Origin: an uncultured Acidobacteriota bacterium
GTDB taxonomy: Bacteria > Acidobacteriota > UBA6911
Assembly (NCBI GenBank): GCA_963839475.1
Contig: CAWIVH010000019.1
Span: 202,725-266,724 of the forward strand
Length of the DNA: 64,000 bases
Reading direction: 5' to 3'
How positions within the stretch are numbered: the stretch's first letter is position 1; the number at the start of each line of letters is the position of its first letter. Made by a program: the position numbers and the translations under genes. The notes beneath the pieces are model-generated. The model was not told the origin of the DNA and did no database searches. It saw nothing but the letters and a program-made list of their open reading frames with translations. Positions 1 through 64,000 of this stretch are shown piece after piece.

Positions 1-43
1 CCTGAGCGCTGGCTCTCTCTGCGCCCAGGAGGTTCAATCCAAG

Positions 44-529
44 GTGAATGAGAAACAGGACTTTTCCAAATACAGGAAATATGCCTGGCGGAAATTAAGC
101 ATCGGCAATTCCATGACGCCGGATGAAGTTCAGCGGGTCGAGCAGATGATAAAAAATGCGGGAAACCGCGAGCTCGCGCAAAAAGGCTACCAGGAGGATT
201 CCGCCAATCCTGATTTCTTCATCGAGATATCTACAATAGGCGTGAACGGCGTGAATATGGGAGGCAAGGCAGGCTATCTCTATACCTACAGCGGCGAGGT
301 ACAGAATCCTCAATACGGATACGCACCAGGAACTGATGTATGGATGACACTCACTTCACGCGGAAGCCTTGTTGTTACCGACAGTAAAACCAATACGGTC
401 GTATGGCAGGCACAAACATACAAGGAATACAAAAATCCGGGCCGGGCGATGAAAAACATCGAATCGGAAGTCAACGGTGTCGTCAAAAAAGCCATGAAGA
501 GCCTCCCCGCAAACCAGAAGGGGAAGTAG
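44..529 (+). CDS. hypothetical protein (small periplasmic/lipoprotein-like; N-terminus may lie upstream of window)
   Basis: 486-nt ORF with protein-like, non-repetitive composition. No recognisable catalytic motif. Its 3' end overlaps the non-coding-looking N-terminal extension of ORF 403..1188. Confidence 0.4.
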   Translation: MNEKQDFSKYRKYAWRKLSIGNSMTPDEVQRVEQMIKNAGNRELAQKGYQEDSANPDFFIEISTIGVNGVNMGGKAGYLYTYSGEVQNPQYGYAPGTDVWMTLTSRGSLVVTDSKTNTVVWQAQTYKEYKNPGRAMKNIESEVNGVVKKAMKSLPANQKGK

Positions 530-633
530 AAAGTAAAGAAACAGAAGTAAGCTTTGGCTTCAGCGGTGGAATCGCGACACTAAAACTGAGGCCACAAGGA
601 AAGGAGTCGAGTGTGAATCCATCTACTGGAAGA

Positions 634-1188
634 ATGATATGCCTCGTTTTGGGGTTAGCAATGCTCCTTCCGGCTGCATTCGGGCAGGATGCGAAAAAGC
701 AGGCCGAAAATTATTCTGCAGTCGCAGTGGGAACCGGCGGATCGGTTGGGGGCAAGAGCATGATGTTCAGCCTCCATATCAAGGAATACATGAACGACGC
801 CGAGGTCCTCAAATATGCCGAACTGCTGAAAGAGGGCGGCCAGGATGCGCTGCGAAAGGCCCTGGAAAAACTGGACTCAGGGCAACTTTCACCCGCGGGA
901 CGGGTAGGGAACCCGATTGCGATTGCACGGAAACGCCTGGAAGGCGGGAAAACGATTATCACGATCGTAACCGCTCGGGTTATGCCCTTCATCGAGCTCT
1001 ATCACAGCGGCCGGTCCACGGACTATCCATTTGGCGTTATGCGGATCACCTTCGACGAAAAAGGTGAAGGTTCGGGACAAGTAATGGCCGCCGCCAAGAT
1101 CCGGTTCGACAAGAAAAAGGATCAGGTGGAAATCGAAAGCTATGGCAATCAGTACATCAAGGTGGTGAACGCCCGCAAAGAAAAGTGA
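634..1188 (+). CDS. secreted hypothetical protein
   Basis: Internal ATG at 634 (alternative GTG at 613, 6 nt after AAGGAG at 601-606). Signal-peptide-like N-terminus MICLVLGLAMLLPAAFGQ. The upstream 77 codons of the track ORF are charged, low-complexity and probably not coding. Confidence 0.5.
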   Translation: MICLVLGLAMLLPAAFGQDAKKQAENYSAVAVGTGGSVGGKSMMFSLHIKEYMNDAEVLKYAELLKEGGQDALRKALEKLDSGQLSPAGRVGNPIAIARKRLEGGKTIITIVTARVMPFIELYHSGRSTDYPFGVMRITFDEKGEGSGQVMAAAKIRFDKKKDQVEIESYGNQYIKVVNARKEK

Positions 1189-1405
1189 CCGGTCGCGATC
1201 CGGAGGGTTGAAAAGGGCCAAAAAACCTGCTCATGGGAGAATTCTGCAGCACCTTGTAAAGCCCATCAGCAATCTTCGCAAGATTCCGATTTCAAAAAAC
1301 CACGCAGTCGTGGTACGAACTCTTTGGCAGATCTCAAAGTTGTTACGTTGCTCCCGGCAGCATCAATCCGTTGCCGGGGCGGAAGACCAATAACTCTAGA
1401 AAAGG

Positions 1406-1963
1406 ATGGACGCTTTGAAAACTATCGCTTCTCTTTTAGGTGCATTGATGCTGTTGTCGCTGGCTTCGTTGGCGGGAGCACAGAGCAAAACGCTCATGGG
1501 TGAAATGACCACCGTCAAGGGGACCGTTGAAGCGATCGATCACGCCAAGCGTGTATTGACGATCAAGGACAGCAAAGGCAAGTACCAGACCATCGACGTG
1601 CCCGAGGGCACGGAGCGATTCCAGGCAGTCAAGGTCGGCGACAAGATCTCGTTGCGATACTACGATATGGTAAATGTTCGCCTGAAACAGCCCGGCGAAG
1701 CCGCGGTCGACACCGCCACGGCTGCAGCCACTCCCGTCGCCGGAGCGAAGCCCGCAGGGACACTGGCCAGCCAGCGAACCATCACGGCCACGATCAAAGA
1801 AATTGACCTCAAAATTCCTTCGATAACCTTCGTGGGGCCGAATAACTGGAATTACAGCCGCAAGGTGCAGGACAAGAAGGCCCTGGAAAAGGTGAAAGTG
1901 GGGGACCGGGTAGACATCACCTGGACCGAGGCGGTTTTGATCGATGTTCAGGCACCCAAATAG
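1406..1963 (+). CDS. secreted hypothetical protein with two related beta-rich halves
   Basis: Signal peptide ending LASLAGAQS. Two similar ~70-aa segments (KGTVEAIDHAKRVLTIKD.. and ATIKEIDLKIPSITFVG..). No catalytic motif. Confidence 0.6.
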   Translation: MDALKTIASLLGALMLLSLASLAGAQSKTLMGEMTTVKGTVEAIDHAKRVLTIKDSKGKYQTIDVPEGTERFQAVKVGDKISLRYYDMVNVRLKQPGEAAVDTATAAATPVAGAKPAGTLASQRTITATIKEIDLKIPSITFVGPNNWNYSRKVQDKKALEKVKVGDRVDITWTEAVLIDVQAPK

Positions 1964-2031
1964 CCTCGAGTGATTTGAGGCCGCCCCGGCCCGGTCCAAT
2001 TCTGCAGTGTCATACAGATAGAGTGCATGTG

Positions 2032-2060
2032 GGTCCGGGATGTATCCCGGACCTTTCTAT
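2032..2060 (+). terminator. putative rho-independent terminator
   Basis: Perfect 9-bp stem GGTCCGGGA / TCCCGGACC with a TGTA loop, followed by TTTCTATC. It lies 70 nt after the stop of the 1406..1963 gene and next to the 3' end of the convergent kinase gene. Confidence 0.45.
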
Positions 2061-2070
2061 CAAAATACGG

Positions 2071-3879
2071 CTATTTTCCTGACGGTAGGCACGCTTCGCT
2101 TTCGACGATGGCAGGGAGCGCGATATAGAAGGTGACACCGCGGTCCGGGTTGTTCACGTACCAGAGGCGGCCGTTGTGGGATTCGATGATGGAGCGTGAA
2201 ATTACCAGGCCGATCCCGAGTCCATTCTCCTTGGTTGAAGCAAAGGCCTCGAACATTTTACCCCGCCGATCCTCGGGAATGCCGGGACCTGAATCCCCGA
2301 TCGACACCAGCACTTCACGGGCGTCGGCGCTTGCGAGAGCCACCTCCATTCGCTTTTGCCCGGCAAGCTGGCCTTGCATCGCCTCGACGGCGTTCAACAC
2401 CAGGTTCAGGATTACCTGCTGGAGCTGGACTTTGTCGGCCAGTACATGGAAATCGGGCTCCAAGTGCAGGCCCAGTTGAATTTGTTTGCTGACAAAATCG
2501 CTGGACAGCAGCTTCACTACCCATTGAATCGTTTCTGCCAGGCTAGTTTTTTCGCGCCGCGTTTCCCGGCGCAGCAGCAGGTCGCGCAGGCCGCTGACGA
2601 CTGAAGCAGCACGTTTGTCGTCGAGGACGATGTCGGTCAGGATTTCGATGATTTCCTCGAGATCAGGATCCGGGCCGCTGAAGAATCGCAAGCCAGCCTG
2701 AGCGTTGCTCAGGATTGCGGCCAACGGTTGGTTTAGTTCGTGCATCAGAGAGGTCGTGACCGCCGCGGTCTGCGCGACCCGATCTGCGTGCCAGAGGAGC
2801 TGGTGAAGCCGGTTTAGCTCCTCCTCTGCATGCTTGCGCTCGCTGATGTCCTGCAATACGCCTACAATATTTGCCGCCTGCCCTGCTCCATTGCGATCCA
2901 GAACCCGCGACAGGTGGCGATACCACTTCATGCCTTCCGTGGGATGCAGATATCGATATTCGAGGGCAAATTTGTCCAGTTTGCCTTCAAGAATTCCCTT
3001 GGATACATGGAGCACCTGAGAGCGGTCGTCCGGGTGGATGTGCTTCAGCCAGTATTCCCGTATCCGCTCTTCCTCGCCCTGGGGGATGCCAACCAAAGCG
3101 CGGCAGCGGTCGTCGAGGAACTGCGCTCGCAAGCCGCTGCCAAGTTGGTAGAATCCCAGGGCGGCGATGTCGATGGCCGAAGCCAACCGGGCTTCGCTCT
3201 CGCGCAACAGTTGATCCGAACGCCGCCGGGCCAGTGCATTCGAAAATATCTGTGCAACCAGGTGTAGCCGCTTTACAAGCGCTTCCGGCCACTCACATTC
3301 CCGTTGCATATCATTGAAGGATATCGCACCGAACGGTGAATCCCCGCCCGTCGAAATGGGAAGAGTCAGCGTGGTCTTGACACCGAGGTAAGCGAAGACT
3401 TCCTTATCGCGGGCTGCTTCCTCCGGAAGCGCTGCCATCGATGATATAGAGACAGTTTTGCCGGCCAGGACCTGCCGTTGAATCCAAGGAAAATATTCGT
3501 CCGCGGCCATGTTTTCGGGAACCGGGGAGCCCCCCAGGGGCCTGTAGAGGTGGGTCATTTTGAGCGTGCGCGGATGCTCCGGAGACCACTGCCATAGTGC
3601 GCTCCAATCCAGCCCGAGACACTCGCAGACGCGGCGCTGGGCGTCTTCGATCTCACGGTCCAACAGTTCGGAAGGCACATTCACGAAACGCGCGGACAGA
3701 TCCGACAGCATCATCTCGAAATCAATATCCGGCACCTGTTCGCGGCATTCCGATTCAAGAAGCGGGCCCGGGTGTGCTCGTTCCGCTCGTGGGGATTGAG
3801 TTACTCCCCCGGGTTTTGCCGGCTCATGGCGCTGAAGTTCCAGTTCGAGTTTGCCCAGCGATTGCTCCAGTTCAATCAT
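2071..3879 (-). CDS. PAS/GAF sensor histidine kinase (cytoplasmic)
   Basis: H-box MHELNQPLAAILSNAQAGL. HATPase G-boxes DSGPGIPEDRRGKMFEAF and GLGIGLVISRSIIESHNGRLWY. N-terminal PAS/GAF-like sensor region. No TM segment. Confidence 0.85.
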   Translation of the reverse strand: MIELEQSLGKLELELQRHEPAKPGGVTQSPRAERAHPGPLLESECREQVPDIDFEMMLSDLSARFVNVPSELLDREIEDAQRRVCECLGLDWSALWQWSPEHPRTLKMTHLYRPLGGSPVPENMAADEYFPWIQRQVLAGKTVSISSMAALPEEAARDKEVFAYLGVKTTLTLPISTGGDSPFGAISFNDMQRECEWPEALVKRLHLVAQIFSNALARRRSDQLLRESEARLASAIDIAALGFYQLGSGLRAQFLDDRCRALVGIPQGEEERIREYWLKHIHPDDRSQVLHVSKGILEGKLDKFALEYRYLHPTEGMKWYRHLSRVLDRNGAGQAANIVGVLQDISERKHAEEELNRLHQLLWHADRVAQTAAVTTSLMHELNQPLAAILSNAQAGLRFFSGPDPDLEEIIEILTDIVLDDKRAASVVSGLRDLLLRRETRREKTSLAETIQWVVKLLSSDFVSKQIQLGLHLEPDFHVLADKVQLQQVILNLVLNAVEAMQGQLAGQKRMEVALASADAREVLVSIGDSGPGIPEDRRGKMFEAFASTKENGLGIGLVISRSIIESHNGRLWYVNNPDRGVTFYIALPAIVESEACLPSGK

Positions 3880-4495
3880 TGAGGGATCCGAATCGATGGC
3901 CTATCGGCTCTTGCCGCTGCCTCGTATTTGAGTTCATCTCTTGCAGTCACGATGTTCAACTTCCACGAGATTTTCGATAATTCACCGGCCAGCTACCCCA
4001 GTACTCCTTGGTAATGTAGCAGTTGAAGCCAGACACATCAATGATCCAATTTGAAGTCCCGGCCAAATCTCCACCGGAATATTGATGATTTTATACTATT
4101 CCGTAAAGTGATTTTTTGAGGCCGCGCAGCCTGACCAGGCCGGCGAATACAAGCACAACGTTTGGCAGCCAATGGGGGAGTGAAGGTTCCGGCACGGGAA
4201 ATTGTGCCTTCCTATAGAAACGCGAAAGGGCTGGAGATGGTTGCAGCCAACAGCGGTTCCGGCGCTCAGGGTGGACTGCGCGCGGCATGACGCAGAAGTG
4301 TGCCGGACGGCGGCCATTCATTGGCAAGTACCTGGATGTGCTGGGAGGGAGCTGTTGCCTGAGACCATCGCATGCCAGGGTATGCATTCGGCCTGGCGCT
4401 CTCGATATCAGAGGTCCGAGATTCGAACACGGCTCCGGATCAAGTATTTGGATGTTTCCAGCCAGTGAAACATCGGAGCCTGCGGCTTTAGCTCC

Positions 4496-5971
4496 TTACC
4501 AGCTTCCCATGTTGACAATCAGACCCGTCGAGACCCGGATCCCTTCGTGAAAATCCGCGCCGTTCAGTCTGCTTAGCCACGAGTGCATGTAATCGACACT
4601 GGCAAGGCGGAAGCCAAGCGCCCGGTTGATTCCGATATCGACTCCCGCACCGATGGAAAGCGCCAGTCCGTTCTCATGCCAGGTCTGGGTGAAATCGAGG
4701 GCAATGTGACGGTAATAAGTCCCTTTGGCACCCTTCTCCATCAGTTCCTTCTCGAGATCGGGGAAAATCCTCTCTTCGTAGATCTTGTGCCCCCCAACCA
4801 TCATGCGGACATGCGGGACCACGCGACTCGCATTCTTGGGCGACCACCGGGCTCCCAACATGTAGGTCAACGAATCGCCGCTGTAGTCCTGCGGAAGACC
4901 GAGAAGCTTGCAGCCGCTGAGATTGAAGACGGCATCCCAGGAGTCGGACAGCGGGATTTGTGCCACGGCCCCGCCTCCGGCGCAGGACAATTTGCCAAAA
5001 TGCGTGACCTCAACAGGAATATCGAAAGCAAAAATGGCGCGCTTCCGCCCGTAAGTATCGGCAGCATCCAGGGGCAGATCGATAGCCTTAATGCGGGCCA
5101 GGGATTTATCGCTGACGACAGTATCGTAAGTCGTGATTCCGGGGCGGCTGTCCCTGTGCCAGGGAAGCTTGAACATCATCACATTGGCAAAGCTCCGCGA
5201 AGGATTCGCCCACCCGCGCACAAGGGCGCGGAGGGGGGGATTGTGCACCTTGCGCTCGAAGGGCTTAACCACGTATTTATCCAGGGCATCCTCTGCGAGG
5301 GTCCAGGCCATACCGATGACCGGGCTGACCGCATAGTCGACAAAACCCTGCTGAGGATAGTAGGCCTGGATCTTGCCGACAGTCGCCTCACTGTAAGGAC
5401 CGATTTCGAAGGCAGCACTGTAAACTGCCGAGTAGACAAAAGCGCGCGTCTTTCCCCGCCAGTACGCGCGGTTCTTGCCGAACTCCACCTCGCGGTATTT
5501 GGTATCGTTGTGCGCGAAGATGTATCCGGAAACTGCACCCTCCATCGAGTGGCCCACATAATTGCACAAAAACTCGTCCCCATCCGCCCAGCCGTGCAGG
5601 TTTCCAATGGCAGATCCCACCCCCTTAAAATAGGGCCCATGGAGTGTGGCTTCACGGGTGTATTCTTCCTTGCTCCAGCGAAAAGCGTGGGAAAAGGTAA
5701 GGAATGTCAGAGTGTTTCCCATCAGAGGCGCCCACCGGATTCCGCCTTCGTCTTTTTGTTCGGGTGCCGGAGCCGGCGCGGGATCATCGTCTTTGCGCGG
5801 CGGAGGATCATCCGATGCATGGCAGGTTGAAGGATAGGCGGCAGCAAGCAGCATAACTATAATACAGAGAAGCCCTTTGCCGCGGGCGAGAACCCGATTG
5901 GATTTACGCGTGAGTTGTATCAAGGCCGTGATGACTCCCGGTTTTGACCGTATAAATGCCGCGCTGCGCAA
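4496..5971 (-). CDS. putative outer-membrane beta-barrel protein (start uncertain)
   Basis: Signal-like segment ..RKSNRVLARGKGLLCIIVMLLAAAYPSTCHA-SDD. Alternating amphipathic strands. Terminal aromatic residue (..LIVNMGSW). The real start is probably an internal TTG/ATG near 5850-5930. The antisense ORF 4583..5830 was rejected. Confidence 0.5.
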   Translation of the reverse strand: MRSAAFIRSKPGVITALIQLTRKSNRVLARGKGLLCIIVMLLAAAYPSTCHASDDPPPRKDDDPAPAPAPEQKDEGGIRWAPLMGNTLTFLTFSHAFRWSKEEYTREATLHGPYFKGVGSAIGNLHGWADGDEFLCNYVGHSMEGAVSGYIFAHNDTKYREVEFGKNRAYWRGKTRAFVYSAVYSAAFEIGPYSEATVGKIQAYYPQQGFVDYAVSPVIGMAWTLAEDALDKYVVKPFERKVHNPPLRALVRGWANPSRSFANVMMFKLPWHRDSRPGITTYDTVVSDKSLARIKAIDLPLDAADTYGRKRAIFAFDIPVEVTHFGKLSCAGGGAVAQIPLSDSWDAVFNLSGCKLLGLPQDYSGDSLTYMLGARWSPKNASRVVPHVRMMVGGHKIYEERIFPDLEKELMEKGAKGTYYRHIALDFTQTWHENGLALSIGAGVDIGINRALGFRLASVDYMHSWLSRLNGADFHEGIRVSTGLIVNMGSW

Positions 5972-6297
5972 TCTGCAATCGGGGGACGAAATATCGTCAA
6001 ACTTCGATTATTACAATGGCCCCGCGATATTGACTTGTGGACAGCTCCCTGGCTGGCTTGATCCGCAAGTGACCAAGGCGCCTTGAAACTCCGGTATAGC
6101 TTTCCAGATACCTAGTCTATGACAATTCAGATTCGAATGTCGGCTGTAAGAATTGACAGGTCCCTGGAAGCGGGCCGCAGCAAAAGCAGGCCTAGGGTAA
6201 ACTCAAAAACCAAGATCAGGCAAGCGGATTAATCGCGAATGAATATTATAAATTCCTTCGAGGCCCTGGCGATTTGGCGGTTCGAATCGATCAGGAC

Positions 6298-7665
6298 CTA
6301 AAACTCGGTAAAATCCCGCATCGAGTCGATGTTTGAAACCACCTTGCGCTGAAGAAAATGCAAATTCCAGGCCGCAAAATGAGACTGTTTGTAAGGCAGG
6401 GGCAACCGCCGGATTGCCGATGACGTCGAATAGAAATCGCTCCGGATTTTCATGATCCGGCGCACCAGTTCCTCCGGGGTAAAGCGCAATGGCTTGAAAT
6501 GACAGGAGAGTCCCGGCCACCGTTCCATGTTTTCCTCGTCGATCAGCCGGCCTTCTTCGGTGTATTGCTGGTGCAATCGCGTCCCCCGCAGAGGCACCAA
6601 AATATTGAAATAGGCGGTTTCGGCCTTGTACTCATCTAATAGGCTCAGGGTGGCATCGAAAACAGTTTCATCATCGGCATCGGAGCCGAAAACGAAGTTG
6701 AGGGAATAGCTGATGTCCCGCCTGGTGAGGTTGTGGAGAACCTGGGAATATTCCGAGGCCTTGTTGAATCCCTTGCGCATCGTTTTCAGGGTATGCTGAT
6801 TGATGCTCTCAATGCCGGTATTCACGTGAAGCAATCCTGAACGTTGGGCAAGATCCATGAACTTCTCGTCCAGGCAGTAATGAGCGGAAAACAGCGTGGA
6901 CCAGCGGATCTTGAGGGGGATGAGAGCTTCCATCAAATCCATCGCGCGCTCGGTGTCGCCGGCAAACTGGCTGGCGGCAAAGAAAATGTGTTTGCTGCCG
7001 CACCGTTTTATATCTTCGACGACCTCCGCCGTAGGCCGGTACCGGTACCCGTAATCCCCATTCAATCTCCGCTCGGCGCAGAAATCGCAGACATAGGGGC
7101 AACCGCGCGATTGTTGTATGACGAAAGGCCGGTAAAAGACATATTTCTTCGGGTTGAGAAGATCCCATCTCGGGGCCGGCATCCCTTCGAGGCTGGCGAC
7201 CCGGTCGGCACGGTAAAACTTCTGCAGCCTTCCGGATGCGGCATCCTCGAGCATCTTCGGGAAAACCCCTTCGGCTTCGCCGATGCATACCGCGTCCGCA
7301 TGCTGCGCAACCTCTTCGGCATGAAAAGTAGTGTGAGGGCCTCCGATGAGGACCGGGATTCCCTTTTCCCTGAAAGTATCTGCGATCTCATATCCCCGGA
7401 AGGATGTCACGGTGCGTATAGTGATCGCGACCACATCCACTTTGGCATTGAAATCAATCTCTTCGGTGGCGTCGTCGATGAGCGTGATCTGCCATTCTTT
7501 AGGCGCGAGGGCGGCAAGATAAGGTATTACGGCGCCTACAAGCTTCCTTTTGCGAAGTTTATAGGGCACGCGCAGACCCCGGTAGCGATAGCCTGTCGCT
7601 TGTATGATGAGAAGTCTTGGCACCGTGAAAAGCCTCCGGTCTGCTCGCCGCGTAAGATCTTCCAA
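6298..7665 (-). CDS. B12-binding radical SAM protein (class B rSAM)
   Basis: N-terminal cobalamin-binding Rossmann region (VDVVAITIRT..IPVLIGGPHTT). Radical SAM CxxxCxxC motif GCPYVCDFCAE. Length ~455 aa as in class B rSAM methyltransferases such as HpnJ/HpnR. Confidence 0.85.
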   Translation of the reverse strand: MEDLTRRADRRLFTVPRLLIIQATGYRYRGLRVPYKLRKRKLVGAVIPYLAALAPKEWQITLIDDATEEIDFNAKVDVVAITIRTVTSFRGYEIADTFREKGIPVLIGGPHTTFHAEEVAQHADAVCIGEAEGVFPKMLEDAASGRLQKFYRADRVASLEGMPAPRWDLLNPKKYVFYRPFVIQQSRGCPYVCDFCAERRLNGDYGYRYRPTAEVVEDIKRCGSKHIFFAASQFAGDTERAMDLMEALIPLKIRWSTLFSAHYCLDEKFMDLAQRSGLLHVNTGIESINQHTLKTMRKGFNKASEYSQVLHNLTRRDISYSLNFVFGSDADDETVFDATLSLLDEYKAETAYFNILVPLRGTRLHQQYTEEGRLIDEENMERWPGLSCHFKPLRFTPEELVRRIMKIRSDFYSTSSAIRRLPLPYKQSHFAAWNLHFLQRKVVSNIDSMRDFTEF

Positions 7666-7789
7666 CGCATCGGGTTGTGCGAATCGTCCCTGACCCTTGG
7701 GCCCGATACGAAAGTGAAGCGTGGTATTATATGCTCACCGGGCTGCTCTGCCAATCCCTGATTATTGCTTTATTTATAGCTGAGAGTGG

Positions 7790-8635
7790 TCAGCTTTTTT
7801 CGGTGATGAAGCTAATGCCAACCGTCCGGCCACCCCAACCGAAAACAGGCACAATCGAAATCTTCCCAACCCGCAGCGATATTCCCGTCCGGCGGGAAAC
7901 GCTGCTGCCCACAATATAGCCAATCGTCGCACCGGCTGTCAGGTCGCTGGCCCAATGCTTGTCCTCCCGGACCCGCGAAAGCGCAATAAATGTTGCAGCC
8001 GAATATCCGATGAGTCCCGCCTTCGTGCCGTAGTAGCGTTGCGTCACCGTTGCGATCATGAACGAGGTTGCAGCGTGTCCCGACGGGAACGAGCGGTCGT
8101 CGCTGCCATCGGGCCGGGTGCGCCCTACGGCATACTTCAAGCTCTGAACCAACACTTCATTCAGGACCGCAGCCTGGGCCAGCGAATAGGTGAAGGAATG
8201 GAACCGGTCGTTCTTGGACTTGGTGCCTGCAATCAGAAGCCCGGTGACGGCGGGGACGACCACTGCTGCCCCTCCCAAAACGCCGCCGACTTTTCCAGCA
8301 GTCGAGGACCCGCCGTCGAGGCTCACATGCTCCCGGATTTCCTGGTCGAATGGAGCCACGATTCCAGTGGCTGCACCGCCAATCAACAGGGGGGCAATGT
8401 TTTTCCGGTTCCACAGCGAAAGGAAATTTCTGCCCAGGTTCTGCGGGAACTGCTTGAGGCTCGTAGAACTCGCCGGCGTAGCCTGCTTTAAGTCAGGCGG
8501 AGGTTCCGGATCATCGGTCAGGGCAGCGGCATTCGGGACGATCAGGGTTACTGCGAAGATGATGAGAAGCAGCCGCGGGGAACCGGGACTCCGTCCGGGG
8601 GCTCCTTCGTCCATGGACCAAGAGCGCATGGTCAT
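7790..8635 (-). CDS. PAP2-family phosphatase (membrane/secreted)
   Basis: Canonical PAP2 motifs KYAVGRTRP, PSGHA and SRVREDKHWASD. Start reassigned to the ATG at 8633-8635 (MTMRSW..), which has GGAG 5 nt upstream and gives a signal/TM segment LLLIIFAVTLIV. Confidence 0.8.
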   Translation of the reverse strand: MTMRSWSMDEGAPGRSPGSPRLLLIIFAVTLIVPNAAALTDDPEPPPDLKQATPASSTSLKQFPQNLGRNFLSLWNRKNIAPLLIGGAATGIVAPFDQEIREHVSLDGGSSTAGKVGGVLGGAAVVVPAVTGLLIAGTKSKNDRFHSFTYSLAQAAVLNEVLVQSLKYAVGRTRPDGSDDRSFPSGHAATSFMIATVTQRYYGTKAGLIGYSAATFIALSRVREDKHWASDLTAGATIGYIVGSSVSRRTGISLRVGKISIVPVFGWGGRTVGISFITEKS

Positions 8636-9054
8636 GAATCTCCTAAAGGGTTTCAATGACATCCGCCGCCCGGGATCGACCTGTTGCCGTCGTTGGTTTC
8701 CAGGTGCATTGCAGCCTGCGTTCGCTTTACAGTATCTAATCCTATAGGGATCTGCCGCCGATGCATAGAAAAGCTTATCGGGATGCCGCACAAGTCCTCA
8801 TGAGCACGGCCCCCCCGAAGCCACATCATGGACATCGCGTCTCGCGGGAAATGCATTCCCCTGGGAATGGCACGCGCGTCAAACTAGGTACTCGCATTCG
8901 TAATTACGATAACATCCGCTGGTGGGCTCCAACGATCGCACCGTCAGCCAAAATTCCTGTCCTGGTCTTCGCCACCGCCATCGGCTTCTTGAAGCCCACC
9001 AGCTCTTCGGGCGCCGGTGCCGCGGTTTCCAAGCCTGGAATGGTTCCCTTTTGA

Positions 9055-10590
9055 TTGACGCGTATACCCGGAGGAGGCAAGAGCGGAATGAGTCAAACAA
9101 CATCCCGCAAGAATAATCCGATTGAATCGGATCTGCCTTTGCGCTTGCGGCGCGACTGGCTGGTGACCGTCGTGCTGGTTGCGCTCGGCTTTGCCATTCG
9201 CCTCGCGGCGGCCGGCAACGACCTCTGGCTTGACGAGATATGGAGTTGGATGACAGCCGCCGAATTGAAATCACTCCCGGACGTGCTGTTGAAAATATTC
9301 GATGAAAACAACCATTTCCTGAACACCGCGGCAATTTATTGGATCGGACCTGACGCAGCCGGCTGGGCATACCGGCTCCCAAGCGTGCTTGCCGGATCCG
9401 CGAGTATCCTTTTGGTGGGGCTGATTTCGCGGCGCCGTGGACCCGAGGCGGCGGTCTTCAGTATGGCCCTCATGGCCGGTTCCTACCTGCTGACACATTA
9501 CTCGTCCGAAGCGCGCGGATACGGTCTGGCTGTTTTTTTCGCCCTGCTTGCCTTCTGGGCCATGGAGCGTTCCTTCGAAAAGCCGGCTCTTGGGATGGAA
9601 TTGATTTTTGCCTCGGCATCGATCTGCGGGGTATTGTCACAGCCGATGTTTGTCTACGCTTATGCATCCTTCATTGCCTGGTGGTTTTATAATCTTGCCC
9701 TCAGCCTCAAGTCCGGTGATGAAAAACCGGGAACGGCGAGGTCCGCCCCGGCAAAACCAAAGCTGATCCCGGCCGTTCCATGGTTGCGGAACGGCATCGT
9801 CTGCTTTGCAGTTCCTTCTCTATTCATGGCATGGCTCTATGTCGTGAACCTTCGACAAATGGTGAACTCAGGGGGGCCCGTTTATTCGCCCGCCGAAGTC
9901 GTGCTGCAAACTCTTTCGCTGTTTGCCGGAGGCGCCTGGAATGGGAAATCAGCAGCCACGGCTGCGCTCTGTGTCTCGGCGGCAGCTGTAGGGTGCCTGG
10001 CGATCCTGGTGAGGGCCGGGGACCGTCGCTGGTTTCTCTACCTCTGGATCCTGTTACTCTCTCCCGGCGGTCTGTTTCTGGGGATGCAAAGACAGGAAGT
10101 CTACCCGCGCTACTTCATCATCAGCGCGGCATTTCTCTGCCTGATGCTGGGCCAGGGTTTTGCCTGGATTTGGTCGTGGGGACGGACCGGACGCCTGGCA
10201 TCGATCGCGCTGCTGGCCGGCGTGATGATTTTCAACGGCATGCATATCGCCCGGCTGATCAAGGTGGGTCGCGGGCAATACCGTGACGCGCTCGTGTGGA
10301 TGCAGGGGGAAACTTCGCATCCCGAGATCCACGTGGGGAGTGATCACCCTTTCCGCAACGGCATGATCGTGAGCTACTATGAGAGAACCCTGCAGAAGCG
10401 GATCGTATTTCACACGGACCTGGCGCGCGCTGAAGACGCGCCCGAATGGCTTATCCTGCATAGCCTGGATATGGCACCCCGGTTCGATCCGGAAATATCG
10501 CCGCCCTCCGGCCTGCATTACCGGTTGATTCGCATCTTTCCGTACGCGGGCCTCTCCGGATGGTACTGGGCTGTATACAGGAAGCCTTGA
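9055..10590 (+). CDS. GT-C family membrane glycosyltransferase (PMT_2/ArnT-like)
   Basis: About 11 predicted TM helices. Periplasmic-loop aspartate motif LWLDEIWSW after the first helix, as in ArnT/PMT_2 (GT39/83) enzymes. A likely better start is the ATG at 9088 (GGAGG upstream). Confidence 0.7.
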   Translation: MTRIPGGGKSGMSQTTSRKNNPIESDLPLRLRRDWLVTVVLVALGFAIRLAAAGNDLWLDEIWSWMTAAELKSLPDVLLKIFDENNHFLNTAAIYWIGPDAAGWAYRLPSVLAGSASILLVGLISRRRGPEAAVFSMALMAGSYLLTHYSSEARGYGLAVFFALLAFWAMERSFEKPALGMELIFASASICGVLSQPMFVYAYASFIAWWFYNLALSLKSGDEKPGTARSAPAKPKLIPAVPWLRNGIVCFAVPSLFMAWLYVVNLRQMVNSGGPVYSPAEVVLQTLSLFAGGAWNGKSAATAALCVSAAAVGCLAILVRAGDRRWFLYLWILLLSPGGLFLGMQRQEVYPRYFIISAAFLCLMLGQGFAWIWSWGRTGRLASIALLAGVMIFNGMHIARLIKVGRGQYRDALVWMQGETSHPEIHVGSDHPFRNGMIVSYYERTLQKRIVFHTDLARAEDAPEWLILHSLDMAPRFDPEISPPSGLHYRLIRIFPYAGLSGWYWAVYRKP

Positions 10591-10646
10591 CCAGCTCGGA
10601 GGTCACGAAGGCAGAATCTGGCCCGCGTTCATTTCCCACCATTTCC

Positions 10647-11258
10647 TCATGTGGTTGGAGGCTTGTTTTCGTAAAGTTCGCCATACAACCGCCCGACGCA
10701 ATCGGGACATATCCCGTGGGTGAACTGAGCATCAGAGCGCTTTTCTATATATTGCTCGATCTGGGTCCAGTACCCACTGTCGTCCCTGATCTTTTTGCAG
10801 GCCGAGCAGATGGGCAGTAATCCGCTGAGCGTTTTGACTTCAGCAAGGGCTTCCTGGAGTTCGAGGATGAGCTGTTGGCGTTCAACAGCATGACGGACCG
10901 TACGATAGAGACTCCGGCTATCAATCTGGCCTTTGACCAGATAATCCTGCGCGCCGGCGTTTATGAGATGGTCACCGTACTCCTGGTCCTCGAGGCTTGT
11001 CAAAACCACGATAGGCACACGGGGAAAACGAGCGCGCACCGAGGGGAAGGTATCCGCCCCATAGCTGTCCGGCAGCGATAGATCGAGCAGGACCGCGTCG
11101 AACCCCCCATCGGCGAGCTTTTGTATTCCCTCGGCCAGGGATTCCACGTGAATGAGCTCGACGGCCGATCCGGCGGCGGAGTTCAATTGGTCTCGCACCA
11201 GCCAGGCATGAGCCGGTTCATCATCAATCAACAGGACTCTGATCGACTTTCTCTTCAT
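10647..11258 (-). CDS. response regulator: receiver domain plus C-terminal Cys4 (zinc-ribbon-like) domain
   Basis: REC motifs VLLIDDE and LLDLSLPDSYG.. with a conserved Lys region (DYLVKG). Coiled-coil linker, then LPICSACKKIRDDSGYW..HGICPDCVG with two CxxC pairs. Confidence 0.85.
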   Translation of the reverse strand: MKRKSIRVLLIDDEPAHAWLVRDQLNSAAGSAVELIHVESLAEGIQKLADGGFDAVLLDLSLPDSYGADTFPSVRARFPRVPIVVLTSLEDQEYGDHLINAGAQDYLVKGQIDSRSLYRTVRHAVERQQLILELQEALAEVKTLSGLLPICSACKKIRDDSGYWTQIEQYIEKRSDAQFTHGICPDCVGRLYGELYENKPPTT

Positions 11259-11292
11259 GAGGTCCGCCTTTCGCGGACCGGGGCACCTATTC

Positions 11293-14200
11293 TCAGCTTA
11301 GGCCCGGTCTCGACGGGAGCGTGAAGAAAAATGTTGTTCCTTTTCCTTTTTCTGACACGACCCAGATTCTACCGCCGTGACGTTCGACGATGCGCTTGCA
11401 GATCGCCAGACCAATGCCGGTTCCGGAGTACCTGGTCCGGCTCTGAAGGCGCTGAAAGATGACGAAGATCCGCTCGTGGAACTGCGGCTCAATGCCGATC
11501 CCATTATCACTGACAGAAAAAAGCCATTCATCTCCCTGCCCGCTGATCCGGGCGCTGATGTGGATGCGGGGAAGCTCCTCTCCGCGGCGGAACTTGATGG
11601 CGTTGCCGATCAGGTTCTGAAACAACTGCATGAGTTGGGTCCGGTCACTCAAAACCTCGGGGAGGGGATCGTGACTGATTTGAGCCTCGCTTTCCCGGAT
11701 AGTAAGGTCAAGCTGATGCAGGGTTTCCGCCAGCACATTCTCGGAATCAATCGCCGAATAGGCCATGGGTTGAGAGCTTATCCGTGAATAAAGCAGCAGA
11801 TCATGAATGAGCCGCTGCATCCGATCCACGCCTTCGGCTATATACCTGACCAGCGGCTCAGCTCCTTCATCAAGCCTGTCCCGGTAACGCTGGAGCAGCA
11901 GCTGCGTGTAGGCGGAAACCAGCCGCAACGGCTCCTGCAGATCATGAGAAGCCACATAGGCAAATTGCTCCAATTCGCGGTTGGATCGTTCTACTTCGGC
12001 TAGCAGCTTTTTCAGTTCCGACTGGGCTTGCCGATGTACCGTGATATCGACACCCACAGCGGCCAGCCGGTGGACATACCCGTTCGGATCCCGGACCGGA
12101 GCAATGTAGTTGTCGATGATCCGTCCATGCCGCTCATCCTCGAAATGCACCAGCTCGCCGGTCCGCAGCGCCCGCTCAAGATAGGGTGCGCGATTCGATG
12201 CGACCTCCGGCGAAACAAAATCGAATACATTCCGCCCGATCATTTGTTCGGGAACGGTTCCAAACCGGGACGCGACTGTATCATTGGCAGCGAGCACGAT
12301 GTACCCTTCATCCATCAGGTAAGCCGATTCCGGGATCGCGTTGAGGAGCGTCCGAGCCGTCGCGTCACTTTCGAGCAGAGCCTCTTTCGCCAGCCCTTCC
12401 AGGAGCACCTGGGAGGTCGTATTGGCGAGATCGGCCAGCAAATTCGGCTCGTGACCAGCAATGGCATGGCGACTGAAAAGCGCCAGCACTCCCATGGGCT
12501 GCCCCTGCTCGGAAAGCAGTCGAAATCCTGCGAAGGAAACCAGGCCCAACTCCCGTGCCCACTCCGCATTGGCTATGGCAGGATCATGGACAACGTCATT
12601 GGTCACAAACCTGGCCTCAACTCCGGCTGCTATTCGTCCAACTTTGTAGGTGCCCAGAGGAACGCGGCAATGGTTACCATCAAGGTGAGTATAGCGCCCG
12701 GAGCTGGCCACGAGGTGCAGGCATTGGGTACGGTCGCGACAGGCATCCGGGCCTTCGTCGATGAGCCCATGAATGCACCCCTGCCGGCACAGATCACCCG
12801 CGCGGGTCACCCAGATCCGGGCAAAGTCCGCATCGAAGATCTTTACTACTTCGTCGCAGATCAGTTTCAGCTTGTTGGCCAGACGCGTGCCGCCGACCAG
12901 TTGTTCCTTCAGCCGGGTAAGGCCGGCTATGCGGTCCTCGACTTCCTTGCGCTCGGTAATATCCCTTGCTGCGGCATAAATCAGGGAGCCTGAAGGCACG
13001 GAACGCCATTCGATCCAGCGGTAGGATCCATCGCGACAGCGATAACGATTGGTGAAATCCAGCACTTCCTGCTGAAAAGCCAGGCGGGACGTCGCCTGAA
13101 GGGTGGATTCCACATCCTCGGGGTGCACAAAGTCGATGAACCGCTTGGCCAAGAGTTCATCGAGGGTGTAGCCCAGAACTCTGGTCCAGGCTTGATTCAG
13201 GCGCACGAACGAACCATCGGTATTCGCAATGCAAAGCAGGTCCATGGTTACGTTAAAAAAACGATCCAATTCCTGATTGGCAAGTTCCAGCTCGGCGGTT
13301 CTCTCCCGAACCAGATCTTCCAGGTGCTCGCGATGATGTTGAAGTTCGGATTCGGCGCGCTTGCGCTCGGTGACGTCACGGAGTATCCCCACTGCATTCC
13401 ACCGGCCGTCCAGGTAAACAGAAGAGATCGCAAGCTCCACGGAAATTTCAATGCCATCCTTGCGTATGGCAACCAGTTCCTGCGTCCGTCCCAAAACATT
13501 CCCTTCCCCGGAGACCTGAAACCTCGGAAACGCCTTGCTGAAATCCTCGTGATAGCGCCGGGGAGCCAGACAGCGATGCAGATCCATACCAAGCGCTTCA
13601 GCCGCCGAATAGCCCATCAACTTTTCGGCAGCTTCATTCCAGAAGGAAATCCGGCCGTCGTTGTCCAGCATGATAATGCCATCGCTGGCGGAGGTGGTAA
13701 TCGCGCGGAATTTCTGCTCACTGTCCCTCAACCTCCCTAGATTTTCGCGGAGGCTGGCAGTCATGCTGTCGAAGGTACGAGCCAGCTGCTGCAATTCCCA
13801 GGATCCTTTGTCCAGAAGGGTTCGAGCTTCAAAATCACCTTCCGCGACCCGGCGGGAGATCTCACCCAGCATTCGCACCGGTCCGAGCACCCAGCGCTCG
13901 GCCGCAAAGGATGAACAAAGCATCGTTCCTGTGAAAAAAAGCACCAGCCACAGCGCGTTCTTTAGAAGGTCATGACGGCTTTCGGCGGCAAGAAATTCCT
14001 TCGAAACCCCAACGCCTACAAAAAGACTCCCCTCGCTATTCGGCACCTCAGCAAAATGGTACAGCCGGCTGACTCCGTCCAGGCCGCGAGCCTCCCGGAA
14101 GCCGCGCTCATTGTCCTCAGCGACTTGGTATGCCGGATAGGCTTTGGACGATTTTCCGATTAATGTCTCCGAGGGAGGATTACGAGCCAGAACAATCCCG

Positions 14201-14871
14201 TTCCGGTCAATGATGTTCAACACCGCAGCCGGCGGCAGATCAGGCTTCGAAATGCATGCCTGCAGGGTCTCGAGCTTGAGTGATACATTAATGGCGGCCA
14301 GCGGCTGATTTTCCGGCTGGTCCGGCAACGGGATTCCCATGTTGATGCCAGGCATCCCGGTGATTTTGCCAACCTGGTAGTCACCGATGGCGAAGCCCCG
14401 GTTCTCCTGCAAATGCCTGAACCAAGGCTGGGAACCGCTGTTCACAGGCCCCGGCAGCGGCAATGCGCTGGCAACATTCAGCCCGTCGGAATGAGTTTGG
14501 GCGATGTTCCTGTATGCTTGGGATTGTCGCAGAACATCGGCAAACAGAGCACTCGCAGCCGGACCATTGCCGGCGCGAACCGGATCAGAATAGGCGAGTG
14601 AAATCAAGGTTTGCCGAGCGCCTTCCACCACCTGCGCAACATTGGCGGCGCAAAGTTCGCTGGTCCGCCGGGCATCGGCCTGAAGTTCATCCAGCTTGCG
14701 GAGGCGGTCCTGGTTGGCATGGTAAAACATCAGCCCGAATCCGGGGATGAGCGCGAAAACAAGAAGAATCATGAGCCGGGTACGGAGACCGGCAGCCCGT
14801 GCTGAAACCCTTCGATCGTCAGCGCTGCCGCTCATACAGGCTCCTGTTTCGCAATCACTTGCCCGATGCAC
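11293..14871 (-). CDS. multi-sensor signal-transduction histidine kinase (periplasmic Cache-like sensor, HAMP, PASx3, GAF, HisKA, HATPase)
   Basis: TM helix LMILLVFALIPGFGLMFY, a ~280-aa extracytoplasmic region and a second TM helix. HAMP. Three PAS-like repeats with coiled-coil spacers. GAF (..YTHLDGNHCRVPLGTYKVGRIAA..). H-box VASHDLQEPLRLV. ATPase boxes DNGIGIEPQFHERIF and GTGIGLAICKRIVERHGGRIWV. Confidence 0.9.
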   Translation of the reverse strand: MHRASDCETGACMSGSADDRRVSARAAGLRTRLMILLVFALIPGFGLMFYHANQDRLRKLDELQADARRTSELCAANVAQVVEGARQTLISLAYSDPVRAGNGPAASALFADVLRQSQAYRNIAQTHSDGLNVASALPLPGPVNSGSQPWFRHLQENRGFAIGDYQVGKITGMPGINMGIPLPDQPENQPLAAINVSLKLETLQACISKPDLPPAAVLNIIDRNGIVLARNPPSETLIGKSSKAYPAYQVAEDNERGFREARGLDGVSRLYHFAEVPNSEGSLFVGVGVSKEFLAAESRHDLLKNALWLVLFFTGTMLCSSFAAERWVLGPVRMLGEISRRVAEGDFEARTLLDKGSWELQQLARTFDSMTASLRENLGRLRDSEQKFRAITTSASDGIIMLDNDGRISFWNEAAEKLMGYSAAEALGMDLHRCLAPRRYHEDFSKAFPRFQVSGEGNVLGRTQELVAIRKDGIEISVELAISSVYLDGRWNAVGILRDVTERKRAESELQHHREHLEDLVRERTAELELANQELDRFFNVTMDLLCIANTDGSFVRLNQAWTRVLGYTLDELLAKRFIDFVHPEDVESTLQATSRLAFQQEVLDFTNRYRCRDGSYRWIEWRSVPSGSLIYAAARDITERKEVEDRIAGLTRLKEQLVGGTRLANKLKLICDEVVKIFDADFARIWVTRAGDLCRQGCIHGLIDEGPDACRDRTQCLHLVASSGRYTHLDGNHCRVPLGTYKVGRIAAGVEARFVTNDVVHDPAIANAEWARELGLVSFAGFRLLSEQGQPMGVLALFSRHAIAGHEPNLLADLANTTSQVLLEGLAKEALLESDATARTLLNAIPESAYLMDEGYIVLAANDTVASRFGTVPEQMIGRNVFDFVSPEVASNRAPYLERALRTGELVHFEDERHGRIIDNYIAPVRDPNGYVHRLAAVGVDITVHRQAQSELKKLLAEVERSNRELEQFAYVASHDLQEPLRLVSAYTQLLLQRYRDRLDEGAEPLVRYIAEGVDRMQRLIHDLLLYSRISSQPMAYSAIDSENVLAETLHQLDLTIRESEAQISHDPLPEVLSDRTQLMQLFQNLIGNAIKFRRGEELPRIHISARISGQGDEWLFSVSDNGIGIEPQFHERIFVIFQRLQSRTRYSGTGIGLAICKRIVERHGGRIWVVSEKGKGTTFFFTLPSRPGLS

Positions 14872-15254
14872 ACGATATGTCCGGATAGCCCTCTGTGGTG
14901 AAGAGCCGATGAGAAATGCGGGGCACTCTCCCTCATCGCAACGCCATTCTATCGAAAGAAGCGGGCGGATTCTACGATTCCCCGATAGCCCGGTCTGATT
15001 TCAGGGACGCAAATCCCTGCAATCGTGCCGGAGGGCGTCCTCAATCATGTTACTTTAGGATCGAATTTCAGGCGCAAGTATTTCCGGGGGCCCTTTTTTG
15101 CTATGCTGTCAAATTTGACAGTATCTCGAAACCTCCATGCCGGAGGAAGATCTGCAAGGAATTCTGCTACCGGCGCGATCCGTCCGGCATCATACAGCGA
15201 CTGATCCAGGAACGGATGGATGGCACCTGGGACGACGTAAGGAAAAACAATCGA

Positions 15255-16430
15255 ATGACAGACACAGATAAAAAAGTCGTGCTGGTCGTGGACGATGCTC
15301 CGGCCAACATCAGGGTCGTGAATGAAATACTCCACAACACTTATAAAGTCCGTATCGCGACGAACGGGGCCAAGGCATTGGAGCTCGCTGTAGCCGAGCC
15401 GTGCCCGGATCTAATCCTGCTCGATGTGGTCATGCCGGGAATAGACGGTTATGAGGTCTGCACCCGGCTGAAAGCCGACCCGGCCACGCGGGACATCCCC
15501 GTAATCTTCCTCACGGGCCAGACCGAAACCACCGATGAAACCCGGGGATTCGAAGTCGGGGCCGTGGACTACATCCACAAACCCTTCTCGCCCGCCGTGG
15601 TTGCGGCCAGAGTCCAGACGCACCTCGCCCTTCGCGAAGCGCGCGAACAACTCTCGCGGCAGCTGCAAGCCATTCGGGCCGAACTCGAGACCGCGCGGCA
15701 GATTCAGTCATCGATTCTTCCCCGCGAAATTCCCGCGATCCCGGGCCTGGATATTGCCGCCCGATATGAACCGATGAGTTCGGTGGCGGGCGACTTCTAC
15801 GACTTCATCGCCATCGACGAGAAACGAATCGGAATCCTGGTGGCGGACGTATCGGGGCATGGAATGCCGGCCGCTCTCATCGCGTCCATGCTGAAGATTG
15901 CCTTCGCCGCCCAATCGGCGCACGCAAGCGACCCGGCACGAGTGCTGTCCGGCCTGAACCAGGCTCTGTGCGGGAAGTTTCAGGGCCACTATGTGACAGC
16001 TGCTTATGCGCTGATCGACACTGAAAAACGCACGCTCTGCTACGCGGGCGCCGGGCACCCCCCGCTACTCCTGCGAGAATGTTCGTCAGGAAAAGCTCAA
16101 CGTATCGTCGAAAACGGCCTTTTCCTGGGATATTTCCCCCACGCCACCTACTCCTCGGTCGAAACTCCTTTCAAGGAAGGGGATTGGATTGCGATGTACA
16201 CGGACGGAATTACCGAAATGAGAGGAGAATCCGAAGAGGAATTCGGAGTGGACCGTCTTCAAGAGTTTATGGAGTGTCACCCCGATTCCACGGCTGCCGC
16301 CTTCGCCGACCTCCTGCTGGACCGGATGTCGCTGTGGAGCGGCCGCGCTTCCGGCCAGGATCCCGATGATGACGTTACGCTGCTGGCGGTCCATTTCAAA
16401 GCTGATGGAAAATCATTGGGGACCTGCTGA
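15255..16430 (+). CDS. response regulator receiver fused to PP2C/SpoIIE-type Ser/Thr phosphatase
   Basis: Start moved to the ATG at 15255 (MTDTDKKVVLVVDD, AGGA upstream). REC features DLILLDVVMPGIDG and a conserved K. PP2C/SpoIIE region SVAGDFYDFI..LVADVSGHGMPAAL..AGAGHPPLLL..DGITE. Confidence 0.85.
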   Translation: MTDTDKKVVLVVDDAPANIRVVNEILHNTYKVRIATNGAKALELAVAEPCPDLILLDVVMPGIDGYEVCTRLKADPATRDIPVIFLTGQTETTDETRGFEVGAVDYIHKPFSPAVVAARVQTHLALREAREQLSRQLQAIRAELETARQIQSSILPREIPAIPGLDIAARYEPMSSVAGDFYDFIAIDEKRIGILVADVSGHGMPAALIASMLKIAFAAQSAHASDPARVLSGLNQALCGKFQGHYVTAAYALIDTEKRTLCYAGAGHPPLLLRECSSGKAQRIVENGLFLGYFPHATYSSVETPFKEGDWIAMYTDGITEMRGESEEEFGVDRLQEFMECHPDSTAAAFADLLLDRMSLWSGRASGQDPDDDVTLLAVHFKADGKSLGTC

Positions 16431-16576
16431 CGGAAACCTGGAATCTCAGCGCCGGTTGCGGGGTTCAAAATGTCGCCCCTTTGGGGCTCATCCTCTTCCC
16501 TATCGATTCCCCGGGCTCGAGCCCGGGGCTGTTTTCTGACGCGCCTTTGGCGCTCCAGATTAAGCCCGGAGTGGAT

Positions 16577-19500
16577 ATGACCATTGCCAGAGGTTTGATT
16601 TTATTGCTTGCCATCCCCCTTCTTGCACTTGCCGGCCTCGGATACTTCGTCATAAACCAAATGGCCGGAGTCGAGAAGCATAGCCGGTTTGTGGTGGATC
16701 TGCAGGTTGCGAGCGTCGCGACGCTCGGGAATGTCATGCGCTGCTACGAAGACTCGCGCGTCAGCATTCGCAATTATCTGCTCGCGGAGGAAAAGGCAGA
16801 GCGGGATCGTGCTGAAGCGGCACTTGGCAAAAACCAGGAGGAATTGAATCGCCTGATCAAGCTCTATTCCGAAACCCTGATCTCCAGCGATGAGGATCGG
16901 CGCATGTGCACCCAGTTCCAGGATTTGAATCGCCGGTGGTCCGCCGAGGCTCAGAAACTCATCGCGCTCTCAACGGCAGGAAGGCGGCCGGAAGCTCTTA
17001 CACTGATTTTCACAGGAACCATATCGGATCTGGGATTGCGGGCAACGAATGTGTTGCGGGAGTGGATCGAGTACAATGAGCATCTCGCAAAACAGGAAGG
17101 CGCGACGACTCTCCTCGCCATCAGGGAATCCCGGCGCAACCTGCTGATCGCCATCGCACTTGCCATGGCGATATCCGGCGTTCTGGGATACATCATGTTC
17201 GGCAGGATCGTGGTGCCGATCCGGGCTCTTCAATCATCGGTTGAGACCATCGCGCAAGGCAATTACGCACAACCGGTCCCCTTCACGCGGGCCACCAATG
17301 AGATTGGCGGGCTCGCCCGCTCCATAGAAGTCCTGAAGGCGGGCGCCGCGACCATGGCGGAGCAGCGATGGGTCAAGGCCAACATTGCCAGGCTTACCGG
17401 CATGCTGCAGGGTGCAACCTCGCACGCAGAGTTCGGGAAACAGCTTCTTTCGGGATTGGTCCCGGTACTTGGCGGGGGCGTCGCGGGATTCTACCTCTTC
17501 GAACAGGAACAGGAGCAGCTCCTGCGCGTCGCCGGATACGGGCTTGCTGAAAGCGCCGCCGCAGCGGACCGGCTGCGGGTGGGCGAAGGGCTGGCCGGCC
17601 AGTGCGCGCGCGACCGTTCATCCACCGTGCTTGGGGATCTACCTCCGGACTACCTCCGCATTTCCTCGGGACTGGGCGAAGCGGCGCCCGCACAAGCAAC
17701 CGCGTGGCCGATTAAATCGAGGGACGATACTGCTGGCGGTGATGGAATTCGCATCCTTCCGTGCGTTCAACGACAGTGAACAGGCGCTTATAGACGAACT
17801 GCTGCCCGTTGTGGCCATGAGCCTCGAGGTCCTGTCGCACAACATCGCTACCCAGGAAATGCTTGTACAGACGCAGGAACAGGCGCGGCAGCTCGAAGTG
17901 CAGAACGAAGCGGCGAACAGGCGGGCCCGCTATGACGCCATGCACTCCGAAGTCGGATCCGCGCTCGTCCAGTCGCAGGACTTTCCGGGAATAATGCAGT
18001 TGTGCGCCAAGGCAATCATCCAGGGTGTGAACTCGGTTTTCTCGCGCATCTGGATGCTCGAACCTGGTACGGACTCCCTGGTTTTGTGCGCCAGCGCCGG
18101 ACTTTACACGCATCTCGACGGATCGCACGCAAAAATCAAGATCGGAGAAAGGAAGCTGGGCCGCATTGCCGCATCCCTCGAGCCCCTGGAAACAAACTCG
18201 ATCGATAGCGGACAAGGTTTTGATATGGAATGGGTGCGGGGTCAAGGAATCGCCTCATTCGCCGGATACCCGCTGGTTGTGCAGGGCCGACTGGTCGGCG
18301 TAATTGTCGCCTTTGGGCGCCATCCGATGTCGCATGAGGATTTCCAGGCACTGAGACTGGTGGCCGACCGGATCAGCCTGGGGATCCAACGCAAACAAAC
18401 CGAGGAAGAGCTGCACATCGCGAAGGAGAAAGCGGAAGAAGCCACCGCTGCGAAGTCGATGTTCCTGGCTAACATGAGCCACGAGATCCGCACCCCAATG
18501 AACGCCATCATCGGGATGACGCACCTCGCGTTGAAGACCAATATGACTCCCAAGCAGCGCGACTATCTCTCCAAGGTCAGGATCGCCGCAGGGGCGCTTC
18601 TCGGCATCATCAACGACATTCTCGACTTCTCCAAGATCGAGGCGGGCAAACTGGACATCGAAGAGGCCGACTTCCGTTTCGAGGATGTCCTCGATAATCT
18701 CTCCACCGTCGTGGCGCAAAAGGCGCATGAAAAAAATCTGGAGTTCCTGATTGCCACTCAAAAAGATATACCGCCGAACCTGGTGGGAGATCCTCTGCGC
18801 CTCGGGCAGATCCTGATCAACCTGGTCAACAACGCCGTGAAGTTCACGGAGCGTGGGGAGGTGGTCGTATCGGCAGCCATCGAGGAAAATGCTGCATCCC
18901 GCATCAAACTGAGGTTCTCGATCCGGGATACCGGCATTGGCATGACGCCGGAGCAGGCGGCACGTTTGTTCCAGGCATTCACCCAGGCCGACACCTCGAC
19001 GACGCGGAAATTCGGAGGCACCGGCCTCGGCCTTTCGATCAGCAAGCGCCTGGTCGAAATGATGGGCGGCAGCATTTGGGTGGAAAGCTCACCCGGTGTT
19101 GGCAGCACCTTCTTTTTTACAGCCTGGTTCGGCATCGGGTCGACCGCGATGGAACGTAAGCGCTTCGTCCCGGACCTGGCTGGGATCCGCGTGCTCGTGG
19201 TAGACGACAATCCCCAAGCCCGCGAAATCCTCAGCGATGCTTTGCGCGGATTCGCCTTGCGGGCCGAGCCTGTTTCATCCGGGGAAGATGCCATCAAGGA
19301 ACTGCTGGCTGCGGAAGCAAAGGATCCTTATGCCCTGGTCCTGATGGATTGGCATATGCCCGGAATGGACGGCCTGGAAGCGAGCCGGATCATCAAACTC
19401 GGGGGCCGGCTCAGGAAGGTCCCGCGCATCGTGATGGTCACGGCTTTTGGACGCGAGGAGGTCCGGGCGGAAGCGGAGAAAATCGGCGTCGACGGCTACC

Positions 19501-20660
19501 TGTTGAAACCGGTCGGCGCCTCAACGCTTTACGACACCCTGATGGATCTATTCGGCGCAGCTCCGGCAGATTCGGGCACAATCCCATCTTCAAAAGAAGA
19601 GTCGCGCGCTCAGGATGTGGCTGGTGTGCGGATTCTGCTCGTGGAAGACAATGAGATGAACCAGCAGGTCGCCACGGAACTGCTGGAAAGTGCCGGAGCC
19701 GTTGTAACCATCGCCAATCACGGGGGCGAAGCCGTCAGGATCCTGAAGGAAACCGCCGGGACCCATGGTTTCGACGTCGTGCTCATGGACCTGCAAATGC
19801 CGGAGATGGACGGCTATACGGCCACAAAACTCCTCCGGGCGGATCCGCAATTCAAAAACCTGCCGATCATTGCGATGACGGCACATGCTCTGGTGGAGGA
19901 GCGGCAGCGCTGTCTCGAAGCCGGCATGAATGACCATGTTACGAAACCGATCGACCCTGATGCGTTGATCGCGGCCTTGAGACGCTGGACGAAACCAAGG
20001 AAGCAGGACGGAATCGCGGCGGCTGCCAAACCAGCTCCGGAGGTAGAGATAAAACTGCCCGAGATCGAGGGAATTGATTTTGAAGATGGACTGAAGCGCG
20101 TGGCGGGGAACAGACGCCTTTACAGGGGTCTGCTCGAGCAGTTCGTCAGCAGGGAGATGGATGCTGGCGGTAGGATCGCCGCCGCCATCCGGGGCGGCGA
20201 CTATATCCTGGCCGGCCGCATAGCCCATACTGTGAAGGGTGTGGCCGGAAATCTGGGGATCAGACCGGTCCAGTCGGCAGCCGAAAAAATTGAAAAAGCT
20301 ATCCGTGAGGAAGGAACGGTCGGAGCCGCACTGATCGAGGGGTTCGGAACAACACTCGGCAACATCGTTCGGGCCATTCAGCAAGGGCTTGCCGGGACCG
20401 AATCTGCGGAAATGGCTGCCAGAGTCCAGGAAGCCTTCGATCCGGGGGCGGCTTCGTCGGCTGTGGCGCGGCTTCGGGCGCTAATCGAAGCCAACGACGG
20501 GGACGCAGCGGACACCTTCATGGACGTGCAGAAAGCCTTGGGTGGTGTGGTCGACAAGTCACAGCTCGATTTCCTGCGTGATGCCATTGCCGACTTCGAC
20601 TTCGATCGGGCGCTTCCCCTGCTCTCGGAGATCGCCATGAAAGCGGGTGTTGGGTCCTGA
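16577..20660 (+). pseudogene. hybrid histidine kinase (TM, 4-helix-bundle sensor, HAMP, GAF, GAF, HisKA, HATPase, REC, REC, HPt) interrupted by a single frameshift near 17725
   Basis: Track ORF 16481..17779 (start moved to ATG 16577, MTIARGLILLLAIPLLALAG, GGAG upstream) encodes the sensor, HAMP and GAF. Track ORF 17385..20660 continues the same GAF domain (..[14 protein letters not shown]..) only after a +1 shift. Its first ~105 codons are Arg-rich and non-protein-like. Downstream: H-box [37 protein letters not shown], two REC domains and a C-terminal HPt (..[13 protein letters not shown]..). Either a genuine pseudogene or an indel error in the sequence. Confidence 0.75.
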
Positions 20661-20743
20661 TTCTTCGATTTGGCGCCAGCCGCATCATACCGTACGGCCC
20701 GGCAATGACCCCGGCAGGAATTCCCGCGGGCTCCTTCGCCGGG

Positions 20744-22132
20744 CTAGGCGGCTCCCTCAGTTCTGTAACCAGCTTCAACCCAGGCGGCAGTTCCTCCAGC
20801 CACGTTGAAGATCTGCCCGAAGCCATGGCGCTCCAGTATGCTTGTCGCCGCACTTGAACGATACCCGCTTCTGCAGATGACAGCCGTGGGCCGCCCGGAA
20901 TTATATATTCCCAGCTCTTTTTCCAGACGGGTCAATGGGGCATTCACTGCCCCCGGCGCATGCGCGAGGCTATACTCGCTGGGGTGGCGGACATCAATCA
21001 GCTGAAATGACCTTCCCTCCTCGATGAGGTTCTTGAGATCCTCGACCGGCATCTGGACAATGGATGCCGCGGGCAGCCCAGCCCGCTCCCAACCCGACAT
21101 TCCACATTCCAGAAATCCTTTCACCGTATCGATGCCGACGCGGGCGAGCCGCGTGACGGCCTCATCCACCTCGCCCCGCTCATCAGTGATAAGGATTATG
21201 GGGGTCCCGAGGGGTATCAACGCCCCGGCCCAGGAAGCAAATTGCCCGCCAAGTGCGATATTCAGGGCACCGTGAATGTGGCTATTTCCGAAAACCGCTG
21301 CCGGCCTGACGTCGAGCACCAACGAACCTTCTTCCGCAAGCACATGAACTTCGGCGGGCTGAAGCACAGCCGGCTTGGGCAGATGATCGAGAGCCGGCGC
21401 CCCGGCGCGATTCAGCTCGGCATCCCGGCTAAAATACGCCGGAACTTCAGGCAGGTCCGTTGTCATCATTCTGACAAAAGCATCTCGATCCATGGGCTGG
21501 AGCGCGTAATTGAAGCGCCGCTGCTGGCCGAGGGTCGACCAGGTCTCGTTCGACATATTGCGCCCGCACAGAGAGCCCGCACCATGTGCCGGATAGACTT
21601 CGACGTCGTCGGCAAGGCGAAGCAGTTTATCATGCAGGCTGTCATAGAGCATCGCGGCCATTTGTTCGGGGGCAAAACCCTTCGATCCCGCCAGGTCAGG
21701 CCGCCCGATATCTCCGATGAAGAGCGTATCGCCTGTCAGCACCTTCTGGGGCAGATAAGGTTCCGGCTCGCCACAGACGACAATGCAAATGCTCTCGGGC
21801 GTGTGACCCGGGGTTTCCAATATGTCCAGCCTGATTTGACCTACCTGAAGCCGGTCGCCGTCTTTCAGGGGGATGTGGGGAAAAGCCGCGCCCGCGCGCC
21901 GGCCAAAAGCTACCCGAGCTCCCGTCCGTTCCGCAAGCTCTCGGTGACCGCTGACGAAATCCGCATGCAAATGTGTTTCGATGACGTATTTGATCTTCAA
22001 GTTCTGCGCGTCGGCTTCTTGAATATACTGATCCACATCACGCTGGGGGTCGACAACCGCCGCTTCTCCATTCGAACCGATCAAATAAGATGCGTGCGCC
22101 AAACATCCCAGGTAAAACTGTTTGAAATACAT
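20744..22132 (-). CDS. persulfide dioxygenase (MBL fold) fused to two rhodanese domains (CstB-like)
   Basis: MBL metal motif THLHADFVSGH near the N-terminus. First rhodanese lacks the catalytic Cys (ILITDERG). Second rhodanese is intact (AVICRSGYRSS .. GGTAAWVEAGY). Confidence 0.85.
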   Translation of the reverse strand: MYFKQFYLGCLAHASYLIGSNGEAAVVDPQRDVDQYIQEADAQNLKIKYVIETHLHADFVSGHRELAERTGARVAFGRRAGAAFPHIPLKDGDRLQVGQIRLDILETPGHTPESICIVVCGEPEPYLPQKVLTGDTLFIGDIGRPDLAGSKGFAPEQMAAMLYDSLHDKLLRLADDVEVYPAHGAGSLCGRNMSNETWSTLGQQRRFNYALQPMDRDAFVRMMTTDLPEVPAYFSRDAELNRAGAPALDHLPKPAVLQPAEVHVLAEEGSLVLDVRPAAVFGNSHIHGALNIALGGQFASWAGALIPLGTPIILITDERGEVDEAVTRLARVGIDTVKGFLECGMSGWERAGLPAASIVQMPVEDLKNLIEEGRSFQLIDVRHPSEYSLAHAPGAVNAPLTRLEKELGIYNSGRPTAVICRSGYRSSAATSILERHGFGQIFNVAGGTAAWVEAGYRTEGAA

Positions 22133-22409
22133 TAATCAGCCTCGAATTTTGATTGGCCTTATTGAAACTGGACTGTAAATCTCAACTTGGGGGAGCCCCA
22201 ACCCGCAATGTGAATAAAGTTTACACTATGCCAAGGTGATGTGGAATAGGACTTCAAATTCGAATCGATGAATGGAGCGCACGGATCGCTCGATGGGATG
22301 ATGTTCATTTAAAACGCAGATCTTATTCGCTCCCCTATCCGTGTCATCAATTGCTGTTGTCAGCCTATATTCTCCCCGGTTATGCTTGCGGACAGTCAAG
22401 GAGCCCGCT

Positions 22410-23798
22410 ATGGAACAGAGCGATAAGGAATGGACCCGACGCAATTTTCTGAAAACTTCTGCGGCAGCCGCCGCAGGGACGTCTCTAGCCGCTGAAGCGC
22501 TCGGCGCCCCATCGGTTCAGCCGGCCATGGGAGCCAATGACAGGATAAGGGTTGGCTTTATCGGGGTCGGCAATCGGGGATCACAGCTGCTGCAGGGCTT
22601 CATGGCCCAGCCCGACTGCCAGGTTGCTGCCCTGTGCGATGTTTATGAACCCTACCTTACGCGTGACCGGTCGCGGGTTGATGCGGAAACCCTGAGAACC
22701 CTCGAAAACTACACCCCGCGGATGGGGGAAAAGTTCGATCCGCCTGTGACCCGTCACAATGATTTCCGGCGTCTGCTGGAAGAAAAGGGTATCGATGCTG
22801 TCGTAATTGCGACACCCGATCACTGGCACGCCATCCAGACCATTGCCGCACTTGAAGCCGGCAAGGATGTTTATGTGGAAAAGCCGCTGACCATCACGAT
22901 CCCTGAGGGGCGCAAAATGGTTCAGACTCAGAAGCGCACGGGGCGCGTGGTGCAGGTGGGTCTCCACCGCCGCTCTTCCAAGCTCTACGGGCAAATTCAC
23001 GGCATCATCCAGGAGGGTAGGATCGGGTCCGTGAGCCTCGCGCGCGCCTACCGGACCAGCAATATGGTCCCGAACGGCATCGGAAAATACCCCGATTCAG
23101 CCCCCCCCAAGGGGCTGGATTGGGACATGTGGCTCGGACCTCGCGCGGCCCGGCCATTCCGGCACAGTATTGCGCCCTACAAATTCAGGTGGTGGCAGGA
23201 TTACTCATCCCAAATGGGCAACTGGGGGGTCCACTACTGCGATGCGATGCGCTGGGTTTTGGGTGAGGAAGCGCCGGTCGCGATCACCGCCCATGGCGGC
23301 AAATACCTGGTGGATGACGACCGCACCATCCCCGACACCATGGAAGTTATCTTCGAGTTTGCTTCGGGGCGCCTGATGATGTTCGGGCTGCACGAAGCCT
23401 GCAACAGCAGGCCGCTCGCAAGCGGCGAGATCGAGTTCTGCGGAACCCTGGGCAACCTCTATCCGGGAGCTGAGGCGCGTGGCTATAAGATCCTGCCATC
23501 GGGCAGAGGGCAATTTCAAAAGCCGGCCGGCAAGGTTGAGGCGGAGGAAATCGCGGCGACCGATGGTGACCTGACACACCAGCATATCCGCAACTTCCTC
23601 GATTGCGTGAAGTCGCGTGAAAAATGCAGCTGCGACCTGGAGACCGGCCATCGTTCGACCAGCTTCGCCCACCTCGCGAATCTGGCATTGGCGGCACGAT
23701 CACGCATCGAGTGGGATCCTGTGATGGAGCGGGTGACAAATAACGAGAAGCTGAATCGATCTCTGCAATACGAATACCGCGCTCCCTGGAAACTATGA
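22410..23798 (+). CDS. Gfo/Idh/MocA-family oxidoreductase with Tat signal
   Basis: Start at ATG 22410 (AAGGAG 6 nt upstream). Twin-arginine motif TRRNFLKTSAAAAAG. Rossmann motif GFIGVGNRG. Conserved EKP motif (VYVEKPLT). Confidence 0.85.
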   Translation: MEQSDKEWTRRNFLKTSAAAAAGTSLAAEALGAPSVQPAMGANDRIRVGFIGVGNRGSQLLQGFMAQPDCQVAALCDVYEPYLTRDRSRVDAETLRTLENYTPRMGEKFDPPVTRHNDFRRLLEEKGIDAVVIATPDHWHAIQTIAALEAGKDVYVEKPLTITIPEGRKMVQTQKRTGRVVQVGLHRRSSKLYGQIHGIIQEGRIGSVSLARAYRTSNMVPNGIGKYPDSAPPKGLDWDMWLGPRAARPFRHSIAPYKFRWWQDYSSQMGNWGVHYCDAMRWVLGEEAPVAITAHGGKYLVDDDRTIPDTMEVIFEFASGRLMMFGLHEACNSRPLASGEIEFCGTLGNLYPGAEARGYKILPSGRGQFQKPAGKVEAEEIAATDGDLTHQHIRNFLDCVKSREKCSCDLETGHRSTSFAHLANLALAARSRIEWDPVMERVTNNEKLNRSLQYEYRAPWKL

Positions 23799-23811
23799 AT
23801 CTCCGAAGGAG

Positions 23812-24591
23812 TTGATTATGTCAGGCATGATGAAGGGCGACCACGACGGCTTCTGGGAGGAACACGTGGAAGTCCATTCATACGATGTCGATGTCAGCCG
23901 GAGACTCACGCTGGAAAACCTGCTGCAGTATTTCCAGGAAGCCGCCTGGAATCACGCCGAGCACCTGGGATGGGGATATTCGCGCCTTCGCTCGCAGAAT
24001 CAGATCTGGGTGCTCGCGCGCATGATGGTGGTCGCTGACGCTTATCCGGAATGGGGGCAATCCGTAGTGCTGCGAACCTGGCCGTGCGGATGGGTGTCAC
24101 TCCTGGCCTTGCGCGATTTCGAAGTGCTGGACAACGAGGGGCGCAAGCTGCTGGCTGCCACAAGCAGCTGGCTGGTTCTCGATCTGAAATCGCGGCGGCC
24201 GCAGCGCATCGAGCCGCTCCTCGGATCCATGCGGACATTTCCGGCTCATCGGGCCGTTGGCGCGGATGCCAACAAGCTGCCGCCGGTCGCGGAATCGTCC
24301 CCCACGAGCATTTTCAATGTGAGGTACAGCGACCTTGACCTGAATCTCCACGTCAACAACACCACGTACGCACGCTGGATCCTCGATAGCTACCCGGTCG
24401 ATTTCCATCGCACCCACCGGCTTCGCAGCACAACGCTCAATTTCCTGGCCGAAGTGGGCGGAGATGACGCAGTGGCACTGAGTTCACAAGATCTGGGCGA
24501 GTTCCGGATCGCGCATTCGATCCGGCGCCATACCGACGGGACGGAGGCATGCCGGGCTGAGTTGGTGTGGGAGAACTGCAAGCAGCCTTGA
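23812..24591 (+). CDS. acyl-ACP thioesterase family protein
   Basis: Two hot-dog halves typical of FatA/B-like acyl-ACP thioesterases (HSYDVDVSRRLTLENLLQYFQEAAWNHAE.. and ..YSDLDLNLHVNNTTYARWILD). Start is 14 nt after the upstream stop with GAAGGAG upstream. Confidence 0.75.
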   Translation: MIMSGMMKGDHDGFWEEHVEVHSYDVDVSRRLTLENLLQYFQEAAWNHAEHLGWGYSRLRSQNQIWVLARMMVVADAYPEWGQSVVLRTWPCGWVSLLALRDFEVLDNEGRKLLAATSSWLVLDLKSRRPQRIEPLLGSMRTFPAHRAVGADANKLPPVAESSPTSIFNVRYSDLDLNLHVNNTTYARWILDSYPVDFHRTHRLRSTTLNFLAEVGGDDAVALSSQDLGEFRIAHSIRRHTDGTEACRAELVWENCKQP

Positions 24592-24620
24592 ATCAGTTCC
24601 GAACAGCCGCGCGCTGATCC

Positions 24621-25952
24621 TTACTTCGGAGGCTCTCCGCTTTTCAGAAAAAGTTCGATCCAACGGTTTACGCGATCCACCTGTTCGGGAACGTTGTTGT
24701 GGCCCGTCTCCAGGGCAAGCAGGAGTTTCTTGGGGCTCTGGATTACGTTGTAGGCCGAGAACATCGAGGTCGGGGGACAGGTCTCGTCGTTGTATCCCCA
24801 GGTGTAAAGGCCCGGGACACGCAAACGGCGAGCAAAATTGACCACATCATAGTAGCGCGACGTCTCGACCTTTTCCTTCATGCGAAGGGTCGGATCCTTT
24901 TCCGAACGGAACATGTGCGGCCATCCTCCAGCACGTCCCTGCAGATAACCTGTCACATCGGATAGCGCGGGGTAGTAGGCAGCCAGTCCCGTGACGCGGG
25001 GATCAAGTGCCGCCGTAACAATGGATAAGGCCCCGCCCTGACTTCCGCCTGTAACCATCAGATTCCGGCCATCCCATTTGGCTCGGCCGACCAGGAAATC
25101 ATTGGCGCGCACACAGCCTAGGTAAACGCGGCGGTAATAATACCGGTCCCGGTTGTCCAAGCCAAAGGTTGGATAGTTTTCGAGAGCCCCTACCCGGAGG
25201 GAGTCGTACAGCGAAGGCTCCAGGTTCACCGGAATGCCATGTATTCCGATTTGGAGGGTAATAATGCCTTTTTCGGCCATATCGACGACACCCCGGTAAG
25301 GCCGCACGCCGGCGCCCGGAACATTCAGTAAGGCCGGGAATTTACCCTCGGCTTTCGGCTCACAAAGAACTCCGTAGAGACGGCTGACGCCCGCGCCGGT
25401 GGCGATGTTCTGAATGTTGACGTGATAGCAATCGACGTTCGCAGTGCCGTATTCGGGCAGCAGGGTCAGCTTGGCATCCAGAGGGATTTTGGCAAGATCG
25501 GCCTTGCCGGCGCTCCAAAAATCATCGAAATCGGCTGGATTTTCGGCAGTGGGCTGGATCTTCTGGGGGGCAAATCCGGCGGTGGCCAATCCGCGATAGG
25601 TTTTGCCGTCCATATCCACCGTCGCGACACAGCGCAGGAATCCCGGTTCCTTCAGGGTGCCTGCCGGGATCTGAAGCCCCGCAGCTGGTAGAGCGGAGCT
25701 GCTGTCGATGACGGGCGCCATCATCTCCGGCCCGACCCGGTACTTGACCTGGGCGCCCTGAACCGGAAAGCCATCCCGTATAACGGTTATGTTGAATGTC
25801 ACGGGTTCTCCGGGAGTATAGGTCCATCCCTCGCGATCCGGACGAACTCTCACCTGGATAGCTCCGGTCCTGTCCTGCGCCAGAGCCATGGATGAGATAA
25901 GGATGAGCTGACCAAAAAAGATCGCGATCATGCGCCGAATGGGATTCCGCAT
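24621..25952 (-). CDS. acetylxylan esterase / cephalosporin-C deacetylase family (CE7-like) with N-terminal extra domain and signal peptide
   Basis: Nucleophile elbow GGSQGGALS. Conserved C-terminal His region (ETGHNNVP). Signal/TM segment IAIFFGQLILISSMALA. Confidence 0.75.
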   Translation of the reverse strand: MRNPIRRMIAIFFGQLILISSMALAQDRTGAIQVRVRPDREGWTYTPGEPVTFNITVIRDGFPVQGAQVKYRVGPEMMAPVIDSSSALPAAGLQIPAGTLKEPGFLRCVATVDMDGKTYRGLATAGFAPQKIQPTAENPADFDDFWSAGKADLAKIPLDAKLTLLPEYGTANVDCYHVNIQNIATGAGVSRLYGVLCEPKAEGKFPALLNVPGAGVRPYRGVVDMAEKGIITLQIGIHGIPVNLEPSLYDSLRVGALENYPTFGLDNRDRYYYRRVYLGCVRANDFLVGRAKWDGRNLMVTGGSQGGALSIVTAALDPRVTGLAAYYPALSDVTGYLQGRAGGWPHMFRSEKDPTLRMKEKVETSRYYDVVNFARRLRVPGLYTWGYNDETCPPTSMFSAYNVIQSPKKLLLALETGHNNVPEQVDRVNRWIELFLKSGEPPK

Positions 25953-26430
25953 AGTATCCTTCCAAGGTTGAAAGAGCTTCGCTGATTTGCCGCCTCGTCC
26001 CGGTCTGCGATCGGACCGCCGGTCGTGGCAACCAGGGTGATTTTAGTCCAAAATCTGCTATTTGCGGTCTGTGGAAATGTCAGGAAATGCGAACGCACCG
26101 GTGACTCCAATGGGCAGCGGCTGCTTCGAACAAACTTCGGTCCATGAATTCTACGAATTTCCCGAAGTCATGGATGGAAATCCGTTCGTTGTTGCCGCGA
26201 GCCTCGCTTCCCTGTACCGGCATGGACGACTCAATGCGGAATTCAATTCTTCAGCGGCCACTTGCAGCGTCGGAATTCATGTTGCAGAAAAAAACGAGTT
26301 TCCCAGTTTCATATTTTGCGATCCCCCTCAAAGTGCTAGGCTGGATAATTATGCAAAGCGATTATTAATCGGACAAAAAAAGGCTTCACCCGCCGCAGCC
26401 TCAATCCGATAGAGTGTCGGGAGGAGATAT

Positions 26431-29400
26431 ATGGCGATTAACCATACTGTATTGGCTGCAGTTCTCAGCATCGGAATTGGAAGTCTTCTCCCCTATTCGC
26501 CGGCCGCAGGCAAAAACCAAAAGAGTACAGAAACATTTGTGGGGCTGGACGCGGGCATTCAGGTTCAAGAAGAGGAAAAACCCGGATTGCAGCGTTCCTA
26601 TGGGCGCCCCCAGGAAAATATCCCGGCCGATCACAGGGTCGCTCCAAGACCGCAACCCCTGGCACAAATCGATCCGAGAAAGACCCAGGCTGGTCCAGCG
26701 GCCGCGAGCGCGAGGCCATCTTCGTCCGAGAGCAGCGACGGGCAAACCTGGACGCAAATGTTCCCCGGGGCACGATTCTCTCATGCCATGGACTATGATG
26801 CGGGGCGGTCGCAGGTCGTGGTGTTTGGTGGCGACGGTGATACTTCGGGCAGCGATACCTGGGTGCATTACGGCAGCACTTGGACCAGGAAGAATCCTTC
26901 GCAAAGCCCCCCCGCCCGGGGCCATAGCAGGCTCATCCATGATGCGGCCCGTGGACAATCCGTGCTTTTTGGCGGGCTGGATTCGCTATCGTGGGAAGCC
27001 CTGAAAGACACCTGGATCTGGGATGGCAGCGCATGGAATCAAAAGAGCCCATCCAAGAGCCCGTCAGTCCGATTCGATCATTCCATGACCTATGATCAGG
27101 CGCGGGGGAAGGTCGTATTGTTTGGGGGCCATGCCTGCAATGAATGTAACGCCTTCGGTGACACGTGGGTATGGGATGGCAGTGACTGGTCGCAACGGAA
27201 CCCGTCGCAGAGCCCGCAGGCGCGACACTCTTCCGCAATGGCCTATGATGCGGCACGATCACAGGTAGTGCTGTTTGGCGGAGGCGCTTTTAATAATCAA
27301 TCATGGCAGTCTTTCAATGACACATGGGTGTGGGATGGGAACAGCTGGACGAAAAAGAATCCGACCCTGAGCCCTCCGCCTCGGTACGGTCATGCCATGG
27401 CCTACGATGCCGCAAGAGGCCAGGTTTTGTTGTTTGGAGGATGGAATTCTTCGGGGAGTTTTTTGGACGACACGTGGGTGTGGGATGGCAGCAATTGGGC
27501 GCAAAGGTATCCGTGGCAGACCCCGCCGGCACGAAGTGTCCATGGCTTAACCTACGATGCAGCGCGGGCGCAGGTGGTGCTTTTTGGAGGCCAGGAGCCG
27601 TCGGGAAATCTGGGCGACACATGGATATGGGATGGAGGCACCTGGACGGAGGAGAATCGCGTACCCCATTTGAGGAGCTATCCCGCTCTTGCCGGCGACG
27701 CAGCCCGAGCGCAGGTGGTGATGTTTGGGGGGTCGAAATGGTGGGTGGAGGGCATCAACGTCAATTTGAATGACACCTGGGCGTGGGATGGTGGCAAGTG
27801 GATCCAAAAATATCCCTCACAGAGCCCGCGGCCTCGATATGGTCATGCGATGGCCTACGACGCGGAGCGGGCGCAGATAGTGTTGTTTGGGGGAATAGAA
27901 TCATCCTCGAATCGCTTGAATGAAACCTGGGTGTGGGATGGCACCAACTGGACGCAAAGATATCCGCTGCAGAAACCGCCGGCCCGCTCCTATCACGCCA
28001 TGGCCTATGATGCTGCGCGGGGACAGGTCGTGCTTTTTGGAGGGATGGATTCGTCCTCGAATCGCCTCAATGACACCTGGGTGTGGGATGGCACCAACTG
28101 GACGCAAAAGAATCCGTCGCAGAGTCCGCCGGCCCGCTGCTATCACACGTTGGCCTATGATGCGACTCGGACGCAGATGGTTCTGTTTGGCGGAGGCGGA
28201 ATAGGCAGCGGCTGGTACGGAACCATGCTAAACGACACCTGGGTGTGGAACGGCAGCAACTGGACGCAAAGGTATCCGTTGCAGAGCCCCTCAGCCAGAT
28301 GCATTCACGCAATGGCCAATTATGGGGTAAAGGGGCAGCTGCTTCTGTTCGGAGGCTATATCCAGGATGTGGGCGAACTGAATGATACCTGGGCGTGGGA
28401 TGGTAATAACTGGGCCAAGGCGAATCCCGCACAGAGCCCAAGATTGCAGAGTCAACACGCCATGGCCTACGACACTACCCGAGCGCATGTGGTGCTGTTT
28501 GGGGAGGAGGGACATTGGATTTGGGGCGCTGGGTATTCATGCCCCACCCTGACGGTCACACCAGCGAGTTTGCCGGCCGGGATAGCAGGGAGCTCTTACA
28601 GCCAAACCATCTCCGCCACGGGCGGAACCGCACCTTACACTTATTCCATTACCTCCGGGATGATTCCAGCCGGATTGAATCTAACAGCCGCGGGAATTCT
28701 GTCCGGCACCCCCGCTGCAACTGGAACCTACAGCTTTACCGTAATGGCCGCAGGCTCAGGACAGTGCGCCGGAAGCCAGCAATACTCCCTGACGATTAAC
28801 GCCGCCGTCGGCCCGCCAGGCAAGGCAGTTCCAGTATCTCCGTCCGGAACCATCAATATTTCATCCCCGGCCTACACCTGGAACGCAGTGGCGGATTCAA
28901 CCTGGTATTACCTCTGGGTCGGCGACTCGTCCAGCAGCGAAAAAATCAAACAGTGGTTTACAGCAAACCAGGCAGGCTGCGCCTCGGGAACCGGCACCTG
29001 TTCGGTAGCGCCAGCCACCGCGTTAGCCAGAGGCAATGCGCAGTGGTGGGTCCAAACCTGGAATGAAGCTGGCTATGGACCCTGGAGCAATGGATTGAAT
29101 TTCACCGTGGAGCCGGGAGGCATTCCCGGCAAGGCAACGCTCCTGTCTCCATCGGGAACCATCTCAACGGCTGCTCCAACCTACACCTGGAGTGCAGTGT
29201 CCTCGGCAACCTGGTACCAGCTGTGGGTCGATGACAGTACTGCTTCACCCAAAGTCCAGGCATGGTACAAAGCTGCCGACGCCGGCTGTGGATCGGGAGC
29301 CGGCACGTGTGCCGTCACGCCTGCAATTCAGGTGGCATCGGGATCGGCGCAATGGTGGATCCAGACCTGGAATGAATCCGGTTATGGCCCCTGGAGCAAT

Positions 29401-29733
29401 GGCATGGCGTTTGTTGCGGGCGGCACGGCTTTGCCCGGCAAAGCAGCACTGATTTCGCCAACGGGGACGACCACAACAACAAAGCCGGTCTACACGTGGA
29501 GCGCAGTTGCCGGTTCAACCTGGTATTACCTCTGGGTCAATGATTCGGCTGCCAGCGGGAAAATCAAACAATGGTTCACGGCAAGCCAGGCCGGGTGTGC
29601 ATCAGGGACCGGGACCTGTTCGGCAAATCCCGCTCAAGCGCTATCCCGGGGCTCCGGTCAATGGTGGATCCAGACCTGGAATGAGATCGGCTATGGGCCC
29701 TGGAGCGATGGCATGATCTTCACGGTGCCGTAG
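26431..29733 (+). CDS. secreted Kelch-repeat beta-propeller protein with Ig-like domain and three C-terminal ~100-aa repeats
   Basis: Signal peptide. About 12 Kelch-type repeats, each with ..VLFGG..NDTWVWDG.NW.. Ig-like stretch (TAPYTYSITSG..GTPAATGTYSFTV). Three tandem repeats sharing TW.AV..STWY.LWV.DS......W......GC.SG.GTC..P......G..QWW.QTWNE.GYGPWS.G. RBS GGAGG before the ATG. Confidence 0.85.
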   Translation: MAINHTVLAAVLSIGIGSLLPYSPAAGKNQKSTETFVGLDAGIQVQEEEKPGLQRSYGRPQENIPADHRVAPRPQPLAQIDPRKTQAGPAAASARPSSSESSDGQTWTQMFPGARFSHAMDYDAGRSQVVVFGGDGDTSGSDTWVHYGSTWTRKNPSQSPPARGHSRLIHDAARGQSVLFGGLDSLSWEALKDTWIWDGSAWNQKSPSKSPSVRFDHSMTYDQARGKVVLFGGHACNECNAFGDTWVWDGSDWSQRNPSQSPQARHSSAMAYDAARSQVVLFGGGAFNNQSWQSFNDTWVWDGNSWTKKNPTLSPPPRYGHAMAYDAARGQVLLFGGWNSSGSFLDDTWVWDGSNWAQRYPWQTPPARSVHGLTYDAARAQVVLFGGQEPSGNLGDTWIWDGGTWTEENRVPHLRSYPALAGDAARAQVVMFGGSKWWVEGINVNLNDTWAWDGGKWIQKYPSQSPRPRYGHAMAYDAERAQIVLFGGIESSSNRLNETWVWDGTNWTQRYPLQKPPARSYHAMAYDAARGQVVLFGGMDSSSNRLNDTWVWDGTNWTQKNPSQSPPARCYHTLAYDATRTQMVLFGGGGIGSGWYGTMLNDTWVWNGSNWTQRYPLQSPSARCIHAMANYGVKGQLLLFGGYIQDVGELNDTWAWDGNNWAKANPAQSPRLQSQHAMAYDTTRAHVVLFGEEGHWIWGAGYSCPTLTVTPASLPAGIAGSSYSQTISATGGTAPYTYSITSGMIPAGLNLTAAGILSGTPAATGTYSFTVMAAGSGQCAGSQQYSLTINAAVGPPGKAVPVSPSGTINISSPAYTWNAVADSTWYYLWVGDSSSSEKIKQWFTANQAGCASGTGTCSVAPATALARGNAQWWVQTWNEAGYGPWSNGLNFTVEPGGIPGKATLLSPSGTISTAAPTYTWSAVSSATWYQLWVDDSTASPKVQAWYKAADAGCGSGAGTCAVTPAIQVASGSAQWWIQTWNESGYGPWSNGMAFVAGGTALPGKAALISPTGTTTTTKPVYTWSAVAGSTWYYLWVNDSAASGKIKQWFTASQAGCASGTGTCSANPAQALSRGSGQWWIQTWNEIGYGPWSDGMIFTVP

Positions 29734-29825
29734 CCTGAAATGATTCGAATTTATATCGTTCCTCATCACGGAAAGCCGGCGTGCCGTGAGATCCTGCAGG
29801 CGAAAACGCGCCGCGACGCAAAGGG

Positions 29826-30825
29826 ACTAGAGCGGATCCAGAGGATACCCGAGATCGCGCCAGGCGTCGAGACCGCCCGCGAGCGGCCGGACATCGGCTT
29901 TTCCTAGCCGGCGCAGCATCAGCGCTACACGAGCGCTGGTCGCCTCATTGGGTCAAGTGCAGTAGAGGATGAGCTCGCGATCTCCGGGAATCTCGTGAAT
30001 CCGGCGCTCGAGTTCCGCCGGCGTGATGTGCAGCGCACCCGGCAATTTCACACTGTCGGCTTCCGATATCAGGTCGTGGCGCAGATCGATGATGTTGAGG
30101 CTTTCGCCCGCTTCCAGTCTCTGTTTCAGTTCCTCCGGTGTGATACGTGCGGTGCGCAAGTGCGCCAGAAATCGCCTGCGCTGGAGGAGTTTGAAAGCCA
30201 ACCAGAACGCGATCGAGCCAAGCAGCAGAACGGTCATCCCGGCACCGAGACGAAATGCGTGCCTGGCGACGACCTCCAGCTGTTCGCTGAACAAAAATCC
30301 CAGGCCGGCGAATGCCCCGATCCAGAGCAACGATCCGATCGCATCCATGGCGATGAAGCGCAGGAGGGAAACCCGGAGCATCCCCGCCAGGGGAGGCGCA
30401 ACAGTCCCCAGTCCGGGCACGAATTTGGCATAGATCAGAGACCAGACCCCATGCCGCTCGAATAGATTTTCAGTCCGGCGAACACAAGAATCGGGTTCCA
30501 ACGAAATCCGGCACAGAAAGCGCAGCATGGAGCTTCCTTTTTGCCGGCCCAGCTCATACCAGATGAGATCCGCCATCACGGAAGCTCCCACTCCCGCAAC
30601 AAGGGCGAGTCTGAATGAAACTTTCCCGTGGGCCGCCAGAGCACCGACAGCAAGGAGGTAGGGAGCCGCCGGGATGGGAATGCCGACCTGTTCCGCGAAC
30701 ACGATGCCGACCAGCACCGCGTAGCCATGATGGAGAACAAATTGAAGAACCGATTGCATAAGCTCCGATATTACCGGCTGAAAAGGAATCAGGTTGGAAC
30801 CACCCCAATTCCACCACCGCTCCAC
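29826..30825 (-). CDS. DedA-family membrane protein fused to a rhodanese domain, with in-frame TGA (29953-29955) at the predicted catalytic-Cys position (candidate selenocysteine; alternatively a nonsense mutation)
   Basis: DedA motifs FAEQVGIPIPAAPYLLAVG and FVPGLGTVAPPLAG. Rhodanese begins ..NIIDLRHD..ILYCT, then TGA. The same frame continues PNEATSARVALMLRRLGKADVRPLAGGLDAWRDLGYPLDPL* with the rhodanese C-terminal GGxxxW hallmark, ending at TAG 29826-29828. The track ORF stops at the TGA. The likely start is ATG 30757-30759 (MQSVLQF..); the alternative is 30825. Confidence 0.6.
29920..29938 (-). promoter_or_regulatory. candidate bacterial SECIS-like hairpin downstream of the in-frame UGA
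   Basis: mRNA reads UGA-CCCAAUGAGGCGAC-[CAGCGCU]-CGUGU-[AGCGCUG]. Perfect 7-bp stem with a 5-nt apical loop containing GU. The loop starts 21 nt after the UGA, within the 16-37 nt window of bacterial SECIS models. Confidence 0.35.
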
Positions 30826-30989
30826 CTGAGGTCGGACGCCGCCAGAATTCGAAATTTCCAGGAATTATTACCTCTTTAAGATGAAAAAACGACCCGAATT
30901 ATTGAAGAGTCTGAATGTATATTCCCAAATGGCCCGAAATCATCGGAAAAAATGGTCCAATGAAATCGCTGCCATGAGGAGGAGTCCAA

Positions 30990-33011
30990 ATGATCGACAA
31001 ATTCGTCGGCCTTCTGCTGACTTCCACAGCGGTGGCAGCAGTTTTGTTCCTGGCAGGCATCTTTTTGAAATCCATCTACTCGATCGGGCCGACGCAGGTC
31101 GGTCTGGTGCGGAAGCGGTTCGGGAAAAGGCTGCCGGACGACAATCCCGTTGCATTCAACGGCGAAGCCGGTTATCAGGCACAACTGCTGATGCCCGGCC
31201 TCCGCTTCAAGTTTTATCTGCAGTATGCCGTGACCAAACACCCATGGGTGCAGGTGCCGGCCGGACAGATCGGAGTTGTCATAGCGCAGATCGGGGATCC
31301 ACTGCCCATTGGAGCCAAGTCCGCAATTTATACTCCAAGCTTTGGAACCTTCACCGATTTACAGACATTCGTAAACGGTGTCGAGGCAAGGGACGGCGGC
31401 CCAATAATAAGGGGTCAAAAAGGAGTGCAGCGTCCCGTGCTTCCTCCGGGCACTCTGGCGCCCATACATCCCGTAGCTTTCCTGGTGATCACCAAGCCTC
31501 AGGTCTACGGTATCCTGATCTCGGAAGAACTTCGCCGCAGCGTCAAGGGCGACGCGCTCACGTATCAGGCATGGGGTCAGTTGCGTGAGGAACACCTGGA
31601 TGTGACGAGGATTGAGCCAAAAGCCACCGAAGGCGGGCGGGTCATCGATATGGTAGGCGTGGTCACCACCCTGGAAGGCGATTCGCTTCCCGCCGGCGAC
31701 ATTGCCAGCCGTCTCGGAGGATTCGAAGATATCAAGGCCATTGAATTTGAATCCAAGGGTGGCGAAGCGACAGCAGTCCCGATCTCCAACTCCAAACTTA
31801 TTGAAACGATCCTGGGCAGCAAGAATGATCAACATAACAGCTACCAGGATTTCCAGACCTTCCTGGACAAAGGCGGCAAGATCGGGTTGCAGCACGATCC
31901 ACTGCTCTATGGCGCTTACAACCTGAACCCTTTCCTGATGAAGGTGGAACAAGTGCCGATGCTCGTTGTAGAGCAGGGACAGGTAGCGGTCATCAAATCG
32001 TATGTCGGCCTGCCGACGGAGGACACGTCCGGCGCCGAGTTCAAATTCGGCAGCCTGGTCAGACCCGGACATCGCGGCATCTGGGAAGAGCCGTTGAGGA
32101 CCGGCAAGTATCCAATCAACCCCCGGATCTACCAGGCTGAAATTGTTCCCACGGCTATCCTCAAGCTGGATTGGTCCAAGGGAATCACTGGCGCACACAG
32201 GCTTGACGAGAGACTTGAACCGATTGTGGCCAAAAGCCGAGAAGGTTTCGTGTTTGCGATAGACCTCCAGGTCCTAATTCACGTTCCCGATACGAAAGCG
32301 CCGCGCGTCATTTCCATGGTCGGCAGCATGCTGAATCTGGTCAACGAGGTGCTGCAGGCAGCGGTGGGCAATCTTTTCAGGGACAAATTGGGCGGCATGC
32401 CGGCCGTGAAATTCATAGAGACCCGTCAGACCGTGCAGCAAGAGGCATTGGCGCACATTTCGAAACAGCTTTCCTTGTATGAAGTGGAAACCAAAGGTGT
32501 CTACATACAAGATGTCATTCTCCCTGAAGCGCTGGTTCAGGTTTTGACCCAGAGAGAAATTGCCAACCAGGAAGTGGAGACTTTTAAAAAGCAGAAAACC
32601 GCACAGGATCAACGCATCGAGACCGAAGCGGCCACGGGAAAAGCCGACATGCAAAAGAGCCTTGCGGCCTCGGAGGTCAGCGTATTAATCAAGAAGAACA
32701 ATGCCGACGCCCGGGCGCAGGAAGCTCGCGGCGAAGCCGAGTTTACCAAGCAGACGGGGCTTGCCCAGGCTGACGTGATCCGAGCCCAGGGAGTAGCTAG
32801 GGCGGACGGCTTCAAAGCTCAAAACGAGGCCATTGGTTCCTCCGGCACGCTGCTCGTGAACGTCGCCACGGTGCTGGCCGAAAAGAATGTCAAGATTATG
32901 CCCGATATTCTCGTAGCAGGGGGTGGCAGCGCGATCGACGGCCTGGCAGCGACTCTGACCCAGACTTTTGCTGGCCGGAAAAACCTGTCATCCGATCTGA
33001 GTGATAAATAA
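30990..33011 (+). CDS. SPFH/band-7 (flotillin-like) membrane protein
   Basis: N-terminal TM anchor LLLTSTAVAAVLFLAGIFL. Long SPFH-like domain. C-terminal Ala/Glu/Gln-rich coiled coil (..AQDQRIETEAATGKADMQKSLAASE..ARAQEARGEAEF..). RBS AGGAGGAG before the ATG. Confidence 0.8.
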   Translation: MIDKFVGLLLTSTAVAAVLFLAGIFLKSIYSIGPTQVGLVRKRFGKRLPDDNPVAFNGEAGYQAQLLMPGLRFKFYLQYAVTKHPWVQVPAGQIGVVIAQIGDPLPIGAKSAIYTPSFGTFTDLQTFVNGVEARDGGPIIRGQKGVQRPVLPPGTLAPIHPVAFLVITKPQVYGILISEELRRSVKGDALTYQAWGQLREEHLDVTRIEPKATEGGRVIDMVGVVTTLEGDSLPAGDIASRLGGFEDIKAIEFESKGGEATAVPISNSKLIETILGSKNDQHNSYQDFQTFLDKGGKIGLQHDPLLYGAYNLNPFLMKVEQVPMLVVEQGQVAVIKSYVGLPTEDTSGAEFKFGSLVRPGHRGIWEEPLRTGKYPINPRIYQAEIVPTAILKLDWSKGITGAHRLDERLEPIVAKSREGFVFAIDLQVLIHVPDTKAPRVISMVGSMLNLVNEVLQAAVGNLFRDKLGGMPAVKFIETRQTVQQEALAHISKQLSLYEVETKGVYIQDVILPEALVQVLTQREIANQEVETFKKQKTAQDQRIETEAATGKADMQKSLAASEVSVLIKKNNADARAQEARGEAEFTKQTGLAQADVIRAQGVARADGFKAQNEAIGSSGTLLVNVATVLAEKNVKIMPDILVAGGGSAIDGLAATLTQTFAGRKNLSSDLSDK

Positions 33012-33251
33012 AGAGGCTGCCGAAAACACTAGTGGTGATGAACTGTATCATTCAAAATCGGGAGTAGTGTGTGCAGAGATACTGGACCTGCTTGCCCTGC
33101 TCCCGAAGTCCTGATGGCAATCCGTTGGGCCATGCCGCCGGCCTCCGGCCGCGCTCCTCGAATATTATTCCCGGAAGTGCCGGAGGAGCGAGGCGCCAAA
33201 GAAAGGTTCAATGTTCTACCCCCGGCAGCCGTGAGTCACATCCTGACCTGA

Positions 33252-33725
33252 TCAGGACGTCCGGTTTTCCGGGGATGGAGCCAAGCCTGAAAGCGCGCGC
33301 CCCACGAAAACGCTGATGACCGGCGTAAGAATGGTTCCGAAGATCAAGCCCTGGAGGCGCGTCATCATTGCTTTGCCAAACGGCAGCGTCGTTCCCTCCG
33401 GGATATTGAGAGAATCCCAATGAATGTAATAGGTCTTCAAGTCGCCTAAGTAGCTGATCAGGGTGGCAAGAAAGATCAGAATCTGACCGAAAAGCCCGAT
33501 AGTAATGCCGATGAGCAAAGTGCCCTTCCAGTCAAAGCCCCCGACGCGCTTTGAGAGTGCGCCATAGTAGAGACAGCTGATGATGGTCATTCCGAGAACG
33601 GAAAACATTGCGTTCCCGCGCGGCGCGTAGGGAACTCCGGCTATTCCGAGACTGAAACGGGCCACAGCCCAGATTACCAGCAACAACATTGGCAAACGAA
33701 CGAACCTGACGACTGAACCGAGCAT
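33252..33725 (-). CDS. hypothetical integral membrane protein (4 TM)
   Basis: Four hydrophobic helices (LPMLLLVIWAVARF.., MFSVLGMTIISCLYYGAL, LLIGITIGLFGQILIFLATLI, LIFGTILTPVISVFV). No known motif. Confidence 0.5.
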   Translation of the reverse strand: MLGSVVRFVRLPMLLLVIWAVARFSLGIAGVPYAPRGNAMFSVLGMTIISCLYYGALSKRVGGFDWKGTLLIGITIGLFGQILIFLATLISYLGDLKTYYIHWDSLNIPEGTTLPFGKAMMTRLQGLIFGTILTPVISVFVGRALSGLAPSPENRTS

Positions 33726-34535
33726 GTTTCTCTCCTAAATCGTGAGCCGGCGTGCTTCGCTCGCAAACGGACCAGGCAAACGTTATATGGGATCGCAGAT
33801 CAGGAATCCCGGTTTGCCTTGCATCATCTCCGATGAGGAATTTCTCATTGAAGCATCTACCGGATTTACTCAATATAATACCATCCAAGAGAGACACAGG
33901 TGATGCGCATCATGAGTCGACGGTTCTGCGGGTTTGTTTTTGCCATTATCGTTTAAGCATAATCTCTCAAGCTCGATTCCCGTGAATAACTTCCCTCCCT
34001 TCGCGTCCTGTTTATCGGGAACAGCAATACCTATTTCAGCAACCTGCCGGAGAGTTCCTGCCGCAGCTACGCGGCTTTTTGAGAATAGAAACTTGGACTA
34101 GCGCACGGCGGGAGTCATCCACCTGCGGCAAATACAGCAAAATCAATCAGACCGCCAAACCACAAAGGCCGCAAAGGTTTTATTTATATATCTTTGCGGT
34201 CTTCGCGCCTTCGTGTTTCAATCTCTCGAGCGTTCCAAGTTTCCAGAGAGCCTCGCAGTTGCACAAGAAATATTCCTTCATCAGCGACATAATCGCACGG
34301 GCACAGCCAAAACAGCGGAGCCTGCAAGTGCGATCCATCGACCTTCTTGTCAGTCGATACCCATCGTGGGACTTGAAGATGCACTATGTCTGTGCTTGAA
34401 TTGAAATCAATCGGTCGGGACGGTGTAGGTCAGCTGGAAGAAAATTCAGAAAACTCGGGTTTCGAAGCAATTTCGAAAAGAATTTCTTCAGCCAAAGTTT
34501 CTTCATCCCAATTCCGGTGGAACAAGGACTGGTCG

Positions 34536-35519
34536 ATGGAGAAAATCGGGAAGTACCTGATTCTGGAGAAGCTGGGCCAGGGTGGTATGGGGGTGGTGTA
34601 TAAAGCGCTGGATCCCCTCATCGAGCGCGTGGTCGCGGTGAAGATGATCGTCTCGAACCTCACCGACGAGCCTGAGCTCAGAGCGCGGTTTTTTCGTGAA
34701 GGCCGCTCCGCAGGACAACTCAGCCACAAAAACATTGTGACTATTTTCGACCTGGGTGAGGAACGCGGGACTGCCTACCTGGCGATGGAGTATCTCGAAG
34801 GCGAAGACCTCCGGTCACTGATGCGCACAGGTAGCATCACCCTGGAAGAGAAGCTGCGGATTGTCAGGGAGATCTGCGAGGGGCTTTCTCATGCACACGA
34901 AAATAAGGTCATCCATAGAGACATCAAGCCAGCCAACATCTTTCTCACGAAATCGGGCCAGGTAAAAATTCTCGATTTTGGCCTGGCCCGGACCATGCAG
35001 TCGGACCTGACCAATACCGGCCAGGCTCTCGGCTCGCCAAACTACATGTCTCCCGAACAGGTGCGCGGAGAAGATCTCGACCACCGGACCGATATCTTCT
35101 CTGTGGGGGTTCTTTTTTATGAACTGCTCACGCTCCGAAAGGCCTTCCAGGGCGATTCCTTCACCTCCACCATTTTCAAAATCCTCCAGAACGATCCTGA
35201 GCCCATTGAGAATTTCAATTCCGAGATCCCCCCGGAAATCTGCGCGATAGTCTTCAGGGCCTTGGCGAAAAAGCCGGAAGACCGCTATTCCACTCTGGAT
35301 GAAATGCGGCGGGATCTCGATCGGGTGACGGGTTTGAGTACCGGTGACACCGCAATGGTCGCCGGCAATACTGCATGGGTCGAGAATGCCGGTCGCAGAA
35401 TCACGCCCGCAATCAGCCGACCAGGGCAGCCCAAGCGGGGGACCGTTATCATCCGTTTCGAGAGAGGCCCAGACGGAGATCAGTTCCGGCAGGCGGGGAA
35501 ATTCAAAGACGTTTCCTAG
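34536..35519 (+). CDS. Ser/Thr protein kinase (Hanks-type)
   Basis: Start at ATG 34536 (AAGGA upstream); the track ORF starts at 34386. Glycine loop LGQGGMGVVYKA, catalytic VAVK, HRDIKPANIFL, DFGLAR, SPNYMSPE. The frame-0 stop at 35517 comes before any TM segment. Confidence 0.85.
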   Translation: MEKIGKYLILEKLGQGGMGVVYKALDPLIERVVAVKMIVSNLTDEPELRARFFREGRSAGQLSHKNIVTIFDLGEERGTAYLAMEYLEGEDLRSLMRTGSITLEEKLRIVREICEGLSHAHENKVIHRDIKPANIFLTKSGQVKILDFGLARTMQSDLTNTGQALGSPNYMSPEQVRGEDLDHRTDIFSVGVLFYELLTLRKAFQGDSFTSTIFKILQNDPEPIENFNSEIPPEICAIVFRALAKKPEDRYSTLDEMRRDLDRVTGLSTGDTAMVAGNTAWVENAGRRITPAISRPGQPKRGTVIIRFERGPDGDQFRQAGKFKDVS

Positions 35520-35710
35520 GCGGGGAAGCGCCGGAGCGGTCCGGCAATCGTCCGTCGGCGCGACAGCCAGCCGGCGGGAGGACAAAACCGAACTCGACAT
35601 TCCAACTGCGCCGGATAATCTGGCGATTCCCAAGCATCCGCCAAATCGAGTTCGAAATGTCGCTGCCGCAGTCGTGGTTTGCTTGGTATTAACGGCTTTT
35701 ATCTGGGTGC

Positions 35711-36982
35711 TTGCGCACCGGGCAATCCGAACCGGCAGCCCAGCTCCAGAGCGATCCCCAGATTGTCAAACCCAAGGAACCGGTCCAGGCAAAGTCTACC
35801 CCGGCCCCCGTGCCGGAGGTTGCCTCGCCGCCGCAGAATACGGGAGTGAAAGCCGATATGCCGGCGGTTCAGGAGAAAGCTCGCATCGGCAGCGATCCGA
35901 TAGAAGCCGGCAAACACAGCGCAAAATCGCTGCTTGCCAAGGGCGACTACAATAGAGCAGGCGCGGCCTTGAGGGAGGTGCTCGCTGCCGCGCCGGCGGA
36001 TAAGGAAGCGTTGAGGCTTGCTTCCCAGGTCAATGAAATCCTGCGCAATGACGCCGCGAAAGCGATTTCGAGCCTTAAAGAGGAGAGGTCCAGAGCGGAG
36101 AATTCCAGAAGCCCTGATTTTGCGCCCCAGACATTCACGGCGGCAACGGCGGTCAATGCCGATGCTATCCGGTCGTTTTCAGAAGGCAAGTACGAGGAAG
36201 CTGCCGCCAGGGCAAGCGAGGCCGGGGAACTCTATGCCCGGGCCGAGACGGAGGCGCGGGCCGAAAGCACTGTTCGCGCTGAAATGGCGAAAAAAAACGA
36301 GGCGGAGCGCGCGCTGGCGCAACTGCGCGCCCGGAGCGAAGCGGCGCGCCAGAATTATGACCGGGAGCGCGAATTGACCTTGCAGTCAGGGGCAAAGGAT
36401 GCGGTGCCGGATCGGTTCGGAGAAGCTGAAAAAACGGCCAATGCCGCCAAAATCAAGATCAATAACGGGGACTTTGACGGCGCAGCCCATGACTATGAAT
36501 CGGCTGCCAGCGCCATGCGGCAGGCGAGAACCCTGACACTTGAATCCGCGCGAAAAGAGGCTGTTAAACCCCCTGAGGCTTCCAAGCCAGCCTCTGCCGG
36601 CGCACCATCCGGCATCCCCGCGGCAAGTGATTCCGTCGAGAGCGCCCAGAAAGCCATAAACAACGTGCCTGAACAATACAAAGAAGCTATGGAGGGCAAA
36701 AACCTCAGCCTGCTAAAGAAAATCTGGCCGACCCTGACCAACCAGCAGGAGTCGGCCTATAAAAATCAATGGGCCTATACCCGATCTCTTCGCATCCAAC
36801 TGCAAAAATCCAAAATAGAGCGGCTACAAGGGGAATCGGCGACCCTGACCGTTTATCTGCGCTATGAGCAAAATACAGATGATGGTTCAAACCGAAAGTG
36901 GAATCAAAAAGCGACTTTCGATCTGACCAGGAAAGGGCAGGATTGGTTCATCGAGAAAGCGGGATTTGAGGCGGTTCGATGA
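35711..36982 (+). CDS. Ala/Glu-rich coiled-coil protein (possibly the extracytoplasmic part of the upstream kinase if frameshifts are artefacts)
   Basis: Track ORF starts at a TTG. Pro-rich linker (PKEPVQAKSTPAPVPEVASPPQ), then a long Ala/Arg/Glu coiled coil. A TM helix (NVAAAVVVCLVLTAFIWVLA) is encoded in the third frame just upstream (35640-35710). Confidence 0.45.
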   Translation: MRTGQSEPAAQLQSDPQIVKPKEPVQAKSTPAPVPEVASPPQNTGVKADMPAVQEKARIGSDPIEAGKHSAKSLLAKGDYNRAGAALREVLAAAPADKEALRLASQVNEILRNDAAKAISSLKEERSRAENSRSPDFAPQTFTAATAVNADAIRSFSEGKYEEAAARASEAGELYARAETEARAESTVRAEMAKKNEAERALAQLRARSEAARQNYDRERELTLQSGAKDAVPDRFGEAEKTANAAKIKINNGDFDGAAHDYESAASAMRQARTLTLESARKEAVKPPEASKPASAGAPSGIPAASDSVESAQKAINNVPEQYKEAMEGKNLSLLKKIWPTLTNQQESAYKNQWAYTRSLRIQLQKSKIERLQGESATLTVYLRYEQNTDDGSNRKWNQKATFDLTRKGQDWFIEKAGFEAVR

Positions 36983-37024
36983 GCCTTCGGAAAATCGCGA
37001 AACCGGATATGGCGGAGAAAAGGG

Positions 37025-38338
37025 ATGACCATGGTCAGATATTTTTCGATTGTGCTTCTGTTGTTTGCCTGGGCGGGATCACCCGCTGCGTTTGCGCAGA
37101 AAAAGGAAAAGCTGGCGCTGCTCATCGGTAATATCTATGGGCCGAACGGGCTTGTGGTGGACAGCCAGGTCCTGGCCGTGGACGGGCTTCCGCACAACGC
37201 CCATTTCAATGACGATTTTCAGCAGCAATTCCGGGAATTCAACACCGCATTAGCCGGACAGCTTACCACCCTGCCGCTGCCATCGCCTGCCGCCGGTTTT
37301 ACCTACACACTGGATACGTCCACGGGGCTTCTGAAACGATCGACCCAGAGTTTTGGCCCTATTCTTTCCGAACGGGCCGAAACCATTGGCAAGAACAAGT
37401 TCTCATTCGGACTCAATTACCAGCATTTCAATTTCAATTCCCTCGAGGGGATGAGTCTGACCAATTTTGCGACGACCTACCGCCACGAAGACTATGTGCT
37501 TGGAGGGGGTCGCACAGATCTGGTAACCGCTGACAATTCGCTCGATGTCTCGATCAACGAAGTCATCGCGTATCTCAGTTACGGCCTTACCGACAGGATC
37601 GATCTGTCGCTGGCAGTTCCGCTGGTGCGCACAAGTCTGAGCATGTCCTCCAATGCCACGATTGTCCGCATTGGCACAACCGATCCCAAGATTCACTATT
37701 TCACCGATCCGGGGGTTCCGGGAGGATATGGCATTCACAAGGGGTACTTTTCTTCCGGAAGTGCAAGCGGCTTAGGGGACATCATCGTCAGGGTGAAAGG
37801 GCGCGCCGTTCGTCGTGAAAATATGGGAATCGCCTTCGCATTGGATATGCGGGCGCCCACAGGAGATGAGATGGACCTGCTGGGATCGGGAGCCTTTGGA
37901 GTCAAGCCGAGTATGTCTATGTCGTATCTCTATAAGCGAATATCGCCGCACCTTAACTTGGGATACCAGTGGAACGGGAAAAGCCTGCTCGCCGGCGACC
38001 TCCAGGCGCAAAAGGTTTCTCTGCCGAACTCCCTGACCTGCGCCGCCGGGGTCGACGCCGGGATCAACTCCAAGCTGACGCTGGTGTTCGACTTCCTGGG
38101 CCAGAGAGTCCTCGATTCTCCCCGGCTGGGACAAAGTAGTTTCGTCGGATCCGACGGCAAGACCTATCCTGATTTTCAATCCAGAACGGGCTCATTCAGC
38201 GTAAACAGCGGGTCGGCGGGATTGAAATTGAATGCTGCGGGAAAGTTGCTCGTTAATTTCAACCTGCTGTTTAGGCTCAATAAAGCCGGACTTCACGACA
38301 AAGTCAGCCCGCTGATCGGGATTGAATATAGCTTTTAA
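37025..38338 (+). CDS. outer-membrane beta-barrel protein
   Basis: Signal peptide MTMVRYFSIVLLLFAWAGSPAAFAQ. Amphipathic beta-strands. C-terminal ..IGIEYSF ends in Phe, as in OMP barrels. Confidence 0.6.
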   Translation: MTMVRYFSIVLLLFAWAGSPAAFAQKKEKLALLIGNIYGPNGLVVDSQVLAVDGLPHNAHFNDDFQQQFREFNTALAGQLTTLPLPSPAAGFTYTLDTSTGLLKRSTQSFGPILSERAETIGKNKFSFGLNYQHFNFNSLEGMSLTNFATTYRHEDYVLGGGRTDLVTADNSLDVSINEVIAYLSYGLTDRIDLSLAVPLVRTSLSMSSNATIVRIGTTDPKIHYFTDPGVPGGYGIHKGYFSSGSASGLGDIIVRVKGRAVRRENMGIAFALDMRAPTGDEMDLLGSGAFGVKPSMSMSYLYKRISPHLNLGYQWNGKSLLAGDLQAQKVSLPNSLTCAAGVDAGINSKLTLVFDFLGQRVLDSPRLGQSSFVGSDGKTYPDFQSRTGSFSVNSGSAGLKLNAAGKLLVNFNLLFRLNKAGLHDKVSPLIGIEYSF

Positions 38339-38413
38339 CGCTGGCTGCCGAAGCGCGCCGATGCGGCATTGGGGGGCGCGAAGGATGGCCGGCAATATGC
38401 AGGAGCCGAACAG

Positions 38414-39001
38414 ATGGCAGATGCCATGGATACCTTGATTGAAGAACACCGAGTGATCGACCAACTGCTTTCTGCATTGGAAACATTTACCGATCGCCTG
38501 GGAGAGGAACCCGACCGCGATCGGGCAACAGTCCGGGATTTCGCGGGCTTTTTTTCTTACTTCGTCGATACCTGCCACCACGGCAAGGAAGAAAATTACC
38601 TGTTTCCACGCATGAATGCCTATGGCTTTTCCAGGCAGGGCGGGCCGGTATCGGCCATGCTGTCGGAACAAGGGGAAGGCCGCGATCACCTGAGCGCCTT
38701 GATAGCCATCGGTGAAGGTTCCGGGACCCTAACCTCGCAGGAGCAATCGCTGGTCCGCGGCCATGCCCTGGGCTATATCCTGCGGATACAATTGCACATG
38801 AAACGAGAGGATGAAATCCTCTTTCCGGTGGCCCGGCATTCTTTGCCGGCTTTCGTTTTGGAGGAGCTTGCAACGGATTTTGATAATTTCAGCCAAAACA
38901 TCCTGCCGCACTCCACTCACGACGCGGTACTCCGGACCGCAAAAAACCTGACCGTAAAATATCCGCCCAAGCCGAAGGGCCGCCTCCCCTTCCCTTCGTG
39001 A
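38414..39001 (+). CDS. hemerythrin-like (HHE cation-binding) domain protein
   Basis: Start at ATG 38414 (AGGAG 8 nt upstream). Iron-binding motifs EEHRVIDQLL, HHGKEENYLFP and HMKREDEILFP. Confidence 0.7.
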   Translation: MADAMDTLIEEHRVIDQLLSALETFTDRLGEEPDRDRATVRDFAGFFSYFVDTCHHGKEENYLFPRMNAYGFSRQGGPVSAMLSEQGEGRDHLSALIAIGEGSGTLTSQEQSLVRGHALGYILRIQLHMKREDEILFPVARHSLPAFVLEELATDFDNFSQNILPHSTHDAVLRTAKNLTVKYPPKPKGRLPFPS

Positions 39002-39072
39002 TTCAAAGACTGCCGGCGACAAGCCCGGATGGACCGGTTGCATGCCATTCAGCTCGTACCTTCATCGCTCTG

Positions 39073-39999
39073 TCACGCCTGGCTGTCTATTTCCAATCCG
39101 GCGATGGGAACAGGGTGGGACCGGCCCTTGACCAGCGTTTCACCCAGGTCGTGGAATTGAAATCCGCCGGAGGCCCATTTGGCCATTTCGCGATTCAAGA
39201 TGACGGAATAGCCCATGGTTTTGGAAAGCGGTTCGAGGCGGAAAGCCACGTTGACGCTGTCTCCAACAGCCGTAAAGGACTGATGCTCGGCTGTGCCGAC
39301 ATTGCAAACCGTGGCCACGCCCATGTTCACTCCGATGCCAATGTTAAAGGTGTGTCCGGGAAATTTTTCCGTACAAGTAATCGAGAAGGTCCGTGATCTC
39401 AGGATCAAGGCTCGCGCCGCTGCCAAAGCACGGTTGACCTCCGGCGCGGGATCGGATTTGTCGGCGGCAATCCAGTATGCCATGACCGCGTCGCCGATGA
39501 ATTTGTCGACCGTCCCGCCATTCTCATCGATGAGTGCTGTTGCCTGGCGGAACCATTCATGGATCAAGGGTGAAAATTCCTGGCTCGGCAGCGCCTCACT
39601 CATGGAAGTGTAGTTGCGGACGTCCGCTACCAGGACGATCACCATCTCATTCCGAACTTCCAGTTTGGTGCCTGAACTGGTGGTGATGTACGGATTTGTC
39701 GCTTCGGCCGAGATGAGTTCAAACCGCATTTTCACACCGCCTATCTGGATCTCATCTCCGTTCTGAAGATCCCGCGGAGCCGTCATGCGCCGGCCGTTTA
39801 GCCATGTCCCGTTTGCGCTTCCGATATCGCTGAGACGATACCGCTCGCGGCCCAGGTGCCTTATTTCGGCGTGATTGCGCGATGCTTTTTGATCGTCCAG
39901 GACCAGTTTGTTGGTGGCTGAACGTCCGATCGTGAGGTGATCGCCTATTTCTATACCTTGCGCCTGCTGCTTATCCGAAGTAACAACAAGTCTGGCCAT
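39073..39999 (-). CDS. FHA domain fused to class III adenylate/guanylate cyclase
   Basis: N-terminal FHA (GRSATNKLVLDDQKASRNHAEI .. SANGTWLNG). C-terminal cyclase (MVIVLVADVRNYTSMSE .. FIGDAVMAYW .. GIGVNMGVATV). Confidence 0.85.
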   Translation of the reverse strand: MARLVVTSDKQQAQGIEIGDHLTIGRSATNKLVLDDQKASRNHAEIRHLGRERYRLSDIGSANGTWLNGRRMTAPRDLQNGDEIQIGGVKMRFELISAEATNPYITTSSGTKLEVRNEMVIVLVADVRNYTSMSEALPSQEFSPLIHEWFRQATALIDENGGTVDKFIGDAVMAYWIAADKSDPAPEVNRALAAARALILRSRTFSITCTEKFPGHTFNIGIGVNMGVATVCNVGTAEHQSFTAVGDSVNVAFRLEPLSKTMGYSVILNREMAKWASGGFQFHDLGETLVKGRSHPVPIAGLEIDSQA

Positions 40000-40552
40000 T
40001 TTTCCTGCTATTGATTGGTTGAGTTGTGCCCGATGGTTCAGCGATATCTGTTATCCTTGGCGGTTTTCCATTCCAAATTTCCGCCGCTATTCCCGGATCC
40101 CCAACCGGACCATCAGGGAAATCTGCATGGGTATATCGCATACAAGTCTAAAGCCATCCAGCCATGACGGCCGGATCCTGATTGAGTTACCAGGCCAGGC
40201 ATCCATGAATTATCCGATTCGAATATGCCGGAATCTGTGATGTCTCAAACTCACGCATGAGAGGCGCTACCCCTTATGATACACTATCTTGAAATTTGAT
40301 TTCACTATTAGATAGTAATTTATTCAATGCCGGAGTAGAATGGCCTAGGAAGATTTGCTCGGGTTAAATACCGCCTTTGAAAACAGATCGGCTCTGAATC
40401 CAGGTTATAGGCACCCGCTACGGCAGGGCTTTTTGCCCGAAGTTGTCGTTTGTGACAGCGTTTGTCAAGGAGTTGCTAGGGCCGCGTGGACATCAACCTG
40501 CCTGATGGACCAGCCGGCCGTTTTGAATCAATCCAAACGAAGGGTGGGCTCG

Positions 40553-41821
40553 ATGAAAAGGCTTTTACTGGTTTGGACCCTTTTCCCTTTTCTTCCTCTA
40601 ATTCGGTCAGGCGCAGCCCAGGAACCGCCGCCAGACTCTGATCGAGCGATCATCCGTCAACTCCTTGAGCGGGTACAGCAACTCGAAACAGAAGTGAGAG
40701 AACTGAAGGCGCGGCAGACGTCGCGCGGATTGCAGGAACCCGAAGCCGCACCGAAGCCTGCCGCCGTTCCGCCGCAGGCTTCCATGGCGCCAGCCCCTAT
40801 GCCAGGCGCGTCGCCGGTGATGGACATGCCCGATGCGTCCGCCCCCGGTGCTCCTCGTATGCAATTCCGAGGCTTTTCCGATGTTTCCTATCACGCGAGC
40901 GATTTGAAAGGCGACAAAAGCGCCTTTGCCTTGGGGCAGTTCAATCTGTTCATCACATCGAAAATTTCGGAGCGGATGAGCGTGCTGGCGGAGGCCGTGG
41001 TCGAAGCCGACGACCGCAACGCGTTCGGGTACGAACTCGAACGGCTCCAGCTGCAGTATTCGGCAAGCGATTATCTCAATGCCAGCTTCGGCCGTTACCA
41101 CACCGCCATTGGCTGGTACAACACGGCCTATCATCACAGCACATGGATGCAGACCGCGGTGGGGCGTCCCTTCCTGTTCGAATTTGAAGACAAGGGAGGA
41201 ATTCTGCCGGTTCACAATGTGGGGGTTTCGGTCAACGGCCGGGTTCCATCGGGAAGCCTGGGATTGCGCTATATTGCCGAAATCGGCAATGGGCGCGCCT
41301 CGCGATCCCCGCTGGCTGAACCGGTTCAAAACGTCCATGATGAAAACAATGGCAAGGCCTTCAATCTGGCGCTCCTGGCGCGGCCGGATTCGATGCCGGG
41401 ATTCCAGGCCGGTTTTTCTTATTATCGCGACAATCTGACCCCTTATGGAATGCCGAAAATCGGCCAGACCCTTATGGCGGTGCACGCGATCTATCAGGGC
41501 CCGGTTTGGGAGTGGCTTAATGAAGCGGTACTGGTTCGAAACGACACCCACTCGGAAGTGGGCACGACAAATACTCCGGCATTCTACTCACAGGTTTCAC
41601 GCAAATTTGGCCTTTTCCGGCCCTACTTCCGGTACCAGTACATGAATGTCCCGGATCGCGATCCGATCAACTCCGATGTCAGGCTCCGCTATGGCCCCTC
41701 GATCGGCATGCGATTGGACCTCGGTGATTTTGCCGCGTTCAAGATCCAATACGACCGCACCGACGGACGCAACGGTAGCGGGTTTAACAGCATCATCACA
41801 CAACTTTCGTTCGCGTTTTAA
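40553..41821 (+). CDS. outer-membrane beta-barrel (porin-like) protein with N-terminal coiled coil
   Basis: Start at ATG 40553. Signal peptide MKRLLLVWTLFPFLPLIRSGAAQ. Coiled coil RQLLERVQQLETEVRELKARQ. C-terminal ..ITQLSFAF ends in Phe. The antisense ORF 40607..41551 was rejected. Confidence 0.6.
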   Translation: MKRLLLVWTLFPFLPLIRSGAAQEPPPDSDRAIIRQLLERVQQLETEVRELKARQTSRGLQEPEAAPKPAAVPPQASMAPAPMPGASPVMDMPDASAPGAPRMQFRGFSDVSYHASDLKGDKSAFALGQFNLFITSKISERMSVLAEAVVEADDRNAFGYELERLQLQYSASDYLNASFGRYHTAIGWYNTAYHHSTWMQTAVGRPFLFEFEDKGGILPVHNVGVSVNGRVPSGSLGLRYIAEIGNGRASRSPLAEPVQNVHDENNGKAFNLALLARPDSMPGFQAGFSYYRDNLTPYGMPKIGQTLMAVHAIYQGPVWEWLNEAVLVRNDTHSEVGTTNTPAFYSQVSRKFGLFRPYFRYQYMNVPDRDPINSDVRLRYGPSIGMRLDLGDFAAFKIQYDRTDGRNGSGFNSIITQLSFAF

Positions 41822-41964
41822 TGTCAGCCGCCACCGCCGCAGCATCCGGGCTTCGCAACGCCCCTGCCGGCGCGGCCAGCGGCGCATTCTTGAATAGTGA
41901 TGGTTCGATGTTTTTCCGCGAAGAAGGACTCAGACAGGTTCGAAAGCACCAGGAGTCAAAATCC

Positions 41965-42447
41965 ATGTACCTGATCCGTCGCACGGGAGTCCTCCTGATA
42001 CTCCTCATGCTCTGTGGCCCGATATTCCTTTCCGGTGAAACGAAGGGGGCTGACGTAGCAGTGATCGTCCGGCCGGACGTGCCGGCGGATGATTTGAGCC
42101 TGGTCGAAATCCGCAAGCTGCTGCTTGGCGAGCGCCAGTTTTGGACGCCCGGATTGCGGGTCACGCTATTGATCAGAGCCCCCGCAACCCGGGAACGCGA
42201 GGTTATCCTCAAAACCGTATACCGCATGACGGAAGCCGATTTCCGGCGCTATTGGATGGAGAAGGTGTTTCGTGCCGAAGCCCAAAGCGGGCCCAAAATT
42301 GTCTATTCGACCGAGGCGGCTTCCGAGCTGGTCGGGGCTATTCCCGGAGCCGTCGCTTTCGTTGATGCCTCCCAGGTCCCCAAGGGGCTCAAGGTGTTGA
42401 AAATCGACGGTCATCTGCCGGGCGAAAAGGGCTATCCACTGCATTAA
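41965..42447 (+). CDS. periplasmic substrate-binding-like (PBP/phosphate-phosphonate-binding-like) domain protein
   Basis: Start at ATG 41965 (AGGAG upstream). Signal/TM segment LLILLMLCGPIFLSG. PBP-like core (..AVIVRPDVPADDLSLVEIRKLLLGERQFW .. GAIAFVDASQVPKGLKVLKIDG). Lies directly upstream of the hybrid kinase. Confidence 0.55.
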   Translation: MYLIRRTGVLLILLMLCGPIFLSGETKGADVAVIVRPDVPADDLSLVEIRKLLLGERQFWTPGLRVTLLIRAPATREREVILKTVYRMTEADFRRYWMEKVFRAEAQSGPKIVYSTEAASELVGAIPGAVAFVDASQVPKGLKVLKIDGHLPGEKGYPLH

Positions 42448-42459
42448 ACGGGGGAAGAC

Positions 42460-44811
42460 ATGACCATCCGCAGGCGACTGACCCTTTCCATTTTTGTGGT
42501 TCTGGTGTTGTGCGGACTGAATCTGGTGGTCTTTTTCTGGAGCAGTCAGAGAAGGCAGATAACCGTTGAGGATCTGAGACAAGCCAGTTCACGGCAGTTG
42601 CTGATTTCATCCATCCGCGGTGATTTGAATGATATTCAGAACCTGGTAAATCAGCTGAGCCAGTTGACCGAACCGGGTCAGAGCGGCGACACGCAGGCAT
42701 TCGAAGCACGGCTGAACCACATCCAAGGCAATATTGACAGACTTCTGTCTTTATCCCAGCCGCAGTCGCGGCAGGCCATTGAATCCCTTGCCAAGGTTTT
42801 CTCGGCACTCAGCAACTCCTGGATCAACTTTTATCGGGGCATGAGCGTGCGGCCGTCGGCCGCCATCGCGGAGCTGGTCTTGCACGCGGAACCGCTCAGC
42901 CGGAAGGTCATGCTGGAGATTTTGCCGCAACTCCAGCGCGAGGAGTTGGGTCTCGTCGAATCCGCCAGCAACAATTTTTATAATGTGGCCCACCTCACAA
43001 CGAAGATCACCATCGTGATTTTTGTGTTGTCTGCCCTGGTAGCTGTTCTCGTCGCATTTTTCCTATCGCGACATTTGTCGAGAGGGCTGCGCCAGCTTCA
43101 CGAAGGAGCCGCGCTGATCGGCGGCGGCGACTATTCCAGAACCATCGTCATCAACAGCAAAGATGAGCTCGGCGATCTTGCCCGCGCCTTCAACCGGATG
43201 AGCGAAGGCCTGCGCACGGCCCACGCTCAATTGACCAGCGCCAATCATCAGCTCGAGCAGCGCCACGAGGAACTCCGGCTCGCGCGCGATGCCGCGGACA
43301 ATGCCAACAAGGCCAAAAGCAGTTTCCTGGCGAATATGAGCCACGAATTGCGAACGCCTATGAATGCCATAATCGGCTACAGCGAAATGCTCCTGGAAGA
43401 GGCCCAGGATCTCAATCAGGAGGGATTTCTTTCGGATCTGAGGAAAATCAACGGGGCCGGCCACCATCTCCTCTCACTCATCAATGACATTCTCGACATA
43501 TCGAAAATCGAGGCCGGCAAGATGGATCTTTACCTGGAATCATTCGAAGTCCGGTCCCTGGTCCAGGAAGTGACGGCCACCATCAAGCCTTTGGTTGAGA
43601 AGAACTCGAACAGCCTGAGTGTTCATTGTGCTTCCGATGCAGGAGTCATGAATGCCGATCTGATCAAGGTCCGGCAATCGCTCTTCAACCTCCTAAGCAA
43701 TGCCGGCAAGTTTACCCGGAACGGGACCATTTCTCTGGACGTCAAACGCCTGAAGCTTGCCACGGGCGACATGATTGAATTTCAGGTCCGGGATTCGGGA
43801 ATAGGAATGACGAACGAGCAATTGGAAAGGCTCTTTCAGCCATTCACACAAGCCGACTCCTCCACGACCCGACAGTTCGGCGGCACGGGGCTTGGATTAA
43901 GCATCACTAAAAGGTTTTGCGAAATGATGGGGGGAAGTGTTTCGGTTTCGAGCGAGGTGGGCCATGGGACAACCTTTATCGTCGCGATACCGGCGCAGGC
44001 AGAATTAAGGAAAACCAATTCCGATCATGAGGCTGAAGTCAAGCTTTGGCCCGCCGCCGAGGGCGCGCCGCTTCTGCTCGTGATCGATGATGATCCCAGC
44101 GCGCGCGACTTGATGCAGCGCTTTCTCGGGAAGGAAGGCTATCGAATCGCCTGTGCGGCGGACGGGGAAGAGGGACTGCGCCTTGCACGGGAGCTGCATC
44201 CCGACTTGATTACTCTCGATGTCATGATGCCGCGCGTCGACGGGTGGACCGTGCTCGCGGAGCTCAAGTCGGATCCGGAACTGTCCGTCATACCGGTGGT
44301 GATGCTGACGATCGCCGACGACAAGAAGAACCTATGTTTGACCCTTGGTGCATCGGAATATGTCACCAAACCCATCGATCCGGTTCGCCTGATCCCGATC
44401 CTGGGCAAGTATCGCCGGCACTCGGGCACCACAGTGCTGTTGGTGGAAGATGATCCGTCGATACGCAAGACCTTGCGCCGTGCCCTCGAAAAAGAGGGAT
44501 TCCATGTCGCAGAGGCCGTCCACGGCCGTGCCGCGCTTGAATTCCTGTCTCGCGAAAAAACGGATGTAATACTGCTCGATTTGATGATGCCGGAGATGGA
44601 CGGGTTTGAATTTGTCGAACAATTGAGGCACAGACCGGAGTTTCAGCCGATCCCCATTGTGGTCATAACCGCCAAGGATGTAACCCGGGAAGACCGTCTA
44701 CGTCTGAATGGTTTCGTGCGCCAATTTCTTCAAAAACGCCCCGGCAATCCCGAGGAGCTGCTAGCCGAAGTGCGCCACCTGTTGGCCGGGTGCGCAATGG
44801 ATCGGATTTAG
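42460..44811 (+). CDS. hybrid sensor histidine kinase (TM, sensor, TM, HAMP-like, HisKA, HATPase, REC, REC), no HPt domain
   Basis: TM helix LSIFVVLVLCGLNLVVFFW and a second TM helix IVIFVLSALVAVLVAFFL. H-box [19 protein letters not shown]. ATPase boxes DSGIGMTNEQLERLF and [21 protein letters not shown]. Two receiver domains (LLLVIDDDPS..LDVMMPRVDG and VLLVEDDPS..LDLMMPEMDG). Confidence 0.9.
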   Translation: MTIRRRLTLSIFVVLVLCGLNLVVFFWSSQRRQITVEDLRQASSRQLLISSIRGDLNDIQNLVNQLSQLTEPGQSGDTQAFEARLNHIQGNIDRLLSLSQPQSRQAIESLAKVFSALSNSWINFYRGMSVRPSAAIAELVLHAEPLSRKVMLEILPQLQREELGLVESASNNFYNVAHLTTKITIVIFVLSALVAVLVAFFLSRHLSRGLRQLHEGAALIGGGDYSRTIVINSKDELGDLARAFNRMSEGLRTAHAQLTSANHQLEQRHEELRLARDAADNANKAKSSFLANMSHELRTPMNAIIGYSEMLLEEAQDLNQEGFLSDLRKINGAGHHLLSLINDILDISKIEAGKMDLYLESFEVRSLVQEVTATIKPLVEKNSNSLSVHCASDAGVMNADLIKVRQSLFNLLSNAGKFTRNGTISLDVKRLKLATGDMIEFQVRDSGIGMTNEQLERLFQPFTQADSSTTRQFGGTGLGLSITKRFCEMMGGSVSVSSEVGHGTTFIVAIPAQAELRKTNSDHEAEVKLWPAAEGAPLLLVIDDDPSARDLMQRFLGKEGYRIACAADGEEGLRLARELHPDLITLDVMMPRVDGWTVLAELKSDPELSVIPVVMLTIADDKKNLCLTLGASEYVTKPIDPVRLIPILGKYRRHSGTTVLLVEDDPSIRKTLRRALEKEGFHVAEAVHGRAALEFLSREKTDVILLDLMMPEMDGFEFVEQLRHRPEFQPIPIVVITAKDVTREDRLRLNGFVRQFLQKRPGNPEELLAEVRHLLAGCAMDRI

Positions 44812-44827
44812 GAGGAGGAGGGAGTAC

Positions 44828-45205
44828 ATGGCGAAAATACTGCTGGTCGAGGACAATGAGATGAATCGCGACATGCTGTCGCGCCGGCTGATGAAAAAGG
44901 GATACAGTGTCGTTATTGCCGTCGACGGACAGTCCGGCCTGGATCTGGGCTACTCGGAAACCCCTGATATAATCCTGATGGACATGAGCCTGCCCATCCT
45001 CGACGGGTGGGAGGCTACCCGCCGGCTGAAATCATCCCCCGAAACCCGATCGATTCCAATCATCGCACTGACGGCCCATGCCATGTCGTCAGATCGAACG
45101 AAAGCGATCGAAGCGGGCTGTGACGACTATGACACCAAGCCGGTCGATCTCCCGCGCCTGCTGGGAAAGATTGAGACCCTGCTCCATAAGGCATCTAGTT
45201 CATGA
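44828..45205 (+). CDS. single-domain response regulator (CheY-like)
   Basis: [14 protein letters not shown] .. ILMDMSLPILDG .. conserved K. Its stop overlaps the next gene's ATG (ATGA at 45202-45205). Confidence 0.85.
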   Translation: MAKILLVEDNEMNRDMLSRRLMKKGYSVVIAVDGQSGLDLGYSETPDIILMDMSLPILDGWEATRRLKSSPETRSIPIIALTAHAMSSDRTKAIEAGCDDYDTKPVDLPRLLGKIETLLHKASSS

Positions 45206-47118
45206 ATAAAGAGCCTGAAAAAAGCAATCCGGGGGCCGAGGGAGCGCGCGTCCGGCGCGCCCTGCTGGCCCATATGCGCCATGAACTCCGCACGCCGCTC
45301 AATGCGATACTCGGCTACAGCGAAATGTTGCTCGAAGATGCGGGCGGCGATGGCTGGGGCACAGTCAGGTCGGATCTCGAGAAGGTTCATGAAGCCGGAA
45401 CGCAACTTATTGCCATCGTTAACACCATCCTTGACCCGGCGAAAATCGAAGCCGGCATGATCAATCTCGAGGCTGCGGGCGATTTGATCCGGCACCAGTT
45501 GCGCACGCCGCTCGATGCCGTTATCGGCTATAGCGAGATGCTCATCGATGAGGCCGAATCGGCGGGACTGAGAGAATGCGCGGCCGACCTACAGCACATC
45601 CGGGCTGCCGGATTGAAACTGCTGGCCCTGATCGATGACATTATCCACTTTGCCGGAATCGAGACCTGGGCGGATGGATCAACGCCTCAGGTGGCAGCGG
45701 CATCCACCATGATCCAGAGCATTTTCACCCCCCCGCATTCCTCGCGACTCGAACAATCGACCGTTACCGAAATGGAACGGGGCTCACTCCTGGTGGTCGA
45801 TGATAACGAAATCAATCGCGACATTCTCTCGCGCTATCTGGAGCGCCGGGGGCATAGGGTCTCGACGGCAGCCAGCGGTCACGAAGCCTTGGATATCCTG
45901 TCCGGCCGAACTTACGATCTGATCCTGCTCGACATCATGATGCCTGGGCTGAACGGATTCGAAGTCCTCCAACAAATGAAATCCAGCCGGGAATTGAGCG
46001 GAATACCGGTAATCTTCATCAGCGCCCTGGATGACGCGCTCGGAAAAGTCCAGGCCTTCAGGACTGGAGGGGTGGATTATGTGACCAAGCCCTTCCAGGC
46101 CGATGAAGTCATCGCACGAGTGGAAAACCAGCTGAAGATCTCGCGACTGCAGAAGGATCTGGCCCGGCAAAACGAGGAGCTGATTCGGAAAAATAACGAA
46201 CTGGTTCAAGCGCATAGGCGGACTGCGCTGGTCTTTTCGGCTTTGGCCGAATCGTTGCCGGGGTCCACCCTGGATGAAAAATACCTTTTGGGGGAAATGA
46301 TCGGCACCGGAGGATTTGGCGCCGTTTACCGTGGCACCCACCTGGGATTGGACCTGCCCGTAGCTGTCAAGGTTTTCCGACCTGTCGCCGGTAACGATAC
46401 TCCGGATGCATTGGAGCGGTTTCGCCGTGAGGGAATCTCGGCCAGCCGGGTCAAACACCCCAATGCCGTCGAAATCCTGGACAACGGAATTTCTTCCAAC
46501 GGAATCGCCTACCTGGTCATGGAACTTTTACATGGGAGGACTCTGGGACAAGAAATGCTTGAGAAGCAGGTCCTTTCTCCCCGACGCACCGTCCGGATTA
46601 TCATCCCCGCGTGCCTTGCGCTGGCCGCCATTCACGAGGCTGACATCGTTCACCGGGATATCAAGCCTGAGAACATTTACCTTCACTCCACCCCTAAGGG
46701 AGAGGTGGTCAAGCTGCTCGATTTCGGCATTTCGAAGATGCTTGGAACAGAATCCGACCAGACCTTCGATAACACCACCAGGACCGGAAATGTGCTGGGC
46801 ACCCCGGCCTACATGGCGCCGGAACGATTTGAAAACAAGCCTTACGACGGCCGGGCGGATGTGTACAGCCTTGGCACCATATGTTACCGCATGCTTAGCG
46901 GCTTCCCACCCTTCCGCTCGGAGCGCGAGGATTTTTATGCGTTGGCCATCATGCATCTCCAGGCGCAGCCGCCCTCCTTGCGACAATACTTTCCTGAGAT
47001 TCCGGCGCGACTCGACAACCTGATACTCAGAACACTGGCCAAATCGCCCGTAGAGCGGCCGACGGCAGCGGAGCTGGCTGCACAATTGAGCGAACTCGAG
47101 CCTTTGCTGGAAGCCTGA
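45202..47118 (+). CDS. fusion protein: two HisKA-type phosphotransfer domains (no ATPase), receiver domain, Ser/Thr protein kinase
   Basis: H-boxes HMRHELRTPLNAILGYSEML and IRHQLRTPLDAVIGYSEML with no HATPase after them. REC (LLVVDDNEINRDIL .. LLDIMMPGLNG .. K). Coiled coil. Hanks kinase (IGTGGFGAVYRG, AVKV, HRDIKPENIYL, DFGISK, TPAYMAPE). Confidence 0.85.
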   Translation: MNKEPEKSNPGAEGARVRRALLAHMRHELRTPLNAILGYSEMLLEDAGGDGWGTVRSDLEKVHEAGTQLIAIVNTILDPAKIEAGMINLEAAGDLIRHQLRTPLDAVIGYSEMLIDEAESAGLRECAADLQHIRAAGLKLLALIDDIIHFAGIETWADGSTPQVAAASTMIQSIFTPPHSSRLEQSTVTEMERGSLLVVDDNEINRDILSRYLERRGHRVSTAASGHEALDILSGRTYDLILLDIMMPGLNGFEVLQQMKSSRELSGIPVIFISALDDALGKVQAFRTGGVDYVTKPFQADEVIARVENQLKISRLQKDLARQNEELIRKNNELVQAHRRTALVFSALAESLPGSTLDEKYLLGEMIGTGGFGAVYRGTHLGLDLPVAVKVFRPVAGNDTPDALERFRREGISASRVKHPNAVEILDNGISSNGIAYLVMELLHGRTLGQEMLEKQVLSPRRTVRIIIPACLALAAIHEADIVHRDIKPENIYLHSTPKGEVVKLLDFGISKMLGTESDQTFDNTTRTGNVLGTPAYMAPERFENKPYDGRADVYSLGTICYRMLSGFPPFRSEREDFYALAIMHLQAQPPSLRQYFPEIPARLDNLILRTLAKSPVERPTAAELAAQLSELEPLLEA

Positions 47119-47482
47119 TTCAGATCCGGCTTTCTGGACCCCGAAGCCGAAAGTGAGTGAGAATTCGGCTCAAGAATCCATCTCATCCGCACAGGTCAAG
47201 CGGAGTGAGCATTTCTGTATGAGCATTTCATCATCATCTATATCAATAGTTTACGTATATTATAAATTTGACATTATATTTCATAATAGCTTGACAGGGT
47301 TATCGATTGAGCGCATTCTGACTATTGCCGTGGATGTCTGGATTCCAATGCCCCGAACTGACAGCGTCGGCAAGAACGCACCGCCAGGGGCATCATGATC
47401 CTGTTATCTGCGAAACGGGGAACCTTCTGGTTGGCAGAAGTGATTAGCCCCCTGTCAGTCCATTAGAGAGAAAGCAGGGAAT

Positions 47483-47926
47483 ATGAGAATCAGGATTGTC
47501 TCGAGTGTTTTGGCGGCATGCCTTCTAGTCGTTTTGTCGGTCGGATTCGCAGGTTCAGCCACCACCGCCAGTTTTCGTGTAACGGTTCCTTTTGCATTCA
47601 GGGCTGGCAACGCCTCATTCCATGAGGGCAGCTACACGATTTCCGAATCCCCGATGCAGGGCTGTCTGCTCATTCGCAACAACCAGGACGGGCGGTCGAG
47701 TTTCGTCGTCACCTACCCGGGGAAATCCACGCATAATGCTGGGAACGCAGGGCTTGTTTTCCATCGTTACGCCGATCAATATTTCCTTTCGCAAGTGACG
47801 AATGGGATCGATCAGGATTCGCGCCGGCTTCCGGTATCTCAGCTCGAGAAGGATTTTGTGGGTACCGCTCGTGCCGCCGCGCAAAACGCCGCGCAGCCCG
47901 ATGTATTCATTATGGCCTCCAGATAG
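47483..47926 (+). CDS. secreted hypothetical protein
   Basis: Signal peptide MRIRIVSSVLAACLLVVLSVGFAGSA. Small (147 aa). Preceded by an AT-rich region. Confidence 0.5.
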   Translation: MRIRIVSSVLAACLLVVLSVGFAGSATTASFRVTVPFAFRAGNASFHEGSYTISESPMQGCLLIRNNQDGRSSFVVTYPGKSTHNAGNAGLVFHRYADQYFLSQVTNGIDQDSRRLPVSQLEKDFVGTARAAAQNAAQPDVFIMASR

Positions 47927-48306
47927 ATGGTTCGTTGACCGCGATCAGGTCAGTGCAGGTGGCTGCCGCAATTTGAGACGAACAAGCAAGAAATGCTTGT
48001 CCAGATCAGCTCCTGTGCCACAAATCTGCATCATTCAGGTCCGGGATTCTGTCCCGGACCTGATCTTTGCATCAAAGGTGTCAGGCTGGAATTACCCCAC
48101 TTCCCACTCCCGCTCCTTCCTTAGTTTACCGCTATTTATTTCATGCAGTTCTGGCCAAAGAGGCTTTATTGCAGCATAATCTCTGCGCCTGTGACTTGTT
48201 TTTTGCACGAAACCATTCATCATTACAGCTTCACAACCCGACCGAAGTGCCGGCAAGGGTAGGGGACCCTCCGGCGCCCGGAAGTTTTTCCCGAAAAAGG
48301 AGAGAA

Positions 48307-49737
48307 ATGGATACACCGCTTCGCCACTTTCTGGAGATCCCGTACGAACAGCTCGAAGAAATGAACCTTGCGGCCAAGGCCGAACGCGTTGCCGGCGAGG
48401 ATCCCGGCAAGATCCGCGAGGCCCGCACCAGGTATCTCACCGACGAGAAACGCATCAAGGCGGTAACGGTCTGCTTTACAGATCTGGAAGGCCGTTTCCA
48501 TATGCTGGACTACGACAAGAAATTCCTTTTGAAATCGGCCGACAACCTGACTTTCGACGGCTCCTCGATCCGAGGCTTCTCGCGCCAGGCCGAATCGGAT
48601 CTCCGCCTGACGATCGACTGGCCGGCTTTTTACCACCTTCCGGCCGATGTATTCGGTCCCGGGAAAGTGCTGGTTTTCGGTGACGTCTGCGATCAGGACG
48701 GCACCCCGTATATGGCGGACCTGCGCGCGCGCCTCAAGGCTTTCGCAGCCGACCTGCGCAAAAACGACATGGTGGCTCTCGTCGCCAACGAAATCGAGGG
48801 TTTCATTTTCAAAGGACGCGATGCGGAAAGGCGCTACTTCGAGACCGGCCAGTTTGAGTATGTTTCCACCGGCGGATACTACCACTCGCTGCCGGGAGAC
48901 ACGCTGCGCAGGTTCATCGACGCTTCCGCCGAGGTGCAGCGCGCACTTGGCTTCGGGAACGAGAAGGACCACCCCGAGGTCGCTCCGTCACAGTTCGAAA
49001 TGAACTACACCTACGCCGAAGCAACCGTGGCCGCCGACCAGGTTCAGCTGTACAAGCTGATTGCCCGCCAGGTTGCGGCGCAGATGGACCTGACCGCCTC
49101 CTTCCTGCCCAAACCGGTCGCAAACGTCAACGGCAACGGCTGCCATACCAACATGTCGATCGCCAAGGCTGGCAAGAACATTTTCTACGACAATAAAGGG
49201 CAGGACGGACTGTCCGACTTTGCCTGGAAGTTTCTCGACCGCATCCTGGCGAACGCAAACGACCTCTGCCTGATATTGAATTCGAGTGTGAACTCCTATC
49301 GCCGGCTGGACCCGCATTTCGAGGCTCCAAACCAGATCAAGGTTTCGCCCTCCGATCGCGGCTCGATGATCCGCATTCCGATCGGCAACGAGCGGACGGC
49401 CCGCATCGAGGTGCGATCCATCGCGCCCGACGCCAATCCCTACATGGCGATCTACTCCCTATTCAGGACCGGACTCGAGGGACCGGCTCTCAAAGTAAGC
49501 AACGGCAAGCAGCAGGAAATCCGCTACCTGCCCGACAACATCTACGATGCGATCAATCTGTTCAAGGACAGCAAGTTCGCTCAGGAGCTGCTCGGCGCGC
49601 AGGTGCACGAAAAGTATGCCGAACTGAAGCTCGCCTCCGCGGAACGATGCGCCAAGGCGCTTGGCGCCCGCGTAAAGCGAAGCGAGATCCAGTTCCACCA
49701 CGAGGTGACGAACCAATACCTGTGGGGCCAATTCTAA
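48307..49737 (+). CDS. glutamine synthetase family protein (GlnA-like, type I fold)
   Basis: Start at ATG 48307 (AAGGAGAG upstream). GS catalytic motifs KPVANVNGNGCHTNMSI, NSSVNSYRRLDPHFEAP and SIRIPIGNERTARIEVRSIAPDANPYMAIYSLFRTGLEG. Confidence 0.8.
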   Translation: MDTPLRHFLEIPYEQLEEMNLAAKAERVAGEDPGKIREARTRYLTDEKRIKAVTVCFTDLEGRFHMLDYDKKFLLKSADNLTFDGSSIRGFSRQAESDLRLTIDWPAFYHLPADVFGPGKVLVFGDVCDQDGTPYMADLRARLKAFAADLRKNDMVALVANEIEGFIFKGRDAERRYFETGQFEYVSTGGYYHSLPGDTLRRFIDASAEVQRALGFGNEKDHPEVAPSQFEMNYTYAEATVAADQVQLYKLIARQVAAQMDLTASFLPKPVANVNGNGCHTNMSIAKAGKNIFYDNKGQDGLSDFAWKFLDRILANANDLCLILNSSVNSYRRLDPHFEAPNQIKVSPSDRGSMIRIPIGNERTARIEVRSIAPDANPYMAIYSLFRTGLEGPALKVSNGKQQEIRYLPDNIYDAINLFKDSKFAQELLGAQVHEKYAELKLASAERCAKALGARVKRSEIQFHHEVTNQYLWGQF

Positions 49738-49859
49738 AAGCCGGATTGCACAATCTCGCCGGATCGCCCCGGGTCCGAACATTCCCCGGGGCGATCCGAA
49801 GTCGCATCGGAACATCCATAAATTCGATCCTGGTTGAACCGAGCATCGAGGCGGTCGAT

Positions 49860-51197
49860 ATGAACCAACCTCCAGTCTCCACGCGGCGCACTTTCCTCAA
49901 GACCGTCACCGCCGCCGGCGTCGCGGCTCCCTTTGTTACACGCGGACTGATGGCCGCTTCTCCGAACAGCATGCTGCGGCACGTCAGCTTCGGCACCGGC
50001 GGAATGGCAGCGGCTGACCTTGGTGCGATCACCTCGAGCCAATTCGTCAAACTGGTCGCCGTTGCGGATGTGGATCTCAATCGGACCGCGGCTATCAAGA
50101 ATCGGTTTCCCGACATCAAGGTCTATCAGGACTGGCGCGAGTTGCTGGACAGGGAACATAAGAACTTCGATTCGGCGAATGTCTCCACTCCCGACCACAT
50201 GCACGCCGCTATCGCGATGAGCGCGATGCAGCTTGGGAAGCATGTCTATGGCCAAAAACCGCTCGCGCACGACCTCTTCGAGGTCCGCCGGCTGACCGAG
50301 ATGGCGGCCCGGAAGAAGCTGGTCACCCAGATGGGCATCCAGATTCACTCGTCGGTCGAATACCGGCTTGCGGTGAAGCTGGTCCAGGACGGCGTCATCG
50401 GGAAGATCAAGGAGGTCCACACCTGGAGCAACAAAAAATGGGGTGATACCGAGCCGCTGCCAAACCGAACAGATCCAGTCCCCGATGGCTTCAATTGGGA
50501 TCTCTGGCTCGGCGTCTGTGCCACGCGGCCGTTCATCGGCGACCACTATTATCATCCGGGCAACTGGCGAAAGCGCCTCGACTTCGGCTGCGGCACTTTC
50601 GGCGATATGGGCTGTCACATCTACGACCCGGTATTCAAGGCGCTCGACCTCACCGCGCCGGTCTCGGTGCGCAGCGAAGGCGCCAGTCCAAATCAGTGGA
50701 ACTGGGCTACCGACGCCCTCATCCATTATATCTTCCCAGGCACGAAATTCACCGACGGCAAGACTGTGCAAGTCACCTGGTACGACGGGGACCGACGCCC
50801 CGGCGAAGACGTGCGGGCCTTGCTCGAGGAAGACCCGCTGCCGGATCAGGGTTCCATCCTGGTCGGAACAAAAGGCGTGATGGTGATTCCCCATATCTCC
50901 AAGCCCAGACTTCACCCCAAGGCTCAGTTCAAGGACTTCCAATTTCCCGAGGTGACCGGCGAAAATCACTGGCTGCAGTGGGTGGAAGCGTGCCGCGGCA
51001 ACGGAAGAGCGGCAGCCGGCTTTTCCTACTCCGGGCCCCTCACTGAAGCCGTGCTCCTGGGAGGAGTCGCAACCCATTTCCCCCAGACAACGCTCGAATG
51101 GAACGCCAGGAAGCTGAAATTTACCAACGTGAAGGAAGCGAACCACCTCGTACGCCGCACCTATCGCAAAGGCTGGTCCGTAAAGAAGCTCTCGTAA
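49860..51197 (+). CDS. Gfo/Idh/MocA-family oxidoreductase with Tat signal
   Basis: Start at ATG 49860. Tat motif TRRTFLKTVTAAGVAAP. Rossmann motif RHVSFGTGGMAAADLG. The antisense ORF 49734..51338 was rejected. Confidence 0.85.
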   Translation: MNQPPVSTRRTFLKTVTAAGVAAPFVTRGLMAASPNSMLRHVSFGTGGMAAADLGAITSSQFVKLVAVADVDLNRTAAIKNRFPDIKVYQDWRELLDREHKNFDSANVSTPDHMHAAIAMSAMQLGKHVYGQKPLAHDLFEVRRLTEMAARKKLVTQMGIQIHSSVEYRLAVKLVQDGVIGKIKEVHTWSNKKWGDTEPLPNRTDPVPDGFNWDLWLGVCATRPFIGDHYYHPGNWRKRLDFGCGTFGDMGCHIYDPVFKALDLTAPVSVRSEGASPNQWNWATDALIHYIFPGTKFTDGKTVQVTWYDGDRRPGEDVRALLEEDPLPDQGSILVGTKGVMVIPHISKPRLHPKAQFKDFQFPEVTGENHWLQWVEACRGNGRAAAGFSYSGPLTEAVLLGGVATHFPQTTLEWNARKLKFTNVKEANHLVRRTYRKGWSVKKLS

Positions 51198-51223
51198 TGA
51201 GAGTGCCTGGTTCAAATGCCCTG

Positions 51224-51255
51224 AGATCCCTTTATTGGGATCTTCTGCTGTTTCC
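51224..51255 (+). terminator. possible rho-independent terminator
   Basis: AGATCCC-TTTATT-GGGATCT hairpin (7-bp stem) followed by a T-rich stretch TCTGCTGTTTCCC, 27 nt after the stop of the oxidoreductase gene. Confidence 0.35.
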
Positions 51256-51498
51256 CTGCTCTGGAACTTAGATTCACATGAACCTGGCACCAATTTAAAA
51301 TCAGGGCACATGCACGCAGCCGGCGCCGAGATCACCATTCATGTTGCCGCTGATGGTCAGAGCGGTGATTTTGACATGAGAGATCCCCGGTGATCCTAAT
51401 CCCTGGTGGTGATATTCTGGATCCAATAGGAAAAGCGGAATTGCCGTCTTTCACCCGGCCTGATTTCAAGGCCTGAAACACGGAGGCTGCAAGAGGCG

Positions 51499-54234
51499 AT
51501 GCACAAAAAATCTTTGCGGGTATCACGGCGTCTTTTCCTGGGCAGCCTAAGTGCGTCTGCCGTGGTTCCGGGCGAGAGACTGCCCGCAGCTGTTCCATGC
51601 TCCAGAACGGGGAACCCTATGAACGAAATGAGCAGCAACAGTCCGTCAGCCACCGGGATCGTCGACGGCCCCCCTTCGCCGCTTTTCACGCCGATTCCGA
51701 TCGCAGGCAACTGCACCATCGCCGATCTCGCAAAAACCGACCTGTCGGAACGTCTGCGCACGAGCCTCCCTTACGTTCCATGGGGCGATTGCGTCTTCTG
51801 GGGTATCCCATTCCAAATCGGCAGAATCGCCCTGGTGAGGCGCGAGCCTTTCGAATTCAAATGGCCGGAGCTGGAAACCTCCTGGCTGGTTGTCGTGCAC
51901 ACGACAGACATGGTGCACCCTGAAATCAACGAACACGGGCTGATTGCCTCGACACGGGGTCAAGGCCTGCTGCGCCAGCATGTTGCAGATTACATTTTCC
52001 AATATACGGACGGCACCGAAGAAAAGGTGCCGATCATGCGACAGCATCAGATCGGCATGATGTGGCGGCCATGGGGCATCAACTGCTTCGAAGCCGTCGC
52101 CCATCAAAAGCCCTATGCTATGCGCACCCTCTCGGAGCAGCCGCGCCCGGGATTAACGTGGGGGCCGACGCAGTTCCGACTGGGGCAGCCCGATTCGCAA
52201 CGCTGGGTCAACTGGCTCTGGGCCTGGGAAAATCCGCACCGGGACAAAAAACTCGCGGGTATGCGCATCGAGCCCGCGGCGGGCGCGTTGATACTATCGG
52301 CGATCAGCGCGGGTCGAACTTCGTCGATTCCCCTGCGCTGGGGAGCCAGGCAAAAAGCCGTTCTCAGACTGCCGGAGGGATCGGTTTTTGATCCGGCGCT
52401 CACCGATAAAGGGCTGTCGAAACACCTCCAACTGGACCTGGGCCAGATTATCTCCATCCAGCGGAAGGTTTCCTATCCCGATCGAACCTGGGAAGAGACC
52501 TACAACAACAAGTCTCCGGAGCGATCGGGCAAGGAACTTCTGATTGAATACACGGCCCATGAAGATGCCCGCTTTCACTTGCCCGACGGTTCCACCATCC
52601 CGGCAGCTCAAGCAGGGAAATCGCCAGGCGGACCAATTATTGAAGTGAATGCTGCCAGCCGTCGCGTCCGGCTGCGTGTGATCGACAAATCGAGCGGCAA
52701 GCCCGTCTCGGTGAAACTCCATGTTCATGGAGAAGCCGGCGAGTACCTGGCTCCGGTCGACCGGCATCGCATTCCCAACCCCCTGTGGTATGAAGACTGG
52801 AGCGTCGACTACGTCAATTCCGATTCGCATTACTGTACCTACATCCCCGGGGAGACGGAGATCGATCTTCCGCCGGGCCGGGTTTTCGTGGAGATCAGCA
52901 AGGGCTTCGAAATCGCCCCTATTCGCCGGATCGTGAACATCGATTCAGGGAGTACAGAGCTTGTTTTCACCATTGAGCGTGTTCTTCCCTGGCGCGAACA
53001 CGGCTGGGTGACTGCCGATACACACGTCCACTTTCTCTCCCCGGGTTCCGCACTTCTGGAGGGAGCTGGTGAAGGCGTCAATGTGGTGAACCTCCTCGCC
53101 AGCCAGTGGGGCGAGCTTATGACCAATATCGGCGATTTCGACGGCCGCACGACCTACGGAACGCGCGAGTCGGGCGGAGACGGCGAATACCTGGTGCGCG
53201 TGGGCACTGAAAACCGGCAGCACGTGCTGGGACACATATCGCTCCTGGGCTACAACGGATCGATCATCGCCCCGATGACGACGGGCGGGCCGGATGAATC
53301 GGCCCTCGGTGACCCGGTGGAGATCCTTCTGACCGAATGGGCCCGCCAGTGCCGCAAACAGGGCGGCATCGTCGTGGTGCCTCACTTTCCCCGCCCCCGA
53401 GCCGAACACGCCGCCGCGATTGTGCTGGGCGAAATCGACGGTGTCGAAATGACTTCGTGGTCCGACTTGTACGGCGGGATCGATCCCTATTCCCTCTCGG
53501 ATTGGTACCGATACCTGAACTGCGGCTACTTTGTCGCCGCGGTAGGCGGGACCGACAAGATGGCTGCAACTACGGCTGTGGGTGCGGTCCGCACGTACGC
53601 GAAGCTGCCGGCCGGAACCCTTCTCGACTATGAGGCATGGAAGAAAGCGGTGCGCACCGGCGATACTTTCGTGACCTATGGCCCTCTCATGGAATTTTCC
53701 GTGGAGGGAAAGCCCGCAGGCTCGAGGATCAGGATGCAGCGAAGTGGAGGCCGCGTGGCGGTCGACTGGAGGGTCGCGAGCGTTACTGTTCCAATGAGCA
53801 AAGTGGAGCTGGTCATCAATGGCGAGATCCGGGAGAGCCGTTCCATCCATTCCCGGGAAGACAGCGGGCAATGGACCGTCCACGTGGACCGGAGCTCCTG
53901 GATGGCTCTGTTGGTGCGGGGCCACTACTACGACAAGCCCGAAATCATCGCAGCTCATTCGTCCCCGGTGATGGTTGAAGTGGAAGGCACTCAGTTCTAT
54001 GCCGCCGCTGACGCACTCACCGTGCTGGAGCAGATCGAGGGAGCCCTGGCCTATCTCGACACTCTCGCCACACGCGCGGAGACTGAAGCCTATAAGCGGA
54101 TGCGGCTGGTGCTCACCAGTGCGCACCGGGCTGTCCACAACCGGATGCATCAGCAGGGAACCATGCACGATCACACCCCTGCCACCTATCATGATGAGCA
54201 TCGCAAAAGCGATGCAACGCGCAAGTTTCGTTGA
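51499..54234 (+). CDS. large hypothetical protein with putative metal-dependent hydrolase (PHP/CehA-like) core
   Basis: 911-aa ORF. Tat-like N-terminus SRRLFLGSLSASAVVP. Metal-hydrolase-like motifs WVTADTHVHFLSP .. VVVPHFPRP. Function not assignable from sequence alone. The antisense ORF 52945..54201 was rejected. Confidence 0.55.
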   Translation: MHKKSLRVSRRLFLGSLSASAVVPGERLPAAVPCSRTGNPMNEMSSNSPSATGIVDGPPSPLFTPIPIAGNCTIADLAKTDLSERLRTSLPYVPWGDCVFWGIPFQIGRIALVRREPFEFKWPELETSWLVVVHTTDMVHPEINEHGLIASTRGQGLLRQHVADYIFQYTDGTEEKVPIMRQHQIGMMWRPWGINCFEAVAHQKPYAMRTLSEQPRPGLTWGPTQFRLGQPDSQRWVNWLWAWENPHRDKKLAGMRIEPAAGALILSAISAGRTSSIPLRWGARQKAVLRLPEGSVFDPALTDKGLSKHLQLDLGQIISIQRKVSYPDRTWEETYNNKSPERSGKELLIEYTAHEDARFHLPDGSTIPAAQAGKSPGGPIIEVNAASRRVRLRVIDKSSGKPVSVKLHVHGEAGEYLAPVDRHRIPNPLWYEDWSVDYVNSDSHYCTYIPGETEIDLPPGRVFVEISKGFEIAPIRRIVNIDSGSTELVFTIERVLPWREHGWVTADTHVHFLSPGSALLEGAGEGVNVVNLLASQWGELMTNIGDFDGRTTYGTRESGGDGEYLVRVGTENRQHVLGHISLLGYNGSIIAPMTTGGPDESALGDPVEILLTEWARQCRKQGGIVVVPHFPRPRAEHAAAIVLGEIDGVEMTSWSDLYGGIDPYSLSDWYRYLNCGYFVAAVGGTDKMAATTAVGAVRTYAKLPAGTLLDYEAWKKAVRTGDTFVTYGPLMEFSVEGKPAGSRIRMQRSGGRVAVDWRVASVTVPMSKVELVINGEIRESRSIHSREDSGQWTVHVDRSSWMALLVRGHYYDKPEIIAAHSSPVMVEVEGTQFYAAADALTVLEQIEGALAYLDTLATRAETEAYKRMRLVLTSAHRAVHNRMHQQGTMHDHTPATYHDEHRKSDATRKFR

Positions 54235-54417
54235 TTGAATTCAGCAGTTTGAACCCGGGTCCGTTCATGCGGAGCCGGATTTTATCCCGGACGAGATGAT
54301 TGCCGGCACTCCGCCGCATGATTCGGGTCTTCGAGCCTGGCGGCTCATCCGGCAGATCCGAACACCCTGCCGGTCGATTCAATATCGTATCAAGGATCTC
54401 TCATCCCCGGCCCCGCT

Positions 54418-55527
54418 TTACCGGCGAGGCCGCCGGAGTATGACGCAAGTGGTATCATCGTATCGCGGTTCGCGGCCGACAAAGGCATCCACGGAGGTCA
54501 GGATCCGCGTCAGCAAATCCGCGCTGCTTATGTCCGGGGCCGAGCCCAGGAGGCTGAGGAGCCGCAGCTCGCCGTACTCTTCCCCGCTATTGTTCTGAGC
54601 CTCAACGACGCCATCGGTAAAAATGATGAGGCGGTCGCCGGCGCTTATAATGGATTCTCCGGCGTCGTACTGGAAATTTTTGTCGATTCCCAGCGGCGGG
54701 CCTCCTGTTTCCAGGCGTTCTATCGCGCCGTTGCCGCGCATAAGCATGGGATAGTTATGTCCGGCATTGATGTAATGCAAAATACCGGAGGTCGTGTCCA
54801 GCTCCGCCAGGAATGCGGTCGTGAAGCGCAACCCGCCGAGGCTGTTCTCACAGGTGTATCGGTTCACGCTGTAAACCAGTTCGACGAGTGGAATGGGGCT
54901 TGCGGCGAGTGTGCGGAGACTGGCTTGGAAGGTGGCCATCAACAGCGCGGCGGGGACGCTTTTGCCTGCGACGTCTGCCACGACAAGCGTAAGCCGCTCC
55001 TCCTGCGGGCCTCCTGCCGGTCCCGGCCGGAGGAATACATCGTAGTAGTCTCCCGATACCGTATTCGCAGGCCGGGTCACGAAAGCGATGTCGATGCCGG
55101 GGATGGGCGGCGCTGCTTTCGGCACCAGCCATGCCTGTATCTCCCTCGCAATCTCAAGATCCCGCTTCATGGTGATGCGATCCGCGAGCTCGAGACCCAG
55201 GACTATGAGCACAAGTATCGACCCGACGATTATCGCTCCCTGCTCCTGCTGCCTCCCGGCCAAAATCAACAGCAGACCAAAAACCAGGCAGATGCGGCGT
55301 GCTGCCGATAATTCCCAGAAAAGTGCAGCCGCGATTTTCGCGATCTGCTTCCATCGCGGCAGCCGCCGGAATGCTTCCGAATCCATCTTTCGGGAGTACA
55401 CCCCATAGCTGGTCCGCGCTTCCGACGTCAGCTGCCTCCAGAGATCGCGAAGCGCCATCCCTTCTGTCAACCTGCCCCACAACCCAGAGCTTTTGCCGAA
55501 AGGATTCATAATCGATACCTCCAGCAA
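54418..55527 (-). CDS. membrane-anchored PP2C/SpoIIE-type Ser/Thr phosphatase (RsbU-like)
   Basis: Two N-terminal TM helices (IAAALFWELSAARRICLVFGLLLILAG, AIIVGSILVLIVLGL). PP2C/SpoIIE motifs TVSGDYYDVF .. LVVADVAGKSVPAAL .. INAGHNYPML .. FTDGVVE. Confidence 0.8.
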   Translation of the reverse strand: MLEVSIMNPFGKSSGLWGRLTEGMALRDLWRQLTSEARTSYGVYSRKMDSEAFRRLPRWKQIAKIAAALFWELSAARRICLVFGLLLILAGRQQEQGAIIVGSILVLIVLGLELADRITMKRDLEIAREIQAWLVPKAAPPIPGIDIAFVTRPANTVSGDYYDVFLRPGPAGGPQEERLTLVVADVAGKSVPAALLMATFQASLRTLAASPIPLVELVYSVNRYTCENSLGGLRFTTAFLAELDTTSGILHYINAGHNYPMLMRGNGAIERLETGGPPLGIDKNFQYDAGESIISAGDRLIIFTDGVVEAQNNSGEEYGELRLLSLLGSAPDISSADLLTRILTSVDAFVGREPRYDDTTCVILRRPRR

Positions 55528-55640
55528 AAATCCAGCCTGCTCCGAATTACATCACCATTCAGATTACACGGCTATCGATTATTTATTCATGGAGTGTCAA
55601 CTGCAGGCAATGAACCCTTGTCGACATTCAATCATTGAAA

Positions 55641-58600
55641 TCAATATTTCAGACCGAAACCGTAGGGGAAAAGGGGATCATAATCCGGATCCCCGACATT
55701 GATGGGAACCTGCGACAGACTTCTGGGCCAGCTGCAGGGGAGCTTTCCAGCGGGGCTGTAATCGCCGAATAGAACATCAGTTACGCCCTGGCCTTCGGTT
55801 CCCGGAAGCCAGGCAGCGATAAGGGCATCCGCTTTGTCAAGGGCGGAACCGAGGATCAGAGGCCGACCCGAAACCAGAATAACCACCAGCGGAATTCCGC
55901 TTTGCCTGATATTGTCGATGACGGCGGTATCCTGCGCGGAAAGGCTCAGCGTGGCAACTATCGCCCGGGCCTTCGGCATAGGGTGGTTCCCCGATGATGG
56001 CGATGGCGACATCGGCTCCTGCGGCATTGGTTCCATCGGGGGAGTGAACCACTTGGGTGGAGACCGCGACCGACTGCCGGATAGCTTGCAGAATCGTGGT
56101 ACCGGTGGTGATGTTCCCCGCACTGCCCTGCCAGGAAATAGTCCACCCTCCGCACTGGCGCCCGATGTCGTCCGCGCTCAGCCCCGACACCATTACCCGG
56201 CGCAGGTTCTTGGAAAGAGGCAGGAGGCCGTCCCGGTTCTTCAGCAGCACCAGGGACTGGCGTACCGCCTCGCGAGCCGCTTCCCGGTGTTCCGCCGAAC
56301 CCAGGCGGGTCCGGTAGCTGTGATCACTGAAGGGCGACCGGTCGAAAAGCCCCGCGGCAAATTTCACCCGGAGGATTCTCCGGACGGCGTCGTCGACGCG
56401 CGACACCGGGATCTCGCCGGCCAGCACGAGGCTTTTGAGGGTGACGAAAAATTCCTGGTGCCGCTCCGGCACCATCCCCATGTCAATCCCCGCGTTGATG
56501 GCAGCTTTTACCTGGGCGCGATAGCTCCCGCCGGGGAGTTGGTCGATGGCGGCCCAATCCGATATCAGGAAACCCTCGAAGCCCAGCTCGCCTTTGAGCA
56601 CATCGGTAAGGAGGTATCGGTTGCCCGTCATTTTTTGCCCGTTCCAGCTGCTGAAGGAAACCATGATGGTCCCGACTCCGGCCTGGACGGCCGCCCGATA
56701 CCCGGGGAGGTGGACGCGCCTCAGTGTCGCTTCATCCATCTGAGTATCCCCCTGGTCTATCGGGTTGCCGGTGCCCCAACGGGTGCCCCCGTCGCCGAGA
56801 TAATGCTTGGCGCAAGCCACAATGCCCGACGGGTCGGCCAGACTAGACCTTTGATAGCCGAGAACAGCGGCCCGCCCCATTGCCTGAACGAGATCCGGGT
56901 CTTCTCCAAATCCCTCGTAGGTGCGGCCCCAACGTTCATCGCGCGGCACGGCTACGACCGGAGAGAAGGTCCAGTTCATGCCCGTCGCCCTCACTTCGCT
57001 TGCGGTGATTCGCCCGGCAATCTCCGCAAGGGCGGGATTGCGTGAAGCGCCCAGGCCGATGTTGTGGGGAAAAATCACCGCGCCGCGGACGTTATTGTGG
57101 CCATGCACCGCATCGATTCCATAGAGGATCGGGATCTTCAGCCTGGTTTTTAACGCCTGGGACTGAAAATCGTCATACATGTCCGCCCAGGCGTCGACCT
57201 GGTTGGATGCCGGTCCGGAACCGCCGCCGCTCAGGACAGATCCGATGAAATAGTTTTGGATATCGCCTTCGCGGAGCGAGCCGCGCTCGGCCTGGGTCAT
57301 TTGTCCAATCTTTTCATCCAGCGTCATTCGGCCGATCAGGTCGTCCACTTTAGGGTCGAATGCAGAGAGGGGCCTGGCATCCGGCCGATAGGGGGCTATG
57401 GGCAGAGAGGTATATTTTGATCCGCGACAGAGGAGGGACAGGCCAGCTACCGGAGCGGGGATATCCTCCCCGAACCTGGCGTCCCAGCTCGTTATTTCAA
57501 GTCTGCCGACGAAGTCGCGGGCAGCAATTCCCGGCACCTGGGGAAAGAGTTCATAAATAAACTGCCCCAGGCCGGTAAATGCGGAGAGGTGCAGAACCCT
57601 CTCTGCGACCGGATCCTGTTCACGAATCGAAACCTTCCCCGTTCCCGATCCTTCCTGACCCGAGGAGTCGAAGTACAGACGAAGGCGAACGACCCGGTTG
57701 TCTGCCGAAGCGTTACTCAACGCGAGGCCGGTGAGTATCTCCCCCTTCTCCCGCACGTAAAAGAGGCTCTTCGCCTCTGTCGAGAGACCGGGGACTCCGA
57801 TCTCAGATACAAAACTGCCGTTGTTCTTTTCACGGATGGTGAGGCCTGCGCCGCTTCCCAGCGGCCTGTCGGACGTGATTTTGGCCCATCCGATAGTTCC
57901 CGGATTGGATCTCCCCCCGGTGATCAGTTCCGCGGCACCGAGGGCGGGAATGGTCACCGTAAATCGGCTTGCGGTCGTTGGCCCGATGGTCACGGCCATG
58001 GGGGTGCCGTCGTTGGTAAAGAGTTCCAATGTGGCTGCCTGGCTCTCTTCGGAGTTGTTGAAGATCCAGAATGCAGTCTGCAGGCGCACGTCGCCCAGCG
58101 GCCCGTCACCAATCCGGGGGAAAACAAGATCGCGGGCAGTCTGACCGGACGCAGGGGGCGGCACGCTCGGCAGGGAGGTGTAGTTGGCGCCCCGGGAGCG
58201 AAGGGCGACCAGGGAAATGGGGAGATCGGAAGATAGGACCAGTACGCCGCTGAAATCCCGCAGGTCAGCCTGGCCAAAGGTTTCCGTCACATACTCCGCC
58301 TTCTGTGCGAGGGCCGAGAGGACCTCCGTTTTCGATGCTACCAGGCTCCCGTTCAACGACCTGAGCTCGAACAGGAGATTGGCGTTTCTGCCCGGATCCG
58401 GATTGCACAGGGCGAAGGCGGAGCTGTTGCCCCGGGTGTTTTCCGCCAGGATCATGAGCCGGTAGGCCGGCGGCGAATTCCCTATCCCCACCTCGGATTG
58501 GAAAATTCCTTTGTCGTCGGTAACAGTGAAGGTGGCAAAACCGCTCAACTCGGCATCCGCAACCACCTTGACCCAGCCTGTCTTCAAGGGGCCTGTGCCA

Positions 58601-58962
58601 TCGGTTTCGAAGCGCAACGCCTGCCCGGCCCCCAGGGCGAAACTGAAACTGTCCGCCCTTCCGAGGCTGGTGCCCAATGGCAGCGGAATGCCTGTGTTGC
58701 CATAAATCTGGAGCAACCCTGCGGCCGATCGTTCCGTGTGATTGATGAGGAGGACGCTGGAGCGGTAAGCGATTCCTCCGCTCGAGCCGTTGGCGATCTG
58801 GGGGAAAATCAGTGCCGTGCCCGACGCGGCTGCCGGGGCCGATTGAGCCGAGCTGGCAATGTCGGCACCGGGATGGCCCGATCCCGGGGATGGGACCGGA
58901 CTCCATGGAAAAAGAACTCCTAAAAACAGCGACAAAATAGCAACCACAGCCCACTTTTTCAT
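55641..58962 (-). pseudogene. glycoside hydrolase family 3 (beta-glucosidase-like) with ~500-aa N-terminal uncharacterised beta-rich domain; frameshift near 55960
   Basis: Track ORF 55837..58962 carries the GH3 catalytic N-domain ([12 protein letters not shown] .. [14 protein letters not shown] .. [20 protein letters not shown]). After ..[12 protein letters not shown] its last 38 codons are junk. The GH3 C-terminal domain ([32 protein letters not shown] .. [26 protein letters not shown]) continues in track ORF 55641..56123 in another frame. A single-nt indel at ~55960 separates them. Confidence 0.75.
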
Positions 58963-59296
58963 GGCCGGACCGTTCTCGCCCCTCAGTTTACTCCAGTAAA
59001 TGGTGACAGGCTAGAATTGCACCCATTGGAAACCGGTTTCTATGGCAATCGGGCCCCCGCGATGAGGCCGGGGATGCACGTGAAGTATGCAGCTTGAAAT
59101 GAATAGATGCAGCCGAGACGGAGGGGCTGATTGCCGGTGTTGCGAAAGGGCCATGACACTTTATGGTGAGTGGACACCCATCCACCCCGGTTAGAGCAAG
59201 ATGGGCTCCCTGAATACTGCAGTCGAGTCCATAACCCAAGGGATCGGAGGACCGCTCAAGAAATAAGATCCGCTTGCAGCCGCCCCCCAAACCGGG

Positions 59297-60601
59297 TCAA
59301 TGGGTCGCGCAGGTCAGGCAGGGATCGAAGAGCCTCACGCAACGGGCGATCATCTCGTGGCCCGCGGCTGAAATCTCGTCGCCATCGAGGAAATCATCCG
59401 CAAGGTCGCGTATGGCCAGATTGATATAAGCATTGTTGAACTGGGTTGCGACAAACAGTTTGATCGATTCCACCATCCCCCGGTTGATTGTATAGCTGTG
59501 CAGCAGGATTCCGCGGGGAGCCTCCACAACGCCGATCCCTTTGCCGCTTACGCTGAGATCCACCTCGGTCTTCATGGGACGTGAAAGATCAATTTCCTCC
59601 AGCAGCTTCAGGATGGTTTTTGCCGAACAGAAGATCTCGAGAAGCCGGCAGATGTCAAAGTCGTCAATCGAAAGAGACTCGGTATCTCGCAAGCGATGGG
59701 TGATCTCGTATCCCTTGAGATCAGGGTCGTCAAGCACACCGTGCTTCCTGAAAAGCCGGGAAAGCGGCCCGACAAGAACGATGCCGGCGGGAAACCCGAG
59801 GGAAGACAGATAGGGAAGCTTTGCGAATGACCAATCCACTCGCATTTCGGACATGTTGTCCTCAAAACTGTCGGCGGTGAAGCTGCAGGTCTGCTGCCCC
59901 CTGTTGTCGAAGGTCCTGAAAGCCCTCTCCTCCCCGGTTTCATCGAAAGTCAGGAAATTCGTCGGATGCGCCTTCGGGAATCCAATGAGGTGGGGTTGCC
60001 TTGAACGTCCTTCAAAAATGACGAGCTCCTGCAAGGCCTCTGTCTTTATCTTCAATGCGATGTTGCGAATCTCGTCCAGGTCGGTTGCCGTTGGAATGGT
60101 CAGATAACTCCCGACACCCATGGCAACCGGATGGACGGCCCGTTTGCAGAGCACCTCGAGAATGCGGTTGCCGGCCTTGCGCCAGGCGAAAGCCTTGGCC
60201 GCCACCTCGGGGTGGCTTTGCATCATATCGAATATCCCGTTGGTAACGCCGAGCTGATCCGGAAGGGTCAGGAAGAAATAGCTCAGAGAATGGCTTGCAA
60301 TGGTCTCTCCCAGCAGGGCTATTTCCCGCAGCTTGGTCACGTCTTCCGGGACCTTTATCCCCACGGCGTTTTCCACCGCGCTGAATCCGGCAACCTGATG
60401 AGCGGTGCAACACAGGCCGCAGATCCGGGAGACGATTTGAGGCGCACAATCCGCCTGCCTGCCCTGAACTATTTTTTCAAACCCGCGAAAGTCCATGACT
60501 GAAAAATGGGCGGTCTTCACGCGGCCATGATCCACTTCCAGGTGGATGTCCGCGTTCCCCTCGATGCGCGTGGCTTTATTCAGTGTGATGATCTTGCCCA
60601 T
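59297..60601 (-). CDS. [NiFe]-hydrogenase large subunit (no C-terminal protease-cleaved extension)
   Basis: N-terminal RIEGN (variant of RxEGH; His replaced by Asn) and RICGLCCTAHQVA. C-terminal DPCLTCATH followed directly by the stop. 434 aa. Starts 1 nt after the small-subunit stop. Confidence 0.85.
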   Translation of the reverse strand: MGKIITLNKATRIEGNADIHLEVDHGRVKTAHFSVMDFRGFEKIVQGRQADCAPQIVSRICGLCCTAHQVAGFSAVENAVGIKVPEDVTKLREIALLGETIASHSLSYFFLTLPDQLGVTNGIFDMMQSHPEVAAKAFAWRKAGNRILEVLCKRAVHPVAMGVGSYLTIPTATDLDEIRNIALKIKTEALQELVIFEGRSRQPHLIGFPKAHPTNFLTFDETGEERAFRTFDNRGQQTCSFTADSFEDNMSEMRVDWSFAKLPYLSSLGFPAGIVLVGPLSRLFRKHGVLDDPDLKGYEITHRLRDTESLSIDDFDICRLLEIFCSAKTILKLLEEIDLSRPMKTEVDLSVSGKGIGVVEAPRGILLHSYTINRGMVESIKLFVATQFNNAYINLAIRDLADDFLDGDEISAAGHEMIARCVRLFDPCLTCATH

Positions 60602-61981
60602 TTACCGGTACCTCGTGGCGCTCGCGGAAGCCTCGTGATCAAAATCAAACAGCGCATGGCCCTGCCGCTTGAGCACCCGGACCCGTTCCCGGGTTGGCGC
60701 CTCCTCAACCTTGCATCGCAGGCTCAATCCTTTGGAGAAAACTTCTTCATAGTAGTCTCCGGCAGCGATTTTCTTCACCACGGGCATGGACGGGCCTCGA
60801 CATCCCCAGCAGGGCATCCCGTTAATGGGGCAGGGAGCGCCGCATCCGCCCTTCGTCACAAAGCCCATGCAGGCTGCACCCAAGGAGGTAAGGCATTTGC
60901 CCGGGTCCGCACCGGCAATCGGCGACATGTGGAAAGAACCCGCCACATCCTTGGACGCTTTTCTCGTGCACTCGGCGCAGACGATGGCCTTGCCTTTGCC
61001 TGCCTGCTCCGTCATGAGTTCCGTGATCAGCTGCAAAAGCAATTCAGGATTCGCTGGACATCCGGGGAGAAAGTAATCGACCTTGGCAAAAGTGGAGATT
61101 CGGTGGGCCTGTCTCAGGAGCGCCACCTTTCCGTGCTTCTGGTAGGTGGCGTCGCGGTCTACGCCGGCCTGGCCTGACAGATAATACGAGAATGCATCGA
61201 CCGTATTGCCGTAAGTTTCCGCAATCAGTTCCTCGGGCTCAAACCGATTGGCTTCCCCTGGGATGCCACCATACGCCGCACAGGTTCCCCAGGCCACCAA
61301 ATAGCGGCTCTTGGCACGCGCCTCTTCCAGGACCTGAACATCATCCCGCAGCCTGACAAGCCCATCGACGATGGCAACATCGGCTTCCGAAAGGTGCGCG
61401 TTGTCCATGAGCATGGGGCAGTAGACAATTTTGGTGTATTGGAAGAGTTTCTCGAGCAACTGGTCGTCGAGGAGCACAGCGGAGCACCCGGCACAGGTGG
61501 ACAATGACACCAGCGATATCTTGATCTTCTCCTTTCTCAACACAGGGCGCCATGACATCAGCTGAGCAGCTTCAGAATGATTCGCGGGGCTCGCCAGGAT
61601 GGCCTGCTGCTCTTTGAGCATCGCGATGAGCGTCCTGGTAATGTGCAGGGCGATTTCCGGTCTGGCATTTATGAGATCGTGCAATTCGGATTTCTTGATT
61701 CGCGCCAGCAGCGTCTCCGACCCGGCAACGGCGGCGGCGCTTCTCGGCGAATCGGAAAGGATCGCCATTTCTCCGAAAAATCCACCGGGCTGCAGGATGC
61801 GGATCTCGCGCCTGTCTTCCCCTGCGCCCTGAAATATGCGCACGTCCCCTTTCAGGAGGATGTACATTTCATCGCCCGGATCCCCCTCGTTGAAAATGAC
61901 CTCTCCCGGCTGGAAGGATACGAGGCTGGCCGCGATCCCACTCCGAGGACTCCGTTTTGCCCTCGGGTTCATTAGCTGCAA
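60602..61981 (-). CDS. cyclic-nucleotide-binding domain fused to [NiFe]-hydrogenase small subunit (NuoB-like fold)
   Basis: N-terminal cNMP-binding domain with the phosphate-binding cassette FGEMAILSDSPRSAA. Residues ~150-459: proximal-cluster ligands LSTCAGCS, GTCAAYGGIP and PGCPANPE, then a Cys-rich medial/distal cluster region (CAECTRK .. CMGFVTKGGCGAPCPINGMPCWGCRGP). Its start overlaps the upstream gene's end by 10 nt. Confidence 0.8.
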   Translation of the reverse strand: MQLMNPRAKRSPRSGIAASLVSFQPGEVIFNEGDPGDEMYILLKGDVRIFQGAGEDRREIRILQPGGFFGEMAILSDSPRSAAAVAGSETLLARIKKSELHDLINARPEIALHITRTLIAMLKEQQAILASPANHSEAAQLMSWRPVLRKEKIKISLVSLSTCAGCSAVLLDDQLLEKLFQYTKIVYCPMLMDNAHLSEADVAIVDGLVRLRDDVQVLEEARAKSRYLVAWGTCAAYGGIPGEANRFEPEELIAETYGNTVDAFSYYLSGQAGVDRDATYQKHGKVALLRQAHRISTFAKVDYFLPGCPANPELLLQLITELMTEQAGKGKAIVCAECTRKASKDVAGSFHMSPIAGADPGKCLTSLGAACMGFVTKGGCGAPCPINGMPCWGCRGPSMPVVKKIAAGDYYEEVFSKGLSLRCKVEEAPTRERVRVLKRQGHALFDFDHEASASATRYR

Positions 61982-62445
61982 TGGCGGAAACTGATGCCGG
62001 GTCGCCTGTTACCGGTGGCGGGGACAGGCTGTGGGTCTTCGGGCTGAGGAGCGGAATCGTCCATGGATTCATCGGCAGAGCTCCGGCGAGCGGCCTCGGC
62101 GGCTTTTTCAACCGCTTTGATCCTGACGATCAGGGCTCTTATAAAATGAAGAAAAATGGAAGGATCTTTTCGCCCCCTTTCGATCAGGTTTTCTTTGGTG
62201 ATGGCCAGGAGGCGCGAACGTTGAATGGCCCTGCAGGTTGCCGACCTGGGTTCATCGCGGATAATGGCCATTTCGCCGAAAAAGTCGCCTTTCCCCAGGA
62301 TCGCCAGCACTTCCTCCTTATCACCTGCCCGCCGCGATACCTCGATGGCCCCGGACTGGATGATGTACATTTCATGTCCGGGCTGGCCCTGCTCAAAAAT
62401 CACCGCGTTTCGTTCATAGACGGAGCCGAAAATTTCATTTTCCAT
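61972..62445 (-). CDS. stand-alone cyclic-nucleotide-binding (cNMP) domain protein
   Basis: GDFFGEMAIIRDEPRSATCRA phosphate-binding cassette. Paralogous to the N-terminal domain of the small-subunit fusion. Confidence 0.75.
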   Translation of the reverse strand: MENEIFGSVYERNAVIFEQGQPGHEMYIIQSGAIEVSRRAGDKEEVLAILGKGDFFGEMAIIRDEPRSATCRAIQRSRLLAITKENLIERGRKDPSIFLHFIRALIVRIKAVEKAAEAARRSSADESMDDSAPQPEDPQPVPATGNRRPGISFRHCS

Positions 62446-62557
62446 AGACGTGCCTCTTTGTTTCCGGACCGCACGGGCCGCAATGCCAAACGAACCGCAA
62501 AGTTCTCCAAGACCGCGAAGGTATTATTGATTAATCTTGGCGGCCTTCGCGGTTCAA

Positions 62558-63547
62558 TCAAATGCCGGCGGGCATGACGGTCGCGCTGGATCCCTCCTGG
62601 CGCTCGGCTGCGAGGAATTCGAGCCCCAGCACATTTCCTACGCGCACGATGTCTCCCGGGCGGAGGGGTACTTCCTCGCCTTTAATCAGGGTGCGATCGT
62701 TGACCGTGAGCGGAGCACTGGAAACGGCCCGGAGCATGAAACCGTTTGTGCCGCGCCGGAGTTCGAAGTGCCAGCGGCTGATCTGAAGGGTTTGCTGCTC
62801 GTCCTTGCATTGGAGCACGATGTCGTTGGCGGGCAAGCCGTCTTTTTCCTTCAGCCGTCCGAAGGTGATGATGTCCTGTTCGGGGAGTCTCTGCTCTTCC
62901 CCCGTATCGAGGCGCACCAGGATCGGGAAGATTTTCTGGTCCCGCCATTCCAGGGTTGCAAGATCGACCGGATGCTCGAAGCCTTTTACCGAGACCGGCA
63001 TCAGCATGCGGCATTTGAGCCGGAAATGCAGATCCGTAAAAGCAAGGAATGCGGCCTTGCTCAGCCGTATCTCCCCCGAGGCTGAGGTCGACGTGATGCG
63101 CGCGCAGAAATTTGCGGCATCGCCTGTAACCTGGATCCCGTCCGTCAGGACCGGGCCGAAGTGAATGCCGATCCGTACCGCGAGCTGGTGTTCCCGGGCG
63201 CGGGTGCTGTTTTCCGCCGAGATCAGCTGGAGGAGCTCGATCATGGCGCCGGCGGCTTTGTCGACGGTCGGGAAACAGAGGAAAGCACCGTCGCCCGCCG
63301 TGTCGATGATCCTGCCCTCATGCCCCTGGATGCAGTGATTCAGCAGGTCGAGATGCCGCTGCTGCAGCTGTCTTCCCGCTTCGTTGCCGAAGCGCGCAAA
63401 GTAGGGTGTGGATCCGACGACGTCGGAAAACGCCAGGGCGATGCGCTGTTCGAAACGCCGTATCAGCGCCGCCGACAGCATGGTCTGGAGGCGGATGATC
63501 TCCGTCATGCTGAGCGCATTGCAGAGGTTTTCAAAATCAGGTTGCAT
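62558..63547 (-). CDS. class III adenylate/guanylate cyclase with C-terminal FHA domain
   Basis: Cyclase motifs IALAFSDVVGSTPYF .. IDTAGDGAFLCF .. GDAANFCARI. C-terminal FHA (ITFGRLKEKDG .. SRWHFELRR .. LTVNDRTL). First gene of the hydrogenase-containing operon. Confidence 0.85.
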   Translation of the reverse strand: MQPDFENLCNALSMTEIIRLQTMLSAALIRRFEQRIALAFSDVVGSTPYFARFGNEAGRQLQQRHLDLLNHCIQGHEGRIIDTAGDGAFLCFPTVDKAAGAMIELLQLISAENSTRAREHQLAVRIGIHFGPVLTDGIQVTGDAANFCARITSTSASGEIRLSKAAFLAFTDLHFRLKCRMLMPVSVKGFEHPVDLATLEWRDQKIFPILVRLDTGEEQRLPEQDIITFGRLKEKDGLPANDIVLQCKDEQQTLQISRWHFELRRGTNGFMLRAVSSAPLTVNDRTLIKGEEVPLRPGDIVRVGNVLGLEFLAAERQEGSSATVMPAGI

Positions 63548-64000
63548 CGAAGCCTCAAAAGAGAAAATTAGGGATTTTTCGCGCAGGGCATGCGCGTCAA
63601 GCCAAGCCGCATTACCTGAGCGTAGATGCGGATATCTCTGCGCGCTCTGCGATACATTAGATGCGCTGATCGGATACGAATACTGAAGAACCTAATCTAC
63701 TGATATTGCAAAAAATTCTCCAGCAAAATTGACGGAGTCGAAATCGAAGCCTCTCCCGTTCCATCTTTTGCTCTTCGGAAATTTGATGCTCTTAAAGGAT
63801 TGAACCGCGAAAGCGCGAAGGTCACAAGGATCAAAAAAACAATACCTTTGCATTCTTGATCGCGATTGTCGGTATGGTTTACGGAAAGATTCCAGGCTGT
63901 AACCCATTGTGACGGAAGCGTTTAATCAAATTCGGCGGCTCCTGGCGTCAAGTCCTCTTACGATCCTGCGAGGAACTTCGACACCAAAAAATCGAATATC

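Follow-up and report, generated by a model that had tools for sequence, protein, structure and literature searches.

A predicted selenoprotein of an uncultured Acidobacteriota bacterium in which a DedA membrane domain is fused to a rhodanese domain

Within the 64-kb stretch of DNA from an uncultured Acidobacteriota bacterium that was analysed here as a whole (referred to below as the window), a gene on the minus strand very probably encodes a selenoprotein of about 310 residues, in which an inner-membrane DedA domain is joined to a rhodanese domain and an in-frame UGA is recoded through SelB and tRNA-Sec under the direction of a 7-bp hairpin. The preliminary description of this DNA had put the gene forward as a selenoprotein candidate, and our analysis agrees with it on the grounds of the pairing of Cys and Sec among orthologs, translation past the UGA, the hairpin and the nature of the closest curated family.

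The minus-strand ORF extends from 30825 to 29953 and closes with ...GDRELILYCT followed by TGA (29955-29953), past which the same frame stays open for 41 codons (PNEATSARVALMLRRLGKADVRPLAGGLDAWRDLGYPLDPL) until a TAG at 29829-29827. The earlier picture of a DedA ORF interrupted by TGA, with 41 further codons and a terminal TAG, is borne out by the sequence and its translation, but two of its coordinates change. The feature, which was correctly described, ends at 29827 and not at 29826, and the ORF, which is as called, likely begins not at GTG 30825 but at ATG 30759 (MQSVLQFVLHHGY), a start that agrees with the database gene call P0001 and with the consensus N-terminus of the family. The sequence GGAG is found 3 nt upstream of this ATG. 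The features of the gene are the following:

29827-30759, minus strand: full read-through coding sequence of the DedA-rhodanese protein, 310 codons including U269, then TAG (29829-29827)
30298-30675, minus strand: residues 29-154, membrane domain of DedA/VTT type (PF09335, 55.3 bits, cutoff 33.9)
30484-30513, minus strand: C83 and C92 (LCRISLEPDSC), a C-x8-C pair within a basic DedA-domain loop
29857-30141, minus strand: rhodanese domain spanning the UGA, residues 207-301 (PF00581, 42.1 bits, cutoff 22.2)
29959-29961, minus strand: TGC, Cys267, the -2 partner in C-x-U, last residue of the central beta-strand region
29953-29955, minus strand: in-frame UGA, predicted selenocysteine U269 (from ortholog codon counts and the ends of database clusters)
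29920-29938, minus strand: predicted SECIS hairpin of bacterial type, with loop CGUGU (29931-29927) between the arms 29938-29932 and 29926-29920
29830-29952, minus strand: the 41 post-UGA codons, for the active-site loop, a helix, and the strand and helix that complete the rhodanese fold

The product has a DedA-rhodanese architecture, with PF09335 at the N-terminus and PF00581 at the C-terminus of one polypeptide of about 310 amino acids. Comparison with the Pfam rhodanese profile, which had been recommended as a check, was carried out with the TGA written as Cys and gave a match that spans the TGA and covers profile positions 1-100 of 102. Public gene calls stop at the UGA and report a 268-aa 'DedA' protein in which the active site is lost. 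Counting U, the window protein has only four Cys-type positions (C83, C92, Cys267 and U269). The gene is free-standing, flanked by a Kelch-like repeat gene that converges on it and by an SPFH/Band-7 gene that diverges from it. When the neighbourhoods of 81 loci were clustered, neither a conserved partner nor any Se or Sec gene was found near the gene, and the neighbourhoods of these loci gave no functional clue; no consensus for a sigma-70 promoter or an intrinsic terminator was found near the gene.

The position of the UGA is conserved. Among 80 related loci from species-representative genomes, 22 have TGA at the corresponding column and 58 have TGC or TGT, while TAA and TAG are found in none; with the window included, the count of TGA orthologs is 23 out of 81. 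None of the 81 genes has a stop codon at any of the remaining 293 aligned columns, even though about 20 other codons in each gene are a single substitution away from TGA, and the confinement of the stop to one column is far beyond chance. The TGA genes come from metagenome-assembled genomes labelled as Acidobacteriota/Terriglobia, Nitrospirota, Geobacteraceae, Gemmatimonadota and Thermodesulfobacteriota, and the TGA orthologs reach down to about 45% identity. In a rough neighbour-joining tree the Sec forms are scattered among the Cys forms, with no fewer than nine switches between the two. The active-site motif is LYCTU in the window and [YF]C[TSN]U in its relatives.

The same picture emerges from protein databases. 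From about 5.8 billion proteins, a search retrieved 11 distinct ones that are 62-100% identical and all end with ...LYCT, and in more distant full-length homologs, which carry the motif C-x-C-P-N-E-x-[TS]-S, the TGA aligns to the second Cys. The CxCPNE motif is present in more than 100 full-length proteins. When the 75 residues preceding the TGA were used as a query in an exhaustive search over 1.84 billion 50%-identity representatives, 105 of the best 150 matches among these clusters were found to end directly before the column and 34 to continue with Cys. The search for Cys or UGA in orthologs that the preliminary description had proposed thus recovered both. That description had also counted TGC or TGT in orthologs as evidence against selenocysteine, which was badly framed since Cys-containing orthologs are expected for a real selenoprotein; the alternation of Sec and Cys at one column is the classic selenoprotein pattern. 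Given this pattern, the stop can be neither a recent nonsense mutation nor a base-call error.

The codons that follow the UGA are under purifying selection, i.e., they are translated. The frame remains open for 41-65 codons after the TGA in all 21 TGA genes examined, the median pairwise dN/dS of the post-TGA codons in these 21 genes is 0.19, and the sequence retains the rest of the rhodanese fold (...SARVAL...RPLxGGxxAWxxxGYP).

A hairpin (CAGCGCU-CGUGU-AGCGCUG), whose stem of 7 bp is perfectly paired and whose loop has 5 nt, begins 14 nt past the UGA. Folded alone it has a free energy of -11.3 kcal/mol (z = -2.99), and this local hairpin alone is significant: the z-score of the 81 nt after the UGA folded as a whole is not. 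In the bacterial SECIS model the loop has 3-9 nt and the stem 4-16 bp, the spacing between UGA and loop is 16-37 nt, a G occurs among the first two nucleotides of the loop, with G or U as the usual next nucleotide, and the minimum free energy is -7.5 kcal/mol or below (PMC13188914). The window hairpin falls within all of these limits, its spacing being 21 nt and its loop having G at position 2, then U. The check for a bacterial SECIS element by folding the region downstream of the UGA, which had been suggested earlier, therefore yielded a hairpin that conforms to the model, and covariation is present as well. In 19 distinct TGA genes 91.7% of the cells of the helix are paired, compared to 17-65% in slid registers, three of the seven pairs show changes on both sides, and the observed covariation score was reached by none of 500 shuffles. 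Loop positions G26 and G28 are invariant among the TGA genes. The window has a compensatory pair of its own, C-G to U-A, brought about by two synonymous codon changes (GCC to GCT and GTG to GTA).

The observations counted against the hairpin include its overlap with the conserved peptide SARVAL and its retention in some Cys forms. Because of the overlap with S-A-R-V-A-L, synonymous codons were resampled on each gene's own peptide. Under this resampling the TGA genes have 6.5 of 7 pairs as opposed to 3.9 expected (p < 0.05 individually in 16 of 23 genes), and the Cys genes have 4.9 pairs as opposed to 4.0 expected (p < 0.05 individually in 5 of 58). The choice among synonymous codons thus preserves the hairpin in TGA genes and does so far more weakly in Cys genes. 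Some of the Cys genes that are nested in Sec clades (for example, locus L013) retain a perfect hairpin, which is consistent with a recent conversion of Sec to Cys. The members of Nitrospirota type have a weaker stem with a G-A mismatch. No Rfam SECIS match was obtained either in the whole window at the gathering threshold or in a 241-nt region at permissive E-values. Bacterial SECIS elements are poorly covered in Rfam, and this negative result therefore says little.

The Sec-decoding trait is documented in Acidobacteria (PMC1794560). Within the 64-kb window and the 3-kb flanks of the 22 TGA loci, selA, selB, selD and tRNA-Sec are absent, and the 64-kb window contains no other convincing in-frame TGA gene. 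TGA is the ordinary stop codon of most window genes; a reassigned genetic code in which TGA is a sense codon was rejected, as TGA ends most window ORFs. We also observed that the hydrogenase large subunit encoded in the window terminates normally at DPCLTCATH and that an Acido-Lenti-1 RNA is present in the window.

It is conceivable, if improbable, that the UGA is read through without Sec, by a suppressor tRNA that inserts Cys or another residue. Suppressor tRNAs are reported in exactly these phyla: allo-tRNAs are known in Acidobacteria, and selC*-type tRNA-Cys in Nitrospirota and Deltaproteobacteria (PMC5389517). The absence of tRNA-Sec and sel genes from the regions inspected would fit such a scenario, and an inserted Cys would function, as Cys occupies this column in most orthologs. 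However, a general suppressor needs no hairpin, yet a hairpin that fits a SelB-dependent bacterial SECIS element is maintained through codon choice in the UGA genes. A strong general suppressor would also be harmful where TGA serves as the usual stop, and the nearest curated family, NF041203, is annotated as a selenoprotein. We therefore infer that the inserted residue is Sec. Less credible still is true termination at the UGA, in which a nonsense mutation would leave a DedA protein with an inactive rhodanese stub and a pseudogene remnant of 41 decaying codons. A single change from TGY to TGA suffices to create such a stop and gene callers do predict the short product, but the same stop recurs in 23 of 81 orthologs and in at least 105 distinct 50%-identity clusters, the TGA orthologs are free of any further stop or frameshift, and the downstream codons keep both a dN/dS of about 0.19 and the GG..AW..GYP motifs. 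The least probable reading, that TGA is a base-call or assembly error for a Cys codon (TGC or TGT, one base away) in a single assembly, is contradicted by the occurrence of the same TGA in independent assemblies from many projects and phyla and by the matching window hairpin with its own compensatory synonymous pair.

We next consider which residue of the rhodanese active site the predicted Sec replaces. The catalytic Cys of rhodaneses is the first residue of a six-residue loop that precedes a helix (C-X5-[S/T/R]), and U-PNEAT-S, with U as the first residue of the loop, has the canonical C-X5-S length. When a profile of the rhodanese domain of the family was aligned to solved rhodaneses, the U column coincided with the catalytic Cys in four ungapped alignments (6mxv domains 1 and 2, 3iwh, and 1yt8 domain 2). 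The GlpE-type alignment proposed previously, U-PNEAT-S against C-YHGNS-S, matches these four. In two gapped alignments (3tp9 and 6pfz) it is the preceding Cys267 that coincides with the catalytic Cys, at the cost of a 2-residue deletion. The claim that U stands at the position of the catalytic Cys is thus upheld by the ungapped alignments to PDB structures and opposed by the two gapped ones, and we regard it as favoured, not proven. An AlphaFold2 model was made of a Cys homolog (P0012) that is 58% identical to the window protein (pLDDT 88.5, pTM 0.79), and its rhodanese fold superimposes on 3tp9, 3ilm and 5ve3 with an rmsd of 1.4-1.9 Å (Foldseek). In this model a beta-strand ends at Y266, C267-T268-C269 form a connector, and a helix starts from P270, which would place the U position at the helix N-cap. 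The Cys267 column is invariant in an alignment of 47 full-length Cys homologs. A few UGA-form proteins in the databases are devoid of the -2 Cys (...LYGT, ...LFRT), and their sequences suggest that U is the essential residue.

The best NCBIfam match of the rhodanese domain is NF041203, rhodanese_LYCAU (E = 1.4e-20, profile positions 18-124 of 126), with a score of 73.2 bits, which is below the 115-bit equivalog cutoff. This family is the rhodanese-like selenoprotein 'form 3' with a CxU motif (PMC13188914), which that source credits to Zhang and Gladyshev 2005. The two share the rhodanese fold and a Sec located two positions after a Cys that follows L-Y (LYCAU in NF041203 and LYCTU here). NF041203 proteins, however, are stand-alone and about 126 aa long, whereas the window domain forms the C-terminus of a 310-aa polytopic membrane protein. 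The literature on rhodanese selenoproteins to which the preliminary description refers does exist, and the C-x-U form is among the entries of PMC13188914. Thiosulfate sulfurtransferases have basic active-site loops, whereas the PNEAT loop of the window protein is acidic or neutral, which makes classical thiosulfate-binding rhodanese chemistry doubtful; the domain would more likely serve in redox reactions or in the transfer of a chalcogen.

The DedA domain also departs from its characterized relatives. Residues E39, D51, R130 and R136 (YghB numbering) are essential for the flipping of UndP driven by the proton motive force (PMC10127716). In the window protein E39 is kept, D51 is replaced by A, R130 by K and R136 by G; across 75 members of the family compared with E. 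coli YghB, E39 is likewise kept, D51 is changed to A, L, I or V, R130 to K, and R136 to S, G or N. The window protein has the PF09335 core and E39 in common with the UndP flippases (E. coli YghB and YqjA, B. subtilis UptA), but the window family is without the full flippase signature, as D51 and R136 are both missing. Its scores against the UptA NCBIfam models are about 50 bits, far below the cutoffs of 250-300. Since D51 and R136 are missing, the DedA domain probably handles a substrate other than UndP. The C-x8-C pair of the DedA domain is present in 65 of 75 family members when searched with a strict regular expression, and both C83 and C92 are invariant among the 47 aligned full-length Cys homologs. 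Basic residues flank the C-x8-C loop and are also found in the linker after the last transmembrane helix (RRRF). Judging by this linker, the rhodanese domain is probably cytoplasmic, and by the positive-inside rule both thiol/selenol centres would probably face the cytoplasm.

On this basis a course of events can be proposed. The UGA at 29955-29953 would be decoded as Sec by SelB and tRNA-Sec, directed by the downstream hairpin, and Sec would replace the second Cys of C-x-C-P-N-E-A-[TS]-S at the helix N-cap, which is the canonical catalytic position. Sec269 may then act as a nucleophile that accepts either a chalcogen (sulfur or selenium) species or an oxidising equivalent, after which Cys267 would resolve the Sec269 adduct as a selenenylsulfide and the C-x8-C pair of the DedA loop may serve as a further relay. 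With the DedA domain probably handling a non-UndP substrate, the redox or sulfur-transfer module would couple to transport or regulate it. It is tempting to go further and to speculate, tentatively, that Sec269/Cys267 and the C-x8-C pair form a cytoplasmic relay that captures or reduces a chalcogen compound (for example, selenite or thiosulfate) moved by the non-UndP DedA domain, and that the proteins constitute an uncatalogued widespread family of integral-membrane selenoproteins; we consider this rather unlikely. The reference to a dedA mutant with altered selenite uptake that had been adduced in support of the candidate exists (Ledgham et al. 2005, as cited in PMC10127716), but it concerns a plain DedA protein and for the window protein is only a lead.

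Rhodanese selenoproteins, including the C-x-U form, and DedA-rhodanese fusions are both already known. An example of the latter, which belong to the COG0586 subfamily of DedA proteins, is P. aeruginosa PA1209 of 311 aa, and the role of the rhodanese part in such fusions is described as unclear (PMC10127716, PMC12893004). Proteins of the PA1209 type, set alongside the window protein by their description, have the same two-domain architecture and size, but the described fusions are treated as ordinary proteins, without mention of a Sec form. Sec-containing membrane proteins of sulfur and selenium traffic have been described as well (PMC13188914). The YeeE/YedE family selenoprotein is a membrane protein of this kind, with a YeeE membrane domain; TsoB (NF045694, rhodanese/DsbD-fusion-like) combines a sulfur-transfer module with a membrane domain that is DsbD-like; and E. 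coli YgaP, which is among the structural matches of the P0012 model, is a rhodanese held in the membrane by a 2-TM anchor and is not a selenoprotein. None of these three has a DedA domain, and the Sec motifs of the comparison selenoproteins (UxxxxU, GUxSG) differ from the C-x-U found here. The word 'DedA' is absent from the comprehensive 2026 selenoproteome review (PMC13188914), no model of NCBIfam release 20 claims the DedA-rhodanese fusion, and a DedA-fused Sec rhodanese was not found in the searchable literature, though an earlier mention elsewhere is possible.

The immediate consequence of the finding concerns annotation, as pipelines treat the UGA as a stop codon in at least 105 50%-identity clusters and in 22 of 80 species genomes. 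The Sec/Cys-exchangeable residue in C-x-[C/U] would mark a redox-active catalytic centre in DedA-rhodanese fusions, and both this centre and the lack of D51 and R136 speak against a function in UndP flipping. If confirmed, the protein would extend the bacterial selenoproteome of Acidobacteriota from soil and peat and of Nitrospirota by a polytopic member of a transporter family, and would provide a testable link to the older observation on selenite uptake by a dedA mutant. The chalcogen relay, if true, would offer the first mechanistic handle on the connection between DedA proteins and selenite and on the purpose of the DedA-rhodanese fusion.

The DedA domain of the DedA-rhodanese selenoprotein carries a pair of cysteines in a basic loop:

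30484-30513, minus strand, C-x8-C pair (LCRISLEPDSC; columns C83/C92 of alignment A3)

Both positions are without variation in the 47 Cys homologs aligned in A3; the DedA protein YghB of E. coli lacks the pair. The C-x8-C pair may be a redox partner of the C-x-U site in the rhodanese domain.

Several other genes and a small RNA are present in the window:

16509-16554, plus strand, Acido-Lenti-1 small RNA (Rfam RF01687; 50.2 bits versus a gathering score of 37)
20744-22132, minus strand, metallo-beta-lactamase fused to two rhodanese stretches, 462 aa
26431-29733, plus strand, 1100-aa protein with Kelch-like repeats
45202-47118, plus strand, HisKA, response-regulator receiver and Ser/Thr protein kinase domains in one ORF
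59297-61981, minus strand, NiFe-hydrogenase genes

The metallo-beta-lactamase-rhodanese protein, a second rhodanese protein in the window, is encoded about 8 kb from the DedA-rhodanese gene and resembles the persulfide dioxygenase-rhodanese fusions (3tp9, 5ve3) that also rank highest among the structures matching the DedA-fused rhodanese. The Kelch-like gene, which converges with the selenoprotein gene at the latter's 3' end, encodes about a dozen 'WVWDGxxW' repeats and, at the C-terminus of its product, three repeats of about 100 aa. The NiFe-hydrogenase large subunit ends normally, at DPCLTCATH-TGA, with Cys rather than Sec; the adjoining small subunit (Oxidored_q6) has an N-terminal cyclic-nucleotide-binding domain, an unusual fusion. 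Genes for signal transduction, namely histidine kinases, SpoIIE phosphatases and FHA-cyclases, are very abundant across the window. The Acido-Lenti-1 RNA is consistent with an Acidobacteriota origin of this DNA.

Among related loci, the hairpins of five labelled Nitrospirota or Geobacteraceae (L027, L043, L045, L047, L048) have G opposite A, a mismatch, at pair 20-34 of the stem and read GGCGAU instead of GGCGCU. In this subgroup the stem is shorter, or the SECIS structure may be different.

A Cys two positions ahead of the UGA is not strictly required in Sec forms, since two UGA-form database proteins (P0179, P0244) have C-termini in ...LYGT or ...LFRT and are devoid of it. Two Cys-form (TGT) orthologs, L013 and L016, are placed inside a Sec clade, and a perfect 7-bp SECIS-like hairpin is still present in L013 (around 3805-3850), apparently as a fossil left by a recent Sec-to-Cys conversion.

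Follow-up and report, generated by a model that had tools for sequence, protein, structure and literature searches.

The window, by which we mean the whole 64,000-nucleotide stretch of the uncultured Acidobacteriota genome that was analysed, carries four closely spaced ORFs on its minus strand. Their positions and domain assignments, proposed in an earlier sequence-only reading, were confirmed from the sequence and with Pfam (Table 1). The cyclase gene stops 112–113 nt before the next start. The cNMP-binding ORF overlaps the following fusion ORF by 10 nt when the latter is read from a TTG start (60602–61981, 459 aa), or by 1 nt (TAATG) when it begins at the ATG at 61972, as in its public annotation (P0001, ATG start, 456 aa), and the small- and large-subunit genes abut (TAAATG), so the tight packing was correctly described. 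In the spacer, AAGAGG lies 8–13 nt before the ATG at 62445, and neither a convincing promoter nor a convincing terminator was detected there. A GAGG-type ribosome-binding site precedes the cyclase gene, beyond which lies a 450-nt stretch of 46% GC, and this gene is probably the first of the unit. Hyp maturation and endopeptidase families had no match among the 42 window ORFs scanned, in agreement with the earlier statement that a maturation protease gene is missing.

Table 1. Features of the cyclase–hydrogenase locus, in positions of the window
Feature	Positions	Strand	Details
Class III nucleotide cyclase with C-terminal FHA	62558..63547	-	329 aa; Guanylate_cyc 34-189, FHA 227-304 (Pfam)
Spacer between cyclase gene and hydrogenase genes	62446..62557	-	112 nt
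CNB-A (first cNMP-binding domain) and linker	61972..62445	-	annotated as a 157-aa protein
Frame-change site splitting the small-subunit gene	61972..62010	-	within the non-conserved inter-domain linker
CNB-B and MvhG-like [NiFe] small subunit, three [4Fe-4S] sites	60602..61972	-	Pfam, NCBIfam, 5odc_E
[NiFe] large subunit, group-3c-like	59297..60601	-	434 aa; RIEGN, no C-terminal extension

The two middle ORFs correspond to a single protein in nearly all relatives, in which two cNMP-binding (CNB) domains are followed by an MvhG-like small subunit (median 612 aa). The 157-aa ORF (cNMP_binding, 89 bits) is 75% identical to residues 1–110 of one such protein (P0002, 606 aa), and the fusion ORF contains a further cNMP_binding domain (86 bits, residues 21–105) followed by Oxidored_q6 (83.5 bits, residues 163–322). 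In a three-frame translation, the downstream frame was open from 12 codons before its ATG, and one base added between about 62005 and 61975 (e.g., in the CCC run) would yield a joined protein of approximately 613 aa. On this evidence, the 157-aa ORF, initially taken for a stand-alone cNMP-binding protein, is the first domain of the small-subunit protein, separated from the rest where the reading frame changes within the linker. The proposed four-gene operon is thus sound in its ORFs, junctions, and domains and is better read as three genes. The split raises the possibility that the locus is decaying or mis-assembled, with the cyclase adjacent by coincidence and the four-gene packing an artefact of annotation across a frameshift. 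The change falls within the linker, no Shine–Dalgarno motif precedes the downstream start, and forms shorter than 520 aa are rare (three among the 120 best matches listed). An assembly indel is plausible because the neighbouring GH3 gene, 3–6 kb away, is also frameshifted, splitting its Glyco_hydro_3_C domain. The frame change may therefore be an assembly error, and the window copy, being split, might be defective. However, every functional residue is retained in both halves of the gene, the TAATG junction allows coupled re-initiation, and the gene itself would be intact if the indel arose in sequencing.

The hydrogenase module itself appeared to be complete. The small subunit matched MvhG (5odc_E, 163 bits) with all 12 Fe–S cysteines in register, as well as VhuG in NCBIfam (173 bits), confirming that the Cys-rich protein is a full hydrogenase small subunit; these 12 cysteines, of thirteen invariant in total, were invariant in 117 relatives. 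A Tat signal, already noted as missing, is impossible on this subunit, given that it begins with a cNMP-binding domain. The large subunit was recognized by Pfam (NiFeSe_Hases, 101 bits) and aligned with MvhA (190 bits in 9sw2_F and 183 bits in 5odc_F). It contains the motifs RICGLCCTAH, FRGFE, EAPRGILLH, and a terminal DPCLTCATH, and the Ni–Fe ligand cysteines are present. With its catalytic residues and all Fe–S ligands conserved, the hydrogenase is predicted from its sequence to be competent. The best relative of both subunits is the cytoplasmic, F420-non-reducing Mvh/Vhu type (group 3c; 5ODC, 9SW2), which likewise has three [4Fe-4S] sites and the same L1 and L2 motifs. The NCBIfam hits of the large subunit (VhuA, 189 bits; ShyA, 175 bits) were both far below the equivalog cut-offs of these families, so the subgroup placement is provisional. 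Unlike Mvh/Vhu, the cassette lacks MvhD, HdrABC, and a protease gene, carries two cNMP-binding domains on the N-terminus of the small subunit, and has RxEGN in place of RxEGH; its large subunit also lacks the 24 extra C-terminal residues of MvhA.

Among solved structures, the CNB part was matched best by PKG and the regulatory subunit of PKA (PKA-R), which share with the cassette protein two consecutive canonical CNB domains N-terminal to, or controlling, a catalytic module. Here, the controlled module would be a metallo-hydrogenase subunit, not a kinase, and no dimerization/docking region or inhibitor sequence was recognizable in the fusion. The phosphate-binding cassette of CNB-A reads FGEMAIIRDEPRSAT. 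Among the 117 relatives, the first cassette retained Gly, Glu, and Arg in all, Ala in 104, and Thr in 105, and the second retained Gly in 117, Glu in 112, and Arg in 105. Both pockets are therefore canonical and conserved as judged from these residues, and we infer that they bind a cNMP. A CNB-like domain might instead have NAD(P)H or some other nucleotide as its ligand and provide a site for a cofactor or for activation, which is the role proposed for HoxI in the soluble, NAD-reducing hydrogenase of Cupriavidus necator. This CNB-domain protein is encoded in a group-3d operon, and PMC12319191 (citing Burgdorf 2005) reports that it binds NADPH. A CNB-domain gene also occurs in actinobacterial group-3b clusters, and CNB-A of the window is 25% identical to HoxI (E = 5e-12). 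HoxI and the group-3b gene are thus a partial precedent for a cNMP-binding-fold protein dedicated to a group-3 [NiFe] hydrogenase, but their pockets are degenerate. HoxI (PHSLS) and the Rhodococcus group-3b protein (G-W...RWQF) lack the phosphate-binding Arg/Ala or Glu, which the cassette family keeps almost invariantly in two canonical domains fused to the small subunit. HoxI (167 aa) is, moreover, a subunit of its own in an enzyme with a HoxFU diaphorase, whereas the cassette lacks a flavin or diaphorase subunit through which NAD(P)H could be coupled to one-electron Fe–S clusters, and a HoxI-like site leaves the cyclases, phosphodiesterases, and cNMP effectors enriched around the cassette unexplained. 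We therefore regard a HoxI-like site as very improbable.

The fusion gene and the large-subunit gene, which always directly follows it in the relatives, are conserved together as a two-gene cassette across Chloroflexota, Nitrospirota, Desulfobacterota, and Acidobacteriota, and one of its carriers is an isolate, Desulfosarcina widdelii. In a search of 50%-identity representatives, the CNB-fusion family scored 237–315 bits, compared with ≤149 bits for the full-length unfused small subunits that ranked next. At 90% identity, more than 300 clusters of related proteins combine PF00027 with PF01058, and approximately 20 do so at 50% identity. The architecture is thus not rare, and no description of a cNMP-linked hydrogenase cassette was found in the searchable literature; the HydDB table (PMC5037454) contains no cNMP-linked hydrogenase class. 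The sequence-only reading, whose author knew of no described hydrogenase wired to cAMP or cGMP through a fused cNMP-binding domain, is qualified by the HoxI and group-3b proteins. Across the related loci, no MvhD, Hdr, protease, diaphorase, or cytochrome partner of the cassette was conserved. With no conserved electron-transfer partner, a metabolic role is unexplained.

Conservation of the four-gene order was a check suggested by the sequence-only reading, and in related genomes only the two hydrogenase genes are kept; the cyclase–FHA gene has no conserved ortholog at the other cassette loci. This gene (Guanylate_cyc, 50 bits; FHA, 37 bits) has the Ma1120 cyclase as its best solved relative and retains the Asp residues for metal binding (FSD, GDG) as well as the Asn/Arg pair (AANFCAR). 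It carries non-canonical specificity residues, with Asp/Gln in place of the purine-specifying Lys/Asp pair. The window also contains a second FHA-cyclase (39076–40050) and many kinases and phosphatases. If the locus were decaying or mis-assembled, a cyclase next door would mean little because the region is crowded with signalling genes, and the missing orthologs are consistent with this. However, an FHA-cyclase also adjoins the cassette in D. widdelii, and in 35 other genomes the cNMP-signalling genes are concentrated by the cassette beyond their flank-wide density. Among the 100 genes located ≤2 kb from the cassette in these genomes, the most frequent Pfam families were cNMP_binding (10) and Guanylate_cyc (8), and Lactamase_B_2 (5) and PDEase_II (3) were also represented. 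Of 30 cyclase or CNB genes, 19 fell within the cassette-proximal 27% of the flanking bases (P about 3e-5, a value that ignores ancestry shared among some loci). A class III cyclase was present ≤10 kb away in 14 of 39 related loci, against control loci for cyclase density that had themselves been picked for carrying CNB genes. The architectures of the nearby cyclases were unrelated (FHA-, GAF-, REC-, CHASE2-, -AAA-TPR, and GAF-PAS-...-MBL), and the cNMP effectors adjoining the cassette included a CNB–Ser/Thr kinase, MMPL-CNB-GGDEF, and SulP-STAS-CNB. Taken together, decay or mis-assembly is an unlikely account of the locus. The proposed link between the hydrogenase and cAMP/cGMP is strengthened because the pockets are canonical and conserved and cyclases, class-II phosphodiesterases, and effectors cluster around the cassette as its commonest neighbours.

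The direction in which such a link would operate is less clear-cut. In a regulatory hydrogenase, the Ni–Fe module would be the input, and the H2-dependent redox state of the Fe–S clusters would alter the behaviour of the CNB tandem, for instance by changing its cNMP affinity (buffering or releasing the nucleotide) or its binding to a partner, much as the kinase is held by the R-subunit of PKA. In that case, cNMP and Ser/Thr-phosphorylation signalling would receive H2 as an input and would not control it. All 33 large subunits (32 relatives and that of the window) end at the terminal His and have RxEGN. The sensory HoxBC/HupUV hydrogenases (group 2b) are similar in both respects, as HoxC ends at the terminal His and has RVEGD, in contrast to HoxG and HoxH from that organism, which carry RIEGH and 15–24 extra residues. 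Like HoxBC/HupUV, the cassette is encoded amid signalling genes and has no energy-conserving partner. Such HoxC-like traits point toward a sensor, and the missing extension and lost RxEGH His are no less compatible with a sensor than with a regulated enzyme. Furthermore, other fusion partners occur on related MvhG-like small subunits, namely a Ser/Thr kinase (at least 41 clusters), FHA with two CNB domains, or EAD2. The kinase fusion has its hydrogenase in the usual sensor-domain place of bacterial Ser/Thr kinases, and an FHA-GAF-cyclase adjoins one kinase-fused hydrogenase. On the other hand, CNB domains are, to our knowledge, receivers in all characterised cases, and the fusion contains no transmitter domain. 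The cassette differs from HoxBC/HupUV in its sequence affinity (group 3, not group 2), in retaining the final His of the L1 motif (Gln in HoxC), in lacking a histidine-kinase partner, and in bearing its signalling domain, a cNMP receiver, on the small subunit itself. Apart from their fusion, the relatives with a kinase are of ordinary Mvh type (RxEGH, C-terminal extension, MvhD-polyferredoxin), indicating that fusion to a signalling domain alone does not imply sensing, and the C-terminal extension is also missing from some non-sensory hydrogenases (CooH and Ech types). A sensor with H2 as its input is thus possible and somewhat doubtful.

We favour, with a probability of roughly one half, the interpretation that the cassette protein is a cNMP effector, with the second messenger as input and H2 chemistry as output. 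The locus would encode a [NiFe] hydrogenase of two subunits, located in the cytoplasm and descended from the Mvh/Vhu type, with a PKA-R/PKG-like CNB tandem, and the placement of this tandem at the N-terminus, with the active module after it, is the order common to other cNMP effectors. The co-encoded class III cyclase would produce the cyclic nucleotide, presumably cAMP or cGMP, and through its FHA domain this cyclase would respond to the Ser/Thr kinases and PP2C phosphatases encoded in the region. Binding of the nucleotide to both CNB domains would turn the attached hydrogenase module on or off, by acting on catalysis itself or on how readily a redox partner reaches the distal Fe–S cluster; in the AlphaFold model (pTM 0.49), the contacts between the CNB domains and the hydrogenase are undefined. 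The Asp/Gln pair of the window cyclase, its missing orthologs, and the lack of a conserved electron-transfer partner count against this effector reading. Hydrogenases coupled to second-messenger or phosphorylation signalling are represented by putative sensory group 2c [NiFe] enzymes, linked to diguanylate cyclases, and sensory group C/D [FeFe] enzymes (PMC5037454). The cassette differs from them in its hydrogenase lineage, in its probable link to cAMP/cGMP and not c-di-GMP, and in making this link through a fused receiver domain and not a neighbouring enzyme. Overall, the family is best read as a cNMP-controlled, possibly sensory, hydrogenase, which may act as a bulk catalyst or as a low-turnover sensor. 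It would represent an undescribed yet widespread design in which H2 chemistry is tied directly to second-messenger signalling.

Four minus-strand ORFs occupy positions 59297–63547 of the window, where the sequence-only reading had placed them, and Pfam and NCBIfam agree with its domain calls for all four. Its junctions also hold. The gap between the cyclase gene and the ORF encoding the first cNMP-binding domain (CNB-A), given as 113 nt, measures 112–113 nt, the small- and large-subunit genes abut (TAAATG), and the reported 10-nt overlap between the CNB-A ORF and the ORF that fuses the second cNMP-binding domain (CNB-B) to the small subunit is obtained if the TTG start is used. With the ATG, from which the public annotation begins this protein (P0001), the overlap is 1 nt (TAATG). 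Of the four starts, all but that of CNB-B have a GAGG-type ribosome-binding site upstream. A promoter and terminator scan of 58.8–64 kb gave counts at or below the shuffle expectation and was uninformative on cotranscription. The ~450 nt upstream of the cyclase gene have a GC content of 46%, against ~58–60% in the surrounding sequence, and no convincing ORF; this AT-rich stretch is likely a promoter or regulatory region of the unit.

Features of the window and of related loci, with their positions and domain assignments
Feature	Sequence	Position	Strand	Domains or remarks
Class III cyclase-FHA	window	62558–63547	-	Guanylate_cyc and FHA (Pfam)
CNB-A ORF, 157 aa	window	61972–62445	-	cNMP_binding (Pfam)
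CNB-B::small subunit, 456 aa from ATG (P0001)	window	up to ATG 61972 or TTG 61981	-	cNMP_binding and Oxidored_q6
[NiFe] large subunit	window	fourth ORF, abutting the third	-	NiFeSe_Hases; VhuA 189 bits, ShyA 175 bits (NCBIfam)
AT-rich stretch	window	63548–64000		upstream of the cyclase gene
GH3 gene, 1041 aa	window	55641–58962	-	Glyco_hydro_3_C profile positions 1–86 in ORF 55837–58962 and 92–200 in ORF 55641–56123
SpoIIE/PP2C phosphatase	window	14916–16430		
SpoIIE/PP2C phosphatase	window	54418–55527		
Ser/Thr kinase	window	34386–35519		
Ser/Thr kinase, hybrid	window	45202–47118	+	HisKA, receiver, and Ser/Thr kinase domains, no HATPase_c match; preceded by a HAMP-HisKA-HATPase-REC-REC kinase and a single-domain receiver
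Second class III cyclase	window	39076–40050	-	FHA then cyclase; Lys/Thr specificity pair
Hemerythrin-domain gene	window	38369–39001	+	adjoins the second cyclase
Genes flanking the cassette	L001	7817–9895 and 13244–13897		
CNB-A and remaining cassette	L028	8039–8260, 10001–12724		Thermodesulfovibrionales MAG
Kinase-fused hydrogenase	L084	7001–10275		
Kinase-fused hydrogenase	L085	3189–10776		
Cassette of Desulfosarcina widdelii PP31	NZ_AP021875.1 (L025)	~3,503,805–3,508,383		adjoins FHA-cyclase
FHA-cyclase	L025	459 nt downstream of cassette		
GAF-cyclase	L011	189 nt downstream of cassette		
REC-cyclase	L018	419 nt downstream of cassette		
Cyclase-AAA-TPR	L017	77 nt downstream of cassette		
CHASE2-cyclase	L029	185 nt upstream of cassette, divergent		
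GAF-PAS-cyclase-MBL	L078	after extra CNB gene		

The ORF described as a stand-alone cNMP-binding protein corresponds, in relatives, to the first domain of the small-subunit protein, and is detached here by a change of frame. More than 300 clusters matched the fusion protein when it was used as a query; all 120 of those listed carry PF00027 and PF01058, nearly all are 590–650 aa long (median, 612 aa), and just three are shorter than 520 aa. Because these relatives of ~612 aa begin with CNB-A-like sequence, their N-terminus being 75% identical to the 157-aa ORF, the family architecture is, on comparative grounds, a single chain of CNB-A, linker, CNB-B, and small subunit. In the window, the frame shifts within the linker, which is not conserved. 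Three-frame translation shows 12 open codons ahead of the ATG in the downstream frame, and the addition of one base between ~62005 and 61975 would yield a protein of ~613 aa. A second frame break lies within 6 kb of this split, in the GH3 gene 3–6 kb away, and since that gene is also frameshifted, an assembly indel is plausible; alternatively, the split may be real, with coupled re-initiation at TAATG. No independent assembly spanning the frameshift was found, and the sole other contig that carries the large-subunit gene, 2.1 kb long, ends before the linker. The large-subunit gene also occurs in sequencing run ERR10755939. Whether the split is real or an assembly error, the unit comprises three genes rather than the proposed four. 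In one of the related loci, L028, CNB-A lies ~2 kb upstream of the remaining cassette (fusion gene plus large-subunit gene), pointing to an insertion or to a split of another kind. Local decay or coincidence, an explanation that would apply to the copy in the window genome only, is unlikely. A scan of species-representative genomes recovered ~35 full-length loci.

These loci are distributed across Chloroflexota/Anaerolineae, Thermodesulfovibrionales and other Nitrospirota, many Desulfobacterota, and one Acidobacteriota MAG, and include a cultured isolate, D. widdelii PP31. The large-subunit gene directly follows the fusion gene in every complete locus (44–58% identity), and the nearest relatives are metagenome contigs (65–69% identity). 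The cassette closest to that of the window, in L001 (69–71% identity), has as neighbours an Oxidored_FMN/Pyr_redox_2 flavoprotein and a LUD-domain protein instead of a cyclase. When all ORFs of 34 loci were clustered at two stringencies, nothing recurred beyond the hydrogenase gene pair and its antisense shadow ORFs; a larger conserved operon was rejected, and of the four-gene order relatives share the fusion and the large subunit. No MvhD, Hdr, diaphorase, cytochrome, or protease was conserved in the flanks of these loci. Searching the small-subunit part against 1.84 billion representatives gave ~20 clusters (50% identity) at 237–315 bits, nearly all fused, whereas the next full-length, unfused small subunits reached at most 149 bits; this gap argues that the cassette small subunits form a discrete clade. 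With >300 clusters, the combination of PF00027 with PF01058 is widespread rather than unique to the window, and no published description of a cNMP-domain::hydrogenase small-subunit fusion was found in the open-access full text searched.

In terms of catalytic residues, the window's large subunit contains RICGLCCTAH, DPCLTCATH, FRGFE, and EAPRGxxxH. The four Ni-Fe ligand cysteines, whose presence on alignment was the point on which the large-subunit call turned, are kept in all 32 relatives, which all carry RxCGLCxxxH and end in DPCL[ST]CAT[H/Q], one of them in Gln rather than His. Likewise, the small subunit proved complete: 12 of its cysteines line up with the ligands of the proximal, medial, and distal Fe-S clusters in MvhG (5odc_E), and they are invariant in 117 sequences, apart from one position kept in 116. 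FRGFE, EAPRGxxxH, and 13 cysteines of the small subunit show little or no variation across relatives. With these residues retained, the hydrogenase module looks chemically competent. The identity of the Cys-rich protein as NuoB of complex I was rejected, because NuoB models scored at most 30 bits and VhuG 173 bits. The best solved relatives are MvhA for the large subunit (9sw2_F, 190 bits; 5odc_F, 183 bits) and MvhG for the small subunit (5odc_E, 163 bits). MvhA/VhuA are the best large-subunit matches at 183–190 bits against an equivalog cut-off of 800, with ShyA (group 3b) at 175, so that the placement, made by score, is tentative.

Despite this affinity, the cassette differs from Mvh/Vhu (group 3c) in several respects. 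Whereas MvhA has 24 residues past the DPCxxCxxH motif, an extension of the kind that a dedicated endopeptidase removes in group 3c, the window's large subunit ends at His434, none of the 32 relatives has a C-terminal extension, and, as the sequence-only reading stated, the window contains no maturation protease gene. Similarly, R[IV]EGN is found in all 33 sequences (32 relatives and the window), whereas MvhA has RIEGH, and the MvhD and HdrABC partners of group 3c have no counterpart among the recurrent cassette neighbours, which lack FlpD/Hdr. By these comparisons, the cassette encodes a putatively group-3c-derived hydrogenase that departs from 3c in both partners and processing.

Direct comparison with the Cupriavidus necator proteins revealed a different resemblance. 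HoxC, the H2 sensor of group 2b, has RVEGD and no extension, and the cassette likewise has no extension and RxEGN, unlike HoxG and HoxH, in both of which RIEGH comes with an extension (15 and 24 residues). These HoxC-like traits, together with the lack of a redox partner, are consistent with an H2 sensor that uses the Ni-Fe module as its input. However, the L1 motif ends in Gln in HoxC and in His in the cassette, and group 2b has a histidine-kinase partner and group-2 affinity, whereas the cassette has no conserved kinase and its best matches are in group 3. In a separate family, found in Desulfobacterales and Planctomycetota and comprising at least 41 clusters of ~610 aa each, a Ser/Thr kinase is joined to an MvhG-like small subunit (e.g., P0246, L084, and L085), and in L085 an FHA-GAF-cyclase lies two genes upstream of the kinase-fused hydrogenase. 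That related small subunits are fused to a kinase also speaks for sensing, but these enzymes are otherwise ordinary Mvh types, with an MvhD(FlpD)-polyferredoxin partner and a canonical large subunit bearing RxEGH and a 28–30-residue extension, and the cassette itself has no transmitter domain. We regard the H2-sensor explanation as the main rival, although a rather doubtful one.

The cNMP-binding part is most similar, among solved structures, to PKG and to PKA regulatory subunits. The phosphate-binding cassettes of CNB-A and CNB-B in the window, FGEMAIIRDEPRSAT and FGEMAILSDSPRSAA, fit G-E...R-[ST]-A-[TS]. Among 117 fusions, the Gly, Glu, and Arg of CNB-A are each present in 117, the Ala in 104, and the Thr in 105; in CNB-B, the Gly is present in 117, the Glu in 112, and the Arg in 105. 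A partial precedent for such a domain on a hydrogenase is HoxI, the cNMP-fold subunit of the C. necator soluble hydrogenase, which is said to bind NADPH (PMC12319191). The earlier statement that no described hydrogenase wired to cAMP/cGMP was known holds for the fusion in the open-access literature searched and needs qualifying for HoxI, whose pocket is degenerate. A HoxI-like NAD(P)H site in the CNB domains is nevertheless very unlikely: HoxI has PHSLS where the cassette has PRSAT, and it is a separate subunit on the HoxFU diaphorase enzyme, whereas the cassette CNB domains are fused in relatives and no diaphorase or other flavoprotein is present. In a Rhodococcus group-3b cluster, the CNB-like protein no longer has the Glu or the RSA motif, both of which the cassette keeps. 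The near-invariance of the phosphate- and ribose-contacting residues, unlike in the HoxI and Rhodococcus proteins, leads us to predict that the fusion family binds a cyclic nucleotide. In an AlphaFold2 model of the 606-aa relative P0002, the CNB domains are confident and the linker is disordered, and the pTM of 0.49 leaves the domain packing unresolved. Other fusion proteins include P0131 (726 aa), a member of the family with an FHA domain ahead of the CNB tandem and small subunit, and P0203 (409 aa), with EAD2 and a small subunit.

The sequence-only reading also coupled the hydrogenase to its adjacent cyclase. No orthologs of the window's cyclase-FHA gene were found by tblastn at other cassette loci; what recurs is the clustering of cNMP-signalling genes around the cassette. 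Of 39 related loci, 14 have a class III cyclase domain no more than 10 kb from the cassette, according to an iterative profile search, and these cyclases have mutually unrelated architectures. In a Pfam census of the 100 genes within 2 kb, cNMP_binding ranked first (10) and Guanylate_cyc second (8), followed by Sulfate_transp, Response_reg, and GAF (6 each), Lactamase_B_2 (5), and class-II cAMP phosphodiesterase (3). The CNB proteins encoded nearby are effectors in their own right, namely SulP-STAS-CNB transporters, CNB-Ser/Thr kinases, and MMPL-CNB-GGDEF. This 2-kb zone covers 27% of the flank bases and holds 8 of 15 cyclases (P = 0.025) and 11 of 15 CNB genes (P = 2e-4, one near count, in L028, possibly being a displaced cassette piece), or 19 of 30 when combined (P ~3e-5, with some loci non-independent through shared ancestry). 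The control loci for cyclase density are themselves CNB-centred; they gave six matches in 581 kb including the window, or four once the target cyclase and the probably cassette-related L038 were left out. This is the neighbourhood that one would expect of a cassette acting as one effector in islands of cNMP-signalling genes.

In the window cyclase, the metal-binding Asp residues (FSD, AGDG) and the Asn/Arg (AANFCAR) align with those of the Ma1120 cyclase, and the purine-specifying positions are Asp/Gln, neither Lys/Asp (ATP) nor Glu/Cys-type (GTP), as read from the hmmalign alignment, MAFFT having misplaced the third motif. About half of the cassette-associated cyclases have Glu or Asp at the Lys position (L007, L009, L010, L012, L019, L025, and L078), and the CHASE2 cyclases of L007 and L025 pair the Glu with Gly. 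An acidic residue at this position is typical of guanylate cyclases; these enzymes may therefore be guanylate cyclases, and the messenger could be cGMP in some lineages. Through its FHA domain, the window cyclase is plausibly linked to the window's Ser/Thr kinases and SpoIIE/PP2C phosphatases. The second class III cyclase of the window shares its FHA-cyclase order with the cassette-adjacent cyclase of D. widdelii.

Overall, comparative evidence supports the central idea of a [NiFe] hydrogenase tied to cNMP signalling, its function being predicted from sequence. We prefer the interpretation of the hydrogenase as a cNMP effector, with a probability of about 0.5, because CNB domains are receivers, the domain order fits, and other cNMP effectors lie nearby. 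A cyclic nucleotide produced in the vicinity would bind the N-terminal CNB tandem, which would then switch the attached hydrogenase. More tentatively, the cassette may be the first member to be recognized of a so far undescribed group of cytoplasmic [NiFe] hydrogenases with a 'signalling' role, whose MvhG-like small subunits are joined to modules for second messengers or phosphorylation, be it a CNB tandem, an FHA domain with a CNB tandem, a Ser/Thr kinase, or EAD2. Within this group, the CNB type would be a protease-independent, HoxC-like H2 sensor exchanging information with cAMP or, because of the Glu/Asp-bearing cyclases, perhaps cGMP, and FHA domains would link it to Ser/Thr phosphorylation.

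HydDB recognizes as sensory only the histidine-kinase-linked group 2b and the putative, diguanylate-cyclase-linked group 2c, and describes group 3 as cofactor-coupled enzymes (PMC5037454). The cassette combines two features shared with H2 sensors with a predicted built-in cNMP receiver, is widespread beyond the window, in sulfate reducers, Nitrospirota, Chloroflexota, and Acidobacteriota, and would define a further hydrogenase subgroup, one that automatic annotation hides as "cyclic nucleotide-binding protein" or "F420-non-reducing hydrogenase small subunit". In addition, the cassette would be a natural example of a ligand-switchable hydrogenase, and the idea is directly testable because the isolate D. 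widdelii PP31 carries the cassette beside an FHA-cyclase. To our knowledge, the sensory links established or proposed for [NiFe] enzymes are limited to two-component kinases (2b) and c-di-GMP enzymes (2c). A hydrogenase with built-in cAMP/cGMP receivers would place H2 chemistry under the direct action of classical second messengers. Among anaerobes, H2 serves as a central currency of the community, and the signalling class, if it exists, would give anaerobes a new route to perceive or gate it.

Follow-up and report, generated by a model that had tools for sequence, protein, structure and literature searches.

The locus raises the question of whether a cyclic-nucleotide-binding (CNB) domain and a [NiFe]-hydrogenase small subunit (HydS) truly form one protein and, if so, what the nucleotide would control. 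An ORF check of the window (the whole stretch of DNA analysed, 64 kb long) places both in a 459-aa ORF with a TTG start (60602..61981, minus strand), and the public protein collection (NCBI/ENA) holds the same ORF from ATG 61972 (P0001, 456 aa, 100% identity). Its features are the following:

61667..61921, minus strand: CNB-B, the second cyclic-nucleotide-binding domain (ORF residues 21-105; Pfam cNMP_binding, PF00027, E 1.4e-24, 86 bits)
61733-61780, minus strand: phosphate-binding cassette of CNB-B, FFGEMAILSDSPRSAA (motif scan)
60602..61552, minus strand: HydS small-subunit part (Pfam Oxidored_q6, PF01058, at ORF residues 163-322, E 1.4e-23; MvhG, 5odc_E, E 1e-46)
61484-61498, minus strand: HydS proximal-cluster motif TCAGC (motif scan)
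61265-61288, minus strand: HydS proximal-cluster motif GTCAAYGG (motif scan)
61055-61066, minus strand: HydS proximal-cluster motif PGCP (motif scan)

The in-frame fusion claimed by the sequence-only reading was borne out by the Pfam alignment, in which both domains are significant in the same ORF, and all the motifs that it had quoted were found in the translation. MvhG is the closest solved structure for residues 150-401, and the alignment spans all the Cys motifs. HydS consists of a conserved W-x-P-x-L-K-K connector, then a flavodoxin-like proximal-cluster domain, and it closes with a conserved C-terminal tail of ~60 aa whose final residues are R-x-R. As had been claimed, the set of proximal, medial and distal cluster ligands is full: eight more Cys residues, in VCAEC, GKC..AAC and GGCGAPCPINGMPCWGC, were assigned to the medial and distal [4Fe-4S] clusters, and the 13 Cys positions are strongly conserved among 116 homologues (twelve at 116/116, one at 115/116), with the proximal TCAGC, GTC and GCP invariant. 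With a CNB domain at its N terminus, the ORF lacks a Tat or Sec signal peptide, in agreement with the cytoplasmic enzyme proposed earlier.

The fusion is a family trait. All of the best 120 matches carry both PF00027 and PF01058, and 116 of these 120 are 571-651 aa long. In more than 115 homologues one ~610-aa chain has the architecture CNB-CNB-HydS, with an N terminus that matches a 157-aa ORF lying upstream in the window. A profile search of 1.84 billion representatives gave ~19 full-length clusters at 50% identity, multi-CNB proteins dominating the remainder of the list of representatives. A misassembly as the origin of the CNB/HydS fusion was rejected, the junction being kept in 120/120 best matches, in ~30 genomes and in three phyla. 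The gene normally encodes ~610 aa; the 459-aa ORF makes up its 3' three-quarters, and the missing quarter is found upstream:

61972..62445, minus strand: CNB-A and most of the inter-domain linker, 157-aa ORF (Pfam cNMP_binding, E 1.9e-25)
62236-62283, minus strand: phosphate-binding cassette of CNB-A, FFGEMAIIRDEPRSAT (motif scan)
61925..62020, minus strand: frame-break zone in the linker between the CNB domains, where homology switches frame

This upstream ORF had been read as a paralogous free cNMP-binding protein. Alignment with full-length homologues ruled out an independent paralogue: in at least 115 homologues its counterpart is the leading member of a tandem CNB pair on one chain, and the ORF represents the 5' part cut off from the ancestral CNB-CNB-HydS gene. 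It shows 75% identity to residues 1-109 of the 606-aa homologue P0002, to which the window remainder is 69% identical. A good Shine-Dalgarno sequence (AAAGAGG) lies 5' of its start ATG 62445; none was found 5' of ATG 61972 or TTG 61981. The upstream frame ends at TAA 61972-61974, which overlaps ATG 61970-61972 (TAATG), and homology to four full-length proteins (P0002-P0005) follows one frame until ~62005-62038 and another from ~61924-61930. In the third frame the break zone reads ..EWDRG.., similar to the WD that homologues have ahead of LVSF, a weak match (tblastn E 0.57) that faintly hints at two indels. The inter-CNB linker is variable and predicted to be disordered (pLDDT 31-44 in the AF2 model). 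Since at least two other genes of the window, encoding GAF (~17.7 kb) and GH3_C (~56.0 kb), are also frame-broken, and this inside conserved domains, an assembly indel is the likelier cause of the split; we regard it as the probable one, a real split or a young pseudogene being somewhat less probable.

The large subunit (HydL) is encoded directly 3' of the CNB-B-HydS ORF:

59297..60601, minus strand: HydL, [NiFe] large subunit, 434 aa (Pfam NiFeSe_Hases, E 7.6e-29)

HydL contains TRIEGNA, RICGLCCTAH (60398-60427), EAPRG and DPCLTCATH (59300-59326), so that both nickel-iron ligand motifs (RxCGxCxxxH and DPCxxCxxH) are present; these two and PRG are conserved across the HydL family. As DPCLTCATH forms the last residues, HydL has no C-terminal extension. 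The C terminus reads ...CATH in the 32 loci listed, except for one ...CATQ. The cassette composed of CNB-CNB-HydS and HydL occurs at ~30 genomic loci in Chloroflexota, Thermodesulfovibrionales/Nitrospirota and Desulfobacterota, including the cultured Desulfosarcina widdelii PP31, in whose complete genome it lies at about 3503742-3506935 of NZ_AP021875.1. The window holds a frame-broken copy of a conserved two-gene hydrogenase cassette, which is apparently undescribed: the full-text literature searched yielded only HoxI and CNB genes in group-3b clusters, with no description of the fusion, and none of the HydDB classes is cNMP-linked.

Both subunits point to group 3. The top PDB matches of HydL all belong to this group (Vhu/Mvh, HydABCSL-type 7t2r, SH 5xf9, SHI, Frh), and the HydS part retrieves the same set. 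The best solved relatives of HydL are VhuA/MvhA (9sw2_F, E 4e-55; 5odc_F, E 6e-53). The cassette thus resembles group 3c MvhAG/VhuAG in the closest solved relatives of both subunits, in its cytoplasmic location, in the three small-subunit [4Fe-4S] clusters and in shared active-site motifs. However, it differs from group 3c in several respects: at all the loci surveyed neither MvhD nor HdrABC is nearby, and the scores stay far below the NCBIfam cut-offs (172.8 against 450 bits for the VhuG model, 189.4 against 800 bits for the VhuA model). HydL has RIEGN where RxEGH is expected, and nothing follows its DPCxxCxxH, whereas the solved VhuA (9sw2_F) continues for ~24 residues; the HydL query ends at residue 448 of 472 in the aligned solved chain. 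Finally, HydS adds an N-terminal tandem CNB module of ~300 aa and the conserved C-terminal tail.

The CNB domains look competent to bind a nucleotide. FGEMA..PRSA is present in both window domains, which score 86 and 89 bits against a Pfam cNMP_binding gathering threshold of 27.5 bits, and both also match the NCBIfam model of Pat. Among the 116 homologues, the phosphate-binding Gly, Glu and Arg of CNB-A are each found in 116/116; in CNB-B the Gly is likewise invariant (116/116), the acidic position is Glu in 111 and Asp in 5, and the basic position is Arg in 104 and Gln in 12. These 12/116 replacements of the phosphate-binding Arg weigh against a nucleotide-gated enzyme. The AF2 monomer model reaches a pLDDT of ~90 for both CNB domains, with a pTM (0.54) too low to place them relative to the FeS relay; Foldseek matches it best to PKA-R and PKG, with their tandem CNB-A/B, and to MvhG. 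CNB-fused bacterial enzymes that are activated allosterically by cAMP exist, such as the mycobacterial acetyltransferase Pat.

A possible source of the ligand is encoded on the same strand as the cassette:

62558..63547, minus strand: class III nucleotidyl cyclase with a C-terminal FHA domain, 329 aa (Guanylate_cyc, E 3.2e-13; FHA, E 4.6e-09)

This gene, with its cyclase domain at residues 34-189 and FHA at residues 227-304, is the first in the apparent operon. Its cyclase has the adenylyl cyclase Ma1120 as best solved relative (4wp8, E 3e-14) and contains the metal-binding motifs FSDVVGST and TAGDGAF; an Asp is aligned to the Ma1120 Lys that we take to be the purine-specifying residue, so that its product may be either cAMP or cGMP. 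When class III cyclases, class-II cAMP phosphodiesterase-like genes and CNB fusions (SulP-STAS-CNB, CNB-kinase) are counted as cNMP genes, at least one lies within 8 kb at 22 of the 32 loci, an enrichment judged qualitatively. Cyclases were confirmed by Pfam at L008, L009, L011, L013, L019, L020, L026 (two), L030 and in the window, and a class-II cAMP-phosphodiesterase-like gene at L007, with clustering homologues in L008, L027 and L028. The most frequent Pfam families among the 104 immediate neighbours at 31 loci were cNMP_binding (12), Sulfate_transp (8), STAS (8), Guanylate_cyc (4) and PDEase_II (3); FrhB, HoxFU/diaphorase, HydBG and MvhD/Hdr were absent from the 25 commonest families of this set. 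No recurrent redox gene cluster occurs within 8 kb of the cassette loci, and no histidine kinase is conserved beside the cassette in the neighbour survey. A promoter and terminator scan of 58800-64000 returned nothing that exceeds shuffle expectation.

Judging from sequence, we give a probability slightly above one half (roughly 0.55) to the reading that the cassette encodes a cytoplasmic group-3 [NiFe] hydrogenase allosterically gated by cAMP or cGMP; on this reading, a second messenger would act as a direct switch of hydrogen metabolism. A regulatory domain controlling the FeS relay, or signalling from it, had been proposed before; the nearly invariant phosphate-binding residues and the cNMP-gene neighbours add to this proposal, while the allosteric mechanism itself, namely cNMP binding and the resulting change of hydrogenase function, is what we infer. 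In its normal form, the ~610-aa chain combines tandem PKA-R/PKG-like CNB domains, a short conserved connector and an MvhG-like HydS with three [4Fe-4S] clusters, and the 434-aa HydL is translationally coupled to HydS and needs no C-terminal processing. cAMP or cGMP would be made by the adjacent class III cyclases, removed by the neighbouring phosphodiesterase-like enzymes and bound by the canonical phosphate-binding cassettes of both CNB domains. The signal may then travel through the C-helix and the connector, which run directly into strand one of the proximal-cluster domain, and turn the enzyme on or off, the switched step being either H2 turnover or the release of distal-cluster electrons to a soluble carrier, e.g. 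ferredoxin. In sulfate reducers, the same messenger could gate the neighbouring SulP-STAS-CNB permease as well and thereby link anion uptake to the use of electron donors. Such an arrangement would be comparable to PKA-R/PKG, Pat, CNB-EAL Bd1971 and SulP-STAS-CNB, in which CNB domains also lie N-terminal to or beside an allosterically controlled effector; it would differ from them in having the electron-transfer subunit of a metallo-enzyme as the CNB target, of which no case is described in the literature searched.

The flow of information might, however, be reversed, in an H2-sensing regulatory hydrogenase where the FeS relay, once reduced by H2, reports its redox state through the CNB domains to partner proteins (CNB-kinase, FHA-cyclase or SulP-STAS-CNB), binding and release in the manner of a PKA regulatory subunit integrating H2 and cNMP levels. 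We consider this possible, with odds well short of even. No redox partner gene is conserved beside the cassette, the recurrent neighbours are signalling genes (Ser/Thr kinases, cyclases, GGDEF), and the tandem CNBs of PKA-R and PKG that are the top fold matches act by partner binding; nevertheless, CNB domains are normally inputs and not outputs, and across phyla there is no single conserved partner. HydL lacks a C-terminal extension at the loci checked, as does the H2 sensor HoxC (group 2b), but the extension is also absent or very short in non-sensory group-3 relatives. As in HoxB, it is the small subunit that bears the additional domain. The cassette shares with the regulatory hydrogenases (2b HoxBC, putative 2c) a two-subunit composition with neither a respiratory partner of its own nor a large-subunit extension, a signalling module on or with the small subunit, and a link to second messengers; yet its sequence affinity is to group 3 and not to group 2, it is without a histidine kinase (HoxJ) or GGDEF partner, and its attached module is an N-terminal ligand-input domain. 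HydDB does include putative second-messenger-linked sensory classes, e.g. group 2c, which is putatively sensory and diguanylate-cyclase-linked (PMC5037454). A rather bolder version, a new class of group-3 signalling hydrogenases whose tandem CNBs integrate FeS redox state and cNMP occupancy, appears to us a little less likely again, and so does its corollary that outputs to partners such as CNB-kinase, FHA-cyclase or SulP-STAS-CNB would make the protein a second-messenger-coupled H2 sensor or switch beyond a regulated metabolic enzyme.

A different ligand is conceivable too: the CNB folds could bind NAD(P)H or a similar nucleotide instead of cNMP and act in reductive activation or in docking a cofactor, the role suggested for HoxI in the soluble hydrogenase (3d) of Cupriavidus necator H16. 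HoxI (L067:14836-15339) likewise associates a CNB fold with a cytoplasmic group-3 [NiFe] hydrogenase and aligns to both window CNB domains (E 2e-11 and 6e-08), and CNB-domain genes are also present in actinobacterial group-3b hydrogenase clusters (PMC13332983). Whereas the cassette has its small subunit joined to a pair of canonical CNB domains, HoxI stands alone as a 167-aa protein with only one CNB, and it has a His (TPHSLSV) at the position of the phosphate-binding Arg, which the cassette family retains almost invariantly together with Gly and Glu. The HoxI enzyme has the HoxFU diaphorase, whereas the surveyed cassette neighbourhoods contain no flavin or diaphorase subunit to use NAD(P)H; the cyclases and cAMP-phosphodiesterase-like genes found there argue for true cNMP signalling. 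We regard a HoxI-like module as very improbable. Somewhat less improbable, though still unlikely, is that the window copy is decaying or non-functional, with a real split into 157-aa and 456-aa ORFs that abolishes regulation or marks a pseudogene. The frame break and the downstream start without Shine-Dalgarno sequence are consistent with this, and the cassette has truly decayed at other loci, L029 carrying an IS110 insertion and L036 an internal deletion. On the other hand, nothing outside the linker is damaged in either half, and all ligand residues are retained, the break sits in a disordered, non-conserved segment, the unrelated frame-broken genes within the 64 kb (at least two) fit assembly indels better, and the other broken copies (L029, L032, L033, L035, L036) all come from MAGs that bear MFD isolate names.

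To our knowledge, hydrogenases are controlled through transcription, maturation, and redox or O2 inactivation, and in the literature searched we found none that a second messenger gates directly. If the gated-hydrogenase reading is true, the cassette would be the first case open to testing in which a cyclic nucleotide controls H2 metabolism rapidly and post-translationally. It would also tie cyclic-nucleotide signalling in anaerobes, poorly understood as far as we know, to a defined bioenergetic target. The presence of the cassette in Desulfosarcina widdelii PP31, a cultured and fully sequenced sulfate reducer, makes the biochemistry feasible. Current annotations of the family proteins are inconsistent (F420-non-reducing, F420-reducing or NAD-reducing hydrogenase) and would mislead metabolic reconstructions.

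The 459-aa ORF that the sequence-only reading had described as a cyclic-nucleotide-binding (CNB) domain fused to a [NiFe]-hydrogenase small subunit does join these two parts. Residues 21-105 match Pfam cNMP_binding (E 1.4e-24), residues 163-322 match Oxidored_q6 (E 1.4e-23), and MvhG, the small subunit of Mvh (5odc_E), aligns with residues 150-401 (E 1e-46), with all cluster motifs covered. All the motifs quoted in that reading were found and their coordinates computed, and the protein does lack a signal peptide, since its N terminus is the CNB domain. The same sequence exists in the public protein collection (NCBI and ENA) as a 456-aa record, 100% identical to the window ORF and starting at the ATG at 61972. 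The genes concerned are as follows (CNB-A and CNB-B, first and second CNB domains; HydS, MvhG-like small-subunit part; HydL, large subunit):

61972-62445: CNB-A ORF, 157 aa, matching the N termini of full-length homologues
60602-61981, minus strand: CNB-B-HydS ORF, TTG start, 459 aa
59297-60601, minus strand: HydL, [NiFe] large subunit, 434 aa, next gene after the CNB-B-HydS ORF

The upstream ORF, previously proposed to encode a separate, free paralogous cNMP-binding protein, proved on homologue alignment to be the detached front of the same gene. Among 5.8 billion proteins searched there were 307 relatives, and the figures given here rest on the best 120 of these. PF00027 and PF01058 are both present in 120/120, and 116 are 571-651 aa long, exceeding the window ORF by about 150 aa, with N termini (MEEEIFGSVYEKN...) that correspond to the 157-aa ORF. 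In comparison with a 606-aa full-length homologue (P0002), identity is 75% for the 157-aa ORF (against residues 1-109) and 69% for the 459-aa ORF (against residues 167-606). Because the two ORFs align to separate stretches of this protein, the ancestral form is, as judged from the alignments, a single chain composed of CNB-A, linker, CNB-B and HydS.

The frame change is located within the non-conserved linker between the two CNB domains: homology in the first frame stops at about 62005-62038 and restarts in another frame at about 61924-61930. The TAA of the upstream frame overlaps the following ATG (TAATG); good Shine-Dalgarno sequences precede the ATG at 62445 and that of HydL, and none was found ahead of 61972 or 61981. 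Two other genes of the same 64 kb are broken within conserved domains, namely a hybrid sensor kinase (16481-20660, plus strand; frameshift inside the GAF domain at about 17700-17720) and a GH3 glycosidase (55641-58962, minus strand; broken near 56000):

16481-17779, plus strand: kinase front, with 4HB_MCP, HAMP and GAF profile positions 2-99 of 136
17385-20660, plus strand: kinase remainder in another frame, GAF-HisKA-HATPase-REC-Hpt
55837-58962, minus strand: GH3, Glyco_hydro_3_C profile positions 1-86
55641-56123, minus strand: GH3, Glyco_hydro_3_C profile positions 92-200

These two breaks suggest that the assembly carries indel errors, and three frame breaks among about 50 window genes point the same way. 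The broken cassette copies (CNB-CNB-HydS gene plus HydL gene) found elsewhere, at loci L029, L032, L033, L035 and L036, all come from MAGs with MFD isolate names, which we suspect to be long-read assemblies. Genuine decay also occurs in other loci, through an internal deletion in L036 and an IS110 transposase insertion in L029, a Thermodesulfovibrionales MAG (6039-9425) in which the IS110-family transposase (6425-7330) separates a CNB-A fragment from the remainder of the gene. We put the probability that the window split is an artefact at about 60%, a real split being somewhat less probable. Even if the split is real, both parts could be functional, because the linker is predicted to be disordered in the AF2 model (pLDDT 31-44).

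The window copy is, albeit frame-broken, a typical member of a family with a conserved cassette, in which HydL has 428-439 aa and the two genes overlap or abut. Cassette loci come from Chloroflexota/Anaerolineae, Thermodesulfovibrionales/Nitrospirota and many Desulfobacterota, among them the cultured Desulfosarcina widdelii PP31, whose genome is complete (L026), and about 19 full-length clusters were obtained at 50% identity (1.84 billion representatives). Thirteen HydS cysteines are conserved in 116 homologues (twelve in 116/116, one in 115/116), sufficient to ligate three [4Fe-4S] clusters (proximal, medial, distal). The window HydL contains RICGLCCTAH, EAPRG and, as its final residues, DPCLTCATH; the 30 aligned family sequences keep the Ni-Fe ligands as well as the Arg of PRG and the Glu of RxEG. 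Since these HydS and HydL residues are retained, the family enzyme is judged a competent redox enzyme and no relic. It is nearest to group 3c and yet, by the tests applied, falls outside it, with scores far short of the cut-offs of the curated VhuG (173 versus 450) and VhuA (189 versus 800) models. Source annotations are inconsistent (F420-reducing, F420-non-reducing, NAD-reducing).

HydL stops exactly at ...CATH in the 32 listed loci, whereas the solved VhuA chain 9sw2_F runs 24 residues further; the one exception, ...CATQ, lacks the terminal His (L022:3096-4391, Desulfonatronovibrio MAG). The family reads RIEGN where the compared group-3 relatives have EGH or AGH. The Asn of TRIEGNA (window 60551-60571, minus strand) is family-invariant, in contrast to the His of MvhA and other compared group-3 relatives, and could serve as a diagnostic signature of family HydL. 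The last 60 or so residues of HydS (window 60602-60790, minus strand) form a conserved tail past the MvhG-homologous region, modelled with low confidence and ending in a near-invariant R-x-R (RYR in the window).

Both window CNB domains contain a canonical phosphate-binding cassette (FGEMA..PRSA). In 116 sequences, the phosphate-binding Gly, Glu and Arg of CNB-A are each present in 116/116, and CNB-B has Gly in 116, Glu in 111 (Asp in 5) and Arg in 104 (Gln in 12). As best fits, Foldseek paired the modelled N-terminal half with the CNB-A/B tandems found in PKG and in PKA regulatory subunits, and the C-terminal half with MvhG; the AF2 monomer (pTM 0.54) gives no reliable geometry between CNB domains and clusters. 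Only one precedent has been characterised: HoxI, a CNB-fold component of the soluble hydrogenase in C. necator, has been proposed to bind NADP(H) (PMC12319191). In the HoxI sequence from pHG1, the Arg position is occupied by His (TPHSLSV), which is consistent with that proposal, whereas the family CNB domains almost all keep Arg; a HoxI-like NAD(P)H site is thus very improbable here. Full-text literature searches for a CNB-small-subunit fusion turned up only HoxI and separate CNB genes in actinobacterial 3b clusters. The sensory classes of the HydDB scheme include the histidine-kinase-linked 2b and the putatively diguanylate-cyclase-linked 2c, and no cAMP- or cGMP-linked class is listed there (PMC5037454).

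The cassette is co-located with enzymes making and probably degrading cNMP. Among 104 immediate neighbours in 31 loci, the commonest Pfam families are cNMP_binding (12), Sulfate_transp (8), STAS (8), Guanylate_cyc (4) and PDEase_II (3), and in 22/32 loci one or more cNMP-signalling genes lie no more than 8 kb away, a striking adjacency whose enrichment was judged qualitatively. Recurrent redox partners (Hdr, MvhD, diaphorase, FrhB) were not found among the neighbours of the loci examined. SulP-STAS-CNB permeases immediately follow HydL in Desulfobacterota, and class-II cAMP-phosphodiesterase-like MBL-fold proteins are immediately downstream of it in Thermodesulfovibrionales/Nitrospirota loci:

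Window 62558-63547: cyclase-FHA gene, heading an apparent operon with the cassette
L011:6441-8660, L014:11223-13478, L017:11223-13478: SulP-STAS-cNMP_binding permease
L024:4636-6873 and 6980-9196, L032:5480-7750, L051:1751-4021: SulP-STAS-cNMP_binding permease
L007:6265-7032: cAMP-phosphodiesterase-like protein, Pfam-confirmed
L008:11596-11925, L027:2870-3637, L028:3550-4053: its homologues, by clustering

Other neighbours are class III cyclases with FHA, CHASE2, GAF or REC inputs (L008, L009, L011, L013, L019, L020, L026 with two, L030), CNB(-PilZ)-Ser/Thr kinases (L006, L029), a Pfam-confirmed MMPL-CNB-GGDEF protein (L033) and a homologous CNB-bearing 1110-aa ORF (L021).

The analysis establishes a cytoplasmic, competent [NiFe] hydrogenase with two canonical CNB domains on the small-subunit N terminus, and we rate the family as a group-3 enzyme with a putative built-in tandem cNMP-sensing module. 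A conserved short connector, W-x-P-x-L-K-K, links the CNB-B C-helix to the first strand of the proximal-cluster domain. By analogy with other CNB-effector fusions, binding of cAMP or cGMP would reposition the CNB C-helix, and this shift may gate the turnover of H2 or the passage of electrons out to a soluble acceptor. The position of the SulP-STAS-CNB gene directly after HydL suggests that in Desulfobacterota the same messenger governs anion (possibly sulfate) uptake and hydrogenase jointly; in sulfate reducers it would gate the adjoining permease. Alternatively, the protein might act as an integrator that senses H2 and binds partner proteins through its CNB module, a reading we consider unlikely.

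The window is also rich in signalling genes of the Ser/Thr kinase, PP2C and FHA types. No Pfam family was found at E<=1e-5 in the large ORFs 51499-54234 (plus strand, 911 aa), 4496-5971 (minus strand, 491 aa), 9055-10590 (plus strand, 511 aa) and 40355-41821 (plus strand, 488 aa). The signalling genes are:

39073-39999, minus strand: second FHA and class-III-cyclase gene, 308 aa, domain order opposite to 62558-63547
14916-16430 and 54418-55527: SpoIIE phosphatases
34386-35519: kinase
45202-47118, plus strand: kinase, 638 aa, an unusual single ORF with HisKA, receiver and Ser/Thr protein kinase domains
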